From contig CADAFS010000002.1 of NCBI GenBank assembly GCA_902787305.1, positions 31,449 through 95,448 of the forward strand: DNA of 64,000 nucleotides, given 5' to 3'. The notes under the pieces were generated by a model. That model did not search any database. It saw only the letters and a list, made by a program, of their open reading frames with translations, and was not told the origin of the DNA. Position 1 is the stretch's first letter. Each line of letters starts with the position of its first letter. Shown here piece after piece: positions 1 through 64,000 of the stretch. The translations under genes and the position numbers were made by a program. This DNA comes from an uncultured Pseudomonadota bacterium (GTDB lineage: Bacteria; Pseudomonadota; Alphaproteobacteria; Rs-D84).

Positions 1-231
1 GTGTTACTGAAAAATTTTGCTTTTGGAAAGTGGGCTATTATACGGAATATCACCCAGGAAAAGAACTTGTAGTCGGGGATTTTCCTTGGTGTGGCGAAAT
101 GGGAAATTTTGTTGATAACAAAGTATTATCGAAATAACTTGCTTTTTCAATAATTTTGGTGCATAATGCGACCTGCACAACACCCTTGGAGGTTGTGCGA
201 CATAAAAAATGCTAAATCAAAAGGATAAAAA

Positions 232-861
232 ATGGCAATTGAATTAAATGCAGAGATTCGCAATGTTGCCGGCAAGGGGGCCGCACGTGCAATTCGTAAT
301 AACAAAAATATCCCCGCCGTCATCTATGGCGAAAAGAAAGATCCGGTCGCAATCGAAATTTCCGGTCGTGATTTTGCGCCGATTGTTCAAATTCCGGCGC
401 TCAGGACAAAACTGTTTCATATTACGACAAAAAATGGTAAAGAAGACGCAATGTTGATGGATATTCAATATCATCCGGTGTCTGATAAAATCGTTCATGT
501 TGATTTCAAACGCATCGATGTTAAAAAGCCTGTTTGCGTTTCGGTGCCGGTAGAGGTTATAAATGTCGACACGTCCAAGGGATTGAAACTGGGTGGTGTT
601 TTGAACTTTGCGGTGCGTAAGGTTTCGTTAGTTGCACTGGTTGATAAATTACCGGAAAAAATCGTCCTTGATTTGGCGGATTTAACAATTGGTGACACCG
701 TCCACGGTTCGGATTTGGTTTTGCCAGACGGCGTGGCACTGGGCCTGCACCAGGCGGAATTGGCGTTCGCAACCATCGGTGGTAAGATGCCAGAAGAAGC
801 CGATGCCAAGAAACCGGCGGCGGCAACCGCGGCGCCTGCGGCGGCACCGGCCAAGAAATAG
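232..861 (+). CDS. rplY: 50S ribosomal protein L25 / general stress protein Ctc family, with Ala/Pro-rich C-terminal tail
   Basis: N-terminus MAIELNAEIRNVAGKGAARAIRNNKNIPAVIYG matches the L25/Ctc family. 209 aa. AAGGA-like RBS upstream. Confidence 0.8.
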   Translation: MAIELNAEIRNVAGKGAARAIRNNKNIPAVIYGEKKDPVAIEISGRDFAPIVQIPALRTKLFHITTKNGKEDAMLMDIQYHPVSDKIVHVDFKRIDVKKPVCVSVPVEVINVDTSKGLKLGGVLNFAVRKVSLVALVDKLPEKIVLDLADLTIGDTVHGSDLVLPDGVALGLHQAELAFATIGGKMPEEADAKKPAAATAAPAAAPAKK

Positions 862-868
862 TGATAAA

Positions 869-958
869 GTGTTAGTGATTAGTGTAAGTGGTTAGTGACG
901 GGCGCGGATGCGCCCGTTATCCTTTTTCACTAACCACTACCCACTTACACTAACCACT
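869..958. repeat. Inverted pair of dispersed repeat (TAGTGTAAGTGGTTAGTGA family) flanking GC hairpin gggcgcggatgcgccc (899-917); acts as rplY terminator
   Basis: Forward copy 869-898, perfect 7-bp stem hairpin + T-run, reverse-complement copy 928-958. Same motif recurs at >=8 other sites in the window. Confidence 0.7.
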
Positions 959-975
959 ATTTTTATTCCTATGGT

Positions 976-1004
976 CTTGAAATGGGTTTTGTGATAACTA
1001 TATT
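976..1004 (+). promoter_or_regulatory. Possible RpoH (sigma-32)-type heat-shock promoter upstream of dnaK (CTTGAAA ... CTATATT)
   Basis: CTTGAAA at 976-982 then ~17-18 nt spacer then CTATATT. Partial match to sigma-32 consensus (CTTGAAA / CCCCATNT; alphaproteobacterial CTTG-N17-CYTATNT). Position is correct for dnaK. Confidence 0.3.
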
Positions 1005-1041
1005 TGTGGCATACAAAGACAAATAAATATAGGAGTAAAAA

Positions 1042-2937
1042 ATGGGAAAAGTATTAGGTATCGATTTGGGGACGACTAATTCCGCCATGGCGTTCATGGA
1101 CGGAAACGATCCAAAAATTATTGAAAATGCCGAAGGTGGCCGGACAACGCCGTCGGTTGTTGCAATTACATCGAACGGTGAACAGTTGGTCGGTATTACC
1201 GCCAAGAACCAGGCCGTGACGAATCCGGAAAATACTATTTATGAAATCAAACGCCTTATGGGGTTGCGTTATGATAGCCCAGAGGTTAAAGAGATTATGA
1301 AACGCGTGCCTTATAAAATTGTTGCGGGCGACAACGGGGACGCTTGGGTTGAAATTGATGGTAAAAAATATGCACCGTCACAGATTTCGGCGATGATTCT
1401 TGGCAAACTTAAAAAGGATGCGGAAAATTATTTGGGTGAAACGGTGACCGATGCGGTTATTACTGTGCCGGCGTATTTCAACGATTCACAACGTCAGGCA
1501 ACCAAAGATGCCGGTCGTATTGCGGGGTTGAACGTGTTGCGTATTGTGAACGAACCGACCGCGGCGGCGTTGGCGTATGGGTTGGATAAAAGCAAGGACG
1601 GCACAATTGTTGTATATGACCTTGGGGGTGGAACGTTCGATGTGTCGGTGCTTGAAATCGTTGACGGCGTGTTCGAAGTGAAATCAACCAATGGTGATAC
1701 GGCACTTGGTGGGTCGGACTTTGATGCGCGGATTTTGAAATATTTAATTGAAGAATTCAAGGCGCAAACCGGTATTGATTTGTCGAACGATAAATTGGCG
1801 CTGCAACGGTTAAAAGAGGCCGCAGAAAAGGCGAAAATTGAACTTTCGTCCAAGATGTCAACCGATATCAACCTGCCCTTCCTTACGGCGGATGCATCGG
1901 GGCCGAAACATTTCAATACGACATTGACGCGGGCAAAGTTGGAATCGTTGGTGGATGATTTGATTCAAAAAACGATTGAACCGTGCAAAAAGGCGTTAAA
2001 GGACGCGGGTATTGAAAAATCACAAATCAATGAAGTTATCTTGGTCGGTGGTCAAACCCGTATGCCCAAGGTTGTTGAAACGGTCAAAGAATTCTTTGGT
2101 CGCGAACCGCACAAGGGCGTGAACCCGGACGAAGTTGTCGCAATGGGTGCCGCGATTCAGGGTGGCGTGTTAAAGGGCGATGTCAAAGATGTTTTGCTTC
2201 TTGATGTGACACCGTTGTCATTGGGGATTGAAACATTGGGTGGTGTGTTTACACGTCTTATTGACCGCAACACAACAATTCCAACCAAAAAGTCCCAGGT
2301 GTTTTCAACCGCCGAAGATAATCAATCGGCCGTGACAATTCGTGTATTCCAAGGCGAACGCGACATGGCGGCGGATAATAAATTGCTGGGGCAATTTAAT
2401 TTGGAAGGTATCGCACCTGCGCCACGTGGAATGCCGCAAATCGAAGTATCTTTTGATATCGACGCAAATGGTATTGTTCATGTGTCGGCGCGCGATAAAG
2501 GCACGGGCAAAGAACAGGCGATTTCGATTAAATCTGATGGTGGACTTTCCGAAGAAGAAATCAAACGCATGGTTGATGAAGCGGCCGCCAATGCCGATGC
2601 GGACAAGAAAAAACGCGAATTAGCGGAGGCAAAAAATAACGCAGAGGCCGCAATCAACGCGATTGAAAAGTCACTAAAAGAACATGGTGACAAAATAAGC
2701 GCGGATGATAGGGGCGCAATCGAATCGGCCAAGAAGGAATTGGCGGATGAATTGGCGAAATCTGATGCGACCGCAGAATCACTGAAACAAAAGACCGAGG
2801 CATTATCCGAAAAAGCCATGAAACTTGGCGAAGCGGTGTATAAGGCACAACAAGAGGCACAAAATGCCGCCGGTGCAAATACGTCGGATGATAATAAATC
2901 CGATGGCGCACGCGATGCCGATTTTTCGGAAAAATAG
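1042..2937 (+). CDS. dnaK: Molecular chaperone DnaK (Hsp70)
   Basis: 631 aa. [17 protein letters not shown], and the [19 protein letters not shown] ... [24 protein letters not shown] substrate-binding region are canonical DnaK. Strong RBS aggagtaaaaaATG. Confidence 0.95.
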
Positions 2938-2985
2938 TGATGAGTGTTAGTGGTTAGTGAACCCGCCCAAATGGGCGGGTTTTAT
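2935..2985. repeat. Dispersed repeat copy (tagtgatgagtgttagtggttagtga) overlapping dnaK stop + terminator hairpin cccgcccaaatgggcggg-tttt
   Basis: Repeat 2935-2960, hairpin 2962-2984 followed by T-run. Left boundary of cargo cassette containing ORF 3046-3729. Confidence 0.65.
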
Positions 2986-3045
2986 AATAAAAAACTTGAC
3001 TTTATGCTTTATTGTGTTAGGTTTATGATTAATAAGGAGTAAAAA

Positions 3046-3729
3046 ATGAATAAAGTTTATAAGGCCAAAGTAGCTAGAATTGGGAAAAATGCGGCTGGTG
3101 AGGTTGTTATTATTGAAACGCAAGATGGACATTTTTTCCGATCTTGTGCTGAAGAACATAAGTTGAGACCACCAGAACAGAAGAAGCGTTTAGACTTTGT
3201 TTGTATTGCTATTGAAATGCAAGATAGAGTTTTTTTTCAATCTTGTGCAGAAGAACATAAGTTGAGACCACCAGAACAGACGAAGCGTTTATATGAGTCT
3301 GTTTGTGTTGGTGATGAAATAGAATACTCAGAGTTTGACGGTAGCTTTATAATTTTACGTAACATAACCCAAGATGAAAGGAGTGTTAAATCTTTTGTTG
3401 AAGAATCGACTCAATATGCAATAGTTAGTGATTTTTGGCATTCGCCAGACAATAAATCTACTCATATAGAATGTGTAAGTCCTGCTTGGAATGGGGTTAA
3501 TAAATTCGATGTTCCTGGTCATGTTGCGCTTAGATTGCTGGACGAAATAGTTGTAACAAAAACTCCAGGACAAGAAAAAGGAACGCATAACTATCTGTTT
3601 GGCGGTAATGTGACACTTGAGCAAGATATACAAAGAGAAATTCAGGAAAAAGTGTTACCTGGTTGGTCCAAGGAACAATTAGCATTATTGTCAAAATTCT
3701 CAACCGATTCAAACCACAGAAAACGGTAA
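3046..3729 (+). CDS. Hypothetical protein with internal tandem duplication (FFRSCAEEHKLRPPEQKKRL x2)
   Basis: 227-aa ORF with same RBS as dnaK (aggagtaaaaaATG). ~100-nt segment directly duplicated (3133-3190 vs 3233-3290). AT-rich relative to flanks. Bracketed by inverted repeat-family copies. Confidence 0.5.
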   Translation: MNKVYKAKVARIGKNAAGEVVIIETQDGHFFRSCAEEHKLRPPEQKKRLDFVCIAIEMQDRVFFQSCAEEHKLRPPEQTKRLYESVCVGDEIEYSEFDGSFIILRNITQDERSVKSFVEESTQYAIVSDFWHSPDNKSTHIECVSPAWNGVNKFDVPGHVALRLLDEIVVTKTPGQEKGTHNYLFGGNVTLEQDIQREIQEKVLPGWSKEQLALLSKFSTDSNHRKR

Positions 3730-3770
3730 TTTGATTTAATTGAAAATAATCATGAACTTAAAAACATTAA

Positions 3771-3833
3771 AAAAAAAATGGGTGCGGATGCGCCCATTTT
3801 CCACTAACACTAATCACTTACACTGACTACTAT
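3771..3833. terminator. Bidirectional rho-independent terminator (A-run, gggtgcggatgcgccc hairpin, T-run) followed by inverted dispersed-repeat copy (3801-3833)
   Basis: 8-bp stem hairpin flanked by A9 and T4 between convergent genes. Repeat copy is the reverse complement of the family consensus. Confidence 0.7.
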
Positions 3834-3834
3834 T

Positions 3835-5088
3835 TTAACACCATCCGCGCAATTTCATCGCCGCGGCTATGCGTTTTATTGAATACATATACGCGGCTTC
3901 GCGCATGCTGACGCTGTATTCACATTTGATTTTATAAATTGCGTCAAATGCGGAAATCATGGCGGTGTGCTCTTTATCCGCAACTTCGCTTTCCGGCCAA
4001 TAATAACCGTATCGATTCTGTACCCATTCAAAATATGAAACCGTCACGCCGCCGGCGTTCGCCAAAATGTCCGGCACAATCATTACGCCACGTTTTAACA
4101 ACAATTCTTCGGCATCAAGTGTAGTTGGGCCGTTTGCGCCCTCTACTATCAAATTGGTTTTAATTAACGGTGCGGTATCGGTGTTTATTGTGTTTTCCAT
4201 TGCACAGGGGGACAAAACATCCACCGGCAATCCCCAAAAATCGTTGGTGGTTATTACGGTTGCACCCGGGGAATCGGCGATACTGCCTTTATTCATGTCC
4301 TTGTATTTCATAAGTGCATCAATATCGATACCGCTTTCATTATAAAGAATCGTATTCCATTCGGCGATTGCGACAATTTTTGCACCCATGTCAAATGCAC
4401 ATTTGGCGGTGAAACTGCCCACGTTGCCGAAACCTTGGACTGCAATTGTTGCGCCGTTTATATCCTTGGCCATGGTTTTTAGTGCCGACGCGATTGTTGT
4501 TGCAATTCCAAAACCGGTCGCACTGGTTCGCCCCAGTGAACCGTTCAATTCCACCGGTTTCCCGGTAAATGTGCCAAAAGAATTGTCGCCCGAAAGTTTG
4601 ATATATTCATCAATCATCCATGACATAATTTGCCCGTTTGTGTTGACGTCTGGTGCGGGAATGTCGGACTTTTCGCCAAGTATTGGATAAATTGCATCAA
4701 CATACCCGCGGCACAGACGTTCCAATTCGCCCGCCGATAATGTTTTTGGGTCAACGATAATTCCGCCCTTGCCGCCCCCATACGGCAAACCCGTCACCGC
4801 ACATTTGAATGTCATCCAAATTGAAAGCGCGGAAACTTCGTCACGTGACACGGCGGGATGAAAACGGATTCCACCCTTGGACGGTCCCAGTGCGGTATTA
4901 TGTTGTGCGCGGAAACCTGTAAAGGTTTTAATCGAACCATCATCCATTTTAACCGGAATTTGCACTTCGATAATGCGCGCCGGATTCTTTAAAATTTCGT
5001 ATACATTTTTATCAAGGCCCAATTTGTCACACGCAGATTTAACGCGGGCCTGGGCCCCCAATAACGGATTAAGATTTTCATTTGCCAT
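3835..5088 (-). CDS. gdhA: Glutamate dehydrogenase (Glu/Leu/Phe/Val dehydrogenase family)
   Basis: 417 aa. GGGKGG catalytic motif, GFGNVG Rossmann dinucleotide motif, typical bacterial GDH N-terminus. Confidence 0.85.
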   Translation of the reverse strand: MANENLNPLLGAQARVKSACDKLGLDKNVYEILKNPARIIEVQIPVKMDDGSIKTFTGFRAQHNTALGPSKGGIRFHPAVSRDEVSALSIWMTFKCAVTGLPYGGGKGGIIVDPKTLSAGELERLCRGYVDAIYPILGEKSDIPAPDVNTNGQIMSWMIDEYIKLSGDNSFGTFTGKPVELNGSLGRTSATGFGIATTIASALKTMAKDINGATIAVQGFGNVGSFTAKCAFDMGAKIVAIAEWNTILYNESGIDIDALMKYKDMNKGSIADSPGATVITTNDFWGLPVDVLSPCAMENTINTDTAPLIKTNLIVEGANGPTTLDAEELLLKRGVMIVPDILANAGGVTVSYFEWVQNRYGYYWPESEVADKEHTAMISAFDAIYKIKCEYSVSMREAAYMYSIKRIAAAMKLRGWC

Positions 5089-5138
5089 GATTTATCTCCT
5101 TTGTGTTTCTTGTGGTATACGCCAATATGCGGGAAAAA

Positions 5139-5699
5139 TCAATAATATTCGCCAAGTTCTATGATGCCACGGGCGCGCGCAGACATATTTTGTTGCATAA
5201 ATTTCAAATATTCGTTCGCCGTGCCTGATGCAACACGATGTGCGCGCGGGGTTGTAAAGAAATTCGGATGGTAGTCGCATTCCCAGGCCAATCGTGTTCG
5301 GTCGGCATCCCACAAGCACGCAGAAATATAGTCACGGGGCACAAGATTTTTCAATGAGTGATTTTTAACCGCATATATAATGGATTCGCATGTGCCGAAA
5401 TCCAGTGGAATAATTTCGTTCATAACCTGCTCTGCCAACGGGATTGCGTTGGGGCCATGTATGGTGTCGTCACCGTCATGGGTTCGTGCCATGTCGTGAA
5501 AGGCGCAGGCCAACACAACCCCAGTTGTGTCTTGCCCAAGGGCCAATGCGTAATCAATTCCACGAAAAACCACCGCCGCGGTATGTGTATAAAGCCCGTG
5601 ATAACCCTTCTTTTGTTGAATAGCATATTTTTCAACAACCGGCATTATTTCGGTTAAATACCAATCAAATGTTTTAGAAATAGAAATTCTGTTTGCCAT
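5139..5699 (-). CDS. HD-domain phosphohydrolase-like protein
   Basis: 186 aa. H...HD...D pattern (YHGLYTH ... AFHDMARTHDGDD). Confidence 0.4.
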   Translation of the reverse strand: MANRISISKTFDWYLTEIMPVVEKYAIQQKKGYHGLYTHTAAVVFRGIDYALALGQDTTGVVLACAFHDMARTHDGDDTIHGPNAIPLAEQVMNEIIPLDFGTCESIIYAVKNHSLKNLVPRDYISACLWDADRTRLAWECDYHPNFFTTPRAHRVASGTANEYLKFMQQNMSARARGIIELGEYY

Positions 5700-5927
5700 G
5701 ACTGTTCTTTTTTCTGCGTTCGCCTAATCTATCGTGTTTTTTATCAAATGTAAACAATTTTATTTAATTATTTTGCGTGCGGTCGCAACATGCAAAAATT
5801 AAACCGGCAGAAAGACCTGCCCGCCTACGCCGCTAATTACGAATAATTTTCTCATATTCCTGGTTGCGCTTCGGCGAGGCACTCAATTTTCTTAATCGTG
5901 CGCTTCGCGTGCGATAACGAAAATTGG

Positions 5928-5946
5928 TGGTGCGGGCGAAGGGAAT
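5928..5946. repeat. 19-bp direct repeat of tRNA-Gly(CCC) 3' end (tggtgcgggcgaagggaat), att-like site A
   Basis: Identical to 21197-21215 region of the tRNA-Gly gene at the far end of the island. Confidence 0.7.
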
Positions 5947-6088
5947 GTAATTCCCATTCACTTTGTTCATGGGCCCCTTTCACTGCGCTTCGCTTGTTCC
6001 GAACCCTCTCGTTGCCGTTGGCAACTCTTTCGGGTTCTCTTCCGTCGCCACATGCAAAAATTAAACCGGCAAAATGCCGGTTGAATTT

Positions 6089-6105
6089 TTGGTGCGGGCG
6101 AAGGG
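6089..6105. repeat. 17-bp direct repeat of tRNA-Gly(CCC) 3' end (ttggtgcgggcgaaggg), att-like site B
   Basis: Second copy 160 bp from copy A. Preceded by hairpin ccggcaaaatgccgg and 21-bp repeat catgcaaaaattaaaccggca, which also occurs at 5787-5808. Confidence 0.7.
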
Positions 6106-6300
6106 GACCATATTTTCGCTTTTTTAACCCTTTTTGGACCCTTTTTAGCCGCTTTTTACCTGTTTTTTATCATTTTGCCTGACACTTTGCTTGGCACTTT
6201 TATAAAATACTGTGTTTCCGGTAAAAAGTACACAAAAAAAAATGATATTTACAATTAGTTACAAATTGGTTATAGTTGCATTGAAAGTGAAGAGGAATAT

Positions 6301-7377
6301 ATGAAAAAAACATCCACGTATAATGCAGAAACTTTAAATGGTGTTTTAAGGTTGGCTGAATTGTTTTGTGGCCCTGGTGGTATTGGATTGGGGGCAAAAC
6401 TTGCTAACGTGGACGGTTTAAAGATTAAACATGTCTGGGCTACGGATTACGATAAAGATACATGTGAAACATATAAAAGGAATTTGAACCCAGAAGCAAT
6501 AATTTGTGAAGATATTCGCAAAATGGATTTTGCAAAAATTCATTCAAAATATGGCGAGATAGATTGTTTGACTTTTGGTTTCCCTTGCAATGATTTTAGC
6601 ACGGTTGGCGAACAGAAAGGATTGCACGGGGTTTTTGGTGCTTTGTATCAATATTGTGTAAAAGCATTGGAAGAATTTAAACCGAAATTTTTTATAGCAG
6701 AAAACGTGAGTGGTTTGCGTAATGCTAATGATGGAGAAGCTTTTAATAAGATTTTGGAAGCTTTTAAAAATTGTGGATACAACATATACCCCAATTTATA
6801 TCATTTTGAAGAATATGGTGTTCCACAAAAAAGACATAGAGTCATTATTGTTGGTATACGCAATGATATAAATTTAAAGTTTAAAATACCGTCTACGAAA
6901 CCATATAAAAAAGTGGATAATTCTGTAAGAACTGCTTTGAAAGACATTCCAGAAAAAGCACCAAACAATGAATTAACTGCTCAATCTGCAATGGTTGTAG
7001 AAAGATTGAAATATATAAAGGAAGGTGAAAATGCTTTCACCGCAAAGTTGCCACCACACCTTCAATTAAATGTAAAAGGTGCAAAAATAAGTCAAATTTA
7101 TAAACGGTTAAAAGCAGATGAACCTTCTTATACGATTACTGGTAGTGGTGGCGGTGGCACACATGTATATCATTATAAAGAAAATCGTGCTTTAACAAAC
7201 CGTGAACGTGCAAGGATTCAAACCTTTACGGATGATTTTGTGTTTATAGGGTCGAAAGAAAGTGTTCGTAAACAGATAGGTATGGCGGTTCCACCAAGGG
7301 GTATGAAAATAATATTTGAAGCACTGTTAAATACAATTCTTGGTAATGATTATGAAACAATGGAAGCAAAAGTGTAA
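6301..7377 (+). CDS. DNA (cytosine-5)-methyltransferase (Type II R-M methylase)
   Basis: Motif I FCGPGG, motif IV GFPCNDFS, motif VI ENV, motif VIII QKRHRVIIVG, motif IX RERARIQTFTDDF, motif X GMAVPP. Confidence 0.85.
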   Translation: MKKTSTYNAETLNGVLRLAELFCGPGGIGLGAKLANVDGLKIKHVWATDYDKDTCETYKRNLNPEAIICEDIRKMDFAKIHSKYGEIDCLTFGFPCNDFSTVGEQKGLHGVFGALYQYCVKALEEFKPKFFIAENVSGLRNANDGEAFNKILEAFKNCGYNIYPNLYHFEEYGVPQKRHRVIIVGIRNDINLKFKIPSTKPYKKVDNSVRTALKDIPEKAPNNELTAQSAMVVERLKYIKEGENAFTAKLPPHLQLNVKGAKISQIYKRLKADEPSYTITGSGGGGTHVYHYKENRALTNRERARIQTFTDDFVFIGSKESVRKQIGMAVPPRGMKIIFEALLNTILGNDYETMEAKV

Positions 7378-7380
7378 AAG

Positions 7381-8370
7381 ATGTCCGATATCATATTAAA
7401 AAACGATTTGTTTGAAAAAATATTGTTAGAACCAGCCAGGGAGTGTGATGAGTTGCGGATTGTGTCCGGTTTTTCAACACCTGCTATGGTAGTGCATAAT
7501 TTAACTGAAGTAGAAGAGCAATTTGCAAAACCAGATTTAAAAATACAGTTAATTATAGGTATGACCCCCACAATTTCCGGTATTTCTAAAACGCATCATA
7601 AAAACTTTACTAAACTTGTTGCCAATCGTCCAAACTTTGTGTGTTCGTATATAAAATCAGATGCCAGTCCGATACATACAAAGCTTTATACGTGGCTAAG
7701 AAATGGTGTTCCACAAAAAGCATTTCTTGCTTCTGCAAATTATACGATAAACGCATTTAAAAAAGAACAGGATGAAATAGCAACGGAGTGCGACCCTGTT
7801 CAAGCTTTGGAATATTTTAATTCCAAAGTTCCGCTGTCTTTATATTGCACTTGTGATGAAGCAGAGGAAATGGTTAGAGAAGATGTTTTACGGCAACGTG
7901 TTGCAAGAACGAGAGAAAATTCCGATGAAGAACAACAGGTGCTTGTTGAAAATTCAGGCGTGGAAGGGCAAGACACTGTGTCTTTACCATTATTTGTAGT
8001 TAGAGAAAATAGAATTCATACTCATTCTGGTTTGAATTGGGGGCAAAGAGACCGTAGAAATCCGAATCAGGCCTATATACCAATACCGGCAAAAATAGGT
8101 AGAAGTGGTTTTTTCCCGCCACGTGGACAGCCTTTTGCTGTATTGACTTCAGACGGATTCCCGTTTGTATGTGTTGTAGCACAGGGCGGGGATAAAGCGA
8201 TACATACAACAAATAACAATAGTGAATTTGGTGAATATTTTAGACGCCGGTTGGGTGTCCCATTAGGCGCTCCTATAACATTAGATGATTTGGACCGTTT
8301 TGGGAATAGATATGTTAAATTCACAAAAATAAATGAAGAAGAATATTATATGGAATTCAACCCAAGCTAG
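7381..8370 (+). CDS. Putative Type II restriction endonuclease, PLD-superfamily (BfiI/NgoAVII-like) with C-terminal DNA-binding domain
   Basis: Starts 3 nt after the MTase stop (translationally coupled). N-terminal IHTKLYTWL...(20 aa)...LASANYT resembles the metal-independent PLD nuclease active site (His/Lys ... Asn, spacing H+20 as in BfiI). Call is family-level from motifs only. Confidence 0.45.
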   Translation: MSDIILKNDLFEKILLEPARECDELRIVSGFSTPAMVVHNLTEVEEQFAKPDLKIQLIIGMTPTISGISKTHHKNFTKLVANRPNFVCSYIKSDASPIHTKLYTWLRNGVPQKAFLASANYTINAFKKEQDEIATECDPVQALEYFNSKVPLSLYCTCDEAEEMVREDVLRQRVARTRENSDEEQQVLVENSGVEGQDTVSLPLFVVRENRIHTHSGLNWGQRDRRNPNQAYIPIPAKIGRSGFFPPRGQPFAVLTSDGFPFVCVVAQGGDKAIHTTNNNSEFGEYFRRRLGVPLGAPITLDDLDRFGNRYVKFTKINEEEYYMEFNPS

Positions 8371-8792
8371 AAAAGATTGGTGCTGTGTTCGGCCTGCATG
8401 ACGAACTCAGATATAATAAATAAAATTACCATCCCATACGATTAATAAATCTTGATACGGTTGTTTGTTTGACGGACAGTATTTTTGCATTTCGGTATTA
8501 GATTAATGCATAATATGGTTAGAATTTTTTTCATAAATACTATTTACTTTTTTTTATAAATGTTTTATATTCGGATTGAATCCAAGAGATTGGGTTCGGG
8601 GTCTTTACAAACCCGCTTTATCCGATGCGAAAGCATCGTTATCTGATGGTTTCGGTGCTTTGCATCGTAATCATCCCTGGCTTGATGGTCGGGGTGCCGT
8701 AAGCTATACAACAGGGGTAACCTGAAGGCACGGGGTCAATGATAAAGCGACTGTAAACACTCCCGACCGCCTTTTGTCTGTATGGCGGCCAT

Positions 8793-11700
8793 TTGTTTTT
8801 AGGAAAGGAGATTTATATGCAAAACAAATTGGATTTATCTGTAAAGACAATAACCAAAAACAACATAAAATATAGTTGGGCATTTGTTTTGCTACTAATT
8901 CCTGTTACATCCTATGCTGATTTTAGTTTTAATAATTACCAATACACATTAAATTATTTACGGTCACAACATTTAACAAATGAATTCAGTCATTATACTA
9001 TCAATTTTTCCCCAACACAAAATGATGGGACAATAAATAGTTATGTATATCAAAATGGAACATTAACTCCAGTTAGTTATAATTATACCCTTACACCAAA
9101 TGCTGGGGACCATGGTGGTGGTGTCGTTCTTCATAATGGAGACGATTTAAACGTGTATTGGCACAATGAAACAAATTATAATCTTGTTGCTACTCCTGCA
9201 ACAATAAATACCATCGGAACAATATCTGGGGATTTTATAACTAATTCAGGGTCCGGACAAGCTGGGGGATTAACAAACAATGCTTTTACAATAAATAATT
9301 TATACGGTGATTTTATAGAAAACACTTCAACAACCAATGCTGGAGGCTTGCTTAATCTTGAGAACGGGCTTATTGGTAATATAGTGGGTAATTTTTTAAA
9401 CAATAATGGTATTGGATATGGGGGCGGTATCGACAATGAAGCCACTATTACAAATATAACATCAAATTTTGTTGGGAATATTGTCAATTATCCTGCTAGT
9501 GGTTCTGCCCTGGTTTTTGGGACAGCTATTGGCGGTGGAATTTATAATGCAGGGGCTATAACAGGTATATCGGGAGATTTTATTGATAATAGAGCGTATA
9601 ATTATTTTTCCGATTCCATAACCTCTTACTATTTTTACTCTTTTTCTGGTGGTGGAGCCTTATATAACGGAAAAAATTATTTACAGCCACAAAACAATGT
9701 TGAAACTAATATTATTGAGAACATACAGGGAAATTTTATCGGGAACTCTGCAGTTATTGAAAACATCTATAATCCTACAATAACCGATACTTTATTCTTC
9801 AGTGTTAATGGTGGTGCAATTTTCAATAACTATAATGGTCAAATACAAAACATAAATTCTGATTTTTATAACAATTTTGTGAATATAGATAATACAGGTT
9901 CTCTGTCTGGGATGGATACTATACAATTATGGTCAAGAGGCGGGGCTATTTATAATGAAGGTATAATCAACAATATTACTGGGAGTTTCATTAATAATAG
10001 CGCAACTATAAACAACAATAGTACTTTTAATACAGAAAACGTTCAATTATGGGCTTTTGGAGGCGCTATTTACAATGCTGGACAGCTTGGGTTGCAAGCC
10101 ACATCCAACGACATATTGTTTTCCGGCAACTCCGCAACTTTAGGCGGAGCTATTTATAACACATCCACTTTAACTATGAATATCGCAGAAAACCAACATA
10201 TAATTTTTGACACTGTCAGTGACGATATTTATAATAGCGGAACAATAACAGTATCAGGTGACGGAACTTTGTATTTACAATCTGTATCGGGCAATGGTGT
10301 TTTAAATCTTAATAATCATATTACTCATTTGGCAGACAATGCCGCATTTCAACAATATCTTCTTCAATTAGCGGAAGGGAGCATTTTATATGCTACCCCT
10401 AGTTCTCTTCTCTCTGACACAGGGGTATTAAATGATGGTACTTTATTTTTTTCAGACGGGGTATTATCCACGCACATAACCGGCTCTGGCAATATAATAA
10501 TAAACGGTGACGTGGTTAACGATTCCTACATAGGGAATCAAGTGATTATTAATTATGGTCACTCTTTAACAACTGCCGCTGGGTCGAATAGTTTGCATAA
10601 TGGCATTTTGAATAACGGGACATTATACTTAACAACTGGCTCATTAAGTACATGGACTGATATTACAGGCGATGGAACTATAATAACACTTGGTAATATT
10701 TCTGGTAACGCGGGTCAATTTGGGAACAATATTGTAAATGATTATACATTAACTTTAAACGGTGGAACATTAAATACAAGAATTAGCGGTGATGGAACGC
10801 TTGTTACCACAGGCAATGTAACAATTGATGTAACCGGTGCTTACTATGATACAGGGTATGTTAGTGTAGTAGAAAACAACATACAAAACAATGGGACATT
10901 AACACTTGTCGGTGGAGGTAGATTATGTACAAATATTTCCGGTGATGGTAATGTGGTGATTAATAATTCTTCGGGCTTTGTTGTTTCAGTAGCAGATGAC
11001 AATATTATAAGCGAATCCATAACAATTAATAATGAGGCAAATTTAAATGCATCCGCAAATAGTATTGGCGGAAATGTTATTAATAATGGTCAATTACATC
11101 TTTGGGGTGGGACTTTAACACATAATATTGCAGGAACAGGTTATACAGGCATACATGGTAACACCGAAACATCTGCAAATAATTTGTTAACAAACATTAG
11201 TTTAAGCGGTCTTACTGAATCCGAAGAAATATCACTAACTTTAACAGATGGCACATTACAACGAGTTATAAGCAATGGTAACAATGCAAATAATAATATC
11301 ATTATAGACGGTGATGTTTTATCATCTCCATCAAATCTATTAGTAAATGTTTCTGTAAATGATGGGGCTGTATTAACGTTAACCAATGGTACTTTATCTA
11401 AAAATATAACTGGTAATGGAACGTTATCGACAAGCGATTTAACAACAAGTGCGAATAATCTTGGAATTAACGTTAATAACATAGGCAATTTAACTCTTTC
11501 TGGTGGAACAATAACTCATAATATTACCGGTACAGGGCAAACCACAATCAATGGTGCTGTTACCAATAATGCGCTTATATCTCAAACAATGGTTGTTAAT
11601 TCTGGTAAATCTCTGACAACCGTCGCTGAGGGTATTGGCGGAAATATTTTAAATTCGGGGAATGTTACTTTAACTGGCGGGACCTTAAATAATAATATAT

Positions 11701-13598
11701 CTGGTGGCACAATAACAATAGATGGTAATGTTATTAACGATGGTAATTTGTACGGTTCTCTGGTTATAAATTCAAACAAAAGCCTAACAACTGATGCAGA
11801 TAATATATATTATTCCGGGTTACAAAATAACGGGGAATTGATTTTAACAGGTGGCACAATTTCCGGTGGTATAAATGGTTTATTCTACATATCGGGTAAT
11901 GTAACCAACAATGCTACACAAACTGGACAAATAAACATCTCTAACGGTGGTATGTTTACAACCGGTGGAAATTTATTATCAACAAATAATGCTATTATAA
12001 ATAATGGTACACTTAACATTACCAGTGGCAACCTGCAACAAAATGTTACTGGCGGAAACACCATAATTGCTCAAAACGCAACAACCAGCGCAACCAGTTT
12101 TGGCAATCTGGAATTAAACGGCATTATGAATGTCGGAACCAATACTGTTAATACGGCAAATGCAGATATTAATGGCACTATAAACCTTGGTATATCATCA
12201 TTAAACAAAAATTCCAGTACATATACCGGTGGGCACATTATAGCAGATGACATTGTGTTTGGCGATAATGCCATGCTTAATTTGACCATTACGGACACAA
12301 ACCTGCAAAAGGGTGGTTCCAGTGGTGATATAGAAATAATTACCGCAAATGGTGAATGGACGGGTGATATCGCTACATTTACCAGTAATAATTTGTATGA
12401 TATAGCATATAATACCGAAAATCACACATTTACGTTTACACGTAAAAAATTCGGTGCAGATTTAATAACAGAATTGAACGGGACTGAATTAGATATCAAT
12501 ATCGCCGGGGTTTGGGATGAACTGCAATCATCAGATAATCCAAATATACAAACCATAATAAATGCTATTGACTATAATTCCCAACATAACGCGACCAAAT
12601 ATGCTAAATTAATCCATAATTTGGCGCCACAAAACCATCAGGTTACGGTTGGGGCGGTACGTAACGCCAACACAGTTATAGATAATCATATATTCACTAG
12701 GTTGGCAACACTTAGACGCCCACAAATTAATAGAACCAACGCTAATCTAAGAAAAAGACGCGCAAATCCTTTCTATTATTATGGAAATTATCGTGGCAGA
12801 AACGGTGGTGATACAGAACCGACAACTAACAATGGTATGTGGATAGAAGGACTTTATAATTACGCACAACAAAAAGATGACACAAAGTTTTCTGGCAAAA
12901 CGTTTGGTGTTATGGGCGGTTTTGATTCTAAATTAACGGAACATTTGACCGCTGGTTTAGGGTATGCATTTAACAAAACAAACATTGACGCCGATAATCA
13001 CGATATTGACGCCATGGGGCATACGGGTTTTGTATATGCCGAATATAAACCAACACAATGGTATCTGGACGCTTTGTTGTCATATAACCTGACAAATTAT
13101 CAAAATTCAGCCGCACTTATCGACAATTTGACCGTAAAATCTGATTATAAAACCAACAGTTTGAGTGGCGCCTTGACGTCGGGTTACGATTTTCAAAAAG
13201 GTTTGGATTTATACGGTGGTCTGAATTATATCGGAATTAAACAGGACGCTTACACAGATACCGCCGGTCAATATATCAAAGCCGATGACACACAAATGTT
13301 GACCCTAAAAGCCGGTGGAAGATATAAATTAACAAGTCAAAAAATGAAAAGAGCTAGCACCGTTTTGAAAGCTGCGGTTTTGTACGATGTTATGTCTGAT
13401 GATGGGGTTGCAACGGTAACAGTAGGCAATAATAATTACATTGTTCATGGTAATGGTATTGACCCGTTCGGTGTTCAGGCAGGTATTATGTTTGATTCAT
13501 TTGGTGGCAATACTTATTTATCGCTAGGTTATGACCTTGAATGGCGTAATAATTTCATTAGTCATACAGGTTATATAAAATTGAAATACAATTTCTAA
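8793..13598 (+). CDS. Giant autotransporter / polymorphic-membrane-protein (Pmp)-like adhesin, 1601 aa
   Basis: N-terminal signal peptide (alternative start ATG 8817 MQNKLDL...). Passenger packed with GGA[I/L] tetrapeptides (GGAIYN x>=6) and FxxN repeats (GDFITN, GNFLNN, GDFIDN...), the Pmp hallmark. Many (N)ITG(G)/GTL beta-helix-like repeats. C-terminal ~300 aa beta-barrel translocator ending ...LKYNF (terminal Phe). Strongly AT-rich Asn/Thr/Gly codon usage. Confidence 0.75.
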   Translation: MFLGKEIYMQNKLDLSVKTITKNNIKYSWAFVLLLIPVTSYADFSFNNYQYTLNYLRSQHLTNEFSHYTINFSPTQNDGTINSYVYQNGTLTPVSYNYTLTPNAGDHGGGVVLHNGDDLNVYWHNETNYNLVATPATINTIGTISGDFITNSGSGQAGGLTNNAFTINNLYGDFIENTSTTNAGGLLNLENGLIGNIVGNFLNNNGIGYGGGIDNEATITNITSNFVGNIVNYPASGSALVFGTAIGGGIYNAGAITGISGDFIDNRAYNYFSDSITSYYFYSFSGGGALYNGKNYLQPQNNVETNIIENIQGNFIGNSAVIENIYNPTITDTLFFSVNGGAIFNNYNGQIQNINSDFYNNFVNIDNTGSLSGMDTIQLWSRGGAIYNEGIINNITGSFINNSATINNNSTFNTENVQLWAFGGAIYNAGQLGLQATSNDILFSGNSATLGGAIYNTSTLTMNIAENQHIIFDTVSDDIYNSGTITVSGDGTLYLQSVSGNGVLNLNNHITHLADNAAFQQYLLQLAEGSILYATPSSLLSDTGVLNDGTLFFSDGVLSTHITGSGNIIINGDVVNDSYIGNQVIINYGHSLTTAAGSNSLHNGILNNGTLYLTTGSLSTWTDITGDGTIITLGNISGNAGQFGNNIVNDYTLTLNGGTLNTRISGDGTLVTTGNVTIDVTGAYYDTGYVSVVENNIQNNGTLTLVGGGRLCTNISGDGNVVINNSSGFVVSVADDNIISESITINNEANLNASANSIGGNVINNGQLHLWGGTLTHNIAGTGYTGIHGNTETSANNLLTNISLSGLTESEEISLTLTDGTLQRVISNGNNANNNIIIDGDVLSSPSNLLVNVSVNDGAVLTLTNGTLSKNITGNGTLSTSDLTTSANNLGINVNNIGNLTLSGGTITHNITGTGQTTINGAVTNNALISQTMVVNSGKSLTTVAEGIGGNILNSGNVTLTGGTLNNNISGGTITIDGNVINDGNLYGSLVINSNKSLTTDADNIYYSGLQNNGELILTGGTISGGINGLFYISGNVTNNATQTGQINISNGGMFTTGGNLLSTNNAIINNGTLNITSGNLQQNVTGGNTIIAQNATTSATSFGNLELNGIMNVGTNTVNTANADINGTINLGISSLNKNSSTYTGGHIIADDIVFGDNAMLNLTITDTNLQKGGSSGDIEIITANGEWTGDIATFTSNNLYDIAYNTENHTFTFTRKKFGADLITELNGTELDINIAGVWDELQSSDNPNIQTIINAIDYNSQHNATKYAKLIHNLAPQNHQVTVGAVRNANTVIDNHIFTRLATLRRPQINRTNANLRKRRANPFYYYGNYRGRNGGDTEPTTNNGMWIEGLYNYAQQKDDTKFSGKTFGVMGGFDSKLTEHLTAGLGYAFNKTNIDADNHDIDAMGHTGFVYAEYKPTQWYLDALLSYNLTNYQNSAALIDNLTVKSDYKTNSLSGALTSGYDFQKGLDLYGGLNYIGIKQDAYTDTAGQYIKADDTQMLTLKAGGRYKLTSQKMKRASTVLKAAVLYDVMSDDGVATVTVGNNNYIVHGNGIDPFGVQAGIMFDSFGGNTYLSLGYDLEWRNNFISHTGYIKLKYNF

Positions 13599-14007
13599 AA
13601 TCGGAATTAATAGTAAACACGAGCTTTTTGAATGCCCTAAAACAACGCTTAGAAGGAAGATAATGGGTCGTTAATCGATTGTTCTTTCTTATGAGTATGG
13701 TGTGAATTTGGAGCGATATGGAATGTTTTATGGGACTTCCCAACATTGGTGCAGATAAGTATCATCATTTTTGCATAAAAAGCATAAACTATAAAATTTA
13801 TATAGTTTATTATTAACTATACCGATTAAACCGTAAATACGACCTTATTTTGCTCCGAAGGGTTAAAAATGCTCAAAAAAAGCCATTTTTTCAAGAAAAT
13901 CTGGCGTTTTTTGTAAAATTCTGGCGTACATTTAGTTTTCAACAGTTTATAATAATATCAGATTTAATAAAAGCGTTAAATCATAACTAAAAACAAAAGG
14001 ATATAAA

Positions 14008-14301
14008 ATGAAACAACAGTCTAATCTTTTGAAACAATTCCAGGTATGGATGGAACAAAAGGGTTATAAAAAAACAACACAATCGAATTTGCCAAGCACT
14101 ATTGCAACATATACGGCGTCTTTCCTTCAAATTTGCGAGTGGGAATCTAAAACACCGGAACAAGTTGCAGAATCTATTTCTGACATAGTGCTTGATTACA
14201 CGATAAAAACTCATTCTGCTAGAGGAAGAATGCGCAGTAGGTCCATCCGGGCAAGTGCGGTCGCCTTCAAAAACTTTTTAATCGAATCACAGGTTGCGTG
14301 A
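14008..14301 (+). CDS. Hypothetical small protein (weak resemblance to phage-integrase N-terminal SAM-like/core-binding domain)
   Basis: 97 aa. RBS aaggat 7 nt upstream. Overlaps next ORF by 4 nt (ATGA). Confidence 0.35.
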   Translation: MKQQSNLLKQFQVWMEQKGYKKTTQSNLPSTIATYTASFLQICEWESKTPEQVAESISDIVLDYTIKTHSARGRMRSRSIRASAVAFKNFLIESQVA

Positions 14302-14627
14302 TGAATAAGATTGCCGAATTAAATGATAACCTTAGAAAACATATGTGGTCCCCTGGTCGTAATAAAATCGTTTTGACCAGGGGTGTATGTTCTTTGCCGT
14401 TGATTGAACAAATGTTGTTATTGAAAAAGGTCAGAAATTTTAATGACTTTAATAAAGCAAACGATGTTTATAAACACCATGACTTTGGAAAAATTGAACA
14501 CAATGGGACAAACTATTTTTTCAAGATAGATTATTATGACCCATCGATGGAATATGGTTCAGAAAACCCAGCAAACGAAAATATAACAATCCGGGTTTTA
14601 ACGATAATGCGTGCAGACGAATATTAA
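14298..14627 (+). CDS. DUF3768-like protein (family typical of plasmids/ICEs)
   Basis: 109 aa. Motifs HHDFGKIEH, FFKIDYYD, TIRVLTIMRADEY recalled as the DUF3768 signature. Family call from memory, unverified. Confidence 0.4.
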   Translation: MMNKIAELNDNLRKHMWSPGRNKIVLTRGVCSLPLIEQMLLLKKVRNFNDFNKANDVYKHHDFGKIEHNGTNYFFKIDYYDPSMEYGSENPANENITIRVLTIMRADEY

Positions 14628-14640
14628 AAAAGGACTTGAT

Positions 14641-14784
14641 ATGGCGAATTGCACTTATTTTAAACTTGAAGTTAACGGTATGATATTGCCGGAAATATAT
14701 TTCAACTATGACCAAGCAAAAACCGCATTACAGAATATAGAAAAAACTAATGTTGCTGTAATCGGTAGAGTTATTATGTTTTAA
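14641..14784 (+). CDS. Small ORF (47 aa) MANCTYFKLEVNGMILPEIYF..., hypothetical
   Basis: Immediately downstream of the DUF3768-like ORF. Followed by a clear terminator hairpin. Confidence 0.25.
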   Translation: MANCTYFKLEVNGMILPEIYFNYDQAKTALQNIEKTNVAVIGRVIMF

Positions 14785-14805
14785 CCGTTGATATCAAAAC
14801 AATAA

Positions 14806-14842
14806 AACCTGTATACGCTGGAAAGTATACAGGTTGTTTTTT
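14806..14842 (+). terminator. Rho-independent terminator (aacctgtatac-gctggaaa-gtatacaggtt + T6)
   Basis: 11-bp perfect stem, T-run. Ends the 14008-14784 small-gene operon. Confidence 0.7.
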
Positions 14843-14878
14843 ACATTTGTTCCATATTTGAGTCGTGGCTGCCCCAAT

Positions 14879-15517
14879 CTAGAAATGCTTAATACTTAGT
14901 ATCCGATGACTCAAAGGAGCAACCACAAAGGGTTTGTGTGATGATTTGGAATGTTTTGTATCGTCTGGAAACATCTCGGTTGATAAAAATACTCGATTAT
15001 CGTCAAAATAGGCGTCTTTATTGGCTTTGATTTCCTTTGTTGCATAAAAATACGCTTTGCATTCGGTTCTGTTCATTGTTTGAATATCAACCACATCCGG
15101 AGAATAACAAAAATGTTTTATAGTTTTATCTATCGCCGCGGTTATTTTATAATTGTGGTATCGGTTATTCTGTAAAAACATATGAAAATGCCACTTGTTG
15201 GATGAATTCTGTTCACCGAAACCGATAAATAATAACTGTTTACGAAACCAGTGTCTTGGACTTAATTGCTTTTGAAAATACTTCATAACCCGTCGTAAAT
15301 AACTTCGGGATATTTCCATACTTTTACTACGCTGATTTGTTGGAAATTGGATTGAAATAAAGTGCGTCGGAGCAAATTCACACAACCATTTGCAAATTTC
15401 CCGTCTTAAAATCAATGTTTGTTTTGCATTTTTACGAATTATACAATCAATTCTGTATACATCCACCATATCATTATTTGTAGTTAACATTTTTACCACC
15501 ATTGTTGTTGCAACCAC
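14879..15517 (-). CDS. Hypothetical protein with HUH-endonuclease-like motifs (possible rolling-circle Rep/relaxase-like initiator)
   Basis: Contains HFISIQF (motif-1-like), WHFHMFL (HUH-like H-F-H), and AYFYATKEIK (YxxK motif-3-like) in the canonical order. Start uncertain (several in-frame Met). Not verifiable without search. Confidence 0.3.
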   Translation of the reverse strand: MVATTMVVKMLTTNNDMVDVYRIDCIIRKNAKQTLILRREICKWLCEFAPTHFISIQFPTNQRSKSMEISRSYLRRVMKYFQKQLSPRHWFRKQLLFIGFGEQNSSNKWHFHMFLQNNRYHNYKITAAIDKTIKHFCYSPDVVDIQTMNRTECKAYFYATKEIKANKDAYFDDNRVFLSTEMFPDDTKHSKSSHKPFVVAPLSHRILSIKHF

Positions 15518-15889
15518 AGATGCAAATCAAATCACGATAGGTTGTGGTGGTGTGGTGGTAATGATTCTTTCTGCATCTATGGTTATTAACATAAATTAGA
15601 ACATCTGTTTTATTGTTTTTGCGTTGTGGTTGTATTTTCTTGAAAAAGAGTAAAAAAATTAAACAACACGATTGTTTTTTCGGCTGTTAATTTTTTTAAC
15701 CAACATATATCAACCGCATTGCGTCTATGTTTATCGTCGAATACCACATCGAAAGTCCACAAGCGATACAATATACACATTTTTATAGAACAGTTTTTTG
15801 TGGTGGTTGCATGGACGGAATTATTTTTTTGATAAAAATCCCGGTGTTTTAAACCGGGATTGATGGTTGCACCATATGGCGCTTTATTA

Positions 15890-16078
15890 TTATTTTGGTT
15901 TAGCGATACGCATAAAATCGCAAGTTGATATCAACATACACCTGTTTAATCGTGCAAAATCCGGACCTTCCGTTTTCAAATTTTTATAAATTTGTTTAAC
16001 GGAAAATCTTTTGTCTGGGAATAATTCTTGTAATCTTTCCTTGGCAAATTTTGCTTCAATTTTTAACCTGTTATTCAT
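15890..16078 (-). CDS. Small protein (62 aa), last gene of 3-gene MTase operon; possible DNA-binding/regulatory protein
   Basis: Start overlaps stop of upstream MTase by 8 nt. Basic, helix-rich sequence. Confidence 0.3.
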   Translation of the reverse strand: MNNRLKIEAKFAKERLQELFPDKRFSVKQIYKNLKTEGPDFARLNRCMLISTCDFMRIAKPK

Positions 16079-17294
16079 GATTTTCTCCTTCGGTTTTTGT
16101 ATTAGGGTTAAATTCTGCTTTTACAAATTCGGCAACAACGGCACAGCAGTGTGCACTAACCCAGCATTCCCCCAAAACAGTGCGGAGCAACTTGGTTTTC
16201 TGTCGTGCCCAATATGGAATTTCGATATCATCGGGTAATCCGATTGCACGAAAAATTTCATGTATTGTGAATGTACGGCAATCTGTAAATTGTTCGTTTC
16301 CGTCCTTATCCAAAATTGGTTTACCGTTATCATCAACAATTAATCGACCTGGATGAATCATATGATATGCGGATAGTTCACCACTATTCGTCAAAATCGA
16401 ATGCATTGGTTCATTCCACCTCGCGCGGCTGAAAGCACCAGCGTGTTTAGCACCACTTACTTTTTTAGATAATGTTAGTGGGGAAACAACCCGTTCACCA
16501 GTTGGTGTTATTCGTATTTGGTCTGCTTGCCAAGGTGCGACATACCCAGGTTCATCGTACCAATCTGGTCCACGTTGCCCGAATTCCAGTGTTGGTAAAT
16601 CGTCAATTGCATCTTCCAATGTTAATGGGATTTCTGTGATTGGTTCTGGTAATTTTATTGGTTTAACCTTTGACGCCATAATAATTGTTCGTGGCCGATT
16701 AATTGCTACCCCGAAATGTTTTGCATTTTGAACGGCTTTACAAACATATTGAAAACCAAGATTTCTTAATTCTTTTTCTATTTGGTCGCCAAGCAGAAGT
16801 TCATATTTCTTCGTTTTAAAAGTTAACATATCTTCCGCATTTTCTATGGCGCAGAATTCATATGATGGACAGCGTTTTAAATGTTCCATAACCGCTTCGA
16901 ATAGATATTGTTCATCACTATCTTCATCCTTCCTTGTGTTTGCCCGAGTTATTTGCTGACAGCATGGACTTGCCAGAAGTATTTGCGGTTGTTCTTTATT
17001 TGCAATTTCAGCCAATTTATCTTGCACTTTCGGGTTGGTTATATCACCAATTACCATCGTTGAATTTTTAAAAAGTGCATGATTTAGTTTAGCGCGGTCT
17101 GGTACCAACTCGTTCGTCAAAACAACATCTACCCCTATGTTTTGAAGGTAATACTGGTTTATTCCAGCACACGCAAATAGATTGGTCGCCTTCAAACGAT
17201 GGGGCGTGTCTATTTTGATTTGTTGGGGTTGAACGTGCGACTTGATTTTGTCGCATGTTGTTTTTATTAATAAATCACTGTTATTTCGTGCCAT
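16071..17294 (-). CDS. Second DNA (cytosine-5)-methyltransferase
   Basis: Motif I LFACAGI, motif IV ASPCCQQ (PC), motif VIII QNAKHFGVAINRPRTIIMA, motif IX RTFTIHEIFRAIGLPDD, C-terminal GECWV. Variable TRD between VIII and IX. 14-nt overlap with upstream ORF. Confidence 0.75.
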   Translation of the reverse strand: MARNNSDLLIKTTCDKIKSHVQPQQIKIDTPHRLKATNLFACAGINQYYLQNIGVDVVLTNELVPDRAKLNHALFKNSTMVIGDITNPKVQDKLAEIANKEQPQILLASPCCQQITRANTRKDEDSDEQYLFEAVMEHLKRCPSYEFCAIENAEDMLTFKTKKYELLLGDQIEKELRNLGFQYVCKAVQNAKHFGVAINRPRTIIMASKVKPIKLPEPITEIPLTLEDAIDDLPTLEFGQRGPDWYDEPGYVAPWQADQIRITPTGERVVSPLTLSKKVSGAKHAGAFSRARWNEPMHSILTNSGELSAYHMIHPGRLIVDDNGKPILDKDGNEQFTDCRTFTIHEIFRAIGLPDDIEIPYWARQKTKLLRTVLGECWVSAHCCAVVAEFVKAEFNPNTKTEGENHE

Positions 17295-18414
17295 TGTAAT
17301 CTCCTTTGGCTTCGCTGATTAAATAATTTTGTTTTAGGTATTTGAAACTTTCGTCGTGAATTTCCAAGACCGGAAAAGTCGGATACATTTGTTGGATGAT
17401 TTCCGCATAATATAATGGGTGTTTATCCGTTTTTGTGATTTCTCGGTCAAATACAACGGAATCCATTTTTAGGTTCTGCGGCTTCGGGGCGTCTCCCTTA
17501 CACACTATCACCATTGTTCGATGTTGACGGGTTGTAAAAGCCCCGTTGTGTGATTTACCGGTATCCACAACCGCAAATTCTTTTACCGTAAATCGTAAAT
17601 TTTTCAGAATATCCAATGATTTTTGAATTTGTGATTCATCCAGCCAGAAAAATCCAACGGCATCTTCCGCAATATGATTTCGCATAATTTCAACATTGAT
17701 TTTATACACCAAATCACCATAAATTACCGGAAATTTTGCATTTTCTGGTAAATCAAACATAGGGGCATCACCGGCTTCAAGAACCGTGAATGTTTTGTTT
17801 TCCGATTTTTCATCCGTATGAATTTTTTGATTAAGTTGGTACAAAGTCGGCAAATCTTCAACATCCCAATCGCCACTTTTTAACTTTTTTAACGACTCTT
17901 GGGTGGCGCGTTCGACCATGTCAAAGGTTATATCTTTTCTTATTGTCCATTTTTTTCGCGACAATTTATATTCGTCCCATGCCATTTTATAACTTGGAAA
18001 TCGCCCAGATTTGATATCCCGTTTAATATGCTCTACCTTTTGGACTTCTCGATAAAGCAACCACGAATTCAAATAAATCGCTGTTTCGCATACACCAGTA
18101 TGATTTTCTAATTCATCCGGCGAATTTGCATGTTTGAGTGCACCCTTGGCATCGGATAATAACTTTTCGGCATCTTTTTCATATTCCGCCAATTCTGCTT
18201 CCGTTAAAACTCGAACATCTGGTAATAATGTACAACCAGACACCATTACCGCCGTATTAATCGGATTTGATTCGGTCGTTTCAACGGGTTGAGTTAATTC
18301 TTGCTGTTCTGTTTGTTCGGATAAATCTGCCACCATATCGATTTCTAGACCAATCCTAGACGCATTTAATTCGGCCGCGTTTAAACCATTATTTAAAGAA
18401 TTCATAACTAGCAT
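17281..18414 (-). CDS. Hypothetical 377-aa protein, first gene of MTase operon (candidate cognate restriction endonuclease or other defence partner)
   Basis: No recognisable motifs by eye. Translationally coupled to the C5-MTase. Acidic N-terminus. Probable true start at second ATG (18405) with AAGGA RBS. Confidence 0.4.
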   Translation of the reverse strand: MLVMNSLNNGLNAAELNASRIGLEIDMVADLSEQTEQQELTQPVETTESNPINTAVMVSGCTLLPDVRVLTEAELAEYEKDAEKLLSDAKGALKHANSPDELENHTGVCETAIYLNSWLLYREVQKVEHIKRDIKSGRFPSYKMAWDEYKLSRKKWTIRKDITFDMVERATQESLKKLKSGDWDVEDLPTLYQLNQKIHTDEKSENKTFTVLEAGDAPMFDLPENAKFPVIYGDLVYKINVEIMRNHIAEDAVGFFWLDESQIQKSLDILKNLRFTVKEFAVVDTGKSHNGAFTTRQHRTMVIVCKGDAPKPQNLKMDSVVFDREITKTDKHPLYYAEIIQQMYPTFPVLEIHDESFKYLKQNYLISEAKGDYNGTK

Positions 18415-18799
18415 TCCTTAATTTTTGACAATAAAAGCACCCTTTGCGAAATCGCATTATCGGTTCTGCTCCGGGAAACTTTAGGTTAAAATTTGGATGA
18501 AAAACTTTTCGGTTTACATCCGCTTAAACTTGGTCTAGAATGTTCATTGCATATGAGTCGTTCTAGACCATTAGTTCGATTCTTTAATTTGGGGTTAACG
18601 GTTTCATATCGTTGCTCCATTTTTTTATTTGTTAATTTTTTTTACACAACAATGATTAAATAAACCGCAGAAATTCGCCAGAAATTTATTTTCATTTTTT
18701 GCAAATAAATTTTGGAAAAAATTTTGAAAAAAACAGTTTGTATCAAATTAAAAATTAAAATCCTTGATTTTGGGGCTTTTTTAATTACGATATGTAGCA

Positions 18800-19303
18800 A
18801 TGCTACACATTTGGAAAAACATGGACGGAAAACTGAATATTTTTTTGGCTAATTTATACAAATACCTGAACGAATCGGTGGATTTTTTGGATGTATGGTT
18901 AAAACAAAATCCGATAAAAAAACGAATCATAACGCCAATTGAAATGAAAATATTATATGGATTAAAATACGAAAATTTGAAAACACAGCGGGATATTGAA
19001 AACCATTATAATATGTATCGTTCAACAATTATGAAAACATTAAACAAATTAAAATCAGACGGATTATTAACAATCGAAACAAAATCATTTAAAAATCGCA
19101 CCATAACGCTTACCCAAACAGGTAATGAAACCATTGAATCTATTTTTACACAGATTGCCACTTTTTATCAAAATATGGTGAAAAACGAAATGAAGAATTT
19201 AGATGATGATGGCGTTATGGATGAATGTATAACAACTACACAGAAGGCTTATTTAAATCTCGGCCGAATAATAAAATATTTACCACACAGAAACAAAAAA
19301 TGA
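18800..19303 (+). CDS. Putative winged-helix (MarR-like) transcriptional regulator
   Basis: 167 aa. Central segment QRDIENHYNMYRSTIMKTLNKLKSDGLLTIE resembles the MarR/SlyA HTH-wing. Divergent from the MTase operon. Confidence 0.35.
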   Translation: MLHIWKNMDGKLNIFLANLYKYLNESVDFLDVWLKQNPIKKRIITPIEMKILYGLKYENLKTQRDIENHYNMYRSTIMKTLNKLKSDGLLTIETKSFKNRTITLTQTGNETIESIFTQIATFYQNMVKNEMKNLDDDGVMDECITTTQKAYLNLGRIIKYLPHRNKK

Positions 19304-19379
19304 AATACACTATATGGCGTTTAACCACTGAATAAGCCATCAAACAAATTTCAAGCACACGCGTAAAAAGGCCTTCGTG

Positions 19380-19500
19380 TATTTTTGATTATTTCAATGT
19401 TGGTTTTGGTGTGGGTGGTGGCTAGTCGGGGCTGGCGGCTGGCAGGTGGGTATCCTGGGATGCCGGGTGGGATATGGTAGCCCCCGGGTAGGTGGGTATA
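19380..19500. repeat. G-rich tract with GGTGGG/GGTGGGTAT iterations immediately 3' of integrase stop
   Basis: tggttttggtgtgggtggtggctagtcggggctggcggctggcaggtgggtatcctgggatgccgggtgggatatggtag...ggtaggtgggtataacc. Confidence 0.5.
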
Positions 19501-19514
19501 ACCAGCGCAATCAA

Positions 19515-21095
19515 CTATTTTTTTGACATAACTTTTTTCCAGTAATCAAATTCCGGTTGCAGAAAATCGTATCGCAGTTTATCCGCTTGTTCTTTGATTT
19601 TTGCCAGCGTATGCTTGGAATAGTGTTGTTCCATAATTGTTTGGCCTTTCCAGCCCATAATATTGTTGATATATGATTGTGGAACTAAAAAATCCTGCAA
19701 TTGTAAACTTGCATTATTGCGGAAAGAATGGAAATCCAATTTACCCTTGTATGGTTTAGATAAATTCAAACTACGAATAAACGGTAAAATGCCTTCGGAT
19801 ACATATTTATTATTATAATTACCTTTGCTGTTAACCGCTTGGGTAAATACAGGGTCACTATCTTCGGCTTTTAATCTGCTTTTTTTCCTTTGAGCCCAAT
19901 CAATAAATCCCAAATCCAATAATTGTGTTGGAAGTGGCAACACTCGTATTGTTGCACCAGTTTTTAATTGTTTGGTTTTATTGTCCTTATCTTTATGGAA
20001 ATAGATACAATAACAACCATCTACATCAATAATATCTTTATATTGAATTGTTACTGCTGCATTTGTTCTGGCACCAGCAAACATTCCCATCAAAATAGCC
20101 CAAAAATCGTCAGGGTTATCTTTGAAATGTTTGTGTTTTGGGTTGAATATTTCTTTCAAATCTTTTTCTGTGTATGGCATATGCGGATTTTGGGATTCGC
20201 CTTTTTTATAAACAGGATAGCGGTTGTTAAAATTTTTGTACAATCCGGGATATTCTCTGTCTGCATAATTGTATAATGCCTTTAAATAACCGACTTTCTT
20301 GCCTTTTGTTGCATCTGTCGCCCACTTAGGGTTTGTTTTTATTTCGTTTATTATCGCATCAATTTTTGCTTCATTATTAAATTCAGCGTAATCGGAATCA
20401 ATGGTCAATCCAATTTTTTTGGCCATATGTTTAAAAAACGATTCTTTCTTGCGTTTTTCTGCATCCCCATTATTTTCATGCTGAATCCAAGCGTCTCTCA
20501 ATTCCCTTATCGTGTGTTTTTCCGGTGGTGTTCCAGAACCGGAACCTGAATTTATGTAATCCATTTGTAATATTTTTTGTTGATTTTGCATGATTACTTC
20601 TTGATTGGTTAAAATTTGCCCCATCATTTCTTCTAAGTGTTGTATTTGGTCAATCGTATCTGGGTCAGTAATGCTCAATTTTAATTTTTGTAATCTTGAA
20701 TATATTCCAAGTAAAGCCTTTATTTTTATAGGGTCGTTTTGAATCGATATGCGTTTAACTTTGCACATCATCATTTGACCGCCGCAATCAATTTCCTTAT
20801 CGTATTCATCAAAAACCATATTTTTTGATATCGATTCAGCGGCAAGAATTAATGTTTTTGCTTCAAAGTTTTTTGAATATGAATTGTCTTTCATTTGTTT
20901 CGCCTTTTCCAACGCCTCATAATAATTTTTCGTATGTAATGATTTTATAAAATATCGGCGTTTACCATTTTGACGCGGTAATTCAACCATATAATAAAAC
21001 ACATCACCCCTAAGATAAAGATTGTCATTTGCTTGACAGTTTGCTTTACACTTCTTGAACATAGTTATTTTCTCCTTGTTTTTCAAGTGCGCCAA
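19515..21095 (-). CDS. int: Tyrosine-type site-specific integrase (phage integrase family), tRNA-adjacent
   Basis: 526 aa. C-terminal catalytic region with ARTNAAV (Arg), KTGATIRVLPL, HSFRNNASLQL (H-x-x-R), MGWKGQTIMEQHYSKHT (catalytic Tyr). Lies 100 bp from the tRNA-Gly 3' end, co-oriented. Confidence 0.8.
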   Translation of the reverse strand: MAHLKNKEKITMFKKCKANCQANDNLYLRGDVFYYMVELPRQNGKRRYFIKSLHTKNYYEALEKAKQMKDNSYSKNFEAKTLILAAESISKNMVFDEYDKEIDCGGQMMMCKVKRISIQNDPIKIKALLGIYSRLQKLKLSITDPDTIDQIQHLEEMMGQILTNQEVIMQNQQKILQMDYINSGSGSGTPPEKHTIRELRDAWIQHENNGDAEKRKKESFFKHMAKKIGLTIDSDYAEFNNEAKIDAIINEIKTNPKWATDATKGKKVGYLKALYNYADREYPGLYKNFNNRYPVYKKGESQNPHMPYTEKDLKEIFNPKHKHFKDNPDDFWAILMGMFAGARTNAAVTIQYKDIIDVDGCYCIYFHKDKDNKTKQLKTGATIRVLPLPTQLLDLGFIDWAQRKKSRLKAEDSDPVFTQAVNSKGNYNNKYVSEGILPFIRSLNLSKPYKGKLDFHSFRNNASLQLQDFLVPQSYINNIMGWKGQTIMEQHYSKHTLAKIKEQADKLRYDFLQPEFDYWKKVMSKK

Positions 21096-21196
21096 AGCAA
21101 AAAATGTTGGGAATCCAAAGATTTATTTGCATTGATATGTTTTTTATATCAAACAAAAAATCCGGTCAAAGTGCCGGATTTGTGATAAAACTATCT

Positions 21197-21270
21197 TGGT
21201 GCGGGCGAAGGGAATCGAACCCTCGTCTAAAGCTTGGGAAGCTTTCGTGCTGCCATTATACCACGCCCGC
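21197..21270 (-). tRNA. tRNA-Gly (anticodon CCC)
   Basis: Reverse complement GCGGGCGTGGTATAATGGCAGCACGAAAGCTTCCCAAGCTTTAGACGAGGGTTCGATTCCCTTCGCCCGCACCA. 7-bp acceptor, anticodon loop TTCCCAA, T-arm GGGTTCGATTCCC, encoded CCA. Near-identical in architecture to enterobacterial glyU. Confidence 0.85.
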
Positions 21271-21321
21271 GGTGTGTGATGGATTCTATATCAATCCAAC
21301 CGAATTGTCCAGTAGAAAAAT

Positions 21322-21786
21322 TTAGCGCGAACACACATTAGTTGAAAGCCCAAGTTCTTTTTTCATGTTTTCTAATTTGCGCTTGGCTGATTTGCAAACA
21401 TCTCTGCTTGGGGATTGGGTGTTCAAAACATTTAACAGGTCTTCTATCTGGGTTATGCATGTTGTTTTGGTGAACACGTCCAATGTTAATTCAAATTTAA
21501 CCTTGGTGTGCAGCGCGTTAAAACGGCGAATTAATTCGGCCCAATTCTTTTCGAGCTTGGTTTGCGGGTTCCCAGCCCGCGCCTGCATACGGTTTCGGCG
21601 TTTTTCATTCATGTTATCTTTCGTTTCCTTCATAAAACCTTGTCGGGGCAAAACCGAAATTGCCACGAACCCTTTTGTGATTACGTTGTGGTCGAATTGT
21701 TTTTTGTTTTGCCCCGGTGGAAACAGCGTATACCTGTTGCCCATGTCTATAATGATAAGTTGTTTTTGTGTTACAAGGATTTTCAC
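21322..21786 (-). CDS. Hypothetical protein (154 aa), AT-rich, flanking tRNA-Gly
   Basis: ORF only. Basic central region (NEKRRNRMQARAGNPQTKLEKNWAELIRRF) could be DNA-binding. Confidence 0.3.
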   Translation of the reverse strand: MKILVTQKQLIIIDMGNRYTLFPPGQNKKQFDHNVITKGFVAISVLPRQGFMKETKDNMNEKRRNRMQARAGNPQTKLEKNWAELIRRFNALHTKVKFELTLDVFTKTTCITQIEDLLNVLNTQSPSRDVCKSAKRKLENMKKELGLSTNVCSR

Positions 21787-21807
21787 TCATTTCAGTACCC
21801 CATATAG

Positions 21808-23316
21808 TTATTTTGTTTTTTGATTTTTAATCCATTCCTGAATCAACCAAAATTTATCACCAAATAGTTGTTGTTCGGTAACCGAATAGCGTTTGGCGGC
21901 GGTTATCAAATCCGACAGAATTTTTAATTCCGTTGAACCAAGTCTGTCCGAAGGGCGTGCAGATGGGTCAAGATTCTTTATAATCGAATTCGCGGCTGTT
22001 AAAATCGCATACAGATAATGCGTTCCGTCCGGCATTGGATAATCGTTGCAATATTCGTATACCTCAGAAAGTCTATAATCATCGGCTTTATAATTATCTT
22101 CATGATGTTCTATATGAAGTCTATGCGGGAACCGAATGTGGGCGGCAATTAAAAAACATCTTTGCCAACGCTGTTTCATGTTGTCCGAAAGACTTGGCGA
22201 TTCAAACCCCAAGAACGAATAAAAATCACCCCAACGATATATATAGTCCAGTTTATAACGTCTATACTTTTCTGTGACTTTTTCGGATGGGTGTTCGAAG
22301 CTTTTATAAATGGAATCAAGATCGCGAAGGAAGTCCCGGTTGCAATATAATGACAATAACTGATAATATTCGGTGACATCGGTCGATGGTTTTTCGATAT
22401 TATCGTAAACATTTTTTAATGATTGGTGTGATTTATACGCGGATTTTAGTGCAAGTTTTTGAAGTTTTATATCCGCCTTTTTAACCGTCCCAATTTGATT
22501 CGGTGCGAGTGCGATCATAGATTTAATTAAATCGTTATCAGGTTGCGGAACAAGGGCAAATATGGAATTAAATAATTGCCTGTTATTTTTTGCCACGGCA
22601 ACCCTGCAAATAACTTTGAAATCATCATCGGTGAACAGCCCGCGATTCTTGTTGATAAATGTCATCAATTGGTCGGTCGTTAAACCGTTCGATCCATTTT
22701 GTTGCATGCTTTTCAAAAATGCCGGCTTATCAAATTTTTGAATAGACAACTGGTCTTTGAGTATTGCGTTGATTGTTTGTTCAGGTGTGATACATTCGGT
22801 GGGTATTTTGTCGATTTCAAATGGAAACTGATGTAAAAAGCCGCCAACCAGTGATGGCAACGGGTGCCGAATATATTGTATGTTTTTACGTGATAATCCA
22901 TATGCAAAACGTTGCAAGTTGTCCGACAATTCGTCACATTTCAAAAGCAATTTTGGATCTTCAAGTATTACAAGTTTGATTTCCAATGGGTGCAAAAATT
23001 TTTCCGCAGGATTTTCATCGGTTGCCGCCTTCATTCGGTTCATAAGGAATTTTATCAATTCCTTGTATTCTGCCTGAAATTTTTCGGTATCGGCAATCCC
23101 TGGGCGCAGTGTGTTGCCTAAAATCGCGTCCGACGCCACGGATTTAAAAAAGGACTTGGTTATAAACTGTATTTTTATTGTAGGATCCTGTTGGTATTCA
23201 CCAAGCAATTCGTTTAAAACTTTTTCAATGTCACGGTTTTTAGATTGCTGTTTCTTTTCCATGTCCATTTTTTTCCATTCTGGAACATAGGGGTGGGGTG
23301 TTTTGGCTGCGTACAT
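21808..23316 (-). CDS. Hypothetical 502-aa protein (no recognisable domain; AT-rich, possibly laterally acquired)
   Basis: Long uninterrupted ORF with plausible start. Confidence 0.45.
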   Translation of the reverse strand: MYAAKTPHPYVPEWKKMDMEKKQQSKNRDIEKVLNELLGEYQQDPTIKIQFITKSFFKSVASDAILGNTLRPGIADTEKFQAEYKELIKFLMNRMKAATDENPAEKFLHPLEIKLVILEDPKLLLKCDELSDNLQRFAYGLSRKNIQYIRHPLPSLVGGFLHQFPFEIDKIPTECITPEQTINAILKDQLSIQKFDKPAFLKSMQQNGSNGLTTDQLMTFINKNRGLFTDDDFKVICRVAVAKNNRQLFNSIFALVPQPDNDLIKSMIALAPNQIGTVKKADIKLQKLALKSAYKSHQSLKNVYDNIEKPSTDVTEYYQLLSLYCNRDFLRDLDSIYKSFEHPSEKVTEKYRRYKLDYIYRWGDFYSFLGFESPSLSDNMKQRWQRCFLIAAHIRFPHRLHIEHHEDNYKADDYRLSEVYEYCNDYPMPDGTHYLYAILTAANSIIKNLDPSARPSDRLGSTELKILSDLITAAKRYSVTEQQLFGDKFWLIQEWIKNQKTK

Positions 23317-23329
23317 CTTTTTACCTTTA

Positions 23330-24490
23330 TTATTTCATTGGAATTTGCAATAGTTGTTCTGGGAAAATCAAATCCGGGTTTTCAATGGCGTTGCGTTCGG
23401 CAATAATGCTAAACAATACCCCGCGGCGCAGAAAGTTTCGTGCAATGACCCACAAACAATCGCCACGACGCACGGTATAGAATGTGTCGTTGTCACCCGT
23501 CATTTCCGGCATAACAAAATTATGATTTACGGTTGCGATTGTTTGGCCGTCCGCATCATGTAAACGAACGCCCAATGTATATTCCCGTCCCGGCGTCAAT
23601 TTGCCCACATCCGCGCCGATTCCAAAATTTTTGTAATCTGATACACGTGCATCCCCAAGGAACATATCGTTTAATGTAAGTGAAACGCGCAGGCGCGGCA
23701 ACGCGTTTCCGGTGACAACAATACGCCCGGTATCAAGATAGTCGATTTTCGAAATAATTAAATCGCCGTCTTTTAGTATTGCGGGCGATTGCATAACGTG
23801 ACTGCCGTCCTTTGTCATAAGTAATGATACAGAATTGCGATAATCGACATCGGACACATAAAGGAACACCGTGTCTTCGGATTTTTTGTCCGGTTTTGCG
23901 CCAACCAATGACATTGTATAGTTGCCCGGTTTTAACCCGCGGCCCGGTGCATAAACAAATTCACCATCGTCATTTGTTCGTTCGGTCGCGATGATTTTGT
24001 TATTCAAAACAATCGAAATGTTTTTATTTGGTTGCCACCGGCCCGCCACAACAATCATCCCATTTGGTTTAATGCGAACGATATCAAAGGACGGTTTGTC
24101 GGTTGGTGTTGTTGGTGATGGCTTTTGATTTGTTTTAATTGTTGTTTTAATTTCCACTGGGTTGGGCGCACGTACTATGACAACATCACGGCCGGCGTTT
24201 GTTTGCGAAAACATTGCCCAAATCGCGACGAACAAAACAATAATCGCGCAAGCAATAGGAAACCAGTATTCGCGCAATATAGATTTTTTTGTTTCTTCGT
24301 CATGCGTATCCAATTTTGGTTTTGGGCCCGAAACTTTTTCTTCTTCGGTATCATTAAGTGTTTTTAAAAACCGGCGTGTAAAGCGGCGGCGGCGCGAAAG
24401 CCATCCGTCTTGGCGTGCAATTGCGTCATCAATCAAGTTGTCGGTGGAACGTTTTGTTTTGCCCATGGCGGCGGTATTATTGTTTGCCAT
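23330..24490 (-). CDS. Membrane-anchored LysM peptidoglycan-binding domain protein
   Basis: Single TM helix (WFPIACAIIVLFVAIWAMF). C-terminal LysM (YTVRRGDCLWVIARNF...PDLIFPEQLLQIP). Probable start MANNNT (24490) rather than the track's 24538. Confidence 0.55.
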   Translation of the reverse strand: MANNNTAAMGKTKRSTDNLIDDAIARQDGWLSRRRRFTRRFLKTLNDTEEEKVSGPKPKLDTHDEETKKSILREYWFPIACAIIVLFVAIWAMFSQTNAGRDVVIVRAPNPVEIKTTIKTNQKPSPTTPTDKPSFDIVRIKPNGMIVVAGRWQPNKNISIVLNNKIIATERTNDDGEFVYAPGRGLKPGNYTMSLVGAKPDKKSEDTVFLYVSDVDYRNSVSLLMTKDGSHVMQSPAILKDGDLIISKIDYLDTGRIVVTGNALPRLRVSLTLNDMFLGDARVSDYKNFGIGADVGKLTPGREYTLGVRLHDADGQTIATVNHNFVMPEMTGDNDTFYTVRRGDCLWVIARNFLRRGVLFSIIAERNAIENPDLIFPEQLLQIPMK

Positions 24491-24598
24491 TTTATATCTC
24501 CCGTTATGTGATGGTTTTTTCAATAGACAAAATAGCATAAAAAATGTTTCTTTGTCAACTTATTTGTGATATAATTGTTCGGAAAAATGGAGAAAATA

Positions 24599-25677
24599 TG
24601 AAAAAAATAGCAATTATGACAACGGGTGGCGATTGTAGTGGCCTTAACACCGTGATAAATCGTGTTGTTTTGGGTGCAAGTATTCGCGGGTGGCGGGTTT
24701 ACGGAATCGTTGATGGAACGGACGGACTTTGCTGTAAACCGATAAATGTAATAGAAATGAATACGGAAACCGTGCCGATTGAAAATGCCAGGCTTGCGGG
24801 CAGTTTCCTGCACAACGGGCATGCGTGTATGCTAAATTTTGAAAAGGCGGCGCAAACAGGGCGGATAAAAGAGTTTAATAAAACCCTGCGTGATGCATTG
24901 ATAAAATTAAAGTTGGATGCGCTGATTTTGGTCGGTGGCAACGGCAGTTTTTCACTCGCCTGGTTAAATCGTGAAATTTATCGCGATTTGTCGTTGGTAT
25001 GTATTCCAAAGACCATTGATTTTGACATCCCCCTTACCGACCGAACAATCGGGTTTGATACGGCGGTGGAACAATTGACAAGTTATTGTGACCAGATACT
25101 TTTGACGGCACGCAGTCATCATCGATGGTTCGTGGTGCAAACAATGGGACGCGATTGTGGGCGACTTGCGCTGTATGCGGGAATTGCGGTTGGCGCCGAT
25201 GCGATTTTGGTTCCGGAAATAAAGTTTGATGTTGATGAATTGGTGCAACATATAAAGTCCGTAAATCGCGATTATGGTATCATTATGGTGTCCGAAGGTA
25301 TAACGCTGCGCGGGCATTCGGGGCGACCGGCGGATATGATTGCACGCAAACTTACCGCGGCGGGAATTACGAACCGGACCGCATTTCCGGACTATGTTCA
25401 ACGTGCGGGTGATACGGTGGCGGGCGATCGGTTGCTTGCCGCAAAAATGGCAACCTGTGCATTGAATGCAATTGAAAACAATGAAACATATGTTATGACG
25501 GCGCTGCGTGGGAATGATTGTGTGACGGTGCCACTCGCAGAATTCTATGCTGCGGGCGATGTCAGGGCCGACCCGAATATACCGGCGGTCAAAACGGCAA
25601 ACGCGTATATTGAACCCGATGATCCGTTGTTGCATGTGGCAAGTGATTTGGGTGTTTATGTTGGCGTTAGTGGTTAG
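24599..25677 (+). CDS. pfkA: 6-phosphofructokinase (PFK-A family; ATP or PPi type)
   Basis: MKKIAIMTTGGDCSGLN (GGDGS-like), LVGGNGS, MGRDCGRLALYAGIAVGADAILVPE. RBS ggag before ATG 24599. Final codons and stop fall inside a dispersed-repeat copy (25664-25700). Confidence 0.75.
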
Positions 25678-25700
25678 CGTTAGTGTAAGTGGTTAGTGAG
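25664..25700. repeat. Dispersed repeat copy (gcgttagtggttagcgttagtgtaagtggttagtgag) overlapping pfk 3' end
   Basis: Same TTAGTGTAAGTGGTTAGTGA core. Confidence 0.65.
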
Positions 25701-25886
25701 ATTTGTATTCAATTGCTTGACTTTTGGATATTTTTAGTGCAAAATGTATTTGCAAATCCCAAAGATTGCCATTTGAATCAAACCTGTGTGCGGTATGCAC
25801 AAGGCGCATCATCCGTTGAGTTTTCAACCTTGATGTTGGTTTTCTTTGTGGGGTAAAACAGTTTCTTTAAAAAAAGGAGTATAAAA

Positions 25887-26336
25887 ATGGCAACTGTTAT
25901 TCGTTTGGCACGCTATGGTGCAAAAAAACGCCCGTATTATCACATTGTTGTGACCGATTCACGCAATGCGCGTAATTCTGGTAATGTGTTAGAGGTTGTT
26001 GGTAAATACGACCCAATGTTGGCGCGTGATAATGAAAAGCGCGTAATCCTTAAGGTTGAAGAAATCAAGGCGTGGTTGGCAAAGGGTGCGCGTGCATCCG
26101 ACCGTGTGTATCGGTTCCTGGCCAATGCGGGTTTGGTCGCAAAACGTGTGATTCCAACACAGACGAAAAAGAATTTGCAATCTGAAAAAACATTGCAAAA
26201 AATCAAAGACAAGGCCGATAAATTAGCGAAACTGGCCGAAGAAAAAGCCGCGGCCGAAGCCGCCGCCAAGGCCGCAGCTGAGGCACCGGCAGAAACACCG
26301 GCAGCGGAATCCGCAACCGAAGCATCAGCGGAATAA
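25887..26336 (+). CDS. rpsP: 30S ribosomal protein S16 with Ala/Glu-rich C-terminal extension
   Basis: [32 protein letters not shown] is canonical S16. Confidence 0.9.
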
Positions 26337-26339
26337 TAT

Positions 26340-26675
26340 ATGTCATCGGATACGCGCATCTTGGTTGGGGAAAAATATATACCACCTGTAGCAACGGTTG
26401 TTAGTGTGTTATCGCAGTATACTGTTTTATGCGGTTCGTCGGGGCATTCTGTTGACACAGCTTCATGTTCAATGTGCATTCCCGAAACAACATGCCCATT
26501 TAATGGCGAACCGTGTGTTGACAAACAGAAACTTCTTGATGCATGGCGGCGATCCGTTGAATATATGGCGCAACACCATATCAATCATGTCTTTTTTACT
26601 ACCGATTCAATGTTTGGTGGGTGTCCCAAAGGGTTTGCCGAATTATGCCCAGATTCTAATCAGAGGCAACACTAA
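26340..26675 (+). CDS. Hypothetical Cys-rich small protein inserted between rpsP and rimM
   Basis: 111-aa ORF with 7 Cys. Occupies entire rpsP-rimM spacer, starts 4 nt after rpsP stop, ends 3 nt before rimM. Confidence 0.3.
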   Translation: MSSDTRILVGEKYIPPVATVVSVLSQYTVLCGSSGHSVDTASCSMCIPETTCPFNGEPCVDKQKLLDAWRRSVEYMAQHHINHVFFTTDSMFGGCPKGFAELCPDSNQRQH

Positions 26676-26677
26676 AT

Positions 26678-27142
26678 ATGACCGATAGTAAAAACATCTT
26701 GGTTGGGAAAATTGTTGCCCCCCGTGGCATTAGGGGCGAAGTGCGTGTTCAAACCTTTACCGAAAAACCGTCGGATTTTCAAAAACTGGCGGTTTTTGGG
26801 GATAAAATTCCGGCCGACGCATTGCATTTTGTGTGGGCGGTTCCAAACGCCGATGTTGTTGTTATGCGCGTGGACGGTGTTTGCGATAGAAATGCGGCAA
26901 AAACATTGCGCGGGACGGAACTTTTTATAAACCGCGATGATTTGCCCGCCCTGCGTGACGGCGAATATTACCAGGCAGATTTGATTGGAATGATGGTTGT
27001 CCGTGATGGTGCGGAATTGGGCCGCATTGTGTGCTTTCAAAACTTTGGTGCCGGCGACATTATGGAATTAGATAATGGCGATATGGTGTCTTTTCGGGGG
27101 GCGAGTGTAGATTTTGAAAAGAAAACAATAACAGTAAAATAA
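26678..27142 (+). CDS. rimM: Ribosome maturation factor RimM
   Basis: MTDSKNILVGKIVAPRGIRGEVRV... PRC-barrel C-terminus. Conserved position in S16 operon. Confidence 0.85.
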   Translation: MTDSKNILVGKIVAPRGIRGEVRVQTFTEKPSDFQKLAVFGDKIPADALHFVWAVPNADVVVMRVDGVCDRNAAKTLRGTELFINRDDLPALRDGEYYQADLIGMMVVRDGAELGRIVCFQNFGAGDIMELDNGDMVSFRGASVDFEKKTITVK

Positions 27143-27154
27143 AGGGTGATAAAA

Positions 27155-27646
27155 ATGAATGAACAATCGTTGGTTTGCGATATCTGTACATGGGAACGGT
27201 TGCCAGAACCCACTGCGTGTCAATTTCAAGAAGTTAAAGGTGGAAATTTTGGCGGGTGTTATGCGACACCAACAGATCTTTTGAGTGTATTGAAAGATCC
27301 AGAAGCAGTTTTTGGTGTGGGGACAGCACCATTCATAAAGAAATTCAGTTTCGATAACGCTCTTAATCGCATGCCAGCGTGTGAATGTGTCACATCGTTA
27401 TCCGAATGTCCCGTGGCGAAATTTATAGCCGATAACAAAATGAACTGTCTGTTATATTTTGAGAAATGTGGTTACGATTTTTTACATAGTGACGGCAATC
27501 TTAGATATTATTTTCATTATGAATTTAATCTGGACCATGACGATATAAGTAAGTATTATAGGGAGATGCTTAAAATATATAACGCATGTAAAATGCGTCA
27601 ATCACCTGTATTTACAAGATTGAAATCAAAACAAAATGCACTTTAA
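27155..27646 (+). CDS. Hypothetical Cys-rich protein inserted between rimM and trmD
   Basis: ~164 aa with 10 Cys (CDIC...C...C, ACEC...SEC). AGGGTG RBS 7 nt before ATG 27155 (GTG 27146 alternative). AT-rich. Overlaps trmD start by 11 nt. Confidence 0.35.
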   Translation: MNEQSLVCDICTWERLPEPTACQFQEVKGGNFGGCYATPTDLLSVLKDPEAVFGVGTAPFIKKFSFDNALNRMPACECVTSLSECPVAKFIADNKMNCLLYFEKCGYDFLHSDGNLRYYFHYEFNLDHDDISKYYREMLKIYNACKMRQSPVFTRLKSKQNAL

Positions 27647-28334
27647 TATATTGACCGTTTTTCCAGAAATGTTTCCGGGCACACTTGGTGCCGGGGTGGT
27701 TGGTCGTGCCTTGGCGGACGGAATTTGGTCGTATAATGTTATAAACATTCGCGATTTTGCCATAAATGATTACGGCAGTGTTGATGACGCACAATTCGGT
27801 GGCGGTGCCGGCATGGTTATGCGCCCCGATGCGTTGGGTGCGGCGATTGATTCAATCGAAAAACCGGGGCAAATTATATACTTTTCCCCGCGTGGGGCGC
27901 GTTTAGACCAAAAAATGGTACGCAGGTTCGCGGGTGATGCGAAAAACGCGGTTTATACCCTGCTCTGTGGTCGGTACGAAGGAATTGACCAACGGGTAAT
28001 TGATGAATATAATATCATGGAATTATCCATTGGCGATTATATCTTGTCTGGTGGTGAAATCGCCGCGCAAGTTTTTATTGACAGCGCGGTTCGCGTGTTG
28101 GATAATGTCCTTGGTGGCGGTGCGGAATCGACCACCACGGAAAGTTTTGAAATCGGGGGGTTGGAATGGCCGTTATATACCCGCCCGTCGGTATGGCGTG
28201 GACGAAAAGTCCCAGAAGTCCTGCTGTCTGGTCACCACGGCAACATAGAACGGTGGCGGAAACAACAATCGGACGAAATAACAAAAATGCGTCGTCCGGA
28301 TTTAATAAAGGAAAATAAAAATGAACATAATTAA
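27636..28334 (+). CDS. trmD: tRNA (guanine37-N1)-methyltransferase TrmD
   Basis: [15 protein letters not shown]... SPOUT-fold TrmD signature. Conserved operon position. Confidence 0.9.
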
Positions 28335-28728
28335 AAAAATCGAAGAAAAAAATATCGCAAAGGTCAAAGGCGACAAGGTTATTCCGAATTTCAAGGCGGG
28401 TGATACTTTGCGCGTGCATGTAAAAATCAAAGATGGCGACAAATTCCGTATTCAATTGTTCGAAGGTGTCGTGATTGCGCGTGACGGTGGCATGGGCAAT
28501 ACCGCATCGTTCACGGTTCGTCGTGAATCTTATGGTGTTGGTGTTGAACGCAAGTTCCCACTGTACAGCCCGGCAATCGAAAAAATTGAAAAGGTTCGTA
28601 TTGGTCGCGTGCGTCGTGCGAAATTGTTCTTTTTACGGAAATTGTCTGGTAAAAAGGCGCGTATTGTCGAAGATTTGGCGGCAACAAGCGCGGAAAAAGG
28701 CACAAAGACCGAAAAGAGCGAAAAATAA
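28321..28728 (+). CDS. rplS: 50S ribosomal protein L19
   Basis: ...[45 protein letters not shown]... canonical L19. Confidence 0.9.
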
Positions 28729-28750
28729 ATTCCCATCTGATTCACAAAAA

Positions 28751-28775
28751 TCCCGCAAATGCGGGATTTTTTGTT
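28751..28775 (+). terminator. Rho-independent terminator of S16 operon (atcccgcaaatgcgggat + T6)
   Basis: 7-bp stem, T-run. Confidence 0.75.
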
Positions 28776-28816
28776 GTTAAAAATTACCACCTCTCTATTT
28801 CTGTATCGGTCCATAT

Positions 28817-28865
28817 TGTTAGTTGTAAGTGGTTAGTAAAACCGGCGCAAAAACGCCGGTTTTCA
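28817..28865. repeat. Dispersed repeat copy (ttgttagttgtaagtggttagta) + bidirectional terminator hairpin accggcgcaaaaacgccggt
   Basis: Left boundary of second cargo cassette. Hairpin flanked by A-run/T-run. Confidence 0.65.
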
Positions 28866-29591
28866 TTATGCGTTTTTTGTTTTTCCACAACGTGCATTAT
28901 AACAAAACACAAAACCAGAATCCAAATAACATGGCATTGTTTCACGGGCGTAGCGCAACAGATTAAGAGATGGGCGACAAATTTGTGTCGTTGCAAAAAC
29001 AAACGCATCAAAACCCGACAGCAATTTTGCACTTTTGGCCTTTGAACTTTCGTAATCAAAAAACCATTGATTCATTTGATTAATATCCCAATCGCCTTTG
29101 GCATCTTTTTCATTAACAGTAATGCTGTTCAATGTTGCCCGGTCACCATTTTCCATATGTTTCATAAAGGTTTTGTCATATGGATTCTTTACAAACCCAT
29201 GTTGGCCATTAACCCATTCGTCATTTTTTACCGATTTTACTGTATATAAACAATAATTATCGTCAATGATTGTTGGTTTACCAAAATGCATGTCAAAAAC
29301 GGGTTGTATAGACTCTGGAAAAGGAAGCATGACAGCATTCACAACACGTGCACCACATTGCAGCAACAGGCCATAGTCGCGCATATAGCGAATTCCTGTC
29401 GTTGATGTGCTGGCCGAAACATAGTCGTGCAACATAAAGACATATTTGCCTTCAAAAGCCCTTTGTGATATTGGTGTGCGTTGTAAATTCTGTAAATCAT
29501 ATTTTTGCAAAATTGTTTCTGCCCGATTCAGCATTTTAAGTCCTTTATATTTTTTCTTTTTATTTTTGGATTTCGGTTGATTTTTTACCAA
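28866..29591 (-). CDS. Hypothetical protein (241 aa; probable start MLNRAE at ~29535)
   Basis: ORF only. Lys-rich N-terminal extension probably not translated. Located inside the repeat-bracketed cassette. Confidence 0.4.
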   Translation of the reverse strand: MVKNQPKSKNKKKKYKGLKMLNRAETILQKYDLQNLQRTPISQRAFEGKYVFMLHDYVSASTSTTGIRYMRDYGLLLQCGARVVNAVMLPFPESIQPVFDMHFGKPTIIDDNYCLYTVKSVKNDEWVNGQHGFVKNPYDKTFMKHMENGDRATLNSITVNEKDAKGDWDINQMNQWFFDYESSKAKSAKLLSGFDAFVFATTQICRPSLNLLRYARETMPCYLDSGFVFCYNARCGKTKNA

Positions 29592-29889
29592 AAAAAATTT
29601 GACAAGCGGACAGTGCTTCTTCCGGTTTTTCTTGAATTCGTTTTTCTATCTTGGCGGTCCAAATTGTGCAATCGGGGACCAATGGCAGCAACCCCAGGCA
29701 AATATTTACTTCCTTGACCGAAATCAAACGGTTGGAGTTCGTATCCGCCAATCCGTCCACAAATGATTTAAAATTACGAAAATGTTCGCTGGCCCGTTTG
29801 CACACTTGGCCGTTCACACTGCAAATATATGTTTGGGTGTTCCAATCTTGCAATTCATACAAAGGCTCTAATCCAATTTCTTTTGACAT
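29560..29889 (-). CDS. Hypothetical protein (109 aa), overlapping downstream gene by 32 nt
   Basis: ORF with 4 Cys. Co-oriented with 28866-29591. Confidence 0.35.
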   Translation of the reverse strand: MSKEIGLEPLYELQDWNTQTYICSVNGQVCKRASEHFRNFKSFVDGLADTNSNRLISVKEVNICLGLLPLVPDCTIWTAKIEKRIQEKPEEALSACQIFFGKKSTEIQK

Positions 29890-29953
29890 TTTTGTTTCCT
29901 TTGGTTTTATGGGTATGGTACTATAAAATCACGGGAAGTCAACGATAAATACC

Positions 29954-29976
29954 CCACTAACACTAACCACTTGCAC
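29954..29976. repeat. Dispersed repeat copy, inverted (ccactaacactaaccacttgcac); right boundary of cassette 28817-29976
   Basis: Reverse complement of family core. Followed by small hairpin acgac-ac-gtcgt. Confidence 0.6.
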
Positions 29977-30051
29977 CCGTCACGACACGTCGTACCGCGG
30001 TTACACTTTTTTAATTTGACTTGCCGGCGATATGGCGATAGTATATGGGTG

Positions 30052-30396
30052 ATGAAAAAAATTCTTGTTTCTTTATTGACCATATTTACCGCGTTTGGGG
30101 CGCATGCGTATATTGACCGTGATACCGCGGTTTTACAGGTTATGAACAAGGCCGCCGGCAAGACCCAGACGATTATGGCACCCGTGGGGCGGGAGGTTCG
30201 TTTTGAAAAATTGAACTTTTTGGTGCGTGCGTGCAAACAATCTGACCCTTTTGATGCGGAAAATTTTTATGCGTTTACGGAAATTTCGCGCCCCGACGGT
30301 GGTATGATTTATAGTAATTGGTTGGACCGGAATAATCCCGGTAAAAACCCGGTACAAAATGCCGACTATGATATATGGTTGTTGCGGTGTGAATAG
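30052..30396 (+). CDS. Small secreted protein (DUF2155-like)
   Basis: Signal peptide MKKILVSLLTIFTAFGAHA. Conserved Cys pair. Family assignment from memory, low certainty. Confidence 0.35.
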   Translation: MKKILVSLLTIFTAFGAHAYIDRDTAVLQVMNKAAGKTQTIMAPVGREVRFEKLNFLVRACKQSDPFDAENFYAFTEISRPDGGMIYSNWLDRNNPGKNPVQNADYDIWLLRCE

Positions 30397-30418
30397 TTTT
30401 TAGTTTCGGGGGGATAAT

Positions 30419-30739
30419 ATGAAAAAAATCATTGTTCGTGGAATCGTCTTTTTTGTGGGGCTTGGTGTGTTGTTGATGGCGATATTTGTGTTCTTTACAT
30501 TACCGCGCAAAGACGCCGCGTTGGAAAGTGCATATTTAAAAGATTGGCGCGGTGCGACGGTTGAACGGCGAATTGCCGCGGCACGGGTTTTGACCGCATC
30601 GGAAAATAATCTTGAACTGTTGGTGGCGTGTGTTGATAAAATGGCGACATTGCCGGATTCGGCGGATATGCCGGTGCGCGACGCGATGGAACTTTGTTTT
30701 GTTGGAATACAATTAAAGAACACTGTGTACGAAGAATAA
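30419..30739 (+). CDS. Small membrane-anchored protein
   Basis: N-terminal TM segment IVFFVGLGVLLMAIFVFF. 106 aa. Confidence 0.35.
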   Translation: MKKIIVRGIVFFVGLGVLLMAIFVFFTLPRKDAALESAYLKDWRGATVERRIAAARVLTASENNLELLVACVDKMATLPDSADMPVRDAMELCFVGIQLKNTVYEE

Positions 30740-31431
30740 TGTGGCGGGCGATATTTCTGTTTCTTTTGATTGGTTGTGCGGGCGGCAATGTGGACGCGGA
30801 TTTTGGCGCAAAATATATTGGTGCACACTATACAGCCGACCCATTGGGGGAAATGAAATCGCCGGACACAGACCCGCTTATTCGATTTGATGCGTTTGAT
30901 TGCACAACATTTGTTGAAACGGTTTTGGCCGGTGGCGATGTGCAAAAATTAAATAAAATTAGGTATTCGGACGGCGTGCCGGACCTTGTTCGACGAAACC
31001 ATTTTATTGAAACAGATTGGCTTTCCAACAATTCCGATATTGTTCAAAATGCAAGCGGTCGTTGTGCACCGACCGCCATACATACGGTCACGATTGATAA
31101 AAAGAATTGGTTCCGGGTCATGCACAATATGGACACGGACTTTTCGCCACGTACCGCGCGTTTGGAATATATTCCGTATAAATATGCCGCGGATATTCAG
31201 GTTGAACGGCCAGTTGTGGTTTTGTTTTTGCGCGACAATCCAAAGATTCGTGATAAAATCGGTACCGATTTGGCGGTGCGACATATGGGGTTTTTGTTGC
31301 CGAATGGTGTTCTCCGTCATGCATCGCGGCGCGCGGGCGCGGTTGTTGAAACACCATTTCGTGAATATGTGCAAAGAATGATGGAAAGTGAAAAAAATTT
31401 GGGTATAATGATTTTGGAAATAAAAAAATGA
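30739..31431 (+). CDS. Putative lipoprotein (possible amidase/peptidase-like, DUF1460-like)
   Basis: Lipobox LLIGCAG after ATG 30739. Motif FDAFDCTTFVETVLAG. Family guess only. Confidence 0.35.
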   Translation: MWRAIFLFLLIGCAGGNVDADFGAKYIGAHYTADPLGEMKSPDTDPLIRFDAFDCTTFVETVLAGGDVQKLNKIRYSDGVPDLVRRNHFIETDWLSNNSDIVQNASGRCAPTAIHTVTIDKKNWFRVMHNMDTDFSPRTARLEYIPYKYAADIQVERPVVVLFLRDNPKIRDKIGTDLAVRHMGFLLPNGVLRHASRRAGAVVETPFREYVQRMMESEKNLGIMILEIKK

Positions 31432-32549
31432 TAAACGATACAATTATTAAAATGGATATGGGCGCGGCCATTGGTGATACGTCGGATGGTGCGGCCGTTT
31501 TATGCTTGGGCATTGAATCTTCGTGTGATGAAACCAGTGCGGCAATCGTCGATTCAAACCGAAATATACTTTCACATATAATTTATTCGCAAATCCCGGA
31601 ACACCAAAAATATGGTGGTGTGGTGCCGGAATTGGCGGCGCGTGCGCATATATTGGCCATTGATGAAGTGATTGGTTTGGCGCTTTCGCGGGCGGGAAAA
31701 CGATTGGATGATATCGATGTTATTGCGGCGACCGCGGGGCCGGGTCTGATTGGTGGCGTCTTGGTCGGCTGGATGGCGGCAACCGGCATGGCCCAGGCAA
31801 CCGGCAAACCACTGGTTGCGGTGAATCATTTGGAAGGTCACGCATTGGTGCCCCGCCTTTGCGCCACAACCGCGGATGATAGCAAAGCAAATGTCGATGT
31901 AGAATTTCCGTATTTACTAATGCTTGCGTCTGGGGGACATTGTCAGATTTTATTGGTGCGTGGTGTTGGGCAATATGAATTGATTGGGCAAACTTTGGAT
32001 GATAGCGCGGGCGAAGCGTTTGACAAAGTTGCAAAAATGTTGGGTCTGGGGTATCCCGGCGGCCCGATTGTGGATGCGCATGCAAAACTGGGTAATCCAC
32101 GGGCGTTTGATTTTCCGCGACCACTGACCGACAAACCGGGATGTGATTTTTCATTTAGTGGTATTAAAACCGCGGCGCGCGCAATGTTGGCCAAACATGA
32201 AGTCCCCTATTCTGACGAATTTATAAATGATTTCTGTGCATCGTTTCAGGCGTCTGTCGTTGATTGTATTATAAATCGTTTGAACAACGCGATGAAGACG
32301 GATGTCGTTCGGGCGTGCGCGCCAAGGACACTGGTGGTTGCGGGTGGCGTTGCGAAAAATAGCGCGATACGCGCGGCGATGGAAGAATTGGCGCGTCGCC
32401 ACAATATGATTTTTGCCGCGCCGCCGATGAACCTGTGTACCGATAATGGCGCAATGATTGCGTGGGCGGGAATTGAAAACTATCGTGTGGGCAAAATTGT
32501 TCGTGAACCAATCGCCCCGCGCCCGCGTTGGCCACTTACGGAATTATAG
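31428..32549 (+). CDS. tsaD: tRNA N6-adenosine threonylcarbamoyltransferase TsaD (Kae1/Gcp)
   Basis: LGIESSCDETSAAIV ... NHLEGHAL ... GVAKNSAIR. Start may be internal Met. Confidence 0.85.
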   Translation: MINDTIIKMDMGAAIGDTSDGAAVLCLGIESSCDETSAAIVDSNRNILSHIIYSQIPEHQKYGGVVPELAARAHILAIDEVIGLALSRAGKRLDDIDVIAATAGPGLIGGVLVGWMAATGMAQATGKPLVAVNHLEGHALVPRLCATTADDSKANVDVEFPYLLMLASGGHCQILLVRGVGQYELIGQTLDDSAGEAFDKVAKMLGLGYPGGPIVDAHAKLGNPRAFDFPRPLTDKPGCDFSFSGIKTAARAMLAKHEVPYSDEFINDFCASFQASVVDCIINRLNNAMKTDVVRACAPRTLVVAGGVAKNSAIRAAMEELARRHNMIFAAPPMNLCTDNGAMIAWAGIENYRVGKIVREPIAPRPRWPLTEL

Positions 32550-32558
32550 GGGGGCAAA

Positions 32559-33794
32559 ATGCAAAAACCGGAACCTTTTGTTAAACCCGATACGATTTTT
32601 TCCGTGACTGATGCGTCGGCGTTGCTTAAAAATGTTGTTGAAACGGCGTTCCCGGTTATAAAGATTCGTGGGGAACTGTCGCAAATTACGCGTGCAACAT
32701 CGGGACACATGTATATGACGATAAAGGATTCCGGTGCCGCGATGTCCGTAATTATTTGGCGCGGAACACCCGTGAATTTCGCGTTATCCGATGGACTAGA
32801 GGTTATAATTACCGGGCGGCTTACCACATATCCGGCGCGTAGTAATTATCAGATTGTGGCTTCCAGTATCGAAATGGCGGGTGTTGGTGCAATCCTTAAA
32901 ATGTTGGAAGAACGGAAACAGAAATTGGCGGCCGAGGGGTTATTTGACATATCACGTAAAAAGCCATTGCCAAAATTACCAACGACAATCGGCGTGGTCA
33001 CCAGTCCGACCGGTGCCGCGTTCCAAGATATTCAAAATAGACTTCGCGAACGATTTCCGGTGCATGTAATTTTATACCCTGCAACCGTCCAAGGTGCCAC
33101 CGCCGCGGCTGAGGTTGCCGCCGGTGTTGAATATTTTAACCGCGCAAAAAATGTCGATGTTATAATTGTTGCGCGTGGCGGTGGGGCATTGGAAGATTTG
33201 TTGCCGTTTTCCGAAGAAATTGTTGTGCGTGCGGTTGCAAACAGTAAAATTCCGGTTATAACGGGCGTTGGACATGAACCGGATTGGATGCTTGTTGATT
33301 TTGCGGCGGACCACCGCGCGCCCACCCCAACCGGTGCGGCCGAAGCCGTTGTTCCAACAAAAACATCATTGATTCAGGATCTTGAAAACATGTTCCATCG
33401 GTTGTCGGTTGGTTTTGCCACGAAATTTCAGAACCTTAGACAGAAAATCGAAAATATAAATATAAAAAGTCCGCGGCAAATGGTTATGGAACGTACACAA
33501 AGACTCGACGATATTACGCGGACACTGGGCGTTATAATAAATGCGAAAATGACAGACGCAAAACATAAAATGGAAATTGTTGCGCGCGCACCCGATATAA
33601 TGAATAACAAAATGCTAAATTTAAGACGCGGTTTGGAACACAATGGACAAATGCTAAACTCATTGGGGTATAAAAATGTCTTGGCGCGCGGATATGCAAT
33701 CGCGCGGGCGACAGATGGCGCGATTATATCAAGCGCAGCAGCGCCATCCAAAATCGCATCGGTTGAATTTGCAGATGGGGTTGTGACTATTTAA
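32559..33794 (+). CDS. xseA: Exodeoxyribonuclease VII large subunit
   Basis: OB-fold N-terminus VTDASALLKNVVETAFPVIKIRGELSQITRATSGHMYMTIKD. 411 aa. Confidence 0.85.
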   Translation: MQKPEPFVKPDTIFSVTDASALLKNVVETAFPVIKIRGELSQITRATSGHMYMTIKDSGAAMSVIIWRGTPVNFALSDGLEVIITGRLTTYPARSNYQIVASSIEMAGVGAILKMLEERKQKLAAEGLFDISRKKPLPKLPTTIGVVTSPTGAAFQDIQNRLRERFPVHVILYPATVQGATAAAEVAAGVEYFNRAKNVDVIIVARGGGALEDLLPFSEEIVVRAVANSKIPVITGVGHEPDWMLVDFAADHRAPTPTGAAEAVVPTKTSLIQDLENMFHRLSVGFATKFQNLRQKIENINIKSPRQMVMERTQRLDDITRTLGVIINAKMTDAKHKMEIVARAPDIMNNKMLNLRRGLEHNGQMLNSLGYKNVLARGYAIARATDGAIISSAAAPSKIASVEFADGVVTI

Positions 33795-35436
33795 TTAATG
33801 TTTTTGCGGTGGCGATTGATTCAGGGGTTATTTTCGCGCCACTGATTATTCGTGCAATTTCGTTTAATCTTTCATCGCCCGTAATTTCACGGACAGTTGT
33901 CGTGGTTGTTTCGCCGTTTGTTGTTTTTTCAATCTTGAAATGCCGGTCGGCAAAGCCCGCAACCTGGGCTGAATGGGTTATAACAAGCGCTTGTGAATTT
34001 TGGGCAAGACGGTTCAGGCGATTGCCGACGGCACTTGCGGTAGCACCACTGATGCCGGTATCAACCTCGTCAAAAACAAATGTGTGCGAAGAATCGTTGT
34101 CCGCCAAAACCACCCGCATGGCAAGCATTAGACGCGCAAGTTCGCCACCCGATGCCGCGCGGTGTAATGGTGCAAACGGCATTCCGGGATTGGTCTTTAT
34201 CATAAACAAAACATCGTCCCCGCCCGTCGCTGATGGTTCGCGTGGTGTGATTTCAACATTAAAATCCGCGTTTCCAAGTTTCAAATCGGGCAATTCCGAT
34301 AACAGACGCGTGCGTAATTCGGTCGCCGCGTATCTGCGTTTTTCGGTAAGTTCATGCGCCGCCAATTGGTATGCGTCGTGTGTGCGCGCAACAATTGACT
34401 TTAACCTTTTTAATTCGTCATCTGAATTAGTTATCGTATTTAACTGTGATTCCATTTCAATCAATTTTTGTGGCAAATCATCGGCCGCAACATGATGCTT
34501 GCGTGCCGCCGCGCGAATTGCAAAAAGTCGTTCTTCGATTGAATCGACCGTATCGGTATCAATTTCGTTTGGTGCAATTTGCGCGGATACGCGCGCAACA
34601 ATTTCCGCCGCGTTATATAACGCATCTATTTGTTCCGAATACGGATTTGTTTCGCCCCGCACACGTTCCAAGATATGCGCCACCGTAAAAATCTGTGCAT
34701 CCAATGTGTCGCCGCCGCGCCCCATTGCCGCAACCGCGTCCGCCAGAATCGCCGCGTTCTTTTCGGCATTTATCATATCGGCGCGTTTTGTAGCAAGTTC
34801 GCTTTCTTCACCAATGCGCACATTTAATGCCCGCAATTCCGCGATGTTATGTTCAAGATATTCTTGTTCCGTCGCATTTTTATCGAGGAAATTTTGGACT
34901 TCTTGTAATTTTTTTGTTGCCGCGTGGTATTCATTATATGTTTGGCGGGTCCGCATTAAAATTGTTGCAAATCCATCAATGTTTTTTATCGCAAAATTAT
35001 CAAGTGCCATGCGGTGTGTTGTCGGATCAAGCAGCGTATGATTTGCAAATTGTCCATGAATTTCAACCAACAAATCCCCAACGGATTTAAGAACACGCAC
35101 CGACACGGGCGTGTCATTTATCCACGCGCGACTTTTGCCGTCCGCGCCAAGTGTTCGGCGCAAAATAATTGTATCGTCATGTTCGATTTCCATTTCGTCC
35201 AAGATTGTTGCCGCGGCCGCGGGGCATGAATCAAATTCCGCCGTGACCGATGCCATGTCCGCGCCGTGTCGCACAAGCCCAACATCCGATCGCGCCCCAA
35301 GCGCAAGCGATAACGCATCAAGCAATATACTTTTCCCGGCGCCCGTTTCGCCGGTCAATATATTCAACCCCGAACCAAATTCAAGATTTAGTTTGTCAAT
35401 AAGAACAATGTTAGAAATCGTTAAATGCGTCAACAT
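33787..35436 (-). CDS. recN: DNA repair protein RecN
   Basis: MLTHLTISNIVLIDKLNLEFGSGLNILTGETGAGKSI (Walker A), SMC-like coiled coil, C-terminal signature/Walker B. Start taken at MLTHL. Confidence 0.9.
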   Translation of the reverse strand: MLTHLTISNIVLIDKLNLEFGSGLNILTGETGAGKSILLDALSLALGARSDVGLVRHGADMASVTAEFDSCPAAAATILDEMEIEHDDTIILRRTLGADGKSRAWINDTPVSVRVLKSVGDLLVEIHGQFANHTLLDPTTHRMALDNFAIKNIDGFATILMRTRQTYNEYHAATKKLQEVQNFLDKNATEQEYLEHNIAELRALNVRIGEESELATKRADMINAEKNAAILADAVAAMGRGGDTLDAQIFTVAHILERVRGETNPYSEQIDALYNAAEIVARVSAQIAPNEIDTDTVDSIEERLFAIRAAARKHHVAADDLPQKLIEMESQLNTITNSDDELKRLKSIVARTHDAYQLAAHELTEKRRYAATELRTRLLSELPDLKLGNADFNVEITPREPSATGGDDVLFMIKTNPGMPFAPLHRAASGGELARLMLAMRVVLADNDSSHTFVFDEVDTGISGATASAVGNRLNRLAQNSQALVITHSAQVAGFADRHFKIEKTTNGETTTTTVREITGDERLNEIARIISGAKITPESIATAKTLIK

Positions 35437-35456
35437 ATCAATGTAATAATACCCCT

Positions 35457-35906
35457 TTATATTACATTTTCCAGTGTAAAATCGTTTAACCAAAGTATTT
35501 TACATTTGATATTAAACATCGGAAAAATTTCCTTTAACAATTTATAGTATTCCGTTAATTGCACACGATATTTTTCATAATACCGTTTTTTATCAATATC
35601 TGTTTTATAATCTAAAACAATAACGGTTTTTGCGTTTTCGTTTACATATAACCTGTCTATGCGGCGACTTAGGAACGTGCCGTCAACATATCCGGCCAAT
35701 GGCACTTCGGCACGCGAAAGTGGTCCCATAATTTCACATAATTCCATATTGCTTTTTATTTTTGAAATTATATCCGCTGGGCCAACAAAATCACCATCAC
35801 AAAATTTAATCTTTGCCATTTGTGCATGCATGTCCGTCCCCGCATGCGTTGCGAATTCTTTTGATTCTAGGTCATGTATAATTTTGTGTAATTTAGTTTG
35901 CTTCAT
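35457..35906 (-). pseudogene. addA: C-terminal PD-(D/E)xK nuclease-domain fragment of addA, in a different frame from the helicase ORF
   Basis: 149-aa ORF with IDRLYVNENAKTVIVLDYKTD (D...D-x-K nuclease motif). Overlaps 3' end of the 865-aa UvrD-like ORF by 14 nt in another frame. Confidence 0.5.
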
Positions 35907-38490
35907 TTGAAATCCTTATTATGCCATCCGTCACCCCAACCTTGTCCGACAAAGTTTTCCATAACATATTATGCCACGAAAGTTCGGGTGCATTTGTGTT
36001 TGATGAAAACCCGTATATATAAAGTTCATCACGCGCACGCGTCATCGCAACATAGAGTAATCGAAAGTTTTCTTCGGTCATCGTGCGGGTGGTACGTGAT
36101 TTGATTTCTTCAAATTCGGGGCTGTATTCTTTTGGCGCATGCGCCGTCCAAACCCAAACCGGCAAATCGTCCGCATCACCCCTTAAATCATATAATGACA
36201 CCGGGCGCGGCATTGATACAGTATCAATTAAAAACACAACACGTGATTGCAAACCCTTGCTGCCATGCACGGTCACAATTCGAACACCGTTGTTTGTATC
36301 CATATCGCGTTTTATCTCACTTGCCCCCGTTATAAACCATTTAATAAAGTGCCGTAATGTTCCCGGACGTGTTCTTTCATAAGACAAACAAATTGTCATA
36401 AATTCTTCCAATGGGTCAAGTATATGTTCGCCCAACGCCGCAACCATTTCTTCGCGCATATTATAATGATTCAAAACATAACTAAAAAACGTATATGGGC
36501 CGGACACTGCATAAACCCGAATAAAATCCGAAAGAATTTCAAATGTACCTTGGTGCAAATCTGCAAGCAAATCAAAAACAGGCGTGTCTTTATTTCGGTT
36601 TGCACACAATTTATAAATATCATCTTCAGAAAATCTAAACATTGGACTTTTTAGAACACAACACAAACTATAATCATCTTTTGTATCCATACAAAACCGC
36701 AACAGATTCATTAAATCTTTGATAACTGGGAATTCGGGCAAAACAATCCTATCGCTGCCCGCGACCGGTATTCCGCGTTGTTTAAGTGCAAAAGTCATCG
36801 GCGCGGCCAGCGGTGCACGTTGACGCACCAAAATCATAAAGTCGTTTGGTTTATATTTTCCGCCTGCCACAAGTGTGGCGATTTTGTCGGCAATATCGGC
36901 AACATAATTTTTACGAACACGGTCAGACGAAAGTTCGGAATTTCGCGCAGAAATTATTTCGTGTATTTCAACCGTGCCATGCACACCAACACGAAAGCAT
37001 TTGTGCGGATTGTTTGTAAACCCTGTTTCGCGCGCAACATTTTCGTCACTGAAAAACATATCAACCGTTTGCAAAATGGGTTCCGTGGAACGAAAACTTT
37101 GCGTAAGCGGAACATCCATAATTTCACGAACGCTATTTTTTATATATTTTGATATTTCTTGTTTGCTTTTTATAAACGCGTTTGCATCGGCACCTTGAAA
37201 ACCATAGATAGATTGTTTTGTGTCACCAACCACAAACAACGAATGCGGCATATCGGACGTATCGCCTTCGGCGAAAAAGTCCCCAACCAACATTTGCAAA
37301 ATTTCCCACTGGGCGGGGCCGGTATCTTGGGCTTCGTCAACCAAAATGTGCGACAACGATAAATCAAGGACCGACAAAATCCAACCCATTGTTTCGGGAT
37401 TTGAAAACAAACGATGTGTGTATAAAATCAAATCTTCAAAATCAAGGACATTTTGTGCGCGTTTTAATTCCATATATTTTTTTGCAAACGCCGCCGACAA
37501 ATCAAACAGCGCAATCGAATCATAATATATTTTTTCGTTGATGCGTCGAACATTTAATTCAAAAACCCGCCGGCCCTCTTCGGACAAAAACGGATAATTT
37601 AGACCGGTTTTTATTGGTGTGCCTTCATTGGTTAGGTATGCATGTTTATATTGCTCAAAATCTATTGTCTGATTAATATATTGTTCGGTCAAAGTTATCA
37701 GGTTTCTAAGTTTGGTTCCTATTTTCTTTTCGGCCCTGGCATTGGTCAAAATTTCTTGCAGTTTTTCATCTGGGACATCGGGGGTATCGCCAAGTTTTAT
37801 ATTGAATAAATTTAGATTTTTTTTAATCGTATCAATGAAATAATTCCTATATTTAACAAAATCTGTTATCATAAAAAAGTTTTTACATTGTTGTTCAAGA
37901 TGTTTTAATAAATCATCAATTTTATGTTCCGATATTGTTCCAACCAGGTAATCAAAAGCATCTTTGACATTTGCATCGTTGTACGAAGAATTTATAAGTT
38001 TATCGAGTGCATCATGCAACAACACCCTTTGCGGCGCATCCGATATAAGTGACCACGATGGGGCAAGCCCCGCCTCGGTCGGGAAACGGTGCAGGATTTC
38101 TTCGCAGAAACCATGAATCGTTTTTATTTTAAGCAAATCCGGGTTATCAATATACTTAAAAAACACCGCCCGCGCATGTGCCAAATCATCATCGGTTGGT
38201 GTTTTATTTTTTGAAACCCCAACCAATAATTCACGCAATTCGTCGTCATTCGCCATTGCCCAATTTCGCAATGCACCAAGTATGCGCCCACGCATTTCGC
38301 CCGCCGCCGCATTGGTATAGGTAAGACACAGAATACCGAAATTTGGCGCATTATCGCGAAACAAAATACGCAATAAACGTTCAATCAAAACACTTGTTTT
38401 CCCGGTGCCGGCGTTCGCCTGGACCCAAACATTACGTGTTGGTTCTGCGGCGAATTCTTGTTCGGGTGAAAGCGGGTCTTTTTTTATCAT
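35893..38490 (-). CDS. addA: ATP-dependent helicase/nuclease AddA (UvrD/REP helicase part), apparently truncated/frameshifted before nuclease domain
   Basis: N-terminus VWVQANAGTGKTSVLIERLLRIL...ILCLTYTNAAAGEMRGRI...IKTIHGFCEEILHRFPTEAGL matches alphaproteobacterial AddA. UvrD motifs present. Confidence 0.7.
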   Translation of the reverse strand: MIKKDPLSPEQEFAAEPTRNVWVQANAGTGKTSVLIERLLRILFRDNAPNFGILCLTYTNAAAGEMRGRILGALRNWAMANDDELRELLVGVSKNKTPTDDDLAHARAVFFKYIDNPDLLKIKTIHGFCEEILHRFPTEAGLAPSWSLISDAPQRVLLHDALDKLINSSYNDANVKDAFDYLVGTISEHKIDDLLKHLEQQCKNFFMITDFVKYRNYFIDTIKKNLNLFNIKLGDTPDVPDEKLQEILTNARAEKKIGTKLRNLITLTEQYINQTIDFEQYKHAYLTNEGTPIKTGLNYPFLSEEGRRVFELNVRRINEKIYYDSIALFDLSAAFAKKYMELKRAQNVLDFEDLILYTHRLFSNPETMGWILSVLDLSLSHILVDEAQDTGPAQWEILQMLVGDFFAEGDTSDMPHSLFVVGDTKQSIYGFQGADANAFIKSKQEISKYIKNSVREIMDVPLTQSFRSTEPILQTVDMFFSDENVARETGFTNNPHKCFRVGVHGTVEIHEIISARNSELSSDRVRKNYVADIADKIATLVAGGKYKPNDFMILVRQRAPLAAPMTFALKQRGIPVAGSDRIVLPEFPVIKDLMNLLRFCMDTKDDYSLCCVLKSPMFRFSEDDIYKLCANRNKDTPVFDLLADLHQGTFEILSDFIRVYAVSGPYTFFSYVLNHYNMREEMVAALGEHILDPLEEFMTICLSYERTRPGTLRHFIKWFITGASEIKRDMDTNNGVRIVTVHGSKGLQSRVVFLIDTVSMPRPVSLYDLRGDADDLPVWVWTAHAPKEYSPEFEEIKSRTTRTMTEENFRLLYVAMTRARDELYIYGFSSNTNAPELSWHNMLWKTLSDKVGVTDGIIRISNEAN

Positions 38491-38577
38491 TTATATCCTT
38501 GCTTTATTGTTTAAATTTTATTATAAATAAGACCGAACTGCAAGGAATAATAAAATTTCACATTATTGGGGGGAAAA

Positions 38578-40506
38578 ATGACTTTGATTGATATATGGAT
38601 TATGGTTGGTTCGGTGATTGGGGCATTGCTTGTTGGTGTATTGATTGCACTGTTCTTTATTTCCCGCCGGTCGCAACGCGTGATGCAATCCATGCTTGAT
38701 ATTATAACCGCGCCTGATCGTGCCAAGGTTGTTGATGCGTCGCGTGTTTTGCAAACGATAATGGCGGACGAAATTGCAAAAATATCCGGGTGTTTTGCCG
38801 AAATTCGCGACACATTAAAATCACAAATTGGTGTGGCGGAAAAATTACGCGGTGAACTTGCATCGCGTAACGAGGCATTGGTTAATATCGCAAATGATGC
38901 GGTTATGCGTGTTTCGCAAATGACCGACCGGGTTGATAATACGGTGACCGGGTTGCGTGGTGTCGTTGATTCTGACGCGTGGGGCGATGTTGCAAATGCA
39001 ACCGATCGGTTTGCCGCAACGGTTGGTGAAACACTTACAAAAATTACCGCAACGACCAAAGATTCATCCGACAAAATTGCGATGATTGATGAAAAGATTG
39101 CAAATTGGACCGAAAACACAACAAATCTTGCAAACGGGTTAAACGGTGCAATTGATACGGCGACGGAAAAATTTCAACAAATGACGAATGAATCCGATGG
39201 AATGAAAAATGAAATTTCTGAATTAGCAAAAAGTGCGGTCGAAGGTTTTGGAAATATCAAGACGGCCGCCACAAATTATGAAGGTGTTATGAATAATAAT
39301 AACAAGATATTGAACGCATATTTGACGAAACTTGAAACATTTGATAGGCAAAGCAAAAAGCAATTAACAAGCCAGATGAACACACTTACCAACACTGCGA
39401 ACATTGTCGGGGCCCAGGTTATGTTGACTGAATCTTCGGTTGAAAAACAATTACGAAAACTTACCGAAATTGTTGAAACGGTTATCAAAAGTGCAACCGA
39501 AACCGAAAGTTCTGTGCGTGGAATATCCAGTGAACTGTCCGGTCTTACCAATCATTTTGAAACAGAGATTAAAGAATTTGCGACCGATGTTGTTTCCGAA
39601 TTACAAACAGTGTCGGGTGTTGCAAATACGACACTAAAAGATACCAAGGCCGCGGCCGGTGCGTTTTCTGAATCGGTTAAATCCATGGCGACGGGTGTGC
39701 GCGAAACACTTATCGAAATGAATGCGGCGCATACGCAATTGTCTGGTCAATCCGAAGGACTTATCAAAATGTCGGTGGATACGACCGCACAGTTAAAGCC
39801 GTTATCTGAACTTATTGAAAAATATTATGCCACCCTGCCCGCGTTGGCGCAAAGTTCGGATGATGCGGGAATGCGCCTTGGGGCGATTGTTGCGGAATTA
39901 GATAAAAAGATTTCGGATATGCGCGATACGGTGGCGGGTGCAACGGAATCTGTTTCTGAATCTGCAACAAAACTTGATACATTGGCGGGTCAATCGCGTC
40001 AACAGATGATTGATTTAATGTCTGATTACGCCAAGGCCGTTGATACGATGCAGACACTCAACAAACAAATGGCGGTTGCACGCGCCGCCGCCCCGATGGA
40101 GGCGATTAGTACCGCGACCAAGGGCAACCCCATGCCCCGCGCAAGCAGCCATGATTTTTTGGCCCAGTCAACGCGTGAATTTGACAAAATGTATGAACAA
40201 ATGATCGACCTTACCCGCGCGATGGGCAACGATATTCCGGATGTTGTTTGGAAAAAGTATCATGATGGCGACAAAACGATTTTTGCAAAATGGATGGCCA
40301 AGGTTGTAAAGGCCGCAAATAAAAAACAAATTCGCGATTTGTTAAAGGCGGATTCCGTATTCCGTTCACAGGCCACACAATTCGTGCGTGCATTCGACCG
40401 CATTATTACCGCGGCAAAACAAACAGATACGGCGGACAAACTGACCGCCGCACTGATGAAAACCGATTTAGGAATTATATATTCCGCCCTTTCGGTCCAG
40501 GTTTAA
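38578..40506 (+). CDS. Membrane-anchored coiled-coil protein (hypothetical)
   Basis: N-terminal TM helix (IDIWIMVGSVIGALLVGVLIALFFI). ~550 aa Thr/Ala/Glu-rich alpha-helical repeats. No catalytic motifs. Confidence 0.5.
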   Translation: MTLIDIWIMVGSVIGALLVGVLIALFFISRRSQRVMQSMLDIITAPDRAKVVDASRVLQTIMADEIAKISGCFAEIRDTLKSQIGVAEKLRGELASRNEALVNIANDAVMRVSQMTDRVDNTVTGLRGVVDSDAWGDVANATDRFAATVGETLTKITATTKDSSDKIAMIDEKIANWTENTTNLANGLNGAIDTATEKFQQMTNESDGMKNEISELAKSAVEGFGNIKTAATNYEGVMNNNNKILNAYLTKLETFDRQSKKQLTSQMNTLTNTANIVGAQVMLTESSVEKQLRKLTEIVETVIKSATETESSVRGISSELSGLTNHFETEIKEFATDVVSELQTVSGVANTTLKDTKAAAGAFSESVKSMATGVRETLIEMNAAHTQLSGQSEGLIKMSVDTTAQLKPLSELIEKYYATLPALAQSSDDAGMRLGAIVAELDKKISDMRDTVAGATESVSESATKLDTLAGQSRQQMIDLMSDYAKAVDTMQTLNKQMAVARAAAPMEAISTATKGNPMPRASSHDFLAQSTREFDKMYEQMIDLTRAMGNDIPDVVWKKYHDGDKTIFAKWMAKVVKAANKKQIRDLLKADSVFRSQATQFVRAFDRIITAAKQTDTADKLTAALMKTDLGIIYSALSVQV

Positions 40507-40508
40507 CG

Positions 40509-41159
40509 CTATCCGTGACGCTGTTGCGTTTCGTGTTCCTTTTGATGCATAAGTTTCATAAGCTCATAATCTGAATATAGTGCACCAATATATCGAACCA
40601 GGTCTGGGTCATAATTGTTGCAACGTGGTTGTAATATAAAATCAGGTTTGTGTCCCAACGATTTGAAAATATCAAAAATATTGCATGTATTTTGTGTGCG
40701 AACCTTTTCATCATCCGGCATATTTGCACGTTTTTTAATGATATCGTCGTCAACAGGCGGGACAAACCAGGCGGTTTTAATATTATAATCAGATGCGAAC
40801 TTTTGGGCATTAATCCAATCTATCATTTGTTGTGCATAATGCGGTTCAATAACATCATAAATCAAATTTTCGCCAATATGATTGAGAATTTCAAATTCCG
40901 GGACCCCATAAAGCCATTTGGGTTTACCAGATTCCGCTGTCCATAAATCTTGATTGACCCAAAGTTTTGTTACCAATTTTTCGGAATTAAATTTAGTTTC
41001 ATCCACAAAAAAATATTTTTCACCTTCTTTCTCTTCTTTGCGTTTTGTGCGCGTTGTATATGAACGCAGGTTATAAAACAAACCATCGGGTAAATTATTA
41101 ATCCATGTTGTTTTACCAGAACCAGATTCACCAATACAGCAAAGTAATAATCTTTTCAT
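40509..41159 (-). CDS. Guanylate kinase-like P-loop nucleotide kinase (divergent)
   Basis: GESGSGKTT P-loop. SYTTRTKRKEEKEGEKYFFV matches Gmk S-x-TTR-x-x-R ... Y-x-FV NMP-binding segment. Divergent LID/C-terminus. AT-rich. Confidence 0.45.
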   Translation of the reverse strand: MKRLLLCCIGESGSGKTTWINNLPDGLFYNLRSYTTRTKRKEEKEGEKYFFVDETKFNSEKLVTKLWVNQDLWTAESGKPKWLYGVPEFEILNHIGENLIYDVIEPHYAQQMIDWINAQKFASDYNIKTAWFVPPVDDDIIKKRANMPDDEKVRTQNTCNIFDIFKSLGHKPDFILQPRCNNYDPDLVRYIGALYSDYELMKLMHQKEHETQQRHG

Positions 41160-41175
41160 ATTTTTCTCCTTTGGT

Positions 41176-41204
41176 TAAAAAAAACGGTCACCAAAAAGGT
41201 GACC
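41176..41204 (-). terminator. rpoD terminator (cggtcacc-ttttt-ggtgaccg + T-run on minus strand)
   Basis: 8-bp perfect stem immediately 3' of rpoD stop. Confidence 0.7.
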
Positions 41205-41211
41205 GTGGTTA

Positions 41212-43293
41212 TCAATCTTCCAAAAAGCTGCGTAGTTTGCGCGCCCGCGTTGGGTGCTTTAACTTATTCAGTGCCTTTTGTTCAATCTGTCTTATACGTT
41301 CGCGTGTAACCCCGATATATTCACCAACCTCTTCCAAGGTGCTGGTTTTATTCGTACTCATCCCGAAACGTTGACGCAGGACGGTTTCTTCCTTGGGGTC
41401 CAATTCAGACAAAATCTGTGTCACAATTTTACGCAGATTCTTTTGCGCCGCCGAAGTGAACGGATTTTTCGCCGTTTCGTCCGCAATTATTTCCATACGC
41501 GAACTATCGTCTTCGGTACCGACGGGGGCCTCCAAAGAAATTGGACGGACATTGACCTTCATTGCCTTGTGAATTTTGTCCACCGGCAAATATATTATTT
41601 TGGATAATTCTTCGGCGGTGGGTTGACGGCCGTATTTATGCATAAATTGGCGCGATGCGCGTTGAATTTTATGTATGTTATCAATCATATGCACTGGGAT
41701 ACGAATTGTGCGTGCCTGGTCCGCGATGCTGCGCAGTATCGCCTGTTGAATCCAATTGGTGGCATAGGTTGAAAATTTATTGCCCAAACGATAATCGAAT
41801 TTATCAACCGCCTTCATAAGTCCGATATTGCCGTCTTGAACCAAATCGGAAAAATCAAGCCCCAAGCCCCTATTACTGCTCTTTTTTGCAAATTTTATAA
41901 CAAGACGCAAATTCGCCTCTATCATTTCGCGTTTTGCACGTGCGGCCTCGGTCTGGCCACGGCGAACAAGTTCGACAACCTTTTTATATTCGGCGGTCGG
42001 TTGCCCGGTTTCATCGGCGATTGCGGTTATTTCAGATTGAATTTTTAATATATCGTCGCCATGCTTTTTTGCAAAATTGACCCAATTTTGGTTTTTATGC
42101 TTTAACAGTTTTTTTACCCAGTTGCGATTCAATTCGTTGCCAATATATTCGGCCAAGAAATCTTCACGTTTAATCTTGTTCGCAAGCGCAAGACGCAACA
42201 GTTTCCCTTCTAGTCCCATTAGCAACTGGTCGCGTTCGGTAAGACGGTCCATAATTTCCGCGATACGGTCATCGTTCATGCGAATCTTGCTAACACTTTC
42301 AAAGAGTGTAAGGCGCATTTTGTTGTATTTTGTTTCCAATTCTTCGTCCGGTTTCGACGAAGTCAGCAATTTTTCCATACGCATCGCCTGCAATTTTTGC
42401 ATACTGTTAAATGTGCGTTTTATTTTTGCAAACAATTCGGTAATTGTCGGCATCAGTGCTTCTTCCATAACCGGAATTGGCACGCCGGATGTACTGCGCG
42501 GGCTATCATCGCGCTTTATCTCTTCGTCATCTTCGTCTTCTTCACTCTCGTCATCCATATCGTCTTCAACGGATGGTTCGGTTAAATCTTCGAAATCTTC
42601 ATCGGAAAGGTCATCAACCTGCTCTACACCCTTGGACTTTAATGTTTCGGAAAGCGCCGCCACCGATTTTTGTTCGGATTCACTGGAATACATCGCTTCG
42701 AGATTTATTATATAGCGCAAACGAACGTCTTCGTTCAATAATTGTTGATACCAATCAAGCATCGCCTGAATTGTCATTGGGCTTTCGCAAAGGCCATAAA
42801 TCATTAAACGGGATGCGGCCTCTATGCGTTGGGCGATTGCAACCTCGCCCGCGGCGGTTAGTAATTGCACCGTGCCGATTTGTTTTAAATATGATTGGAC
42901 GGAATCTTGGACACCCAAAACAAGTGTGCCGGTTTGACTACGTTCCAATTGCTTGGCATAATGTTCGTAATCTTCATCGTTATCCACCTGTTCCGCATCA
43001 TTATTTAGCAAATTGCGATATTTTTCCGCATTTTCGTCGGAATCGTCATCATAATACCGTTCTATATCCTTTTGATAATTACCGGTCTCTAAAACCTCTA
43101 GTCCCAAGTCCTGTTTAAAGAAATCAAGGACTTCTTGGTGTTCTTCTTCGGGAATTTCATCAGAACCGCAGGCGGCATTAAAATCCATTTGTGACAAATA
43201 CCCGTTTTCCATCGAAGAAACCGCAAGTTTTTGCAGATTTTCCGGCAACGAATCAACCAATAACCTTGTTGCATCATCAAGTTTTTTGGACAT
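41212..43293 (-). CDS. rpoD: RNA polymerase sigma factor RpoD (sigma-70)
   Basis: 693 aa. Regions 2-4 canonical, C-terminus ...[38 protein letters not shown]. Confidence 0.95.
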
Positions 43294-43317
43294 AAAAAAC
43301 CCTTATGATTTTTTAAT

Positions 43318-43968
43318 TTATTTCTTTTTCTTGGTTTTTGTGGCCTTTGCGCTTTCCTTGGCGGCCTTGGCAATCGCATCGTGCAACGCAGATTCAGAAA
43401 CAAGCCCCAACACAATCGGGCTTTGAATTTGAATTTCCGTATAACTTTTATGCGTTTTATTACGGACAGATGCAACCGTGTTGTTCGTACTGCGCATAAG
43501 GCGGGCAATTTGTCCATCGGTCAATTCAGGGCAATTTTTCAAAATCCACAAAATTCCCCCAAGACGGTTTTGGCGCAAAATCTTTGGCGTATAACCAATT
43601 CCCTTTTTGTTTTGGGCATTTTGCGCACGAACAATGCTTTCTTGAAGTGTAAGACGCGCCGTCGGGTCAGATTCGCAAAGTGCAATATCTTCGCGTGTGA
43701 CCTGACCATTTAAAATGGGATTCAGACCTTGAATCTTTTGGGTTTCGGCATCGGCGATGTTTTTAACCTCTAACTCATGCAGGCCGCAAAAGTCGGCAAT
43801 CTGTTCAAAGGTCAGTGCGGTGTTTTCAATCAACCACAACGCAGTAGATTTCGGCATATACGGGTAATTCATAGGGTATCCTCTTTGTATTCTGTGACTA
43901 AATATAGCACAACCGGCACCATATTCAAGCGGTTTTTTGTAAAAAATTTTTAGAGTTTTACATCCCAA
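43318..43968 (-). CDS. DUF1013-like conserved alphaproteobacterial protein
   Basis: MPKSTALWLIENTALTFEQIADFCGLHELEV... pattern recalled for DUF1013. Lys-rich C-terminus. Confidence 0.4.
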   Translation of the reverse strand: MGCKTLKIFYKKPLEYGAGCAIFSHRIQRGYPMNYPYMPKSTALWLIENTALTFEQIADFCGLHELEVKNIADAETQKIQGLNPILNGQVTREDIALCESDPTARLTLQESIVRAQNAQNKKGIGYTPKILRQNRLGGILWILKNCPELTDGQIARLMRSTNNTVASVRNKTHKSYTEIQIQSPIVLGLVSESALHDAIAKAAKESAKATKTKKKK

Positions 43969-45383
43969 ACGGTTCCAGTGGGGGTATCGCGAATACTTAA
44001 CCCCATTGCTAGTAATTCATCGCGCACCGCGTCCGAACGCGCAAAGTCGCGTTCCTGTTTCGCGCGCGCGCGTTCGGCAATACGTTCGTTTATGAAATCT
44101 TCGCTTATGTCTTTGGCACGCAAAAATTCCATTTTTGTATCAGCCACATATTTTGTCGCATCCTGTTGCAAGATATTCAGCACCCCGAACAATTTCACAA
44201 TATGTTCACCGATTGCATTCAAATCGTATGTTGGTTGTGGTTTGCGCAATTCGGCATCAATAAAATCAAACCACCCGAACGCATTCGCGATAAGGTGCGA
44301 TGTATTAAAATTGTCGTCCATCGCGCTTTCAAATTCCGCTGTGATTTCGGCAATTTTTTGTGCCGTTTTTGTGTCATCAACCTTTGATTTATCCGCGTCT
44401 TTTGCGGCGGCAAGTGTTGAATACATACGGTAAACGTGCCTGTGCGCCACTGGGAAAAAGTCATCCGTTATATCAATATCGTTTGAATATGTATTTCGGA
44501 GTAATGCAAACCTTATTGTGTCGGCATCATATTGTGCCAACATATCACGCAATAATATGCCGTTTCCCAATGATTTGCTCATTTTTTGACCGTTTATCTT
44601 TACCAATCCGCAATGTACCCAATATTTTGCGAACGGTTTGCCGGTCACAGATTCCGTTTGGGCGATTTCGTTTTCGTGGTGCGGGAAAATCAAATCGCGA
44701 CCGCCACCGTGAATATCAATCTGTTCCCCGAGGAAACGCATGTTCATCGCACTGCATTCAATATGCCAACCGGGGCGCCCGCGCCCCCACGGCGATTCCC
44801 AGTAAATTTCCCCGGGCTTTGCCGATTTCCACAATGCAAAATCAAGTTCATTTTGCTTACCCGGTTCAGTGTCTTTACGCACCGCAATTTCATTTTTATC
44901 CAAATTTATGTGTGACAATTTTCCGTATCCCGGAAAAGTGTCCAATTTGAAATATACATCACCGGTATCGGCAACATATGCATGACCGCCATCTATCAAT
45001 TTTTTGATAAATTCTATGATGTCGTCAATACACCGTGTTGCGCGTGCCATAACGGTTGGCCGATTATTACCCAATGCATCCATTTGCGCATCGGTTGTGA
45101 CAATATGTTCTTCGGCAAACTGCATCGGGTCCACACCGATGGCGTTGGCATTTTTAATTATATTATCATCAACATCGGTATAATTACGAACATATGTCAC
45201 ATCATAACCCCGATATGCCAAATAGCGGGTTATTACATCAAAAACCACCGATTGGTAGGCGTGCCCAACATGTGCATCGCCGGAAACAGTAATTCCACAG
45301 GCATACATTTTAACCGCCCCCGGGGTCAGTGGGACAAATTCTTCCTTTTGCCGTGACATAACATTATAAATTCGAAGTGACAT
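43950..45383 (-). CDS. cysS: Cysteine--tRNA ligase
   Basis: HIGH-type motif ([10 protein letters not shown]), KMSKSLGN, Zn-binding Cys residues. Confidence 0.9.
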
Positions 45384-45503
45384 AATATAAAACCTTTCGT
45401 TGTCCGTATATCATATAACAATAAATAATTTTTTGCAACCGTATAAAAAATACTTTGAAAATCTGTTGATATTTGTTAAAATTCCTAAAAAGGAGCCTGT
45501 ATT

Positions 45504-46676
45504 ATGAATCGTAAAAAATTATTTCTTGGGGGGGTGATTGCATTATTGTGTGTCGGTGGCGCATCGTATTGGCGGTATTCAGAATCGCGTTTGAACAAGA
45601 TGATTGGTCAAATGATAATGACCGGATTCCATGGTGACGGTGTGGGTGAAAATGCCGAAGGCTTTGCCGCAATTGAAAATCAGGTTAAAAGTGGCCATGT
45701 CGGTGGCATTATATTGTTTGATGTCGATGTTTCCGGCCTTGTTGCCCAAGGTATGACCATACCAGAGGCGAAAAAACATATCTTTTCTTCGAATATTAAA
45801 AATATGGACCAGGTTAAACAATTGACGACGCACCTGCAATCGATTGCGCCAGAACCGTTGCTTGTTGCGGTTGATCAAGAAGGTGGCAATATTCAACGCC
45901 TTAAACCGGAACACGGTTTTGCACCAATTCCGTCGGCCAAGGAACTTGGGACGGGTGATGCGGAAACAACATATAAAATCGCATATGATTTAGGCATGCG
46001 TTTGGCGGATTTGGGAATCAATGTTGATTTTGCGCCGGTTCTGGACGTTGATGTAAATCCGGAATCGCCCGCGATTGGGGCCTTGGCGCGCAGTTTTTCG
46101 TCCGATCCGGCGATTGTCACGGAACATGGACGCGCGTTTGCGGCCGGTTTAAATGATGCCGGTATTATCAGTTCGGACAAGCACTTTCCCGGTCATGGTA
46201 GTGCAGGTGGGGATTCACATAACGGGCTTACAGATGTGTCGAAGACGTGGCAACCCTATGAATTGGAACCGTATAAGAAGTTGTTAAAAGACGCGTCACC
46301 TTGCGCAACGGTGATGGTGGCACATGTTGTCAACCAGAATATTGACACCCTGCCCGCGTCGCCGTCGGCAAAGACGATTCAAATGATACGCGACATGGGT
46401 TTTGGTGGCGTGATTGTTTCGGATGATATGGACATGGGCGCAATTGTCGAACAATTTGGTTTTGAAGAAGCAATCGAAAAAGCACTAAATACCGGAAATG
46501 ATATTCTGATATTTGGGAATAATTTAAGTTATGATAAAAATAAGGGCGAAAAAGTTCATAAAACCATACGAAAACTTGTTCGCGAAGGTAAAGTAAAAAA
46601 ATCGCGAATCAAAGAATCTTATAAACGTATTATGGAAATGAAAAAGTGCCTTGAAAAACAAGACCGTGTTAAGTAA
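45504..46676 (+). CDS. nagZ: Beta-N-acetylhexosaminidase NagZ-like (glycoside hydrolase family 3)
   Basis: N-terminal signal/anchor. VAVDQEGGNIQRL, KHFPGHGSAGGDSHNG are GH3 catalytic motifs. Confidence 0.8.
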   Translation: MNRKKLFLGGVIALLCVGGASYWRYSESRLNKMIGQMIMTGFHGDGVGENAEGFAAIENQVKSGHVGGIILFDVDVSGLVAQGMTIPEAKKHIFSSNIKNMDQVKQLTTHLQSIAPEPLLVAVDQEGGNIQRLKPEHGFAPIPSAKELGTGDAETTYKIAYDLGMRLADLGINVDFAPVLDVDVNPESPAIGALARSFSSDPAIVTEHGRAFAAGLNDAGIISSDKHFPGHGSAGGDSHNGLTDVSKTWQPYELEPYKKLLKDASPCATVMVAHVVNQNIDTLPASPSAKTIQMIRDMGFGGVIVSDDMDMGAIVEQFGFEEAIEKALNTGNDILIFGNNLSYDKNKGEKVHKTIRKLVREGKVKKSRIKESYKRIMEMKKCLEKQDRVK

Positions 46677-46696
46677 ACGTTGATTTTCCTAATCTC

Positions 46697-47617
46697 TTAA
46701 TTTTCTGTGTCATCCGAAAGCGGATGGCACTTTTCATATATATTCATAATTTCGGACATATTTACCTTGGTATAAAGTTGTGTTGTGGAAAGTGATGAAT
46801 GCCCAAGTAATTCTTGCAAACTGCGCAAATCCGCCCCGTCCGACAATAGTGCCGTTGCAAATGTATGGCGCAACGCGTGTGGCGTGACATAATCCGGCAA
46901 TTGCAGAAACGCACGCACTTTTTCGATAACCTTTTCCGCCATACGCGCCGACATAGGCAGACCCCGCACACTGCGGAATAATTCATCGTTCGCCGCGTTC
47001 CCGAACGGGCGCAACGCAATATATTTTTCAATCGCACGATTGACGGCGGGAAGTACCGGCACAATTCGTTCCTTGGAACCCTTGCCCATAATGCGCAACG
47101 CGCCGGGGGCGCCGGCGATGTCGCAATTCTTTAAAGATAACGCCTCTGATATACGCAGGCCGCACCCGAACAGTAATGTCACCAATGCCCAATCGCGCGC
47201 GGCAATCCATGGTTCGTTTTCATCGATTGCGTTTATCGCGCCATGCATATCGTCAACGTCCGACGGTTCAATTGCCTTGGATAATTTTTTGGGGATTTTG
47301 GGTGAAGATATTAAATCAATCGCTTCGTTTTTTATGCCGTGATATTTGGCGATGTACTTAAATAACCCGCGCACCGATGACAACGCCCGCGCCGTCGATT
47401 TGAACGAAAGTTCGCGCCGTTGCCGGTCGGCAAGCCACGAACGAAATGCGATTGTGTCGATTGTTGCAAAATCGCCACGCGCGGGTGCCGCACCCGAAAA
47501 ACGCGTCATAAATTCCATAAAATCCGCAATATCCGACCGGTACGCAATCGCCGTGTGCGCTGAATAATTCTTTGTCGCGGTCAGGTATTCAATAAATTCG
47601 TCGATTATATCCTGCAT
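46697..47617 (-). CDS. Tyrosine recombinase XerC/XerD family
   Basis: N-terminus ...YLTATKNYSAHTAIAYRSDIADFMEFM. C-terminus HALRHTFATALLSDGADLRSLQELLGHSSLSTTQLYTKV. Confidence 0.85.
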   Translation of the reverse strand: MQDIIDEFIEYLTATKNYSAHTAIAYRSDIADFMEFMTRFSGAAPARGDFATIDTIAFRSWLADRQRRELSFKSTARALSSVRGLFKYIAKYHGIKNEAIDLISSPKIPKKLSKAIEPSDVDDMHGAINAIDENEPWIAARDWALVTLLFGCGLRISEALSLKNCDIAGAPGALRIMGKGSKERIVPVLPAVNRAIEKYIALRPFGNAANDELFRSVRGLPMSARMAEKVIEKVRAFLQLPDYVTPHALRHTFATALLSDGADLRSLQELLGHSSLSTTQLYTKVNMSEIMNIYEKCHPLSDDTEN

Positions 47618-47620
47618 ATC

Positions 47621-48391
47621 TTATTTTATTTCAAAGATTGCGGAAACGCGGACGGAAACATCGGTATCCTTGCCCGTTATTGCACCACCGGCATAGCCCG
47701 CGCCGGCGTCCATCGTCATCATTTCCGCCTTGGCCAATCTAAAATTTGCGGTTGGTGCGGTATATGTGCCACCATTTGTATAAGATACCGCAAGTAATTT
47801 GCCAGCCCGTTTTCCAACGCCCGCGGCAAGGCCGTTTGCGCGGTCACGCGCGTTTTCCACCGCGGTCCCAAGGCATGATTCCAAAACCGGTTTCATCGTT
47901 TCGGTGGATGTAAACATACGCAGGTTTGTCACAAAAACATCTTCGGCACCGGCAAATTTGTTCAGGACGGTTTCAATCGTGTCAATATCATTCGCCGACA
48001 CGTCCAGTGCAATTGTCGTTTCAATTCCGATAAATTCAGATTTTTGTTTCGTGTGGTTCCATTCGGATTTTTCATATGAATTAAATTCACTGGTTTGCAC
48101 CTTAACATCCAATGTTTTTAGAAACGCGTTCATTTCCGCAACCTTGGCCGATGCAATTTTCATAGATTTTGCCGCGGATTTATCCGTCACACTTACGCGC
48201 AGTGTTATCGCCGTCCTATCCTTTGGCACACTTGTCAGGCATTCGCCGTCAACACTAATTGTTCGGGGTTCCGCAAAACGGTCAATTGCAACCCAGCCCA
48301 ACACCAACACGCACACGGCCGCAACCGCGCACCCAAGTAATTTATTATTCATTTTCTTTTCTCCTTTCTTTTTCATTTTATTTTTTCCCAA
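47621..48391 (-). CDS. SIMPL/DUF541-like periplasmic protein (BP26-like)
   Basis: Signal peptide. Sequence pattern consistent with SIMPL domain proteins. Family guess. Confidence 0.45.
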   Translation of the reverse strand: MGKNKMKKKGEKKMNNKLLGCAVAAVCVLVLGWVAIDRFAEPRTISVDGECLTSVPKDRTAITLRVSVTDKSAAKSMKIASAKVAEMNAFLKTLDVKVQTSEFNSYEKSEWNHTKQKSEFIGIETTIALDVSANDIDTIETVLNKFAGAEDVFVTNLRMFTSTETMKPVLESCLGTAVENARDRANGLAAGVGKRAGKLLAVSYTNGGTYTAPTANFRLAKAEMMTMDAGAGYAGGAITGKDTDVSVRVSAIFEIK

Positions 48392-49379
48392 GTGTCACAC
48401 GCCGAACGCGCGATAAAGTTTTGTCGGCAATTTTCCGCGCGATTTCCGCACCATTTGCCAGCGCCACATCCAATTCATCGCGGTGCGACATCAGGTATTC
48501 GTATTTTTCGCGCATTGGCGCCAACACCGAATCCATTTTTTCGAACAGCATTGTTTTCGCCGTGCCGTATCCCATGCCGCCCGCACGAAACATTTCGGCA
48601 AATTTTTCGGTTTCTGTCGCATCCGCAAAGTGCCGATAAAGTCCAAAAATCGTTGAAGTTTCTGGATCTTTTGGTTCCGCCGGTGTTTTGCTGTCGGTAA
48701 TGATGCGCATTATTTTTTTCTTTAATTCCACCGAATTCGCCATAAGTGGAATTACATTATCATAAGATTTACTCATCTTCCGGCCATCAAGCCCCGGGAT
48801 AATTCCCGCATCGGGGGAAATTTGCGCATCCGGCAATTTTAAAACATTACCATAAATCGTATTAAAGTGTCCGGCAATATCGCGCGCAAATTCAACATGC
48901 TGTTTCTGGTCCGCGCCGACAGGAACAACATCCGCCCCATAAAGCAATATATCCGCCGCCATCAAAATCGGGTAAGTATAAAGTCCCATATTTACACCGG
49001 CGTCCGCATCCGCGCCCGCCGCCGTATTACGGTCAACCGCCGCCTTGTACGAATGCGCGCGGTCCATAAGTCCCTTGGGCGTGACATTGGTAAGAATCGT
49101 CGACAATTCGCAAACCGCCGGCACATCCGATTGCCGAAACAGCAAGACATTATCCATATTTACCCCAATCGACATAATAATTGCGGCGATTTCATAGGTA
49201 TGTTTGCGCACCAAATCGGCATCGTGCATAATGTTTAGCGCGTGCAAATCCGCGACAAAAACGATTGTCTTGTGCGTTGCCGAAATATCGCGAATTTGAC
49301 GCAAGGCACCGATATAGTTGCCCAAATGCACCGTTCCGGTCGGCTTTATTCCTGTTAAAAATACTTTCGATTCAGACAT
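48378..49379 (-). CDS. trpS: Tryptophan--tRNA ligase
   Basis: TGIKPTGTVHLGNYIGA (HIGH-like), KMSKS, class-I TrpRS length 333 aa. Confidence 0.9.
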   Translation of the reverse strand: MSESKVFLTGIKPTGTVHLGNYIGALRQIRDISATHKTIVFVADLHALNIMHDADLVRKHTYEIAAIIMSIGVNMDNVLLFRQSDVPAVCELSTILTNVTPKGLMDRAHSYKAAVDRNTAAGADADAGVNMGLYTYPILMAADILLYGADVVPVGADQKQHVEFARDIAGHFNTIYGNVLKLPDAQISPDAGIIPGLDGRKMSKSYDNVIPLMANSVELKKKIMRIITDSKTPAEPKDPETSTIFGLYRHFADATETEKFAEMFRAGGMGYGTAKTMLFEKMDSVLAPMREKYEYLMSHRDELDVALANGAEIARKIADKTLSRVRRVTLGKK

Positions 49380-49454
49380 TTTATAACCTGCTCTGCTTAT
49401 TTGCGTTATTATAATCCATTTTTATGTAAAAAGCAACCAATCAACACAAAGCGG

Positions 49455-49612
49455 TGCCACGGGGCTTGATGTGAAGAAAACTACCCCGTCACGCTTCGCC
49501 CCCCCTTCACACAGTGAAGGAAACTACCCCACCGGCTTCGCCGGTCCCCCCCTTCACACGGCGAATCACCCACGCAAAACTTTGTTTTGCCTGGGGCCCG
49601 ATGTGAAGGGGA
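49455..49612. repeat. Structured repeat region: two tandem ~42-bp units (gaaaactacccc..cttcgcc..ccccccttcacac) plus inverted gatgtgaag / cttcacac arms
   Basis: Units at 49475-49510 and 49519-49558. ccccttcaca (49501) is the reverse complement of tgtgaagggg (49601). Lies in the trpS 5' leader / rpsD 3' region. Confidence 0.55.
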
Positions 49613-49619
49613 ACTAAAA

Positions 49620-49650
49620 ATCCGCCGGGTGGCGGACTTTTGATTTTTTT
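49620..49650 (-). terminator. rpsD terminator (tccgccacccggcgga + T-run on minus strand)
   Basis: Hairpin + T7 immediately 3' of the rpsD stop. Confidence 0.7.
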
Positions 49651-49666
49651 CCAAATGATTCCAATA

Positions 49667-50299
49667 TTACCGTGAATAAAATTCGACGACCAATTCAGGA
49701 AACATTTGAACCGGATACGGAACATCCGCAAATGCCGGAACACGTGTGAATGTCGCAACGAAATTCGCACTGTCCACATTGATATAATCCGGTGTATTAC
49801 GTTCGCCAGATTCCAACGCCAACACGACCAACGGCATTTGTTTTGCCTTGTCACCAACCGTGATAACATCGCCAGGTTTAACCTGATATGACGCGATTTT
49901 CACGCGTTTGCCATTGACATAGATGTGCCCGTGGCTAACCAATTGACGTGCGGAAAAGACGGTCGGTGCAAACTTTGCGCGATACACAACCGCATCCAAA
50001 CGGCGTTCCAATAACCCAATAAGGTTGTCCGGTGTGTCGCCCCGCATATTGTCGGCCTCCAGATAATACGCGCGGAATTTCTTTTCACCGACATTACCAT
50101 AGTAATTTTTCAATGTCTGTTTCGCGCGCATCTGCTTTGCATAGTCGGTCATATTACCGCCACGCGATGTCGGCCCATGTTGACCCGGTTTGTATTTGCG
50201 TTTGTTAAACGGGGATTTTGCCTGGCCCCACAAATTAACGCCAAGGCTGCGTCCGATTTTAAGTTTACGGGTACTACGTTTTGCCCCACTTCTTGCCAT
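49667..50299 (-). CDS. rpsD: 30S ribosomal protein S4
   Basis: [25 protein letters not shown]...KPGQHG canonical S4. Confidence 0.9.
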
Positions 50300-50444
50300 A
50301 ATTTAATCCTTTTGGTTTTTTTAACTGTGCCAAACATTTGACAGAAACCTTATCACACCGGGACCAAAACGCACCGATGCTTAATCAGTTCTGATTCTAT
50401 TCAGCGGGCACATAGTAAACCATTTTTTTTGAAAAAGCAAGAAA

Positions 50445-50539
50445 ATAGTGGGAAGTGTTAGTGTAAGTGGTTAGTGAGCGGGGCAATTGCACGATTATTC
50501 CAGAATCCACTTATCACTTACACTAACCACTTACACTAT
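50445..50539. repeat. Inverted pair of dispersed repeat (atagtgggaagtgttagtgtaagtggttagtgag ... ccacttatcacttacactaaccacttacactat), 'empty' MITE-like unit
   Basis: Forward 50445-50478, reverse 50507-50539. ~28 bp between them. Confidence 0.65.
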
Positions 50540-53250
50540 CTCAACATCTTGTAAATAAAGTTTATTGGCACGATTAGCAATGCCAGGCCGGCGGTGGTCA
50601 ACCATTGTACCGGGGTTAGTGGTTCAAGTGACAAAACATTACCGCCGAACGTCACACATGCATAAAGACCGGCAAAAACAACAAATGTCACAATCAAAAA
50701 CATTGGATTTTTGGATAGGCCTGAAAATATATCAAAACCACGCACCCGAACACAGAATCCATTTAGCATTGCCATAATTATTATCAACGCAAACCGGGCG
50801 GACATGGCCGCATCGCCAAAAATTGCAACAAATGGTTCGGCAAGGGTCAGTGTGAATATAAACACACCCGCAATTGTTGTCCATATAACCCCCGCGATTG
50901 TGTCGCCGGTAATAAGTTTTGCGTTTTTGCCCGCGGGTGGTTCGGTCATATATTCCGCGCGCGGTGGTTCGCCACCGAACGCAAGCGAATTCAAACTGTC
51001 GATTACAATGTTTATTATCAGTATCTGTACGGCCATCAATGCCTCTATACCGATAACCAGTGGGAACAAAATACTTATCGCCGCCAGTGTAAAGTTTATC
51101 GGCAATTGAAATCGCAAGAATCCCGTCACATTGTGCATAAATGTTCGGCCCATAAGGATACTGTTGCCAATGGAAACAAAGTTGTTGTCCGTGATTATGA
51201 TATCACTTGCTTCCTTGCATACATCGGTGCTGTCGCCCATGGCGTATCCGACATCCGCACCCTTTAATGCCGGCGCATCGTTTGTACCATCGCCACACAT
51301 ACCGATACAAAGCCCCATTTCTTGGGCAATTTGAACAAGGCGTAATTTTGTATGTGGGGTTGCGCGCGCAATAACACGAATTTGTGGCAAAATGCGTTTG
51401 ACCGCCGCGTCGGACATTTTATCAAATTCGGTTGCGGTTATGGCGATATCATCGTCACTTTGCAAAATTTTACTTTCGCGGGCGATAACACGCGCCGTTT
51501 CCAATATATCGCCCGTTATCATCATAACAGACACACCTGAACCCTGCAATTCCGTCACCATATCCGCAACACCGGGGCGCACATCGTCACGCAACGCGGA
51601 AACACCGATGAATACTAAATTGTTTGGCATTTCGCCCGATTTATGTGTTCCATCATAATATGCCGTTGCGATAACACGCATGGCACGCCGGGCATTAGAC
51701 ACAATAATTCGTCGCACCGTTGCCCGGTTTAATGGATGCGTTGCGCCGGTCGCATCAACATAAAACCGCGAATGTGCAAGGATAATTTCCGGCGCCGCCA
51801 TGACATAGGTGCGCAGCCCCGACTTGGTTTTAACCGTTGTTGCGGAAAACTTGGTCGCACTATCGAATAGGGTTTTTGTTAAAACCTGGTTTTCGCGCTT
51901 TATGGTGGACACCATTTTATGATTTAATCCCAATGCACCAAACAGCGCGCGTTCCGTACTGTTGCCACCAACGATTTGCCCGCCCGCATCAAGCATGGCA
52001 CGCCCATTTAAGACGATGTTATTCATCAACAATCGCACGGCCACGCCACCCGTATTTTGGTTAAACCAAATGTTTGTGCCATCGCCGGTATAATTTGCCA
52101 CAGGTTGCATTTTCCCATACGTAATTGTGCCGGTTTTATCGGTGCAAAGTAATTGTATATTTCCCGCCTCTGGAATTTTATTCGGATTTTTCGCAAGCAA
52201 GTTTTCGCGTGTCATTTTGTGTGCGTTTTGGGCGGTTATGATTTCAATGATAAACGGCAAACCTTCGGGAACCGCCGCCACGAATATAGTAAGCCCCAAT
52301 GTTATCGCATGCGCCACAGTAAGCACAAAATCGCCGAGTCCGTTAAATCCGTCCAAATACCAATGCATGACAACCATGATAACCGCAATACAAATCGCGC
52401 AAATTCCGCCAATTTGTCCAACAACGCCCGCCATTCGGTCAAGGCCACGTTGCAACGCCGTTTTTTCTTCGCCGATATCGGACAAGGTTTTTAATATCTT
52501 GGCATTTTCGGTATCCATTCCAACGCGTGTGACAATCATTGCGCCGCCGCCACCATGAACCGTCGTTCCGGCAAAGACATAGTTCGCGTTGGTATAATCG
52601 TTCGCTGTTATTGGGGCCGCACGATTATATTTGAAATTTGGGAGTGGGGATTTGTGAACCTCTTCACTTTCGCCATTTAGAACGGAATTATTTACCGAAA
52701 TATGCCCGTGGACCAAGTATCCATCCGCCGGGATTCTTTCGCCGGCCTGGAGCAAAACTATATCGCCGACAACTATTTCGGTGCTGTCGATATTTCGGAT
52801 TCGTCCGCCGCGGATAACATTGCACAAAAGCACCGATGCACGCCGCCGCAATTCAAGAGTGCTGTGTTGGCTGCGCAGATGGGTAATAACATTTACAATC
52901 GCAACAATAATGATAACGATGCCGATACCAATCGCCTCTATAATATCGCCATAGCCAAGCAGTGCAAGGCCGATGAACAAACCCGCCATTATAAGTAAAA
53001 TTAGGTTTATTTTTGTCCGAAAGACATCGACCAAGAAATCCCATACACTTTTGACCCGCGGATCGGGCATGGTGTTCGATCCATATTTCTTGCGATTTTG
53101 CGCGACGGCCGCCAAAGATAACCCGTTTAGTGTCAAAAATCCCCCCTGCTTTCTGTGTCCGCATTTTATCGCATTTTTGCCCCCCGGGGCAAGGAGAATT
53201 TTTTGATTATTTACCCGTAATTTGCATAATTGATTGCAATATATGCCCAT
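50536..53250 (-). CDS. Cation-transporting P-type ATPase (P2-type, Ca2+/Mg2+-like)
   Basis: 904 aa. DKTGTIT phosphorylation site, MITGD, GDGTNDAPALKGADVGYAMG, 10 TM segments, N-terminal ...GLS..AAVAQNRKKYGSN. True start unclear (overlaps NUDIX gene 3' end). Confidence 0.85.
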   Translation of the reverse strand: MGIYCNQLCKLRVNNQKILLAPGGKNAIKCGHRKQGGFLTLNGLSLAAVAQNRKKYGSNTMPDPRVKSVWDFLVDVFRTKINLILLIMAGLFIGLALLGYGDIIEAIGIGIVIIIVAIVNVITHLRSQHSTLELRRRASVLLCNVIRGGRIRNIDSTEIVVGDIVLLQAGERIPADGYLVHGHISVNNSVLNGESEEVHKSPLPNFKYNRAAPITANDYTNANYVFAGTTVHGGGGAMIVTRVGMDTENAKILKTLSDIGEEKTALQRGLDRMAGVVGQIGGICAICIAVIMVVMHWYLDGFNGLGDFVLTVAHAITLGLTIFVAAVPEGLPFIIEIITAQNAHKMTRENLLAKNPNKIPEAGNIQLLCTDKTGTITYGKMQPVANYTGDGTNIWFNQNTGGVAVRLLMNNIVLNGRAMLDAGGQIVGGNSTERALFGALGLNHKMVSTIKRENQVLTKTLFDSATKFSATTVKTKSGLRTYVMAAPEIILAHSRFYVDATGATHPLNRATVRRIIVSNARRAMRVIATAYYDGTHKSGEMPNNLVFIGVSALRDDVRPGVADMVTELQGSGVSVMMITGDILETARVIARESKILQSDDDIAITATEFDKMSDAAVKRILPQIRVIARATPHTKLRLVQIAQEMGLCIGMCGDGTNDAPALKGADVGYAMGDSTDVCKEASDIIITDNNFVSIGNSILMGRTFMHNVTGFLRFQLPINFTLAAISILFPLVIGIEALMAVQILIINIVIDSLNSLAFGGEPPRAEYMTEPPAGKNAKLITGDTIAGVIWTTIAGVFIFTLTLAEPFVAIFGDAAMSARFALIIIMAMLNGFCVRVRGFDIFSGLSKNPMFLIVTFVVFAGLYACVTFGGNVLSLEPLTPVQWLTTAGLALLIVPINFIYKMLR

Positions 53251-53809
53251 ATTTGACGATTGGCGTTTCGTCGGGTGCGGTTAAAAAATCCGATTTATTG
53301 ATACTAACCGAATTTATACCATTTGATGTTATTCGTGTTGCGGTTATTTCAGGGATTTTCCCCATAAATAAATCCATACAATCTTTGGCGCGCACGCGAA
53401 CAACGGCGCCGACCTCCGTCGATTGAAAACAAAAATCTGTAAATCCGATTGGTAATTTATTTATATAAACATGGGCAAATGCACGGTCATGCCAATTTTT
53501 TTCATCTTTATCTTGGCGCCAGAATACGATTTGCAACGGAATCGCATTCGATGTATCCGTGTCGACGCCAATTTCTTCCATAATTTCACGCCGGAAAGCA
53601 TCACGTACCGTTTCATCCGCCAAAACATGTCCCGATGCAGTCGTGTACAGTTTCCCAGAATCCGCACGTTCTTGAAAATATATATTACCGTCGTCGTCAT
53701 ACATCCAACAATGAACCGTTTTGTGCCAAAGTCCACGTTCATGCACAATTCCGCGCGATTCTGTACCAATTTTATTCATATATTCATCATAAACACCAAG
53801 ATTTTCCAT
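53207..53809 (-). CDS. NUDIX hydrolase
   Basis: Nudix box GHVLADETVRDAFRREIMEEIGV (G-x5-E-x7-REU-x-EE-x-GU). Confidence 0.7.
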   Translation of the reverse strand: MENLGVYDEYMNKIGTESRGIVHERGLWHKTVHCWMYDDDGNIYFQERADSGKLYTTASGHVLADETVRDAFRREIMEEIGVDTDTSNAIPLQIVFWRQDKDEKNWHDRAFAHVYINKLPIGFTDFCFQSTEVGAVVRVRAKDCMDLFMGKIPEITATRITSNGINSVSINKSDFLTAPDETPIVKYGHILQSIMQITGK

Positions 53810-53867
53810 GTGTCACCCCTTTTCTCTCGAGACATGGTAATAAAATAGGCCAGATTTTGTAAATCAA

Positions 53868-53895
53868 AAAATCCACCATCCGGTGGATTTTTAAG
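53868..53895 (-). terminator. Terminator (atccaccggatggtggat + T6 on minus strand) downstream of GIY-YIG gene / tRNA-Ser
   Basis: Stem-loop followed by T-run in minus orientation. Confidence 0.6.
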
Positions 53896-54045
53896 ATTTA
53901 ATTCGCTGTCTTGATAAACAATAATCAACCGTAAACGCAAAAACTCTATTACACATATCCGTTTTTGCACGGTTGCTAATTGTTTATTCGCGGATTGTGT
54001 GCTGCACTATCGTTCGCACACATCCCATCATCTCCGCCGGTAAAA

Positions 54046-54285
54046 TCAAAAATGATTTTTACAAAATTTACGTCCAGAATGAGTTTTTAAGTAAGATTCA
54101 AAATCTTTGGCTTTTTGTTCGTCATCAAATGCAAAATAATTTTTTATTTGCCACGGTCTATATTTATTTGTATGTATAGATTTTCCGGAATTATGTTCCG
54201 CTAATCTCTGTTTTACGTCAGTTGTAAAACCAATATAAAATGAATCCGGATTATTTATTGATTGTAAAATATAAACATAATACAT
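54046..54285 (-). CDS. GIY-YIG nuclease superfamily small protein (UPF0213-like)
   Basis: MYYVYILQSINNPDSFYIGFTTDVKQRLAEHNSGK...RPW is the GIY-YIG core (YVY, YIG, R, E, N). Confidence 0.65.
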   Translation of the reverse strand: MYYVYILQSINNPDSFYIGFTTDVKQRLAEHNSGKSIHTNKYRPWQIKNYFAFDDEQKAKDFESYLKTHSGRKFCKNHF

Positions 54286-54401
54286 ATTTAACCCGTCTTT
54301 TTGTCTTGTTTTTTATAAAAAACTGCGACTAAAAAGCCGCGGCACTCCGTTTTGCTACACTTAAATCCGCTTAACCGCGGCTTTGCGTTAGTAAAGACGG
54401 G

Positions 54402-54492
54402 TGGCGGAGATGATGGGATTCGAACCCATGATACGGTTGCCCGTATACCACATTTCCAATGTGGCGCACTAGACCAACTATGCGACATCTCC
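54402..54492 (-). tRNA. tRNA-Ser (anticodon GGA)
   Basis: Reverse complement GGAGATGTCGCATAGTTGGTCTAGTGCGCCACATTGGAAATGTGGTATACGGGCAACCGTATCATGGGTTCGAATCCCATCATCTCCGCCA. Acceptor 7 bp, anticodon loop TTGGAAA, long variable arm (class II), T-arm GGGTTCGAATCCC, CCA encoded. Confidence 0.8.
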
Positions 54493-54510
54493 GGATTTTT
54501 TAGATTTTAT

Positions 54511-54909
54511 TTATTCTTCGTCGGATTCCTCGCCGTCACCCATAACATCTTCGGCGACCAATTCCGCCGCATCAACCGGTGCGTCACCAACCAATGTGTC
54601 TTCCAGTTCCGCATCAATATCGCGCAGTTCGGGGTTAACACTGCTAACCTCTAATGTTTCTTCGGCGTTTTCGATGGCCGGCGTTTCCTTATATGATTGC
54701 ACGAATTCGTGGCGGATTCCCGCGATATCAAGTTTTCCACTTGCGATTTCGCGCAATGCCACAACCGTCGGTTTATCGCCGTCGCGTTCAACCACCGGCG
54801 CGGCCCCACCGTTCAGGTCGCGAACCCGCTGTGACGCAAGCATCCCCAGTTCATAGCGGCTTTCCACAAATGGTAATGTATCAGAATTAGTCGTGCGTGC
54901 CATATTCAA
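54511..54909 (-). CDS. rpoZ: DNA-directed RNA polymerase subunit omega with acidic C-terminal extension
   Basis: MARTTNSDTLPFVESRYELGMLASQRVRDLNGGAAPVVE... matches RpoZ core. 132 aa. Confidence 0.75.
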   Translation of the reverse strand: MNMARTTNSDTLPFVESRYELGMLASQRVRDLNGGAAPVVERDGDKPTVVALREIASGKLDIAGIRHEFVQSYKETPAIENAEETLEVSSVNPELRDIDAELEDTLVGDAPVDAAELVAEDVMGDGEESDEE

Positions 54910-54955
54910 TTCCTTTGTTGAAATGTATCATTAGCCACGCTATAATGATTCAAAA

Positions 54956-56248
54956 ATGGTCAAAATGCAAGAAAAAAATATAAAAACTTTATCTTTTGGG
55001 TGCCGTCTTAACGCGATGGAATGCGAACGGATTGGCGGGATGTTGTCGCGCGCCGGCGTTTGCGCGGTGGTTGTGAATACCTGTGCCGTGACCGCAGAGG
55101 CCGAACGCCAATGTGGCCAGGCGGTGCGAAAAATCGCACGCGAAAATCCGGGTGCAATAATTTTTGTGACCGGGTGCGCCGCGACAAGGAATCCGGGACT
55201 GTTTGAAAAAATTCCGGGTGCGGCGGTTATTCCGAACGAAAAAAAGATGGATTTAGATGTTTATCTGGGTAAATTATCGCAAAAAAATCGCGGCAATTCG
55301 TGCCCGGAAATAACCGGTAATTTTGATACAGAAAACAAACTTTCCAAAAAGTTTATTCAGATTCAAAACGGATGCAATCACGATTGCACTTATTGTGTGA
55401 CGCGACTGCTCCGTGGGCCGGCGGTGTCGTTCGAATATGATGAAATTTTGGCAAATGTGCGTGCGGCGACCGCGGATGGGTTTGGGGAAATTGTGCTAAC
55501 CGGTGTGGATGCGGCATCTTATGTTCGGGTTTATGACGGGCGGCCATTTTTGATTTCAGATTTGTGCCGGCGGTTGTTAAAAGACGCACCGGAAATTGAA
55601 CGGCTGCGCCTTTCGTCGGTGGACCCGGCGGTGCCGGCAATCCGCGATATTATCAAAATGATGAAAAGCGAACCCCGTTTTATGCCACATTTGCACCTTT
55701 CCATGCAGTCGGGGTCGGACACGATTTTGCACGCGATGCGGCGGCGACACACGGCGGACACGGTGCGCGATTTGGCGCGCCTTGCGAATGGAAGTGTTAG
55801 TTTTAGTTGGGATATAATCTGTGGTTTTCCAGGCGAAACGGAAGAATTATTTGCCGATACATTAGAATTGGCGCGCGAATTAAAACCAATAAGGATTCAC
55901 GCATTTCCTTTTTCGCCCCGCCCCGGGACGGTGGCGGCGAATATGCCGAACCCGGTTCCACGCAATATCGCACGGGCGCGCGTTCATAAAATAACCGCCG
56001 TTGCGGATGAAAACTTGCGTGAGTTTATGGAACGTCAGGTCGGCAATATGTGCCGGGTTTTGGTTGAATCCGACAATATCGCACGCACACCGGATGATAT
56101 CCCGATTAAAATTGGCGGTGCGCCCATCCCGCCCCGCACAATTTGCGATGTAAAGATTACCGGGATTGATGACGGGGTGTTAGTGGGCGGTCCGTCCCGT
56201 CACCGCAAAGCGGTGCCGAGGCCGCGACGGACTAACCACTTACATTAA
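54956..56248 (+). CDS. mtaB: Radical-SAM methylthiotransferase, MiaB/RimO/MtaB family (likely tRNA t6A37 methylthiotransferase MtaB)
   Basis: N-terminal MTTase domain Cys triad (C..C..C in FGCRLNAMECE...VNTCAV...TGCAA). Radical-SAM CNHDCTYC. TRAM-like C-terminus. Stop codon lies in a dispersed-repeat copy (56231-56249). Confidence 0.75.
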   Translation: MVKMQEKNIKTLSFGCRLNAMECERIGGMLSRAGVCAVVVNTCAVTAEAERQCGQAVRKIARENPGAIIFVTGCAATRNPGLFEKIPGAAVIPNEKKMDLDVYLGKLSQKNRGNSCPEITGNFDTENKLSKKFIQIQNGCNHDCTYCVTRLLRGPAVSFEYDEILANVRAATADGFGEIVLTGVDAASYVRVYDGRPFLISDLCRRLLKDAPEIERLRLSSVDPAVPAIRDIIKMMKSEPRFMPHLHLSMQSGSDTILHAMRRRHTADTVRDLARLANGSVSFSWDIICGFPGETEELFADTLELARELKPIRIHAFPFSPRPGTVAANMPNPVPRNIARARVHKITAVADENLREFMERQVGNMCRVLVESDNIARTPDDIPIKIGGAPIPPRTICDVKITGIDDGVLVGGPSRHRKAVPRPRRTNHLH

Positions 56249-56249
56249 T
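56231..56249. repeat. Dispersed repeat copy, inverted (actaaccacttacattaat) overlapping mtaB-like 3' end
   Basis: Reverse complement of the TTAGTGTAAGTGGTTAGT core. Confidence 0.55.
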
Positions 56250-57513
56250 CTGGGAAAATCCAGAGCCAGCAATAATCTTCATCACCCGGATGCGTGCCAT
56301 CATGTGCAGGCTGGCCCGCGGGGGCGGGTTCGTATCCGCCGCATTCCTTTTTGCGTTGAACCCCAGACATAACCGCAATTTTGTCCGCATCGGTTGATGC
56401 ATTATACGTTGTTGAACCATCGTATGTTGCGACACCATCACCCAACGCACCGGTGGTTGCGTCATACATCGCGACATTACCCGGCGTGCCGGTGGGCGCG
56501 GCATTTTGTATTTCCGTATGCAACGCACTATACACATCTTTCAGCAGTTCCAACGACACCAATGTGGCCTTGACTTGTGCCTCGGTAAGGCCTTGGCCAC
56601 TTGCGAACGTGGCGGATGCCGTTGTGCCATCAATATAGTTCATAACCGCCTCTGCGCCGAATTTTTCGGTTAATGCCAAATTTTTGCCCGCGGTCGTGTA
56701 AACGCTTGACGGACTTCCGGAGCTGTTACCCAACACAACGGCTTGATTCCCTTTTGGTGCCTGAGATCCAGTTAATCTTGAGCTTAGAACATCTTGTTTG
56801 TCAAGCCGAATCGATTGCATCTCATATGATACAGAACGTACAGTCGGAACAAAATTATCCAAATACCCCGATTCTTCATCATCCGATAAATCCAGAAAAT
56901 CATATGAATGTAAGCCCCCCAAATTTTGGTTTATACCCAAAACACCGATTTTGTTACCCAGTACCCCATCGGCATTGTTTGTGCCGGTTCCGTATGACAC
57001 AAGTGCCGGAACATCGTAATCGATTTGTTCTTCGGGTTCATGAAATGTCACCAGGTCGGTTTCGATAATATCCTGTTTTGTATCGACATACGCCTTAGAT
57101 GCCACGGTTTTCTTGTCCAATTCTGTTGGTTCCGCAAATGACGGCGTGGCGATAAAGAGTGCAACAAGTGCGGCAAACCACACCCCGGCGGGTGCTACCC
57201 GCCACCCCTCTCTAGAGGGGAACTTGTGGCATATTTTCTTTGTCATCCCGCTGAAAAGCGGGATCCCGTTAGTTTTACTGCAAACCAACTCTCTACAACA
57301 CCGCGGAGATTCCGCGTTTCCGCGGAATGACGGCACATTTTTGCGGGGCCCAGTACCGCGGAATGACGGCACTTTGTGTTCCCCTTCTTTCCAAGAAGGG
57401 GTGGCGCACGGAGTGCGACGGGGTAATTCCCATACCCCGCCCTGTTCCACGGGGCACCCCTTTCCATCGGAAAGGGGAGATATCGTTTTGTTGAATAAAT
57501 TTATCTTTTTCAT
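56245..57513 (-). CDS. Hypothetical protein with internal signal-anchor, Gly/Thr/Ser-rich (start ambiguous: 57513 with strong RBS, or 57246)
   Basis: GGAGAGGA RBS 5 nt before ATG 57513. Hydrophobic segment GVWFAALVALFIATPSFA. 5' portion overlaps the palindromic repeat cluster, which translates to repeated VPSFRG. Confidence 0.4.
   Translation of the reverse strand: MKKINLFNKTISPLSDGKGCPVEQGGVWELPRRTPCATPSWKEGEHKVPSFRGTGPRKNVPSFRGNAESPRCCRELVCSKTNGIPLFSGMTKKICHKFPSREGWRVAPAGVWFAALVALFIATPSFAEPTELDKKTVASKAYVDTKQDIIETDLVTFHEPEEQIDYDVPALVSYGTGTNNADGVLGNKIGVLGINQNLGGLHSYDFLDLSDDEESGYLDNFVPTVRSVSYEMQSIRLDKQDVLSSRLTGSQAPKGNQAVVLGNSSGSPSSVYTTAGKNLALTEKFGAEAVMNYIDGTTASATFASGQGLTEAQVKATLVSLELLKDVYSALHTEIQNAAPTGTPGNVAMYDATTGALGDGVATYDGSTTYNASTDADKIAVMSGVQRKKECGGYEPAPAGQPAHDGTHPGDEDYCWLWIFPD
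57185..57480. repeat. Cluster of >=6 short perfect palindromes/hairpins incl. duplicated tttccgcggaatgacggcac (57313-57332, 57356-57375)
   Basis: ggcggg-tgcta-cccgcc, cccctct-ct-agagggg, atcccgc-tgaaaa-gcgggat, ccccttctt-tcc-aagaagggg, cccctttcc-atc-ggaaagggg. GC-rich relative to surroundings. Confidence 0.6.
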
Positions 57514-57861
57514 TGTGTCCTCTCCCATTTTGTTTGTTGTTATGAAAAAACGTCGCCAAATGGGACGTGTCGGGGTGTTCAAAAACCATACAAGACAATG
57601 ATCCCAAGGCCTTTTGCCGAAGCATTATAACCATTGGCACCCCAACAATAGGGGTATATCAAAATGACGGCACAGAATATCGGAAATTCTATGGATTACG
57701 ACATAATGTGCCGGTCTTGTATTGGGTTTTTGAAGACCCGAAATTCAGAATCCCTTCTGACTTCGCTCTTATACTATCACGAATCGGGTTTGCGGGGCAA
57801 GTGGTTTTTTATAACGCATAAAAATACCGCGATTTCCGCGGTGTTGATAACATTTTTGTCT

Positions 57862-58329
57862 TTATGACTTTAACAACCGGGCGCGGGATTTTTCCCATTC
57901 GCGGCGTTTTATTGTTTCACGTTTATCCGCGCGGTTTTTACCGTGACCAATGCCCAGCAAAACCTTTAACCGGCCACGATTATTGAAATAGAGTTTTAAT
58001 GGAAATATGGTTGCGCCCCGGTCATTTAGCCGCCCAATCATGCGGTTTATTTGCGTCCGGTGCAACAAAAGCCGCCGTGGCCGACGTTCGTCAAAGTTTG
58101 TAATGCGCGCCGCGGTGGGTAATTTTTGAATTTCGATGCCCGCAAGATATAAATCCGTTCCGCGTTTTTGCACAAACCCATCAACAATCGTGACCAGGCC
58201 GTAACGAAGTGACTTAACCTCTGCCCCACTTAGTTCGATGCCCGCCTCTATCGTGTCTTCGGTAACATAACTGAACCGCGCTTTGCGGTTTTCAGAAACA
58301 GGGCCAAATTTTATCATACTGCGTGGCAT
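57862..58329 (-). CDS. smpB: SsrA-binding protein SmpB
   Basis: 155 aa. ...ENRKARFSYVTEDTIEAGIELSGAEVKS... canonical SmpB. Confidence 0.9.
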   Translation of the reverse strand: MPRSMIKFGPVSENRKARFSYVTEDTIEAGIELSGAEVKSLRYGLVTIVDGFVQKRGTDLYLAGIEIQKLPTAARITNFDERRPRRLLLHRTQINRMIGRLNDRGATIFPLKLYFNNRGRLKVLLGIGHGKNRADKRETIKRREWEKSRARLLKS

Positions 58330-58330
58330 A

Positions 58331-59098
58331 TTAAATCTTTATCTTTGGATAGAGTTTTTTTACGTTTTCCATTACTATATCACACATTTTTTCAAATGAA
58401 ACATTTTTTATTTCCGATAAAACACGCGTTGTCTCAATTACATAGGCCGGTTCGCAAATCTTGCCGCGGTATGGAACGGGCGCGCAATATGGGCTATCGG
58501 TTTCAACGACCAGACGGTCGAGGGGGATGCGCGAAAATGTTTCGCGGATTTCGCCCGCATTCTTGAACGTCAAAATGCCACTCGCCGAAAAAAAGTATCC
58601 GCGGTCCAACATTTTTTTCGCCAAATCATAACCCGATGTAAAACAATGCATAACGCCATAAATATCGGGATATCGTGACAAAATTTCAAATGTATCACTT
58701 TCCGCATCGCGCGTATGGATTGCAACCGGAAGTCCCGCGCGCCGCGCCATGTCCAGTTGCCTTTCAAACAATTCAATTTGTGCATCGCGCGTGTCGGCCG
58801 ACATTTCATGATAATCAAGTCCGATTTCACCAACCGCCAAAACGCGCGAATCCCCCAAAATTTCGTCCGTGATATAATCCGCCGGGTTTGTTCCCGCATG
58901 TTCGGGGTGAATTCCAATTGTCGCAAAAACATTATCGTGCACATGCGCCAACTTTATCGCCGGCAAAATATCCACCGGGTCCGCCGTCGGGCATATCATA
59001 TATTTTACACCCGCCGCAACTGCACGCGCCATCACCGCCGCCGCACCACCAAGGTGTGAAAAATCGTATGTTAAATGACAATGTGTATCTATAAGCAT
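58331..59098 (-). CDS. tatD: TatD-family metal-dependent deoxyribonuclease
   Basis: MLIDTHCHL start, conserved His/Glu/Asp metal ligands. 255 aa. Confidence 0.85.
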   Translation of the reverse strand: MLIDTHCHLTYDFSHLGGAAAVMARAVAAGVKYMICPTADPVDILPAIKLAHVHDNVFATIGIHPEHAGTNPADYITDEILGDSRVLAVGEIGLDYHEMSADTRDAQIELFERQLDMARRAGLPVAIHTRDAESDTFEILSRYPDIYGVMHCFTSGYDLAKKMLDRGYFFSASGILTFKNAGEIRETFSRIPLDRLVVETDSPYCAPVPYRGKICEPAYVIETTRVLSEIKNVSFEKMCDIVMENVKKLYPKIKI

Positions 59099-59991
59099 TT
59101 TTGTATTTCCAATATAATTTTGAACAATGAAATTTCCGGTTCCAAATTCACACGTGCAATATCCGCGATTGCCCGTGTTGCGGTCGGATAAAGTTCCGCC
59201 AAATTAAAGTGTGCGATTACATCCAACAAAATTCCATAAAGTTCCGGATTTGGCGCAATTTGCCGTGCAAGGTTCATCGCGTCCGATTGGGTCGCGTATT
59301 TATTCGTTACAAATTCAATCAAACTTTCGTATATTGCATCGCCACCCGATTGCTTTATGTTTGCGATACGGCCAAATGACCCGTTGGCAAGTTGCAATGT
59401 TTCATCATCAATAACGTCGTCCGGCATAAACCGCGCACAAAGTCGCCGCAAATCAGAAATCGACAGTGGCCGCATCTTTTCCACGCGCGCACGCGAACGG
59501 ACGGTGGGCAGGACACTGGACAACTGGTGCGTGACGAGTAAGAATAGTGTCTTGGCCGGCGGTTCTTCCAATAATTTCAATATCGCGTTCGCCGCCGCAG
59601 TGGTCAGCGCATCCACGGAATCGATCAGCACCACACGCCACCCGCCCGACATGGACGAAAGTTGCATTTTCTCGATAGTCGCGCGCACCGTATAGACCGA
59701 TATGGATTTGCCGTCCGATTTAACCCGCCCGTCTTTATCAATATTTCGGTCCATGTCGATTATAAAAAAGTCGCCGACATTGCCATAGACCATGCGCGCA
59801 ATTTGATACGAGAGTGTCGCCTTGCCAATGCCGCGCGGGCCGCACAGCATCCATACGGGGTGCAACGGATGCGTGTCGCGATTTTGCCACGCATCCATAA
59901 ACGCGCGCAGTGTTGCATCATGTCCGATTGTGCTATTATTATCCATCGGATGCGGAAATTCGTAAACAGGTATGCTTGATTTACGTGCCAT
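59089..59991 (-). CDS. holB: DNA polymerase III delta' subunit-like AAA+ protein
   Basis: HPVWMLCGPRGIGKATLSYQIARMV (Walker A-like clamp-loader box), SRC-like SRARV motif region. 300 aa. Adjacent to tatD as in many bacteria. Confidence 0.7.
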   Translation of the reverse strand: MARKSSIPVYEFPHPMDNNSTIGHDATLRAFMDAWQNRDTHPLHPVWMLCGPRGIGKATLSYQIARMVYGNVGDFFIIDMDRNIDKDGRVKSDGKSISVYTVRATIEKMQLSSMSGGWRVVLIDSVDALTTAAANAILKLLEEPPAKTLFLLVTHQLSSVLPTVRSRARVEKMRPLSISDLRRLCARFMPDDVIDDETLQLANGSFGRIANIKQSGGDAIYESLIEFVTNKYATQSDAMNLARQIAPNPELYGILLDVIAHFNLAELYPTATRAIADIARVNLEPEISLFKIILEIQKCL

Positions 59992-59992
59992 C

Positions 59993-61168
59993 TTAACGCC
60001 CCGTCAACATTGTGACAATGTTACGCCATGCTCGACCAAAAAAACGCACACGACGAACATCAGATTTTGCAACCAAATTGGTTCGCGCGATAACATTACC
60101 GTCACGTTCGGCGATAACCTGGCCCAACACGTCGCCGGCATGAATTGGTGCGGGCATCGGGTCGGTGTACCGCGCAAGCACGCGAACACCGTTCAAACCA
60201 TTTTCCTTTGGCATGGTAATTGCAAATGTCCGGTCAACCGTTGCGATAACCGTATCGTCACGCCCGTACCAGACCGGCACCGCCGTCACATCGTCACCCG
60301 GACGATAGAAAACCCGTGTCATTGTTGTATTAAACCCATGGTTCAGCAACGATTTCATTTCCGCCGCCAATGCATCGTGCCCCTTGCCATGAAAGCCATT
60401 TACAACACCGATTAAACGGCGGCCACCGGCGATCGCACTTGCCACCATGCCGTATCCGCCCTTGTCCGTGTGTCCGGTTTTAAGGCCGTCCGCGCCCGGC
60501 ATAATGAACAGCAGTTTATTATAATTCACCGTGTGCGTTTTGCCCCAATCGCGACACCAATCGGTTTTATATTCGCCGAATTCAAACCGCCGCGTTGCAA
60601 ACATCGGATACAAATCCGGATAATCCGAAATTATATGATATGCAAGTGTGGCAAGTTCGCGACTTGTCATCAAATTTTTTTCATTGGGCAAACCACTTGC
60701 ATTGCCAAAGGTTGATGCCGGCATGCCAATCGCGCGCGCCTTGGCCGTCATCATATCGGTAAATTTTTCCTCTGTTCCCGCCAATTTTTCCGCAACGACG
60801 ACGGACGCGTCACCGCCCGACAAAACAATCAGCCCCAAAATCAGGTCGCGAACGGAAATATCCTGGCCGGCGGAAAGGCAAATCTTGCTTGCCGGGTACC
60901 AAACCGGATCCTGGTAATCCGCGTTTTTACCGACCGGAAAACGGTCATCCAAAGATATTTGACCGGATTTTACCCCGTCAAACAAAACAGCCAATGTCAT
61001 CAGTTTCAACATTGACGACGGTGGCATAAGTTCATCCGCAGATTTAGATACAATTTCCGCCCCTGAATCATAGTCCATCAAAAATACGGATTTTGCCTTG
61101 GTTTTATATTCCGCAAATGCCGGTGTGGCGCAAAGAATCAATAAAAATGCGAAGATTTTTTGTTTCAT
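59993..61168 (-). CDS. dacA: D-alanyl-D-alanine carboxypeptidase (serine-type, PBP5/6 family)
   Basis: Signal peptide. SMLK (SxxK), LSGGDA (SxN-like), KTG triad. Confidence 0.75.
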   Translation of the reverse strand: MKQKIFAFLLILCATPAFAEYKTKAKSVFLMDYDSGAEIVSKSADELMPPSSMLKLMTLAVLFDGVKSGQISLDDRFPVGKNADYQDPVWYPASKICLSAGQDISVRDLILGLIVLSGGDASVVVAEKLAGTEEKFTDMMTAKARAIGMPASTFGNASGLPNEKNLMTSRELATLAYHIISDYPDLYPMFATRRFEFGEYKTDWCRDWGKTHTVNYNKLLFIMPGADGLKTGHTDKGGYGMVASAIAGGRRLIGVVNGFHGKGHDALAAEMKSLLNHGFNTTMTRVFYRPGDDVTAVPVWYGRDDTVIATVDRTFAITMPKENGLNGVRVLARYTDPMPAPIHAGDVLGQVIAERDGNVIARTNLVAKSDVRRVRFFGRAWRNIVTMLTGR

Positions 61169-61275
61169 GATGCATGTATAATAACAATATCCTTTCGCTT
61201 TTCAAACGATTTTTTTAATTTGCTTTTTATATTTTATGGGAATAGAATGCAACGGCAAAAAAAAAGGGGGCGGAT

Positions 61276-62160
61276 ATGTTTGATACGGAAAAATTAAAAT
61301 CTTTTTCTTGGATAAATGTTGGAAACCCCGATCATGATGATTTTGAAAAACTGCAAGACGAATACAAGATTGATGAAGATACCATTTCCGACATTTTAGA
61401 CCCCGACGAACAACCACGCATAGAGGTTGAAGATGATTACAAGGTTATAATTGTCCGCTTTCCCATTGTTAACCGCGAAACCGATACGCAATGGCACACG
61501 GAACCGTTGTCCATTATTTATTCGACAAATCGCGTTATTACCGTTTGCCGCAAACGGTGCGATATTTTGGATAAGATAAAGAAATCTGAAAAAACATCGC
61601 GCGAAGAATTTATTTTGAACATTATGTATTATATCGCGGAATCTTACCTGCGGTGCCTCAAAGAACTGAACCGCCGCGTGGTGGAATCCAAGAAAAATCT
61701 GCAACAGCAAATAAGAAAGCGCGAATTGCTGTCATTACTCGACGTGGAAAACAGTTATACACTTTATATGACCGGATTAAAGGGCAACCTTTCGGTGTTG
61801 GATAAATTGGAAAAGGTGCGCGGGTTTGCAAAAACCGATGAATGCGTGGAATTGGTGGAAGATTCGCGGATTGAATTGTCCCAGGGCATAGAGGTCGTGA
61901 CCAGTTATACGAAAATGCTAAAATCCATCAAGGAAACATTTGAAAGCGTCATCAATATGGATTCAAACACATATATTAACCGCCTTACTATGTGGAACAT
62001 TATTTTAATGTTGCCTACATTGGTTGTGGGATATTATGGGATGAATGTTGCCCTGCCCTTTGCGGAACATGGTGATACCGGGGTTGTTATTTTTGCACTT
62101 ATTATGGCGTTGCTTTTGGGGTATGCGCTGTTTATATTCATTCGCCGCCGGATTGTTTAA
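61276..62160 (+). CDS. corA: Magnesium/cobalt transporter CorA family
   Basis: C-terminal two TM helices with YGMN motif (GYYGMNVALPF). Confidence 0.8.
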   Translation: MFDTEKLKSFSWINVGNPDHDDFEKLQDEYKIDEDTISDILDPDEQPRIEVEDDYKVIIVRFPIVNRETDTQWHTEPLSIIYSTNRVITVCRKRCDILDKIKKSEKTSREEFILNIMYYIAESYLRCLKELNRRVVESKKNLQQQIRKRELLSLLDVENSYTLYMTGLKGNLSVLDKLEKVRGFAKTDECVELVEDSRIELSQGIEVVTSYTKMLKSIKETFESVINMDSNTYINRLTMWNIILMLPTLVVGYYGMNVALPFAEHGDTGVVIFALIMALLLGYALFIFIRRRIV

Positions 62161-62711
62161 TTTAATGCGGCAAGGATTCTTGCAAAGTTTTTATCCGCAT
62201 CCGGGTCGGTCACGTCAATATCGGAAAACTTTATTCCGGGTGCGGTTCGCAACCATTCGATTGCCGGCATGGTTATACGCCAAAAATTATCCAACCGACG
62301 ACGAACAATGGCGATGTCCGCATCGTCCGCGCGGTTGCCACCTTCACGCACGCGTTTTTCTATGCGGGCAATCATGACCGATTCCGGCACATTAAGGTAT
62401 ATCACACGAATATCGAATTTATCCGAATAATTTTCGACAATCCATTTTGCCTGGCCTACGGTCCTTGGGAAACCGTCAAGGATCATGTCGGAATCCGTAT
62501 TAAAATGTGTGGCAAGCAATTCAAATAAATCACCGTCCGCCACCAATTCGCCACGCGCGATAATCCCGGCAAGTTTCGATTCCGGTGGCAACGCGCGCAA
62601 TATCGCACCCGTTTCAATGTATTCGTATTTCCCGCGTTCCATAAGCATTCGCGCAAATGTGCCCTTGCCCACACCTTGGCCCCCCATCAAAAGAATCATT
62701 TTTGGTTTCAT
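62157..62711 (-). CDS. adk: Adenylate kinase
   Basis: LLMGGQGVGKGT P-loop, DGFPRT NMP-binding motif. Short LID variant. Start taken at MKPKMILL. Confidence 0.85.
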   Translation of the reverse strand: MKPKMILLMGGQGVGKGTFARMLMERGKYEYIETGAILRALPPESKLAGIIARGELVADGDLFELLATHFNTDSDMILDGFPRTVGQAKWIVENYSDKFDIRVIYLNVPESVMIARIEKRVREGGNRADDADIAIVRRRLDNFWRITMPAIEWLRTAPGIKFSDIDVTDPDADKNFARILAALN

Positions 62712-62744
62712 TATATTTCCTTTTTTTATCACGGTCATTATACC

Positions 62745-62790
62745 ACAAAAAAATCCCCATAGCCATGGGGATTTGTAATTTTTTTGAAAA
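62745..62790 (-). terminator. rpsA terminator (atccccatggctatggggat + T-run on minus strand)
   Basis: Hairpin between rpsA stop and adk start. Confidence 0.65.
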
Positions 62791-62801
62791 ACGTCGCAAG
62801 A

Positions 62802-64000
62802 TTATTTCTTGCTGTTTTCAATGGCGGCACCAAGAATATCGCCAAGGACGGAACCACTGTCGGCCTCGTTCGCGTATTCTTTGACCGCTTGCTTTTCAAG
62901 TGTCACCTGAAGCGCGCGGATGGACAATTTAACATTGTTACCTTCCACGGATACCACAGATGCCTCTACCGTGTCACCAACCTTGAACTTGGATGTATCC
63001 TGTTCTGATTTTTCACGCGACAAATCGGTACGGCGGATTGTGCCCTTAATATCGTTCGGCAAATCCAAAATCAATTCGTCGGGTGTGACCGCGGAAACCG
63101 TCCCGGACAAAACCGCACCTTTCTTGATAGATGCCGCGTTATTGTCCGCGCCCGCCGTCAATTGTTTAATACCCAATGTGACACGTTCTTTTTCCGGATT
63201 GATGTCCAAGATTTTCGCCGTCACTTCTTGGCCACGAACGAATTTTTTCAATTCTTCTTCGTCAAGGCGATTCCAAGACAAATCGGAAATGTGAACCATA
63301 CCGTCCAATTCCGGTGTCAGCGCCACAAACAACCCAAATTCGGTTGTATTCTTAATCGGCCCGGTGATAACATCGCCGACATTGTGGGTTTCGGCAAATT
63401 GCTTCCACGGGTTTGGTTGCAATTGTTTATATCCCAATGAAATACGGCGTTTTTCTTGGTCGATATCAAGGACCATGACGTTGACTTCCTGGCCATTTTG
63501 AAGAACCTTGGACGGGTGGATATTTTTGTTTGTCCATGAAAGTTCGGACATGTGGACCAAACCTTCGATATTGTTCCCCAGGTCGATAAACGCGCCGTAA
63601 TCGGTGACCGATGAAACCTTGCCAGTGACGGTATCGCCAACATTGAATGCGCGCGATGCGGTTTCCCACGGGTCTTCTTCCAATTGTTTCGCCCCCAGTG
63701 AAATACGATGCGTTTCCGGGTCGAATTGGATAACCTTGACCTTTATTTTTTCGCCAACATGCACCAATTCACGCGGATGATTCACACGTTTCCAAGACAA
63801 ATCGGTCACGTGCAGCAAACCATCAATACCACCCAAATCGATAAACACGCCGTAATCGGTGATGTTTTTAACCGTCCCTTCCAAAACCGCGCCAAGTTCG
63901 ATGTTCTTTAATGCCTCTTTCTGGGCGGCGGCGATTGTATCAGATTGTATCGCGCGACGGGAAACAATTGCGTTTGTGCGCAAAGCATCCATTTTTAACA
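62802..64000 (-). CDS. rpsA: 30S ribosomal protein S1, C-terminal ~396 aa (gene continues beyond window end)
   Basis: Repeated S1 domains (GxV.G.V..I.dfGaFV.l). ORF open to window edge. Confidence 0.9.
   Translation of the reverse strand, partial: LKMDALRTNAIVSRRAIQSDTIAAAQKEALKNIELGAVLEGTVKNITDYGVFIDLGGIDGLLHVTDLSWKRVNHPRELVHVGEKIKVKVIQFDPETHRISLGAKQLEEDPWETASRAFNVGDTVTGKVSSVTDYGAFIDLGNNIEGLVHMSELSWTNKNIHPSKVLQNGQEVNVMVLDIDQEKRRISLGYKQLQPNPWKQFAETHNVGDVITGPIKNTTEFGLFVALTPELDGMVHISDLSWNRLDEEELKKFVRGQEVTAKILDINPEKERVTLGIKQLTAGADNNAASIKKGAVLSGTVSAVTPDELILDLPNDIKGTIRRTDLSREKSEQDTSKFKVGDTVEASVVSVEGNNVKLSIRALQVTLEKQAVKEYANEADSGSVLGDILGAAIENSKK

Follow-up and report, generated by a model that had tools for sequence, protein, structure and literature searches.

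A catalytically degenerate MT-A70-fold protein paired with a C5 cytosine methyltransferase: a candidate orphan modification module of a tRNA-Gly-integrated element

The 377-aa protein encoded by the first gene of a compact three-gene locus (Table 1) is a catalytically degenerate methyltransferase of the MT-A70 fold, not a restriction enzyme. Its gene (pMTA) overlaps that of a C5 cytosine DNA methyltransferase (C5M); the protein has kept its fold but lost the defining motifs, it evolves under purifying selection, and it is strictly paired with the C5 methyltransferase (C5-MTase) across deep divergence. The locus was studied in a window of 64,000 nt, which is the whole stretch of DNA analyzed. 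In our judgment, the two genes probably form an orphan modification module in which the pseudo-methyltransferase would be the noncatalytic partner of the C5-MTase and which would serve the anti-restriction of the element carrying it. The initial annotation had considered the locus a candidate for a new Type II restriction endonuclease or a defense system.

TABLE 1 Features of the pMTA-C5M locus and its surroundings (window coordinates)
Feature	Coordinates	Strand	Description
pMTA	17281..18414	-	377-aa ORF, degenerate MT-A70-fold protein
pMTA residues 1-59	18238..18414	-	Acidic, predicted disordered tail; pLDDT <50 in both models; variable, gapped in family alignment
pMTA residues 65-204	17803..18222	-	All-helical domain with invariant basic patch (S/T/K)RKKW..RK..TF
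pMTA residues 225-372	17299..17742	-	MT-A70 (beta-class amino-MTase) fold
pMTA G233-D-L-V-Y237	17704..17718	-	Degenerate DPPW remnant; family-invariant GDLxYK
Shine-Dalgarno AAGGAG of C5M	17301..17306	-	Inside pMTA 3′ end; predicted translational coupling
C5M	16071..17294	-	407-aa ORF, divergent C5 cytosine DNA methyltransferase, presumed catalytic component
C5M motif IV S109-P-C-C-Q113	16956..16970	-	Conserved catalytic Cys112-Gln113
Shine-Dalgarno of orf62	16085-16090		Own Shine-Dalgarno, inside upstream gene
orf62	15890..16078	-	62-aa basic accessory ORF, facultative
Terminator-like hairpin	15829..15861	-	9-bp stem and U-tract, ~30 nt past orf62 stop
HUH rolling-circle Rep/relaxase-like gene	14879..15517	-	Weak PF23343 match; syntenic in all longer loci
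Winged-helix (wHTH) regulator	18800..19303	+	Divergently transcribed; weak wHTH family matches
Tyrosine integrase	19515..21095	-	PF00589 and DUF6538; homolog in locus L001
tRNA-Gly(CCC)	21197..21270	-	Integration target; adjoins integrase

The three minus-strand reading frames overlap as initially described, pMTA and C5M by 14 nt (17281-17294) and C5M and orf62 by 8 nt (16071-16078). Both C5M and orf62 have the strong Shine-Dalgarno sequence AAGGAG 7 nt ahead of the ATG, in each case within the preceding gene. The database homolog P0001 comprises 374 aa, and translation of pMTA therefore probably starts at M4 (coordinate 18405). A terminator-like hairpin 3′ of the orf62 stop codon, which a consensus terminator scan did not list but which was spotted by eye and then folded (54-nt fold, two hairpins, minimum free energy of -15.5 kcal/mol, z of -3.0), likely represents the 3′ end of the three-gene unit. 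A sigma-70 promoter scan returned fewer sites than in shuffled sequence and was uninformative, and the repeats found in the two flanking intergenic regions were limited to AT-rich matches at chance level.

The fold of pMTA is visible only via an exhaustive profile search and structure models. The protein lies under the PF05063 gathering threshold: no Pfam family was found at E ≤ 0.1, and PF05063 is reached through the family profile only. NCBIfam yielded no family, the PHROGs yielded one PHROG of unknown function, and comparison with PDB sequences, using both the single sequence and a 13-sequence profile, gave chance carbonic anhydrase matches only (E >1). PADLOC returned a single weak MTase_II match (E of 2.3e-4) at the C terminus, and annotated plasmid and phage collections queried with pMTA by tblastn yielded no match, nor did a viral_contigs scan with the protein P0024. 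The pMTA family amounts to 13 clusters in 5.8 billion proteins, none of them with a Pfam domain. The exhaustive profile search with this family recovered 385 relatives, and 33 of the 43 sampled are PF05063 MT-A70 proteins; among the canonical relatives, 4 of the 43 sampled bear ParB_N, and P0153 is a canonical MT-A70 protein fused to a C5-MTase. In the structure models, pMTA displays the permuted Rossmann-type MT-A70 fold, with METTL3-METTL14 and Tetrahymena MTA1-MTA9 as best structural matches. The description of the 377-aa protein as devoid of recognizable motifs was thus correct as far as the absent DPPW is concerned, but the MT-A70 fold is recognizable; the protein does not fall into a housekeeping family unrelated to DNA and belongs to a nucleic-acid methyltransferase superfamily. 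Its acidic N terminus is real and is predicted to be disordered. The helical domain that precedes the MT-A70 fold is specific to the pMTA family and possibly binds DNA or the partner protein. Since the family is without a Pfam domain and invisible to single-sequence searches, annotation as well as restriction-modification (R-M) and defense finders will miss pMTA or suggest a false restriction enzyme.

The middle gene was rightly called a C5-MTase, matching PF00145 with an E value of 1.2e-20 and 74.6 bits (cut-off, 22), and it is distinct from the MTase at position 6301, with which it shares only ~19% identity. Its score of 48.5 bits is below the curated TIGR00675 (dcm) cut-off of 100.65 bits (NCBIfam), and phmmer with C5M found no solved C5-MTase at E ≤ 1e-3; on these sequence comparisons, C5M is a member of a divergent C5-MTase clade (37 clusters). 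Judged by its motifs, the enzyme is catalytically intact: SPCCQ (motif IV), IENA (motif VI), and NRPR (motif VIII) are kept, as are P(K/C/P)CQ, EN(A/V), and RxR in 12 of the 12 paired C5-MTases, and the dN/dS of C5M is 0.13-0.22. PADLOC matched C5M to MTase_II at 1.3e-48 and additionally to the DruM, DrmMII, and oMTase methylase models. A 550-aa protein (P0176) considered as a natural pMTA-C5M fusion was rejected, as it consists of C5M and a C-terminal extension resembling the small downstream ORF. That downstream gene, orf62, has homologs in L006, L008, and L009, is replaced by a divergent ~70-aa ORF at the same position in L004, L005, and L011, and is absent from L001/2, L013, and L015; in the protein database, its sole called homolog is itself. 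Consistent with the view that the 62-aa protein is neither Vsr nor a C-protein, searches of Pfam, NCBIfam, PHROG, and PADLOC revealed no significant family and, specifically, no HTH_3-type C-protein or Vsr domain. Of the supposed three-gene unit, the tight translational coupling stands, but only pMTA and C5M are conserved together, with orf62 present in some relatives; co-conservation accordingly applies to pMTA and C5M, found together in every locus that reaches beyond the pMTA stop, and not to the facultative orf62.

A degenerate MT-A70 gene is located directly upstream of a C5-MTase gene in all 19 of the 19 loci extending past the MT-A70 stop codon (paired loci: the window, L001-L009, L011-L013, L015, L016, L018-L020, L022, and L023), which supports regarding the 377-aa protein as a genuine new MTase partner. 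The C5-MTase start lies -38 to +16 nt from the stop of the degenerate MT-A70 gene, usually overlapping it, and the pairing persists down to 18-25% identity for the MT-A70 protein and 25-44% for the C5-MTase. It also spans different element backbones, e.g., that of L018 with another integrase and FtsK. An MTase of 30% identity outside the C5M clade has no partner gene; the canonical DPPW-relative control for linkage consists of a single protein on short contigs. The divergence of pMTA and that of C5M are correlated (Mantel r of 0.86, 0/5000), as those of any two genes traveling on a single element should be; the correlation hence shows co-inheritance, not interaction. Alleles are shuffled between the two genes, with a 98% pMTA accompanied by a 68% C5M in L009 and a 65% pMTA accompanied by a 96% C5M in L006, so that close co-adaptation is unnecessary unless the interface is conserved. 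Such free recombination would suit a pMTA working separately from C5M, as a DNA-binding regulator, a replication or transfer accessory (acting on the operon, the Rep origin, or excision), or an anti-defense decoy, with the linkage reflecting co-regulation only; the position of the pair in a conserved backbone, with the wHTH regulator on one side and the HUH Rep on the other, and the invariant basic patch of the helical domain point in the same direction. We nevertheless consider a separate role unlikely, as a junction held within these few nucleotides over deep divergence and in different backbones is tighter than mere co-regulation predicts, and as family and fold searches detected neither an HTH nor a known DNA-binding family in pMTA. 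Given the fusion P0153, the two genes could also be linked because they descend from a double-methylase ancestor. On the strength of the pairing, we infer that pMTA and C5M interact physically.

The MT-A70 domain of pMTA has lost the residues on which catalysis depends in canonical members. The catalytic (D/N/S)PP(W/Y/F) is missing, both prolines being gone from the G-D-L-V-Y found in its place, and ~22 residues following the DPPW position, equivalent to active-site loop 1 of METTL3, are deleted. While DPPW, HSxKP, ELFxR, and WxWGN are all present in 18 of the 18 DPPW relatives, the counterparts in pMTA read GDLVY, DKHP, and EIHDE, and WGN is absent. The lost motifs align to His512/Lys513, Arg536/H538, and Asn549/Gln550 of METTL3, which contact SAM; mutation of Asp395 or of Asn549/Gln550 abolishes METTL3 activity, and METTL14 was judged inactive from a loss of the same kind (PMC5023411). 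pMTA is therefore presumed, from its motifs, to be without catalytic activity. Asp234 is nearly invariant and Tyr237 invariant in the 13-member pMTA family, however, so that pMTA could conceivably still bind SAM or retain some activity of an unconventional kind. These two residues, which preserve the D...aromatic spacing of DPPW, are also an argument for two independent orphan methyltransferases, with pMTA active on N6-A or N4-C via an unconventional D-L-x-Y and the pair conferring two protective specificities; the canonical MT-A70 and C5-MTase fusion in P0153 and the frequency of multi-MTase modules on mobile elements would fit as well. That reading appears improbable in view of the combined loss of both prolines, of the active-site loop, and of the ELFxR arginine and WGN, which align to METTL3 SAM contacts. 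The wider paired clade, moreover, shows free variation of the tetrad (DLVY, DLSC, SLAD, E[LF]DD, DLTE, DLSA, DFNK), with the aromatic residue missing and sometimes the Asp too; activity hence cannot be what the clade has conserved as its function.

Loss of catalytic and cofactor motifs, together with frameshifts in both genes at L012, is what a decaying, functionless relic of a once-active MT-A70 gene would display, but we give this explanation very little credence: every other locus has an intact reading frame, the dN/dS of pMTA is 0.24-0.37, more than 100 alignment columns are invariant in 13 sequences with identities down to 43%, and the protein is retained to ~20% identity. Low dN/dS and the many invariant residues indicate that pMTA is maintained rather than decaying.

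The island harboring the locus measures ~15 kb, forms a low-GC block, and is integrated at a tRNA-Gly gene in Candidatus Enterousia. The tRNA-Gly gene, integrase, and att repeats expected for the mobile island of the initial annotation are present: the 3′ 19 nt of the tRNA (21197-21215) are repeated at 5928-5946, and 16 nt recur at 6089-6104, with the repeats bounding the island. A tyrosine integrase next to a tRNA gene and flanking direct repeats identify the island, as read from its sequence, as a tRNA-targeted integrative element. The pMTA-C5M pair belongs to the backbone gene set, which further includes the integrase, the wHTH regulator, the HUH Rep, and DUF3768, for which no description was found in the open-access literature. 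The wHTH gene is conserved upstream of pMTA in L001, L003, and L006-L009. The PF23343 match of the putative HUH Rep is subthreshold (23.2 versus 27.8 bits), and the HUH and Y..xK(E/Q)(I/L) motifs of this gene are conserved across 7 loci. A separate R-M cargo on the island consists of a C5-MTase (6301-7377) and an NgoFVII-like restriction endonuclease (7381-8370). Elements of this family carry defense cargo, R-M systems, and large surface proteins.

With regard to gene content, the pMTA-C5M locus is not a Type II R-M system, no endonuclease gene being linked to it. No nuclease fold or family was found in pMTA (fold and family searches), nor any nuclease family in orf62 or the backbone neighbors, and PADLOC-DB 2.0 gave no system-specific defense model beyond generic MTase, with no match for the neighbors of the pair. 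The proposed new restriction or defense system, in which the part of nuclease or effector would fall to pMTA or orf62 and that of protecting enzyme to C5M, was suggested by an MTase with uncharacterized, co-translated partners inside a mobile island, on elements that do bear defense cargo, but it is most improbable given that the fold of pMTA is that of a methyltransferase whose active site has been dismantled, that its PADLOC matches are confined to MTase models, that orf62 is missing in many relatives, that the pair is element backbone and not variable cargo, and that a complete R-M system sits elsewhere on the island.

According to the reading we favor, the locus would be an orphan DNA-modification module without a restriction partner in the backbone of the tRNA-Gly-integrated element. 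pMTA, a putative pseudo-methyltransferase in which the MT-A70 fold persists while the DPPW tetrad, the active-site loop, and the SAM-contact motifs are gone, would be made together with C5M and act together with it; C5M would perform the chemistry, and the dead MT-A70 protein may contribute DNA binding, target selection, or activation, like METTL14 for METTL3, MTA9 for MTA1, or DNMT3L for DNMT3A. An optional accessory role would fall to the 62-aa protein. By methylating its own DNA, and that of the host, the element may survive restriction on entering new cells, and an anti-restriction role is likely by analogy with orphan MTases on mobile elements, which are reported to protect incoming DNA (PMC11541004; PMC7736820). 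We propose more tentatively that the pair constitutes the first prokaryotic complex of a dead amino-methyltransferase (MT-A70) and a live C5-MTase, in which the pseudo-enzyme would be obligatory and add a property that the C5-MTase alone lacks, e.g., target selection or the modification of single-stranded or replicating DNA arising from rolling-circle replication or transfer by the HUH Rep. The open-access literature yielded no description of an inactive bacterial MT-A70 protein paired with a C5-MTase. Noncatalytic methyltransferase paralogs aiding active enzymes, such as METTL14, MTA9, and DNMT3L, are regarded as a eukaryotic theme. If our proposal is true, the same pseudo-methyltransferase principle arose on a prokaryotic mobile element with a C5-MTase of a different class, as an independent bacterial invention, and the pair offers a small two-protein system for studying what a pseudo-methyltransferase contributes. 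The locus also serves to define a family of small integrative elements, undescribed until now, from uncultured gut Alphaproteobacteria with reduced genomes (Candidatus Enterousia and its relatives).

Several known systems resemble the pair in part. Like it, Type II R-M systems such as the NgoFVII-type one at 6301-8370 combine a C5-MTase gene with a closely linked partner on a mobile island, whereas pMTA-C5M is without an endonuclease and the partner has a methyltransferase fold. Orphan or anti-restriction MTases of plasmids, phages, and integrative and conjugative elements (leading-region MTases; M.EcoGIX, M.BceJIII) likewise have no cognate nuclease and reside on mobile elements (PMC11541004; PMC7736820). 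They are single active proteins with intact DPPY or DPPW, while here a degenerate MT-A70 protein invariably goes with a separate C5-MTase. M.AquI and M.EcoHK31I are C5-MTases whose activity depends on two polypeptides encoded by adjacent or overlapping genes, these being either halves of a single C5-MTase fold or an accessory piece of it; by contrast, C5M holds all motifs itself, and its partner has a different fold. DNMT3L is an inactive methyltransferase-like protein that stimulates the C5 enzymes DNMT3A/B, and in this respect comes close to the role proposed for pMTA; it is, however, a degenerate C5-MTase paralog, eukaryotic and chromatin linked, whereas pMTA has an amino-MTase fold. METTL3-METTL14 (m6A) and Tetrahymena MTA1-MTA9 (6mA) have, as pMTA-C5M presumably does, a dead MT-A70 subunit, bereft of DPPW and SAM contacts, conserved beside an active methyltransferase. 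In these eukaryotic complexes the dead subunit is required, both subunits are MT-A70 paralogs, and the product is N6-methyladenine; pMTA-C5M is bacterial and carried by a mobile element, and its presumed active partner is a C5-MTase of an unrelated class rather than an active MT-A70 paralog, which makes the likeness to METTL3/METTL14 one of functional analogy only.

The initial annotation described three overlapping minus-strand ORFs, and these are present as stated, encoding proteins of 377 (pMTA, a degenerate MT-A70-fold protein), 407 (C5M, a divergent C5 cytosine DNA methyltransferase, C5-MTase), and 62 residues (orf62), with overlaps of 14 nt (pMTA/C5M) and 8 nt (C5M/orf62). An AAGGAG Shine-Dalgarno sequence lies 7 nt upstream of the ATG of both C5M and orf62, in each case within the preceding gene, and approximately 30 nt past the orf62 stop codon a 9-bp GC-rich hairpin is followed by a U-tract; the 54-nt fold of this region comprises two hairpins (MFE -15.5 kcal/mol, z -3.0). 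Because of the internal Shine-Dalgarno sequences and the 3' hairpin with its U-tract, the three genes can fairly be described as one translationally coupled unit in the window. The real start of pMTA is probably located at 18405, since the nearest database protein has 374 residues and an AAGGA motif precedes Met4.

Features of the island and its surroundings in the window, and domains of pMTA
Feature	Position	Strand	Description
Cargo R-M C5-MTase	6301-7377		PF00145 3e-77; PADLOC MTase_II 7e-118
Cargo NgoFVII-type PLD/B3 endonuclease	7381-8370		PF09565, PF20731; PADLOC REase_II 5e-13
Cargo 1601-aa ORF	8793-13598		TTG start; Asn/Gly/Thr-rich repeats; weak Chlamydia-PMP repeat match; beta-barrel-like C-terminus
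Backbone trio orf97/DUF3768/orf57	14008-14784	plus (opposite)	conserved; DUF3768 is PF12599, 1e-30
Bidirectional terminator hairpin	14806-14835		near Rep-like gene
HUH Rep-like backbone gene	14879-15517	minus	HUH motif WHFHMF and tyrosine motif Y..xK(E/Q)(I/L) kept in 7 loci
orf62	15890-16078	minus	62 aa; ORF listing
C5M	16071-17294	minus	407 aa; ORF listing
pMTA	17281-18414	minus	377 aa; ORF listing
tRNA-Gly(CCC)	21197-21270		abuts tyrosine integrase
Two ORFs just past tRNA	21322-23316	minus	154 aa and 502 aa; no Pfam family
pMTA acidic disordered tail	residues 1-59
pMTA all-helical domain	residues 65-204
pMTA MT-A70 domain	residues 225-372

pMTA is not visible to single-sequence searches. 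It matched no Pfam or NCBIfam family and, in sequence searches, no PDB entry, and none of the 13 clusters forming its family among 5.8 billion proteins carries a Pfam domain. When the 13-sequence alignment served as the profile for an exhaustive search, 385 relatives emerged, most of them aligning to profile positions ~240 to 350 only; PF05063 (MT-A70) was present in 33 of the 43 sampled. The C-terminal part of pMTA aligns column by column with the consensus of these relatives (VIYADPPW ... LFLW ... WGF.Y.T.AVWDK ... QHE.LL.ATKG ... HS.KP..YE.IE.MYP...LELF.R), and hhalign of the pMTA family against canonical bacterial MT-A70 proteins gave 99.1% probability (E 1.6e-18) over residues 222 to 353. 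Viral structure matches were to IME4/MT-A70 and N4/N6 methylases. The helical domain, which features an invariant basic patch, is common to the degenerate clade only and has no specific match otherwise. The earlier suggestion of a new restriction enzyme was rejected for pMTA, as its fold is that of an MT-A70 methyltransferase and a nuclease fold was found nowhere among the fold and family matches.

C5M belongs to the Pfam C5-MTase family (74.6 bits versus a cut-off of 22) and scores under the TIGR00675 cut-off; phmmer searches with C5M found no solved C5-MTase, and identity to the other C5-MTase of the island is ~19%. Its clade comprises 37 clusters and is bounded: at its margin, identity drops from 43% to 30%. 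Motifs IV, (S/C)P(K/C/P)CQ, VI, EN(A/V), and VIII, RxR, are kept in 12 of 12 paired homologues, which also have in common a form of motif X specific to the clade, GE(A/C)x.P. Values of dN/dS are 0.13 to 0.22, and C5M looks catalytically competent from its sequence.

In every locus extending past the stop codon of the degenerate MT-A70 gene, a C5M-clade MTase starts -38 to +16 nt from it. The junction is -14 or -11 nt in the close family of the window (L001-L009, L011, and L012) where measured (L001, L004, and L006), -14 nt in L013 (57% identity in C5M; the partner, with motif YAEFDD, matches the family profile at E 6e-72), and -38 nt in L015 and L016 (44% identity in C5M; the partner, with motif YLDLTE, at E 1e-39). 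For distant degenerate MT-A70 genes it is +16 nt (L018, from the profile search), -8 nt (L019 and L023), +2 nt (L020), and +3 nt (L022, the MTase being an uncalled ORF). An MTase at 30% identity, outside the C5M clade, had no degenerate MT-A70 partner, and the gene after one canonical DPPW relative, on short contigs, does not encode an MTase. The pairwise divergences of pMTA and C5M correlate (Mantel r 0.86, 0 of 5000 permutations), which shows long co-inheritance rather than interaction. At shallow depth, module alleles are mosaic by recombination: compared with the window, L009 is 98% identical in pMTA, 68% in C5M, 98% in orf62, and 69% in Rep, L006 is 65% identical in pMTA and 96% in C5M, and the L001 pMTA has an internal breakpoint (N-terminal half ~58%, C-terminal half ~100%). 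MTase alleles seem to have been exchanged between elements that are nearly identical elsewhere, which may alter specificity. In L012 (CANBCI010000003.1, 9001-11166), both homologues are split into two frames, reflecting either a pseudogenised pair in the MAG or assembly errors.

On balance, we favor an orphan modification module belonging to the element, in which intact C5M would methylate DNA and the co-translated pseudo-MT-A70 would act as its non-catalytic, presumably physically associated partner. By analogy with orphan MTases on other mobile elements, for which restriction protection has been reported (PMC11541004; PMC7736820), the probable benefit would be that the element's DNA is shielded against restriction when it reaches new hosts. 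Gene structure, fold, motif loss, selection, and strict pairing are directly shown, while the inactivity of pMTA, its association with C5M, its contribution, and the role of the module are inferred. Given the strict pairing, we consider it unlikely that pMTA is a regulator or accessory acting separately from C5M.

The non-catalytic role proposed for pMTA agrees with its active site. HSxKP, ELFxR, and W.WGN are kept in 18 of 18 sampled DPPW-bearing relatives; pMTA has G-D-L-V-Y at the DPPW position, DKHP at HSxKP, and EIHDE at ELFxR, WGN is absent, and ~22 residues following DPPW in canonical proteins are missing. The altered positions align with METTL3 positions of known role: S-adenosylmethionine is bound through His512/Lys513, Arg536/His538, and Asn549/Gln550, and the target adenine through DPPW and active-site loop 1. 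Substituting Asp395Ala, or Asn549Ala/Gln550Ala, leaves METTL3 without activity, and METTL14 is regarded as inactive from the same kinds of loss (PMC5023411). Since the tetrad drifts freely in the wider paired clade (DLVY, DLSC, SLAD, ELDD/EFDD, DLAD, DLTE, DLSA, DLSS, and DFNK), amino-methylation, judged from these alignments, cannot be the conserved function of the degenerate clade. From sequence and predicted structure, we infer that pMTA is a pseudo-methyltransferase. An unconventional activity is possible, given that Asp234 is retained, as is Tyr237 within the narrow family; two independent active MTases are nonetheless improbable. The gene is maintained despite motif loss (dN/dS 0.24 to 0.37; >100 invariant columns in the family alignment), and a decaying relic is highly improbable.

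Active MT-A70 relatives show domain partnerships of their own. P0153 (981 residues) fuses a canonical DPPW MT-A70 (252-407) to a C5 DNA_methylase domain (629-932), which makes a double-methylase ancestor of the pMTA-C5M pair plausible; P0083 (762 residues) has ParB_N and MT-A70 together with a zinc-finger-like C-terminus. The basic orf62, with its own Shine-Dalgarno sequence, is a facultative accessory, conserved in L009 (98%) and L006/L008 (66%), replaced at the overlapping position by a divergent, weakly similar ~70-residue ORF in L004, L005, and L011, and absent from L001/L002, L013, and L015. It matched no family model, in keeping with its annotation as neither Vsr nor an obvious C-protein, and has no called homologue besides itself in the protein database. 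The 550-residue C5M homologue P0176 carries a 145-residue C-terminal extension resembling the small ORF after C5M in L004 and L011, which suggests that fusion of this accessory with the MTase can occur.

The low-GC block as a whole is an island integrated at tRNA-Gly(CCC). The 19-nt 3' end of the tRNA gene (TGGTGCGGGCGAAGGGAAT) occurs at 21197 and again at 5928, and these repeats bound ~15.3 kb (5928-21215); a second, partial 16-nt repeat at 6089 is just 160 bp away from the copy at 5928 and may be a relic of tandem or earlier insertion. A Candidatus Enterousia MAG shows a 98% match to the window, and all relatives derive from uncultured Alphaproteobacteria in gut or rumen metagenomes. The conserved backbone consists of the integrase, a wHTH regulator, pMTA-C5M(-orf62), the Rep-like gene, orf57, DUF3768 (no mention in searchable literature), and orf97. 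By its motifs, the Rep-like gene is a predicted rolling-circle initiator or relaxase, which would imply single-stranded DNA intermediates for the element family. Cargo varies between relatives: the Type II R-M system at 6301-8370 is conventional and complete, L004 carries an Eco47II-type system in its place, and the 1601-residue ORF probably encodes an autotransporter-type surface protein; a 2094-residue ORF occupies the equivalent position in L006. Apart from methyltransferase models matching the pMTA-C5M pair, PADLOC defence models matched no backbone gene, and the restriction or defence system initially proposed for the unit has very little probability.

The module falls among the orphan methyltransferases of mobile elements, a broad category; searches of open-access text revealed no account of a bacterial MT-A70 protein that is degenerate and paired with a C5-MTase. 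Its proposed mode of action most resembles that of METTL3-METTL14, MTA1-MTA9, and DNMT3L-DNMT3A, in which an active methyltransferase is supported by an inactive paralogue, but it is a member of none of these pairs: here the live and dead enzymes belong to different classes, and the module is bacterial and element-borne.

Follow-up and report, generated by a model that had tools for sequence, protein, structure and literature searches.

The gene string rpsP-rimM-trmD-rplS ranks among the most conserved in bacteria. In Bacillus and many Firmicutes, KhpA (YlqC, a KH-domain protein) and YlqD are encoded between rpsP and rimM, and their genes are small, co-oriented and co-transcribed, as are those found at the same junction (slot 1) in Candidatus Enterousia. 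However, KhpA and YlqD are conserved, single-copy and not Cys-rich, whereas the slot-1 proteins are hypervariable, apparently dispensable and lack a KH or YlqD match, and Enterousia has a second slot, before trmD. Replacement-type flexible genomic islets, such as O-antigen and capsule loci, are hypervariable loci flanked by core genes and exchanged by homologous recombination. The Enterousia slots share with them discrete non-homologous alleles at a fixed position, breakpoints in or beside the flanks and a mosaic distribution on near-identical backbones, but they are 0.2-3.4 kb long, lie inside an essential ribosomal operon without a promoter of their own and encode four-Cys proteins of 50-220 aa, whereas the islets carry surface-structure genes.

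Free-standing homing endonuclease genes, e.g., seg and mob of phage T4, are likewise small, AT-rich, co-oriented ORFs between conserved genes that are variably present in close relatives; unlike them, the slot genes have neither nuclease domains nor phage matches, many are too small, and they are almost confined to the slots. Trm112-type proteins are small Zn-binding partners of RNA methyltransferases. The small Zn-type four-Cys signature recalls them, as does the position of the slot-2 gene ORF B directly 5' of, and overlapping, a tRNA methyltransferase gene, but the slot-2 proteins lack PF03966, have a different Cys spacing (C-x4-7-CP ... CxxC) and are absent or replaced in close relatives; we know of no partner requirement for TrmD. 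The Zn-ribbon ribosomal proteins bL31, bL32, bL33, bL36 and uS14 have Cys-less paralogues. They resemble the slot proteins in being small, mostly basic, four-Cys and encoded in ribosomal operons, whereas the slot proteins show no sequence relationship to them and are hypervariable, variable in copy number and apparently dispensable.

The operon was analysed in the window, i.e., the whole stretch of 64,000 nucleotides, and compared with 80 Enterousia/Rs-D84 MAG loci, the 80 closest of 413 TrmD matches, whose TrmD is 81-97% identical to that of the window. The window belongs to Candidatus Enterousia, an alphaproteobacterium of gut and rumen. The Candidatus Enterousia/Rs-D84 group is fermentative and has genomes below 1 Mb (PMC12306168). 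The first-pass annotation of this DNA had reported two Cys-rich ORFs inside the operon, called here ORF A (slot 1, rpsP-rimM gap) and ORF B (slot 2, rimM-trmD gap); all of these features were recovered in place, and the arrangement is not due to chance. The features are as follows, in window coordinates:

25717-25745, + strand, promoter-like site 5' of rpsP (TTGACT-17-CAAAAT, 9/12 consensus matches; weak, by consensus only)
25887-26336, + strand, rpsP (S16 of 149 aa, its C-terminal extension rich in Ala, Glu and Lys; Pfam PF00886, E = 2e-21)
26340-26675, + strand, ORF A, slot-1 cassette gene, 111 aa, 'G1b' four-Cys family (family HMM E = 3.9e-19)
26340-26373, + strand, 5' segment of ORF A (start codon and about 11 codons) from the ancestral rimM 5' end (alignment with cassette-free relatives)
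26357-26373, + strand, first copy of the direct repeat, CATCTTGGTTGGGGAAA, left over from the former 5' end of rimM (repeat family D4)
26493-26648, + strand, four-Cys core of ORF A, residues 52-103 (CPF-x4-C, helix, CP-x6-C; family alignments)
26678-27142, + strand, rimM (154 aa, with replacement 5' end and start; Pfam PF01782, PF24986)
26695-26711, + strand, direct repeat copy 2, within the present rimM 5' end (repeat family D4)
27135-27157, + strand, translation start region of ORF B, TAAAATAAAGGGTGATAAAAATG (repeat family D1), holding the AGGGTG Shine-Dalgarno motif
27155-27646, + strand, ORF B, slot-2 cassette gene, 163 aa, long two-domain form (phmmer homologue P0018)
27356-27604, + strand, residues 68-150 of ORF B, its slot-2 superfamily core (C78-x6-C85-P, helix, hairpin, helix, Y142-x2-C145)
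27636-28334, + strand, trmD (232 aa, overlapping the 3' end of ORF B by 11 nt; Pfam PF01746, E = 3e-43)
28321-28728, + strand, rplS (L19, 135 aa; Pfam PF01245, E = 2e-41)
28746-28771, + strand, intrinsic terminator at the operon end (11-bp stem, then a T run)

Pfam recognises S16, RimM, TrmD and L19 in the operon. No terminator-like site was found on the + strand from rpsP to 28050, the only strong terminator being the one 3' of rplS, and the Rfam scan of the whole window returned two tRNAs only, so that the gaps contain no known RNA element.

The analysis of the related loci showed that unnamed families of small four-Cys proteins fill two highly variable slots of this operon across Candidatus Enterousia. 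Over 73 related loci, the distance between rpsP and rimM varies from 2 to 1010 nt, and that between rimM and trmD, whose comparison between relatives had been suggested as a check, from -11 to 3381 nt. Slot 1 holds 0-3 and slot 2 0-9 small genes on the operon strand; both slots are empty in L038, L042, L053 and L041, and slot 1 is empty in 27 of the 73 loci. ORFs cover 91% of the gap bases on the + strand and 56% on the - strand. The Cys content of 182 slot genes is 5.2%, against 0.45% in the core proteins, 146 of the 182 carry at least four Cys, and the GC content of the slots is 7-8 points below that of the core genes. The proteins are about 50-220 aa long, many just 54-90 aa, most families are basic, and neither transmembrane-like segments nor signal peptides were found in them, in keeping with a cytoplasmic location.

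The Cys pattern is CP[YF]-x3-5-C ... CP-x4-9-C in slot 1 and C-x4-7-CP ... CxxC in slot 2, and only Cys and Pro columns are invariant in the alignments of either slot. No slot-1 and slot-2 families paired at a probability of at least 50% in hhalign. Each family keeps to its own slot and is almost never met at other places in the 10-kb flanks or in the 64-kb window. The same junction holds different families in different genomes; in L063, three copies are recent tandem paralogues, and arrays reach nine small genes. This genus-wide locus with two variable slots goes beyond what had been noted before, as does the origin of the ORF A start described below. A third slot may exist 3' of rplS.

ORF A has the 111 aa and seven Cys (residues 31, 43, 46, 52, 59, 95 and 103) reported for it; of the 3-4 nt spacers described, that on the rpsP side is 3 nt long, but that on the rimM side measures 2 nt, not 4. 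It carries the 'G1b' signature, CP[YF]-x3-5-C, a helix (W..A[IV].Y.A) and CP-x4-9-C, and 34 of the 38 matches of the 'G1b' HMM, including ORF A, lie in the rpsP-rimM gap. The alignment of 16 family sequences has C52, C59 and C103 invariant and P53, C95 and P96 nearly so. The nearest relative found is 37% identical, and a profile search with the family returned 13 unnamed proteins, all without Pfam domains. The word-indexed search with ORF A gave no homologue, and that with ORF B gave one 99% identical copy and nothing else; these blanks reflect the limited sensitivity of such searches, not genuine orphan status. The AlphaFold2 model of ORF A (14 sequences) reached a pLDDT of 47 and is unusable, its sole confident element being a helix at residues 59-78. 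A signal peptide or lipoprotein was considered because of the hydrophobic N-terminus and rejected, since the segment is not conserved in homologues and has no proper lipobox.

ORF B, described as about 164 aa long, measures 163 aa from its ATG or 166 aa from an in-frame GTG at 27146; its 10 Cys with the CxxC and CxC pairs (C8-x2-C11, C76-x-C78) were found as reported, and so were the 11-nt overlap with the start of trmD and the Shine-Dalgarno motif of its own, AGGGTG at 27143-27148, 6 nt 5' of the ATG. Its start region is 78-83% identical to those of rpsP (25867-25889) and rplS (28301-28323). The AT-richness noted earlier is borne out by a GC content of 0.37 and a GC3 of 0.31, against 0.47-0.48 and about 0.45 in rimM and trmD. 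Both ORF A and ORF B are acidic, with a pI of 5.9, unlike most slot proteins.

The exhaustive phmmer search with ORF B returned only itself and P0018, a protein of 153 aa with 34% identity over residues 39-159 (E = 3.4e-11). P0018 is encoded in L081, another Enterousia, upstream of the trmD start and downstream of both the rimM 3' end and an 83-aa ORF with four Cys. The two proteins have three of the 10 Cys of ORF B in common (78, 85 and 145), the N-terminal CxxC not being conserved. Conservation of the Cys positions, the other check proposed in the first-pass annotation, thus holds for four of seven in ORF A (52, 59, 95 and 103) and three of 10 in ORF B, and most of the Cys counted there are not conserved. 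In the slot-2 alignment of 29 sequences, three Cys columns are invariant and one is nearly so; ORF B is the only sequence that lacks the third Cys of the pattern C-x4-7-C-P ... [LIV]-C-x2-C, having C78-x6-C85-P and C145 but Tyr142, while P0018 has the full set. The HMM of slot-2 cluster 1 matched ORF B with E = 7.7e-5 in a small database of 6765 ORFs. In the reverse HMM search, 18 of the 20 rows listed at E ≤ 1 were + strand ORFs of the rimM-trmD slot, all at E ≥ 0.01, and the other two were minus-strand ORFs outside the slots (E = 0.1 and 0.9). ORF B is probably a diverged form of the slot-2 superfamily with two domains, the link beyond P0018 being weak. Its AlphaFold2 model (three sequences, pLDDT 48) is unusable, and the Foldseek search of this model against the PDB gave a meaningless best E of 3.4.

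The first 12 codons of ORF A are the ancestral 5' end of rimM. This segment aligns to the junction between the rpsP stop and the rimM start of the cassette-free relatives L002, L004 and L006, in which the 3-nt spacer TAT 5' of ORF A is identical, and the blastn alignments to them reach 26368-26376. The two D4 repeat copies, 17 nt long, 94% identical and spaced 338 nt apart, flank the ORF A insert, and the direct repeat is explained by the presence of two copies of the rimM 5' end. The possibility that all 'G1b' genes start with rimM-like codons was rejected, as only the ORF A of the window does. The present ORF A would have arisen by recombination of a donor segment, a 'G1b' gene plus rimM, into the 5' end of a cassette-free rimM, whose old start thereby became joined to the cassette.

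The comparison with the sister species L003 showed homology at 96-97% over 24001-26336, 26689-27147 and 27623-28772. It ends at 26336, exactly where the rpsP stop codon ends, is present in rimM at 97% nucleotide identity, and resumes at 27623. No nucleotide homology to ORF A was found in L003 or L001, though the flanks are 94-96% identical, and 27148-27622, which holds ORF B, has none in L003. As homology to a sister species stops within 0-13 nt of the core genes, both ORFs of the window are non-homologous replacements. Relatives with 93-96% identical trmD DNA have the same two places empty or filled with unrelated genes, and the slot contents are mosaic inside the clade of the window. The earlier proposal that the ORFs are insertions into an essential operon is therefore upheld by these empty or unrelated slots and by the sharp breaks in homology. 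No near-identical cassette was seen in distant species, the best case being slot 2 of L002 and L003 (98.6%, against 95.6% for trmD), and no donor was found for either cassette of the window; recombinational replacement is accordingly deduced from the breakpoints, not observed. Judging from these breakpoints, recombination in the flanks is the most likely way in which ORF A and ORF B were swapped. Alleles would be exchanged by homologous recombination in the conserved neighbouring genes, with no mobility of their own.

Pfam, NCBIfam, PHROGs and PADLOC gave nothing above noise for ORF A, ORF B and every slot-family representative, and PDB sequence profile searches with both family alignments gave chance matches only (E = 0.2-0.3). 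At E ≤ 0.1, Pfam showed no KH-domain or YlqD signature in ORF A and the slot-1 representatives, no HNH or GIY-YIG nuclease domain in the slot proteins, and no PF03966 (Trm112/DUF343) in ORF B and 28 other slot-2 proteins. The tblastn search against 50,697 phage genomes found no match. Neither an attC site (an imperfect palindrome of about 57-140 nt after each ORF) nor a nearby integrase, as expected of integron cassettes, was found. The literature held nothing on cysteine-rich genes in the rpsP-rimM-trmD-rplS operon; the papers on Enterousia treat only genome size and metabolism.

Both ORF A and ORF B are real accessory genes, probably translated, in two slot-specific variable positions of the operon. 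When each gap was shuffled 20000 times, a stop-free + strand run as long as that observed arose 82 times for gap 1 and 0 times for gap 2. The median dN/dS of 0.16 over 50 ortholog pairs, against 1.3 for a spurious overlapping ORF used as control, marks real coding genes; it was taken from sister slot families, the sole other DNA copy of ORF A and ORF B, on the public contig L088, being 100% identical. Of 139 slot genes, 77 have a Shine-Dalgarno-like motif 5' of the first start, compared with 9% of random positions. The spacers are 2-15 nt long, with a median of 8 nt from one slot gene to another and of 2 nt from a slot gene to the following core gene. The reading as spurious ORFs, stop-free by chance in expanded non-coding spacers, could draw on L088, whose gene calls omit ORF A, on the word searches and on the poor AlphaFold2 models. 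It has a negligible probability given the shuffles, the ORF A family HMM and its invariant Cys core, the syntenic homologue of ORF B, the low dN/dS of the sister families, the enriched Shine-Dalgarno motifs, and the ORF A start region, which drives the essential rimM in relatives. The lack of conservation named in the first-pass annotation as the sign of spurious ORFs was not what was found (E = 3.9e-19 for the ORF A family, 3e-11 for the ORF B homologue), and on sequence grounds this scenario can be regarded as already refuted.

What the slot proteins do can be read in several ways. As ribosome-biogenesis cofactors, the first of the two options in the first-pass annotation, they would be small Zn-binding proteins that assist RimM in slot 1 and TrmD in slot 2, or else ribosome-associated proteins particular to a lineage. 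Their genes lie within the operon, with translational coupling to rimM and trmD, every family is bound to one slot, most are basic like ribosomal proteins, the start regions of rpsP and rplS are similar to that of ORF B, and small Zn-binding methyltransferase activators such as Trm112 exist. RimM, which lies between both slots, is also unusually divergent (52-95% amino acid identity, against 81-97% for TrmD), which could reflect co-evolution. However, exchange through the flanks alone explains slot-specificity equally well, both ORFs of the window encode acidic proteins, the copy number varies from 0 to 9, unrelated slot genes occur in species with 95-96% identical trmD DNA, and no Trm112, KH or ribosomal-protein Pfam match appeared even at E = 0.1. 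As some species have no cassettes at all, a core ribosomal role is unlikely, and an association of the slot proteins with the ribosome is suggested by operon context only; we consider the cofactor reading unlikely as a whole. Selfish or mobile insertions, homing-endonuclease-like or integron-like, that hitch-hike on an essential operon at conserved-gene junctions would account for presence and absence between close relatives, boundaries at gene ends, the low GC content, the variety of families at one junction and the 17-nt repeat around ORF A. The repeat is nevertheless accounted for by the two rimM 5' ends, attC-type sites would not fit into spacers of 2-15 nt, many genes encode just 54-90 aa, and purifying selection acts on the protein sequences. 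Together with the absence of HNH, GIY-YIG, LAGLIDADG, transposase and integrase domains at E = 0.1, of matches in the phage genomes or PHROGs, and of the families from almost anywhere outside the slots, this makes mobility highly improbable.

A somewhat better, though still doubtful, case can be made for arrays of conflict genes (orphan immunity or antitoxin-like, anti-phage or anti-defence) kept diverse by negative frequency-dependent selection in a dense gut community, which is a functional sub-hypothesis of the accessory-gene explanation and not a structural alternative to it. It agrees with the extreme diversity between alleles and purifying selection within an allele type, the tandem arrays of up to nine small genes with recent paralogues (three in L063), the mosaic spread among near-identical backbones, the low GC content and the gut and rumen habitat. 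On the other hand, no PADLOC or PHROGs match was obtained, no toxin, secretion or defence gene adjoins, and to our knowledge known immunity arrays are usually neither Cys-rich nor located inside ribosomal-protein operons. That Zn-stabilised slot mini-proteins, hard-wired into the operon transcript, form a previously unrecognised genus-wide system that acts on the translation apparatus and diversifies through an arms race is a speculative and rather unlikely extension. Candidate targets would be RimM with the 30S head, TrmD with tRNA, and the ribosome itself, and the proteins might, e.g., shield ribosome biogenesis from factors of phages or competitors, or re-tune it against them. If true, a universal housekeeping operon would harbour a hypervariable locus of conflict.

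Under the preferred reading as accessory genes, which we consider probable, the slot genes, which seem to lack promoters and terminators, would be expressed from the operon transcript, ORF B being translated from its own Shine-Dalgarno motif and ORF A by coupling to the upstream stop codon. The four Cys may coordinate a structural Zn ion and so stabilise a small binding module. Zn binding by the conserved four-Cys cores is plausible from the conserved Cys pairs in cytoplasmic proteins, the AlphaFold2 models being too poor to reveal a site, and is least certain for ORF B, with Tyr142 in place of a Cys and three of 10 Cys common with P0018. The function would be dispensable and lineage-variable, and accessory RNA- or protein-binding factors under diversifying pressure, e.g., from microbial or phage conflict or partner interaction, would be favoured over a fixed part of ribosome assembly.

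Genomes below 1 Mb thus carry two operon hotspots with more than 10 unannotated families of four-cysteine mini-proteins that appear to be swapped between near-identical backbones. A streamlined genome can evidently retain a variable accessory pool nested in an essential, highly expressed operon, where no separate promoter is needed and large deletions would be lethal. The locus also gives a base-by-base record of a gene fusion, with a cassette that captured the start of the essential rimM, which then obtained a new start. About 180 small proteins are added, which automated annotation partly misses (e.g., ORF A on L088), and they make up a testable set of candidates for lineage-specific ribosome-biogenesis factors or factors of microbial conflict in rumen and gut.

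Besides the 'G1b' four-Cys type, slot 1 also holds an 80-aa helical type, 'G1a'. No integrase adjoins the operon, and the window integrase at 19515-21095 is part of a separate tRNA-linked island.

As the first-pass annotation had proposed, two Cys-rich ORFs lie inside the rpsP-rimM-trmD-rplS operon, and the coordinates of all six genes were confirmed.

25887-26336, plus strand: rpsP (S16), 149 aa
26340-26675, plus strand: ORF A, 111 aa, 7 Cys
26678-27142, plus strand: rimM, 154 aa
27155-27646 from the ATG (in-frame GTG at 27146), plus strand: ORF B, 163 aa, 10 Cys
27636-28334, plus strand: trmD, 232 aa
28321-28728, plus strand: rplS (L19), 135 aa

The four core genes were all recognised by Pfam, and the Pfam scan of ORF A and ORF B gave no match. 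Spacers of 3-4 nt had been claimed around ORF A; this holds for one (3 nt), while the other is 2 nt. The AGGGTG ribosome-binding site of ORF B is present at 27143-27148, 6 nt ahead of the ATG, its overlap with the trmD start is 11 nt as described, and its AT-richness was also upheld (GC 0.37 and GC3 0.31 vs ~0.47 and ~0.45 in neighbouring genes). A stop-free run at least as long as that observed occurred in 82 of 20,000 shuffles of the rpsP-rimM gap (slot 1) and in 0 of 20,000 of the rimM-trmD gap (slot 2). The Rfam scan found no RNA family in the operon region, the sole strong plus-strand terminator lies 3' of rplS (28746-28771), and the start region of ORF B (TAAAATAAAGGGTGATAAAAATG) shares 78-83% identity with those of rpsP and rplS. 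We infer that both ORFs are expressed from the operon transcript. A 214-aa antisense ORF across rpsP and ORF A (25940-26584, minus strand), which could mislead gene callers, is almost certainly spurious. The C-terminal extension of S16 (residues ~112-149; rpsP 25887-26336) is Ala/Glu/Lys-rich, low-complexity and variable, and S16 of many relatives is alignable over residues 1-113 only.

Relatives were gathered with the TrmD of the window as query, which yielded 80 loci (81-97% identity), nearly all of them in MAGs of gut or rumen origin that carry the label Candidatus Enterousia or unclassified Alphaproteobacteria. Enterousia, a member of the order Rs-D84, has genomes mostly <1 Mb and is fermentative, without a TCA cycle and respiratory chain (PMC12306168). 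The four core genes were positioned in each locus and the gaps then measured. ORF A and ORF B are one case of a genus-wide pattern: gap lengths among related loci are 2-1010 nt for rpsP-rimM and -11 to 3381 nt for rimM-trmD, with 91% of gap bases under plus-strand ORFs vs 56% under minus-strand ORFs. Slot 1 holds 0-3 genes per locus (none in 27 of 73 loci) and slot 2 holds 0-9 (none in 8 of 73); in four species (L038, L041, L042 and L053) both are without any gene. The 182 slot genes encode proteins of 88 aa at the median, 146 of them with at least 4 Cys, and Cys makes up 5.2% of these proteins vs 0.45% of the four core proteins of the window. Both slots are 7-8 points lower in GC than the flanking core genes. 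Neighbouring slot genes are separated by a median of 8 nt, and a slot gene from the next core gene by a median of 2 nt. Of 139 family members, 77 have a Shine-Dalgarno-like motif ahead of their first possible start, vs 9% of random positions. The largest slot-2 arrays occur in L014 (1614-4999; up to ~9 tandem genes over 3381 nt), L015 (2511-4999) and L063 (4056-4999; one family represented by three recent paralogues in tandem).

Families were defined by BLAST clustering and local HMMs. Slot 1 contains a helical family of 80 aa with few Cys (G1a) and a four-Cys family (G1b), and slot 2 contains about ten families. The families are slot-specific: all G1a HMM matches and 34 of 38 G1b matches fall within the rpsP-rimM gap, and slot-2 family matches fall in the rimM-trmD gap, except for a recurrent minus-strand ORF of L011 and short contigs whose gap is undefinable. 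Most slot-2 families share an N-terminal C-x4-7-C-P and a C-terminal [LIV]-C-x2-C; an alignment of 29 diverse sequences has three invariant Cys columns and one nearly invariant, and hhalign ties several families together at 50-90% probability. Most slot families consist of basic proteins (median pI 8.7-9.5); no transmembrane-like segment was found in any family. To judge from this pattern, the four Cys would form a structural Zn site.

Both ORFs proved to be genes of conserved slot-specific families, ORF A with the full four-Cys core and ORF B as a divergent member of the slot-2 group that keeps three of the four Cys. ORF A matches the G1b HMM with E = 3.9e-19; among 16 aligned sequences, C52, C59 and C103 never vary, P53, C95 and P96 almost never, and the three remaining Cys and first 50 residues are variable. 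A family profile run against 5.8 billion proteins recovered 13 unnamed members without Pfam domains. With ORF B as query, phmmer run exhaustively over 1.84 billion representatives returned only a 99% identical copy, two repeat-protein artefacts and one real homologue, P0018 (153 aa; 34% identity over residues 39-159, E = 3.4e-11). On contig L081, P0018 also occupies slot 2: it is preceded by the 3' end of rimM and a four-Cys ORF of 83 aa and followed by the trmD start; the RimM fragment is ~80% identical to that of the window (counted by hand). Only C78, C85 and C145 are common to both proteins, and the N-terminal CxxC of ORF B is not kept. The slot-2 cluster-1 HMM matches ORF B residues 68-150 (E = 7.7e-5), the third Cys column being Tyr142 in ORF B and Cys in 28 of 28 other aligned proteins. 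An HMM of ORF B and P0018 gave only weak matches (E >= 0.01); among the 20 listed at E <= 1, 18 were plus-strand rimM-trmD slot ORFs, a 164-aa two-domain gene of L014 among them, and two were minus-strand ORFs outside the slots (E = 0.1 and 0.9).

The NG86 dN/dS of 50 orthologous slot-gene pairs, taken from sister families of the two ORFs, had a median of 0.16, with medians of 0.13-0.26 in the larger families and 1.3 for an overlapping 45-aa ORF used as internal control. By this measure, the slot genes are coding and under constraint. For the L022/L025 and L025/L063 pairs, from the family of the L063 tandem paralogues, values of 0.7-0.9 suggest relaxed or positive selection.

Comparison with the sister species L003 revealed three homologous blocks, with nothing alignable between them; L001, L002, L004 and L006 have breakpoints in the same places.

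24001-26336: 95.9% identity
26689-27147: 97.2% identity
27623-28772: 96.1% identity

Within the clade of the window (trmD DNA at least 93.5% identical), slot contents are mosaic.

Window: slot 1, ORF A; slot 2, ORF B
L003: slot 1, G1b genes of 57 aa and 127 aa; slot 2, family-3 gene, 89 aa
L001: slot 1, G1a gene; slot 2, family 2 and family 4
L002: slot 1, empty; slot 2, family 3, 98.6% identical to the L003 gene
L004: slot 1, empty; slot 2, family 2

Alleles have been replaced between close relatives and have not diverged in place. In other clades, the cassettes are vertically inherited and diverge somewhat faster than trmD. Replacement-type islets between core genes are a known mode of variation, and exchange here would proceed by homologous recombination through the conserved flanking genes, which would explain why families are confined to their own slot. 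RimM identity across the genus is 52-95% vs 81-97% for TrmD and 81-100% for L19, and between the window and L001 rimM DNA is 84.5% identical and the flanks 93.5-96.7%; this excess divergence probably arises because rimM lies between the exchanged slots. At 154 aa, the RimM of the window is short.

ORF A is a fusion with an old rimM start. In the cassette-free L002, L004 and L006 the rpsP stop is followed by the spacer TAT and then rimM; the window shares this junction, and there the first 34 nt of the old rimM now begin ORF A (MSSDTRILVGEK...). Beyond the stop of ORF A comes another rimM 5' end (MTDSKNILVGK...), and because this end is present twice there is a 17-nt direct repeat (26357-26373 and 26695-26711). 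Past the junction, YIPPVATVVSV of ORF A aligns with residues 11-21 (YVAPLTETFDV) of its nearest relative, the L054 homologue (37% identity), and the 3' ends also agree (…QRQH, stop). Other G1b genes, unlike ORF A, have their own starts. A donor segment of G1b gene plus rimM would have recombined into a cassette-free recipient, and a left crossover inside the rimM 5' end would have produced the fusion. Since its start region drives the essential gene rimM in relatives, ORF A is very likely translated, despite its absence from a public gene call. On L088, 100% identical to the window, public calls lack ORF A (L088 2160-2500, window 26337-26677) and give trmD a start codon further into the gene; annotation of these MAGs is likely to miss small slot genes.

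Profile scans of the ORFs and slot representatives found no KH, YlqD, HNH, GIY-YIG, Trm112, r-protein, defence or phage family, a phage genome search gave no match, and a PDB search found no relative; the quality of the structure models was too low for use. Integron-like cassettes were rejected, as the spacers leave no room for attC-type sites. The operon context would suit cofactors of ribosome assembly, an idea we regard as unlikely; because the slot genes are dispensable and variable in copy number, and their alleles turn over, they more likely have an accessory role, probably related to conflict or niche, than a fixed one in ribosome assembly. Three features appear to be undescribed in the literature searched: the location of two slots within this operon, the families of unannotated four-Cys mini-proteins that fill them, and the capture of a rimM start.

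Minus-strand ORFs 3' of rplS match the G1b HMM (E = 1e-4 to 7e-6) in L001 (7502-7783), L003 (7275-7544), L011 (7285-7554) and L027 (6500-6787). In the window, the sequence just 3' of rplS (28772-29523) is without nucleotide homology to L001 or L003, and a 241-aa orphan ORF (28866-29591, minus strand) has no Pfam, NCBIfam or PADLOC match. This region is variable too and may be a third slot.

Elsewhere in the window, a low-GC island (6301-21270, GC3 0.23-0.34) adjoins a tRNA.

6301-7377: m5C DNA methylase
7381-8370: NgoFVII-type restriction enzyme, with the preceding methylase
8793-13598: orphan ORF, 1601 aa
14879-15517, minus strand: Rep-like protein
16071-17294, minus strand: second m5C methylase
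19515-21095, minus strand: tyrosine integrase, abutting the tRNA (21200-21270)

Orphan ORFs of low GC3 (0.25-0.31) without a Pfam match also lie beside core genes at 3046-3729 (plus strand) and 35457-35906 (minus strand), where one follows dnaK and large DNA-repair-type genes flank the other. Such nesting of accessory genes within strings of core genes may be a general trait of the genome.

Follow-up and report, generated by a model that had tools for sequence, protein, structure and literature searches.

A probable hypervariable slot for accessory genes next to rplS in Candidatus Enterousia, and the inverted heptamer repeats around two of its genes

We analysed the region downstream of rplS in a 64,000-nucleotide stretch of DNA (the window) whose host is Candidatus Enterousia (order Rs-D84). 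Members of Rs-D84, Candidatus Enterousia among them, inhabit gut and rumen, have not been cultured and possess genomes of less than 1 Mb (PMC12306168). The segment lies between conserved core genes, with rplS on one side and DUF2155, AmiA-like and tsaD genes on the other, and we refer to the interval between rplS and the DUF2155 gene as the slot. As originally noted, it contains two co-oriented minus-strand open reading frames (28866-29591, 241 aa from a TTG; 29560-29889, 109 aa) and is flanked by inverted copies of a repeat family (28814-28839 on the plus strand and 29954-29976 on the minus strand). The features of the region are as follows.

28746-28771, plus strand: intrinsic terminator of rplS (terminator scan); 28772 is the left limit of the DNA common to all relatives
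28784-28822, minus strand: remnant of an older long form of orf241, its last 12 codons (LTIWTDTEIERW) and stop (alignment to L136 and L140)
28814-28839, plus strand: left repeat copy ('arm'), family D1 (repeat search)
28838-28863, no strand assigned: bidirectional hairpin terminator, A4-CCGGCG-loop-CGCCGG-T4, 2 nt past the orf241 stop codon
28866-29534, minus strand: orf241, short form of 222 aa from ATG 29534; the alternative TTG 29591 gives 241 aa
29535-29559, minus strand: spacer with orf241 leader and RBS (AAAGAAAAAATATAAAGGACTTAAA), at the junction of the orf109 module and the orf241 module
29560-29889, minus strand: orf109, 109 aa, from the resident gene family of the slot (F0); orthologues occur in relatives' arrays
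29890-29942, minus strand: predicted slot promoter and 5' leader with RBS AAAGGAAAC (promoter scan), conserved in relatives
29954-29976, minus strand: right repeat copy ('arm'), family D20 (repeat search), immediately upstream of the slot -35
29979-29996, no strand assigned: imperfect palindrome GTCACGAC-ACGTCGTAC, which abuts the right arm and is perfect in relatives (GTCACGACATGTCGTGAC)

The promoter scan identified a sigma-70-like promoter, divergent from the DUF2155 gene, with a -35 element TTGACT at 29942-29937 and a -10 element TACCAT at 29920-29915. The same sequence precedes differing first genes at the related loci L001-L008 and L141, and in relatives the same promoter heads 3-12 ORFan genes. 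Judged by sequence, the slot is a single minus-strand transcription unit that runs from this predicted promoter (29942-29915) and here ends at the hairpin at 28838-28863. The hairpin (AAAACCGGCG-CAAAAA-CGCCGGTTTT) folds with -18.1 kcal/mol as minus-strand RNA (z = -4.0) and with -17.6 kcal/mol on the plus strand, in agreement with the bidirectional terminator that had been noted at one end of the segment. Homologous hairpins also lie 3' of the orf241 homologues at L137 and L146.

The two reading frames had been described as overlapping by 32 nt. This overlap is probably not real, as it depends on the most upstream TTG. ATG 29534 has AAGGA upstream, and in L011 and L012, which are identical haplotypes from other samples, the gene was called as 222 aa. 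We consider ATG 29534 the most likely start of orf241; the overlap is then gone, and a 25-nt spacer separates the gene from orf109. The orf241 leader found in the window also precedes orf241 in L137. Both proteins contain cysteines, as first noted (6 in the 222-aa orf241 protein, 5 in orf109), and neither matched any family in Pfam, PHROGs, PADLOC or NCBIfam, which is consistent with the earlier failure to recognise them.

Structure prediction, which had been proposed as a check on both proteins, was informative for one of them. The AlphaFold2 model of orf241 (pLDDT 86.5, pTM 0.86) looks like a Rossmann-like alpha/beta protein, apparently of a tiny, clade-restricted family with only 5 representative clusters among 1.84 billion proteins. 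PDB profile searches and Foldseek searches of PDB and BFVD were uninformative, and no toxin fold was matched in the fold search. The sole fold resemblance was to one phosphoglycerate kinase domain; at a TM of about 0.5 and 11-16% identity, we read this match as a generic Rossmann-like resemblance and rejected a phosphoglycerate-kinase relationship. From its Rossmann-like fold and invariant motifs (HD, GARVV, DK, GDRATL, GFD, ATT and MPCxLDS), orf241 is probably an enzyme; H36/D37, R132 and C202/D205 are among its invariant residues. Its dN/dS is 0.51 against L137 and about 0.2 against the long forms of the gene, as compared with 0-0.07 for rplS and trmD.

The orf109 model, on the other hand, had a pLDDT of 59, and its fold search returned nothing below E = 5. 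Four of the five cysteines of orf109 are conserved in the family alignment (C23, C30, C64 and C74), and it is probably a small protein stabilised by these residues. Orthologues with 77-84% identity lie inside the arrays of L002, L003 and L006-L009, with paralogues at 42-48%. The dN/dS of orf109 is 0.9-1.3 against close orthologues and 0.44 against L141; values near 1 could reflect relaxed constraint rather than diversifying selection. A superfamily defined by a shared Cys motif (C-x6-7-C followed by a helix), uniting orf109 with other array families and with ORFs of the rpsP-rimM-trmD operon, was rejected because the orf109-family HMM matches none of the other families even at E = 10. A 114-aa orf109 homologue, P0012, occurs in identical form both at L141 and L144, where it belongs to the slot, and at L142 and L143, where it lies in an island with genes for an integrase, a resolvase, an HTH_17 protein and a type IIG restriction-modification enzyme.

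The comparison of synteny downstream of rplS that had been suggested as a check shows that the region is accessory. An identical RplS is encoded on more than 70 contigs. At ten loci with this RplS, the interval between rplS and DUF2155 is filled by entirely different sets of 3-12 genes without Pfam matches. The slot flanks are 92-97% identical to those of relatives and the orf109 region 87-89%. On the left, L001-L010 cease to match in blastn at 28772-28776, where the rplS terminator ends, and on the right relatives match again from 29884-29887, at the orf109 start codon. The slot ranges in size from 1.1 to 7 kb and is in use across species of the clade, with other gene sets in L013-L018, L136, L140 and L141. 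As noted earlier, the segment is AT-rich: its GC content is 38.3% (28773-29883) versus 47.3% in the coding sequences of rpsP, rimM, trmD and rplS and 42.5% in the window as a whole. Slot genes are co-oriented, except for an optional distal opposite-strand block beside rplS, and in relatives' arrays they are tightly packed, with stereotyped spacers of 14-20 nt that take the form TAA-AAAAGGAnnATAAAA-ATG. We think it likely that 28773-29886 represents the allele that one strain carries of a hypervariable slot for accessory genes, located between rplS and DUF2155 in Ca. Enterousia and related Rs-D84 gut Alphaproteobacteria.

Variable slots were also found inside the rpsP-rimM-trmD operon, and those are without any repeats.

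A decayed prophage or integrative island, once inserted downstream of rplS and then lost to different extents in different strains, could leave a similar picture. The slot arrays of relatives have a GC content of 36-39%, near that of the integrase island at L142 (37%), the three-gene block containing P0012 is 93% identical between slot and integrase island, and an orf241 homologue in L135 adjoins a phage-type integrase, a McrB-like gene and an HNH-domain gene. Differential decay, however, does not fit the intact ORFs, tidy RBS spacers and dedicated, conserved promoter of the slot, or the finding that strain differences span several species and include replacements and additions as well as losses. 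No integrase or other recombinase family was found among the called genes of the ten RplS-identical loci, L013-L016, L141 and L144. The GenBank phage collection, PLSDB and IMG/VR likewise hold no relatives, and a phage or plasmid origin was rejected on these grounds. We regard a decayed island as decidedly improbable.

The repeats belong to a genus-wide, terminator-associated family. The arms consist of tandem GTTAGTG or GTAAGTG heptamers (2-20 per arm), with stop codons in all three frames. Allowing 1 mismatch, we counted 12 occurrences of the repeat core AAGTGGTTAGT in the window versus 0.56 expected, and 0 of 100 shuffles reached 12. More than 116 matching stretches were found in genome collections, mostly in MAGs of Ca. 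Enterousia, Rs-D84 and rumen Alphaproteobacteria. As a rule the repeats separate the stop codon of a gene from a GC-rich terminator hairpin, and they often form inverted pairs at distances of 20-100 nt; 93 of 150 copies come just after an open frame of at least 80 codons, and the repeat often provides the upstream gene's stop codon. Plus-to-minus pairs number 30 at 20-102 nt and 13 farther apart. A common frame, repeat-hairpin-promoter-gene-hairpin-repeat, underlies thirty 'empty' palindromes and several 'filled' ones, and some filled pairs contain tRNA genes. Within the window, a repeat copy is present in 7 of the 26 intergenic gaps of at least 40 nt, and 2 bracketed units were seen versus about 0.5-1.8 expected by chance per window on a crude estimate. 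The repeat family is far above chance; bracketing in the window is not.

The family shows no sequence similarity to any Rfam family. Rfam matches comprised just two tRNAs in the window and just tRNA genes at eight scanned loci, filled pairs included, and the repeats were accordingly rejected as a known RNA. The family is abundant, and we found no prior description of it. Repeat presence is polymorphic at the pfk end. Cassette 1, at the dnaK/gdh junction of the window, is missing in L003 and L007; a search for further haplotypes of this cassette via DnaK returned the window's own haplotype alone.

The two arms at the slot differ in their distribution. The truly inserted part of the left arm, at about 28820-28837, corresponds to two heptamer units, and the outer 6-9 nt of the arm overlap the coding remnant of orf241. 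This arm is present in L011, L012 and L137 and absent from L001-L010. The right arm varies by strain between 2, 3 and 4 heptamers; it is found in L001, L004, L005, L007 and L141, is shorter in L002 and L003 and degenerate in L136, and is missing both from L013 and next to the L137 slot promoter. It belongs to the conserved promoter region of the slot and occurs with quite different gene sets. The 3-12-gene arrays of relatives have no repeat on the rplS side and none between genes.

These distributions bear on the possibility that the repeats are terminal inverted repeats of a non-autonomous cassette (a MITE or 'mobile insertion cassette'), such that the 1.1 kb moved as a unit with a transposase acting in trans or by exchange into 'empty' sites. 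The limits of strain-specific DNA, 28772 and 29884, differ from the repeat positions, the right copy is part of a conserved promoter found with unrelated gene sets, and orf109 is a resident of the slot that lacks repeats in relatives. Further from the locus, orf241 does occur as a repeat-promoter-gene-hairpin-repeat unit at two unrelated chromosomal sites, L137 and L146 (next to smpB), each time with both repeats, the same hairpin and the same promoter (TTGACA..TATCTT); both loci come from short metagenome contigs, of 1.7 and 1.5 kb respectively. The upstream repeat in L137 follows a truncated gene start and thus cannot be 3' punctuation of a neighbouring gene. A cassette would also suit the thirty empty and several filled palindromes of one frame and the strain differences at dnaK/gdh and pfk. 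No target-site duplication, however, was found at the dnaK/gdh filled and empty sites or the L137 junctions, where the orf241-unit event is a replacement and no simple insertion, and no transposase or RAYT gene was found in the loci examined. The tRNA genes inside some filled pairs, the repeat-free variable slots of the rpsP-rimM-trmD operon and a repeat density that makes bracketing compatible with chance argue in the same direction, and we consider movement of the whole segment as such a cassette unlikely. The window was considered as an 'empty' counterpart of the L146 insertion, but its smpB has another downstream neighbour and no repeats.

The original prediction of a repeat-bracketed cargo cassette is thus partly right. 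The genes are accessory, their families occur beside integrases, and orf241 is bracketed by repeats at L137 and L146, yet in the window the repeats are not borders and the two genes are not a unit. It had also been proposed that orthologues of both genes in this position without flanking repeats, in many relatives, would indicate core genes. Homologues of both genes do occur in the same slot without repeats in several relatives, but there they are variable and often absent members, so that they do not count as core.

The orf241 unit with both of its repeats leaves room for true repeat-dependent mobility, which would here be secondary. We can imagine, with some scepticism, that the heptamer palindromes are docking sites of an undescribed gene-cassette system in which self-contained promoter-gene-terminator units, enclosed by arms rich in stop codons, move between 'empty' arm-hairpin-arm sites. 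The orf241 unit would be one cargo, a new Rossmann-like enzyme family serving strain-level conflict, and the segment in the window would be a cassette fused with a neighbouring variable operon. Units would then move by repeat-guided recombination or with the help of an enzyme. If repeat-bracketed units are truly mobile, they would constitute a compact new route for gene movement in reduced genomes, and strain-specific defence or interaction would be a good candidate function for the slot genes.

Junction positions suggest how the allele of the variable slot may have arisen. The orf241 family occupies the rplS slot in three other lineages, as the first gene in L013-L018 (47% identity), the sole gene in L136 and an internal gene in L140. 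Aligned to L136 (..VTIWNGTEREL, then stop) and L140, the remnant at 28784-28822 is identical at 18 of 22 nt over the TIWxxTE codons, and it is followed by the long-allele trailer TTTTTAACAACAAAAAA, the same trailer that precedes the rplS terminator in the L136/L140 alignment. By this alignment, the left repeat and hairpin replace part of an older, longer orf241 allele. On the other side, positions 29523-29902 match a cassette that lies inside the arrays of relatives (the orf109 cassette). The end of this match at 29902 and the start of the right-flank tract at 29884 create a 19-nt overlap, 29884-29902, which falls on the RBS and ATG. Homology to the orf109 cassette ends in the other direction at 29523-29534, at the orf109 stop and spacer, where the orf241 leader starts.

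The allele in the window is a mosaic of two independent modules. The first consists of orf109, the slot resident, joined straight to the slot leader. The second comprises the short form of orf241 with a leader of its own, followed by the hairpin and a single repeat copy, and it lies over the older long-form orf241 allele. Judged solely by where the junctions fall, turnover of gene content would proceed by homologous recombination in the conserved flanks and also by microhomology or illegitimate recombination at A-rich RBS spacers and repeats. No dedicated recombinase would act at the slot, and its genes would be drawn from a pool common to integrase-bearing mobile islands.

Two more specialised arrangements were weighed against this mosaic. 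In an integron-like array, a site-specific recombinase would have inserted each gene as a cassette at a site in the spacer, and the slot does have co-oriented, packed, promoterless genes behind one promoter (apart from the optional distal opposite-strand block), with order and content shuffled among strains. An integron cassette system has an adjacent intI with attI and Pc, and every cassette is followed by an attC, which is an imperfect palindrome some 60-140 nt long. The slot has the promoter, but no intI-like gene lies beside it in any haplotype, and no integrase was called at the ten RplS-identical loci, L013-L016, L141 or L144; its spacers are 14-25 nt of A-rich RBS sequence, too short and too little palindromic for attC, and the junctions fall on the RBS and start codon rather than on a conserved core site. 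This makes an integron-like array very unlikely. Recombinase-associated orphan immunity arrays (rAID) of gut Bacteroidales share with integron arrays and with this slot the strain-variable, small, co-oriented genes behind one promoter and a gene pool also found in integrase-bearing elements; unlike these systems, the slot has no adjacent integrase, no attC-like sites and no array member that matches a known immunity family.

A toxin-antitoxin pair or other obligate two-gene module would account for two small co-oriented genes in one transcription unit of an accessory, AT-rich region, but the pairing of orf109 with orf241 is not conserved. In L002, L003 and L007 the orf109 orthologues have other genes on both sides; homologues of orf241 are found elsewhere without orf109, alone in L136, with other partners in L013 and L140, and as a single-gene unit in L137 and L146. 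The overlap vanishes with the ATG start, and there was no match in Pfam, PADLOC or NCBIfam, which hold toxin and antitoxin families, so that neither the conserved pair nor the toxin or antitoxin domain of a type II system was found. This reading is largely refuted by the lack of co-occurrence, and we give it almost no credence.

Most plausibly, the slot genes encode fast-evolving, strain-specific proteins with a role in conflict (defence, counter-defence or competition between bacteria). The argument consists of their variability, the two integrase or restriction-island contexts and one marginal PADLOC match, PDC-M12B at E = 1.8e-4, to a 191-aa array protein of a relative whose gene is absent from the window. 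Neither window protein matches the PADLOC defence-system models.

On present results, the locus amounts to a well-described hot spot of accessory genes. Flexible genomic islands, hypervariable regions and the 'minimal mobile elements' of Neisseria are sites between conserved genes whose strain-specific contents are exchanged by homologous recombination. The slot resembles them in its conserved core flanks with differing gene sets in close strains, its lower GC, the absence of a recombinase at the site and the use of one site across several species. Unlike flexible islands, it is very small (1.1-7 kb) and sits in a genome of less than 1 Mb; it is one operon with one conserved promoter, 14-20-nt spacers and junctions on RBS spacers, and all of its members lack database homologues. 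Reduced genomes of such size are expected to be stable and streamlined, and these nevertheless keep a strain-variable slot of fast-evolving ORFan genes even beside a ribosomal-protein operon.

The repeats can be compared with extragenic palindromes such as enterobacterial REP/BIME, Rickettsia RPE and Neisseria Correia elements, and with inverted pairs of DNA-uptake sequences, which act as terminators. They are likewise short, high-copy, clade-specific and strain-polymorphic, with composite forms; they are extragenic, lie at gene 3' ends and form inverted pairs around terminator hairpins, and one copy occupies former coding sequence. In contrast to REP/BIME, the arms are built of 2-20 tandem heptamers with three-frame stops, often supply the upstream gene's stop codon, and have neither a RAYT or transposase in the loci examined nor Rfam similarity. 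MICs and MITEs carry passenger genes within inverted repeats without a transposase, and here, too, single passenger genes lie within inverted copies beside far more numerous 'empty' versions, with the orf241 unit at two loci. Unlike in MICs and MITEs, there are no target-site duplications (dnaK/gdh, L137), and the loci examined contain neither a cognate insertion sequence nor a transposase; tRNA genes are bracketed too, and the repeats in the window do not mark the exact ends of the variable DNA, although the orf241 unit in L137 and L146 is bracketed. The repeats punctuate gene ends, differ in how many units they contain and in some cases accompany single genes when these move.

The palindrome at 29979-29996 was considered as an RNA structure and rejected, since its fold was no better than that of shuffled sequence (z = -0.2). 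It resembles the composite 'CCGTCACGAC...GCCGCGACGG + arm' and, as it matches a composite repeat found elsewhere, may not be a locus-specific operator; copies of this composite occur in L031, L038, L039, L054, L069 and L082.

The segment at 28814-29976, which holds two genes, orf109 and orf241, in the slot between rplS and a DUF2155 gene, is the local variant of a small hot spot for accessory genes and consists of two independent modules. Its layout is as follows.

Features of the segment and its flanks
25887-28728, plus strand: rpsP-rimM-trmD-rplS operon, just upstream of the segment
28838-28863: hairpin A4-CCGGCG...CGCCGG-T4, 2 nt past the orf241 stop codon
28866-29591, minus strand: orf241, longest open reading frame (ORF), 241 aa, TTG start
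29534, minus strand: alternative orf241 start, ATG, 222 aa, ribosome-binding site (RBS) AAGGA
29560-29889, minus strand: orf109, 109 aa
29942-29915: slot promoter, TTGACT-16 nt-TACCAT
30052-30396, plus strand: DUF2155 gene, the other flank, followed by an AmiA-like gene, tsaD and xseA

The two minus-strand ORFs of the original prediction are present. Their 32-nt overlap is probably an artefact of choosing the longest ORF, because the ATG at 29534 has an RBS and is the start used by gene callers on identical haplotypes from two other samples (L011, L012). The hairpin after orf241 folds with an energy of -18.1 kcal/mol (z = -4.0). As had been predicted, the segment is AT-rich relative to the ribosomal operon (38.3% GC, against 47.3% for operon core genes and 42.5% for the window) and neither protein has a match in Pfam, PHROGs, PADLOC or NCBIfam.

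Loci with identical RplS include MAGs of Candidatus Enterousia sp. (JAZKZR, JAZRLA), a genus of the order Rs-D84 with a fermentative metabolism and genomes mostly below 1 Mb (PMC12306168). In ten loci with 100% identical RplS, the rplS-DUF2155 interval carries 3-12 genes without Pfam hits; by our own clustering, slot genes form about 20 families in shuffled combinations. The relatives' genes lie downstream of one common promoter and leader, and the spacers between them follow a stereotyped pattern (TAA-AAAAGGAnnATAAAA-ATG). A 96-aa PQ-loop gene, which we infer from size and Pfam family to encode a SemiSWEET-like protein, adjoins rplS in nearly all other haplotypes (L001-L010). The window allele does not have it, is the shortest seen and recurs in the same two samples (L011, L012). 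Among genes called in the ten loci with identical RplS and in L013-L016, L141 and L144, there was no integrase or other recombinase family. A decayed mobile island is an unlikely source of the segment, as integrase and att remnants are missing from these loci. An integron array fails as a candidate, attC sites and integrase being missing from these loci too.

Identity between the window and the ten loci is 92-97% as far as 28772, the end of the rplS terminator, and homology restarts at 29884-29887, the orf109 start codon. The sole homologous tract in between, 29523-29902 (87-89%), matches an internal cassette of some relatives. The right arm, as we call one copy of a tandem heptamer repeat (29954-29976), lies in conserved promoter DNA directly upstream of the -35 element and is found in L001, L004, L005, L007 and L141, whose gene sets are unrelated. 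L002 and L003 carry fewer units and L136 a degenerate copy; L013 and the L137 slot promoter have none. In relatives L001-L010, arms occur neither at the rplS end of the slot nor between the genes of the array. The arms are thus not the limits of variable DNA at the slot, contrary to the claim that repeats delimit one cassette here. The number of heptamer units upstream of the slot -35 element is 2, 3 or 4 by strain (window and L002-L007), which suggests slippage and could change promoter context.

Orthologues of orf109 (77-84% identity) lie within the arrays of L002, L003 and L006-L009, and paralogues (42-48%) in most arrays; the family has four conserved Cys, and the AlphaFold2 model of orf109 is poor (pLDDT 59). 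The window's slot leader runs straight into orf109. The internal-cassette tract extends to 29902, past the start of the right-flank tract at 29884; this overlap on RBS and ATG points to a deletion at the microhomology as the probable origin of the junction. P0012, a 114-aa protein 66% identical to orf109, has identical copies in two contexts: the slot (L141, L144), and an island with HTH_17, integrase, resolvase and a type IIG restriction-modification enzyme (L142, L143). In the island it lies downstream of the restriction-modification gene in the same co-oriented gene series, that gene being followed by a spacer of the slot kind. A three-gene block of 1.3 kb is 93% identical between slot and island. 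The dN/dS of orf109 is 0.9-1.3 against close orthologues and 0.44 against L141, compared with 0 for rplS and 0.07 for trmD.

Very few relatives of orf241 exist: 7 clusters in a set of 5.8 billion proteins and 5 representatives in one of 1.84 billion. Long forms (247-264 aa, 45-48% identical) occupy the same slot in other lineages, as its first gene (L013-L018), its only gene (L136) or an internal gene with ordinary spacers (L140); one (L135) adjoins a phage-type integrase, a McrB-like gene and an HNH-domain gene. Short forms (the window's, P0001 at 90% and P0002 at 69%) have a homologous hairpin and an arm after them. The slot of L137 contains the short form as a complete unit, arm-GGGGG-promoter (TTGACA..TATCTT)-leader-gene-hairpin-arm, whose upstream arm comes after a truncated gene start (ATGGCT). 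Window and L137 are 94% identical from the orf241 leader through the rplS terminator, and the arm as far as the -35 element is likewise common to both. A remnant, LTIWTDTEIERW-stop, survives on the minus strand at 28784-28822, between left arm and rplS terminator; it aligns with the long-form C-terminus (..VTIWNGTEREL-stop in L136) and is followed by the same trailer. Because remnant and trailer match long forms, the hairpin and left arm occupy the site of about 45 nt of former long-form coding sequence; the short-form module would have overwritten a resident long-form allele.

The AlphaFold2 model of orf241 (pLDDT 86.5, pTM 0.86) has an alpha/beta fold whose best PDB matches cover one phosphoglycerate kinase domain (TM about 0.5, 11-16% identity); neither BFVD nor a PDB sequence profile gave a match. 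The alignment shows invariant polar motifs (HD, GARVV, DK, GDRATL, GFD, ATT, MPCxLDS), which suggest an enzyme. Its dN/dS is 0.51 against L137 and about 0.2 against long forms. A toxin-antitoxin module of orf109 and orf241 fails for lack of co-occurrence.

The description of these genes as cargo holds for accessory genes related to mobile elements, and not, at this locus, for a single cassette delimited by repeats. Given their variability, integrase and restriction-system contexts and fast protein evolution, our best guess is that slot genes have a strain-specific conflict role. The only defence-library match among them is a 191-aa array gene of L003 (15609-16184; not in the window), a PADLOC candidate PDC-M12B (E = 1.8e-4, 19 bits).

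The repeats form a family of their own, with the following copies.

Repeat copies in the window
862-898, plus strand: empty palindrome 862-963
921-963, minus strand: same palindrome
2930-2960, plus strand: cassette 1
3794-3836, minus strand: cassette 1
25664-25700, plus strand: pfk 3' end
28814-28839, plus strand: left arm of the segment
29954-29976, minus strand: right arm of the segment
50445-50478, plus strand: empty palindrome 50445-50543
50494-50543, minus strand: same palindrome
56230-56245, minus strand

The window has 12 copies of the core AAGTGGTTAGT, versus 0.56 expected. Arms comprise 2 to about 20 tandem GTTAGTG/GTAAGTG-type heptamers, with TAG, TGA and TAA across the three frames; the longest (L044 5301-5439, 139 nt, about 20 units) comes after the end of a gene in an Alphaproteobacteria MAG from sheep gut. 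The two empty palindromes fold at -49 kcal/mol (862-963; z = -8.5) and -37 kcal/mol (50445-50543; z = -5.0). With one genome per species scanned, GTGTWAGTGGTTAGTG was matched by more than 116 stretches, the majority in Candidatus Enterousia and rumen/gut Alphaproteobacteria MAGs. In loci matching it, 93 of 150 copies had the end of an open frame (at least 80 codons) within -45 to +16 nt. A GC-rich hairpin or conserved AT-rich palindrome usually comes next after an arm. For 30 plus arms the next minus arm lay 20-102 nt away, and for 13 it lay 168-3202 nt away. Filled pairs enclosed tRNA genes (L027, L112), small genes that have no known relatives, or nothing obvious.

The window has two filled sites, the segment and the single-gene cassette 1 (2930-3836). 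The single-gene orf241 unit travels with both arms, as do cassette 1 and units of the same frame in L038, L039, L069 and L082. L146 carries the orf241 unit at a different locus, between smpB and a gene with its stop codon inside the arm. Since such units move with both arms, we kept a repeat-dependent cassette mechanism as a live rival, though an unlikely one. That the heptamer palindromes serve as docking sites for a cassette system with repeat-dependent movement we hold to be doubtful. Arms are present in 7 of 26 window intergenic gaps of at least 40 nt, so chance bracketing of a short unit is not improbable.

Cassette 1, framed as arm-hairpin-promoter-gene-hairpin-arm between dnaK and gdh, encodes a 227-aa protein without known relatives, and its gene (3046-3729) contains an internal 99-nt tandem duplication (3111-3192, 3210-3291). 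The cassette is absent from L003 (dnaK-gdh gap 52 nt) and L007; the version in Ca. Enterousia sp. SGB_7130 (L145) has 54% identity in the protein and 93% in 3' UTR, hairpin and arm. DNA downstream of smpB also varies between genomes: L146 has the orf241 unit there, and the window (57567-57867) a small unknown ORF plus a plain hairpin.

Two further repeats recur. An AT-rich palindrome, TCTGGAATAATTTCATAATTGCGAAATTATTCCAGA, centres many arm pairs in several species (L031, L036, L051, L056, L062, L069, L070; partial copy at window 50478-50510). A GC-rich hairpin (CCGTCACGACCGCGG...GCCGCGACGG) with arms on either side recurs across species (window 56170-56245; L031, L038, L039, L054, L069, L082), and the palindrome beside the segment's right arm resembles it. 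At the pfk 3' end, as in L002, the arm provides the final codons and TAG stop; pfk of L003, L005 and L007 has no arm and a different ending (..GVMD-stop). L001 and L004 match the window from 25711 onwards, immediately past this arm; upstream they have, in place of pfk, a giant gene (2289-2414 aa) without known relatives.

Extra ORFs at 26340-26675 (111 aa) and 27146-27646 (166 aa) exactly fill the rpsP/rimM and rimM/trmD gaps, and have no relatives in any locus read. RplS-identical strains have other ORFs there (127, 80, 54+97, 89, 95 aa) or none; no arms flank these variable operon ORFs. Many of the proteins encoded between rimM and trmD are small, have 4 Cys and end in CxxC...K/R. Some are kept in place across species (97 aa in L003 and 96 aa in L013, 55% identical).
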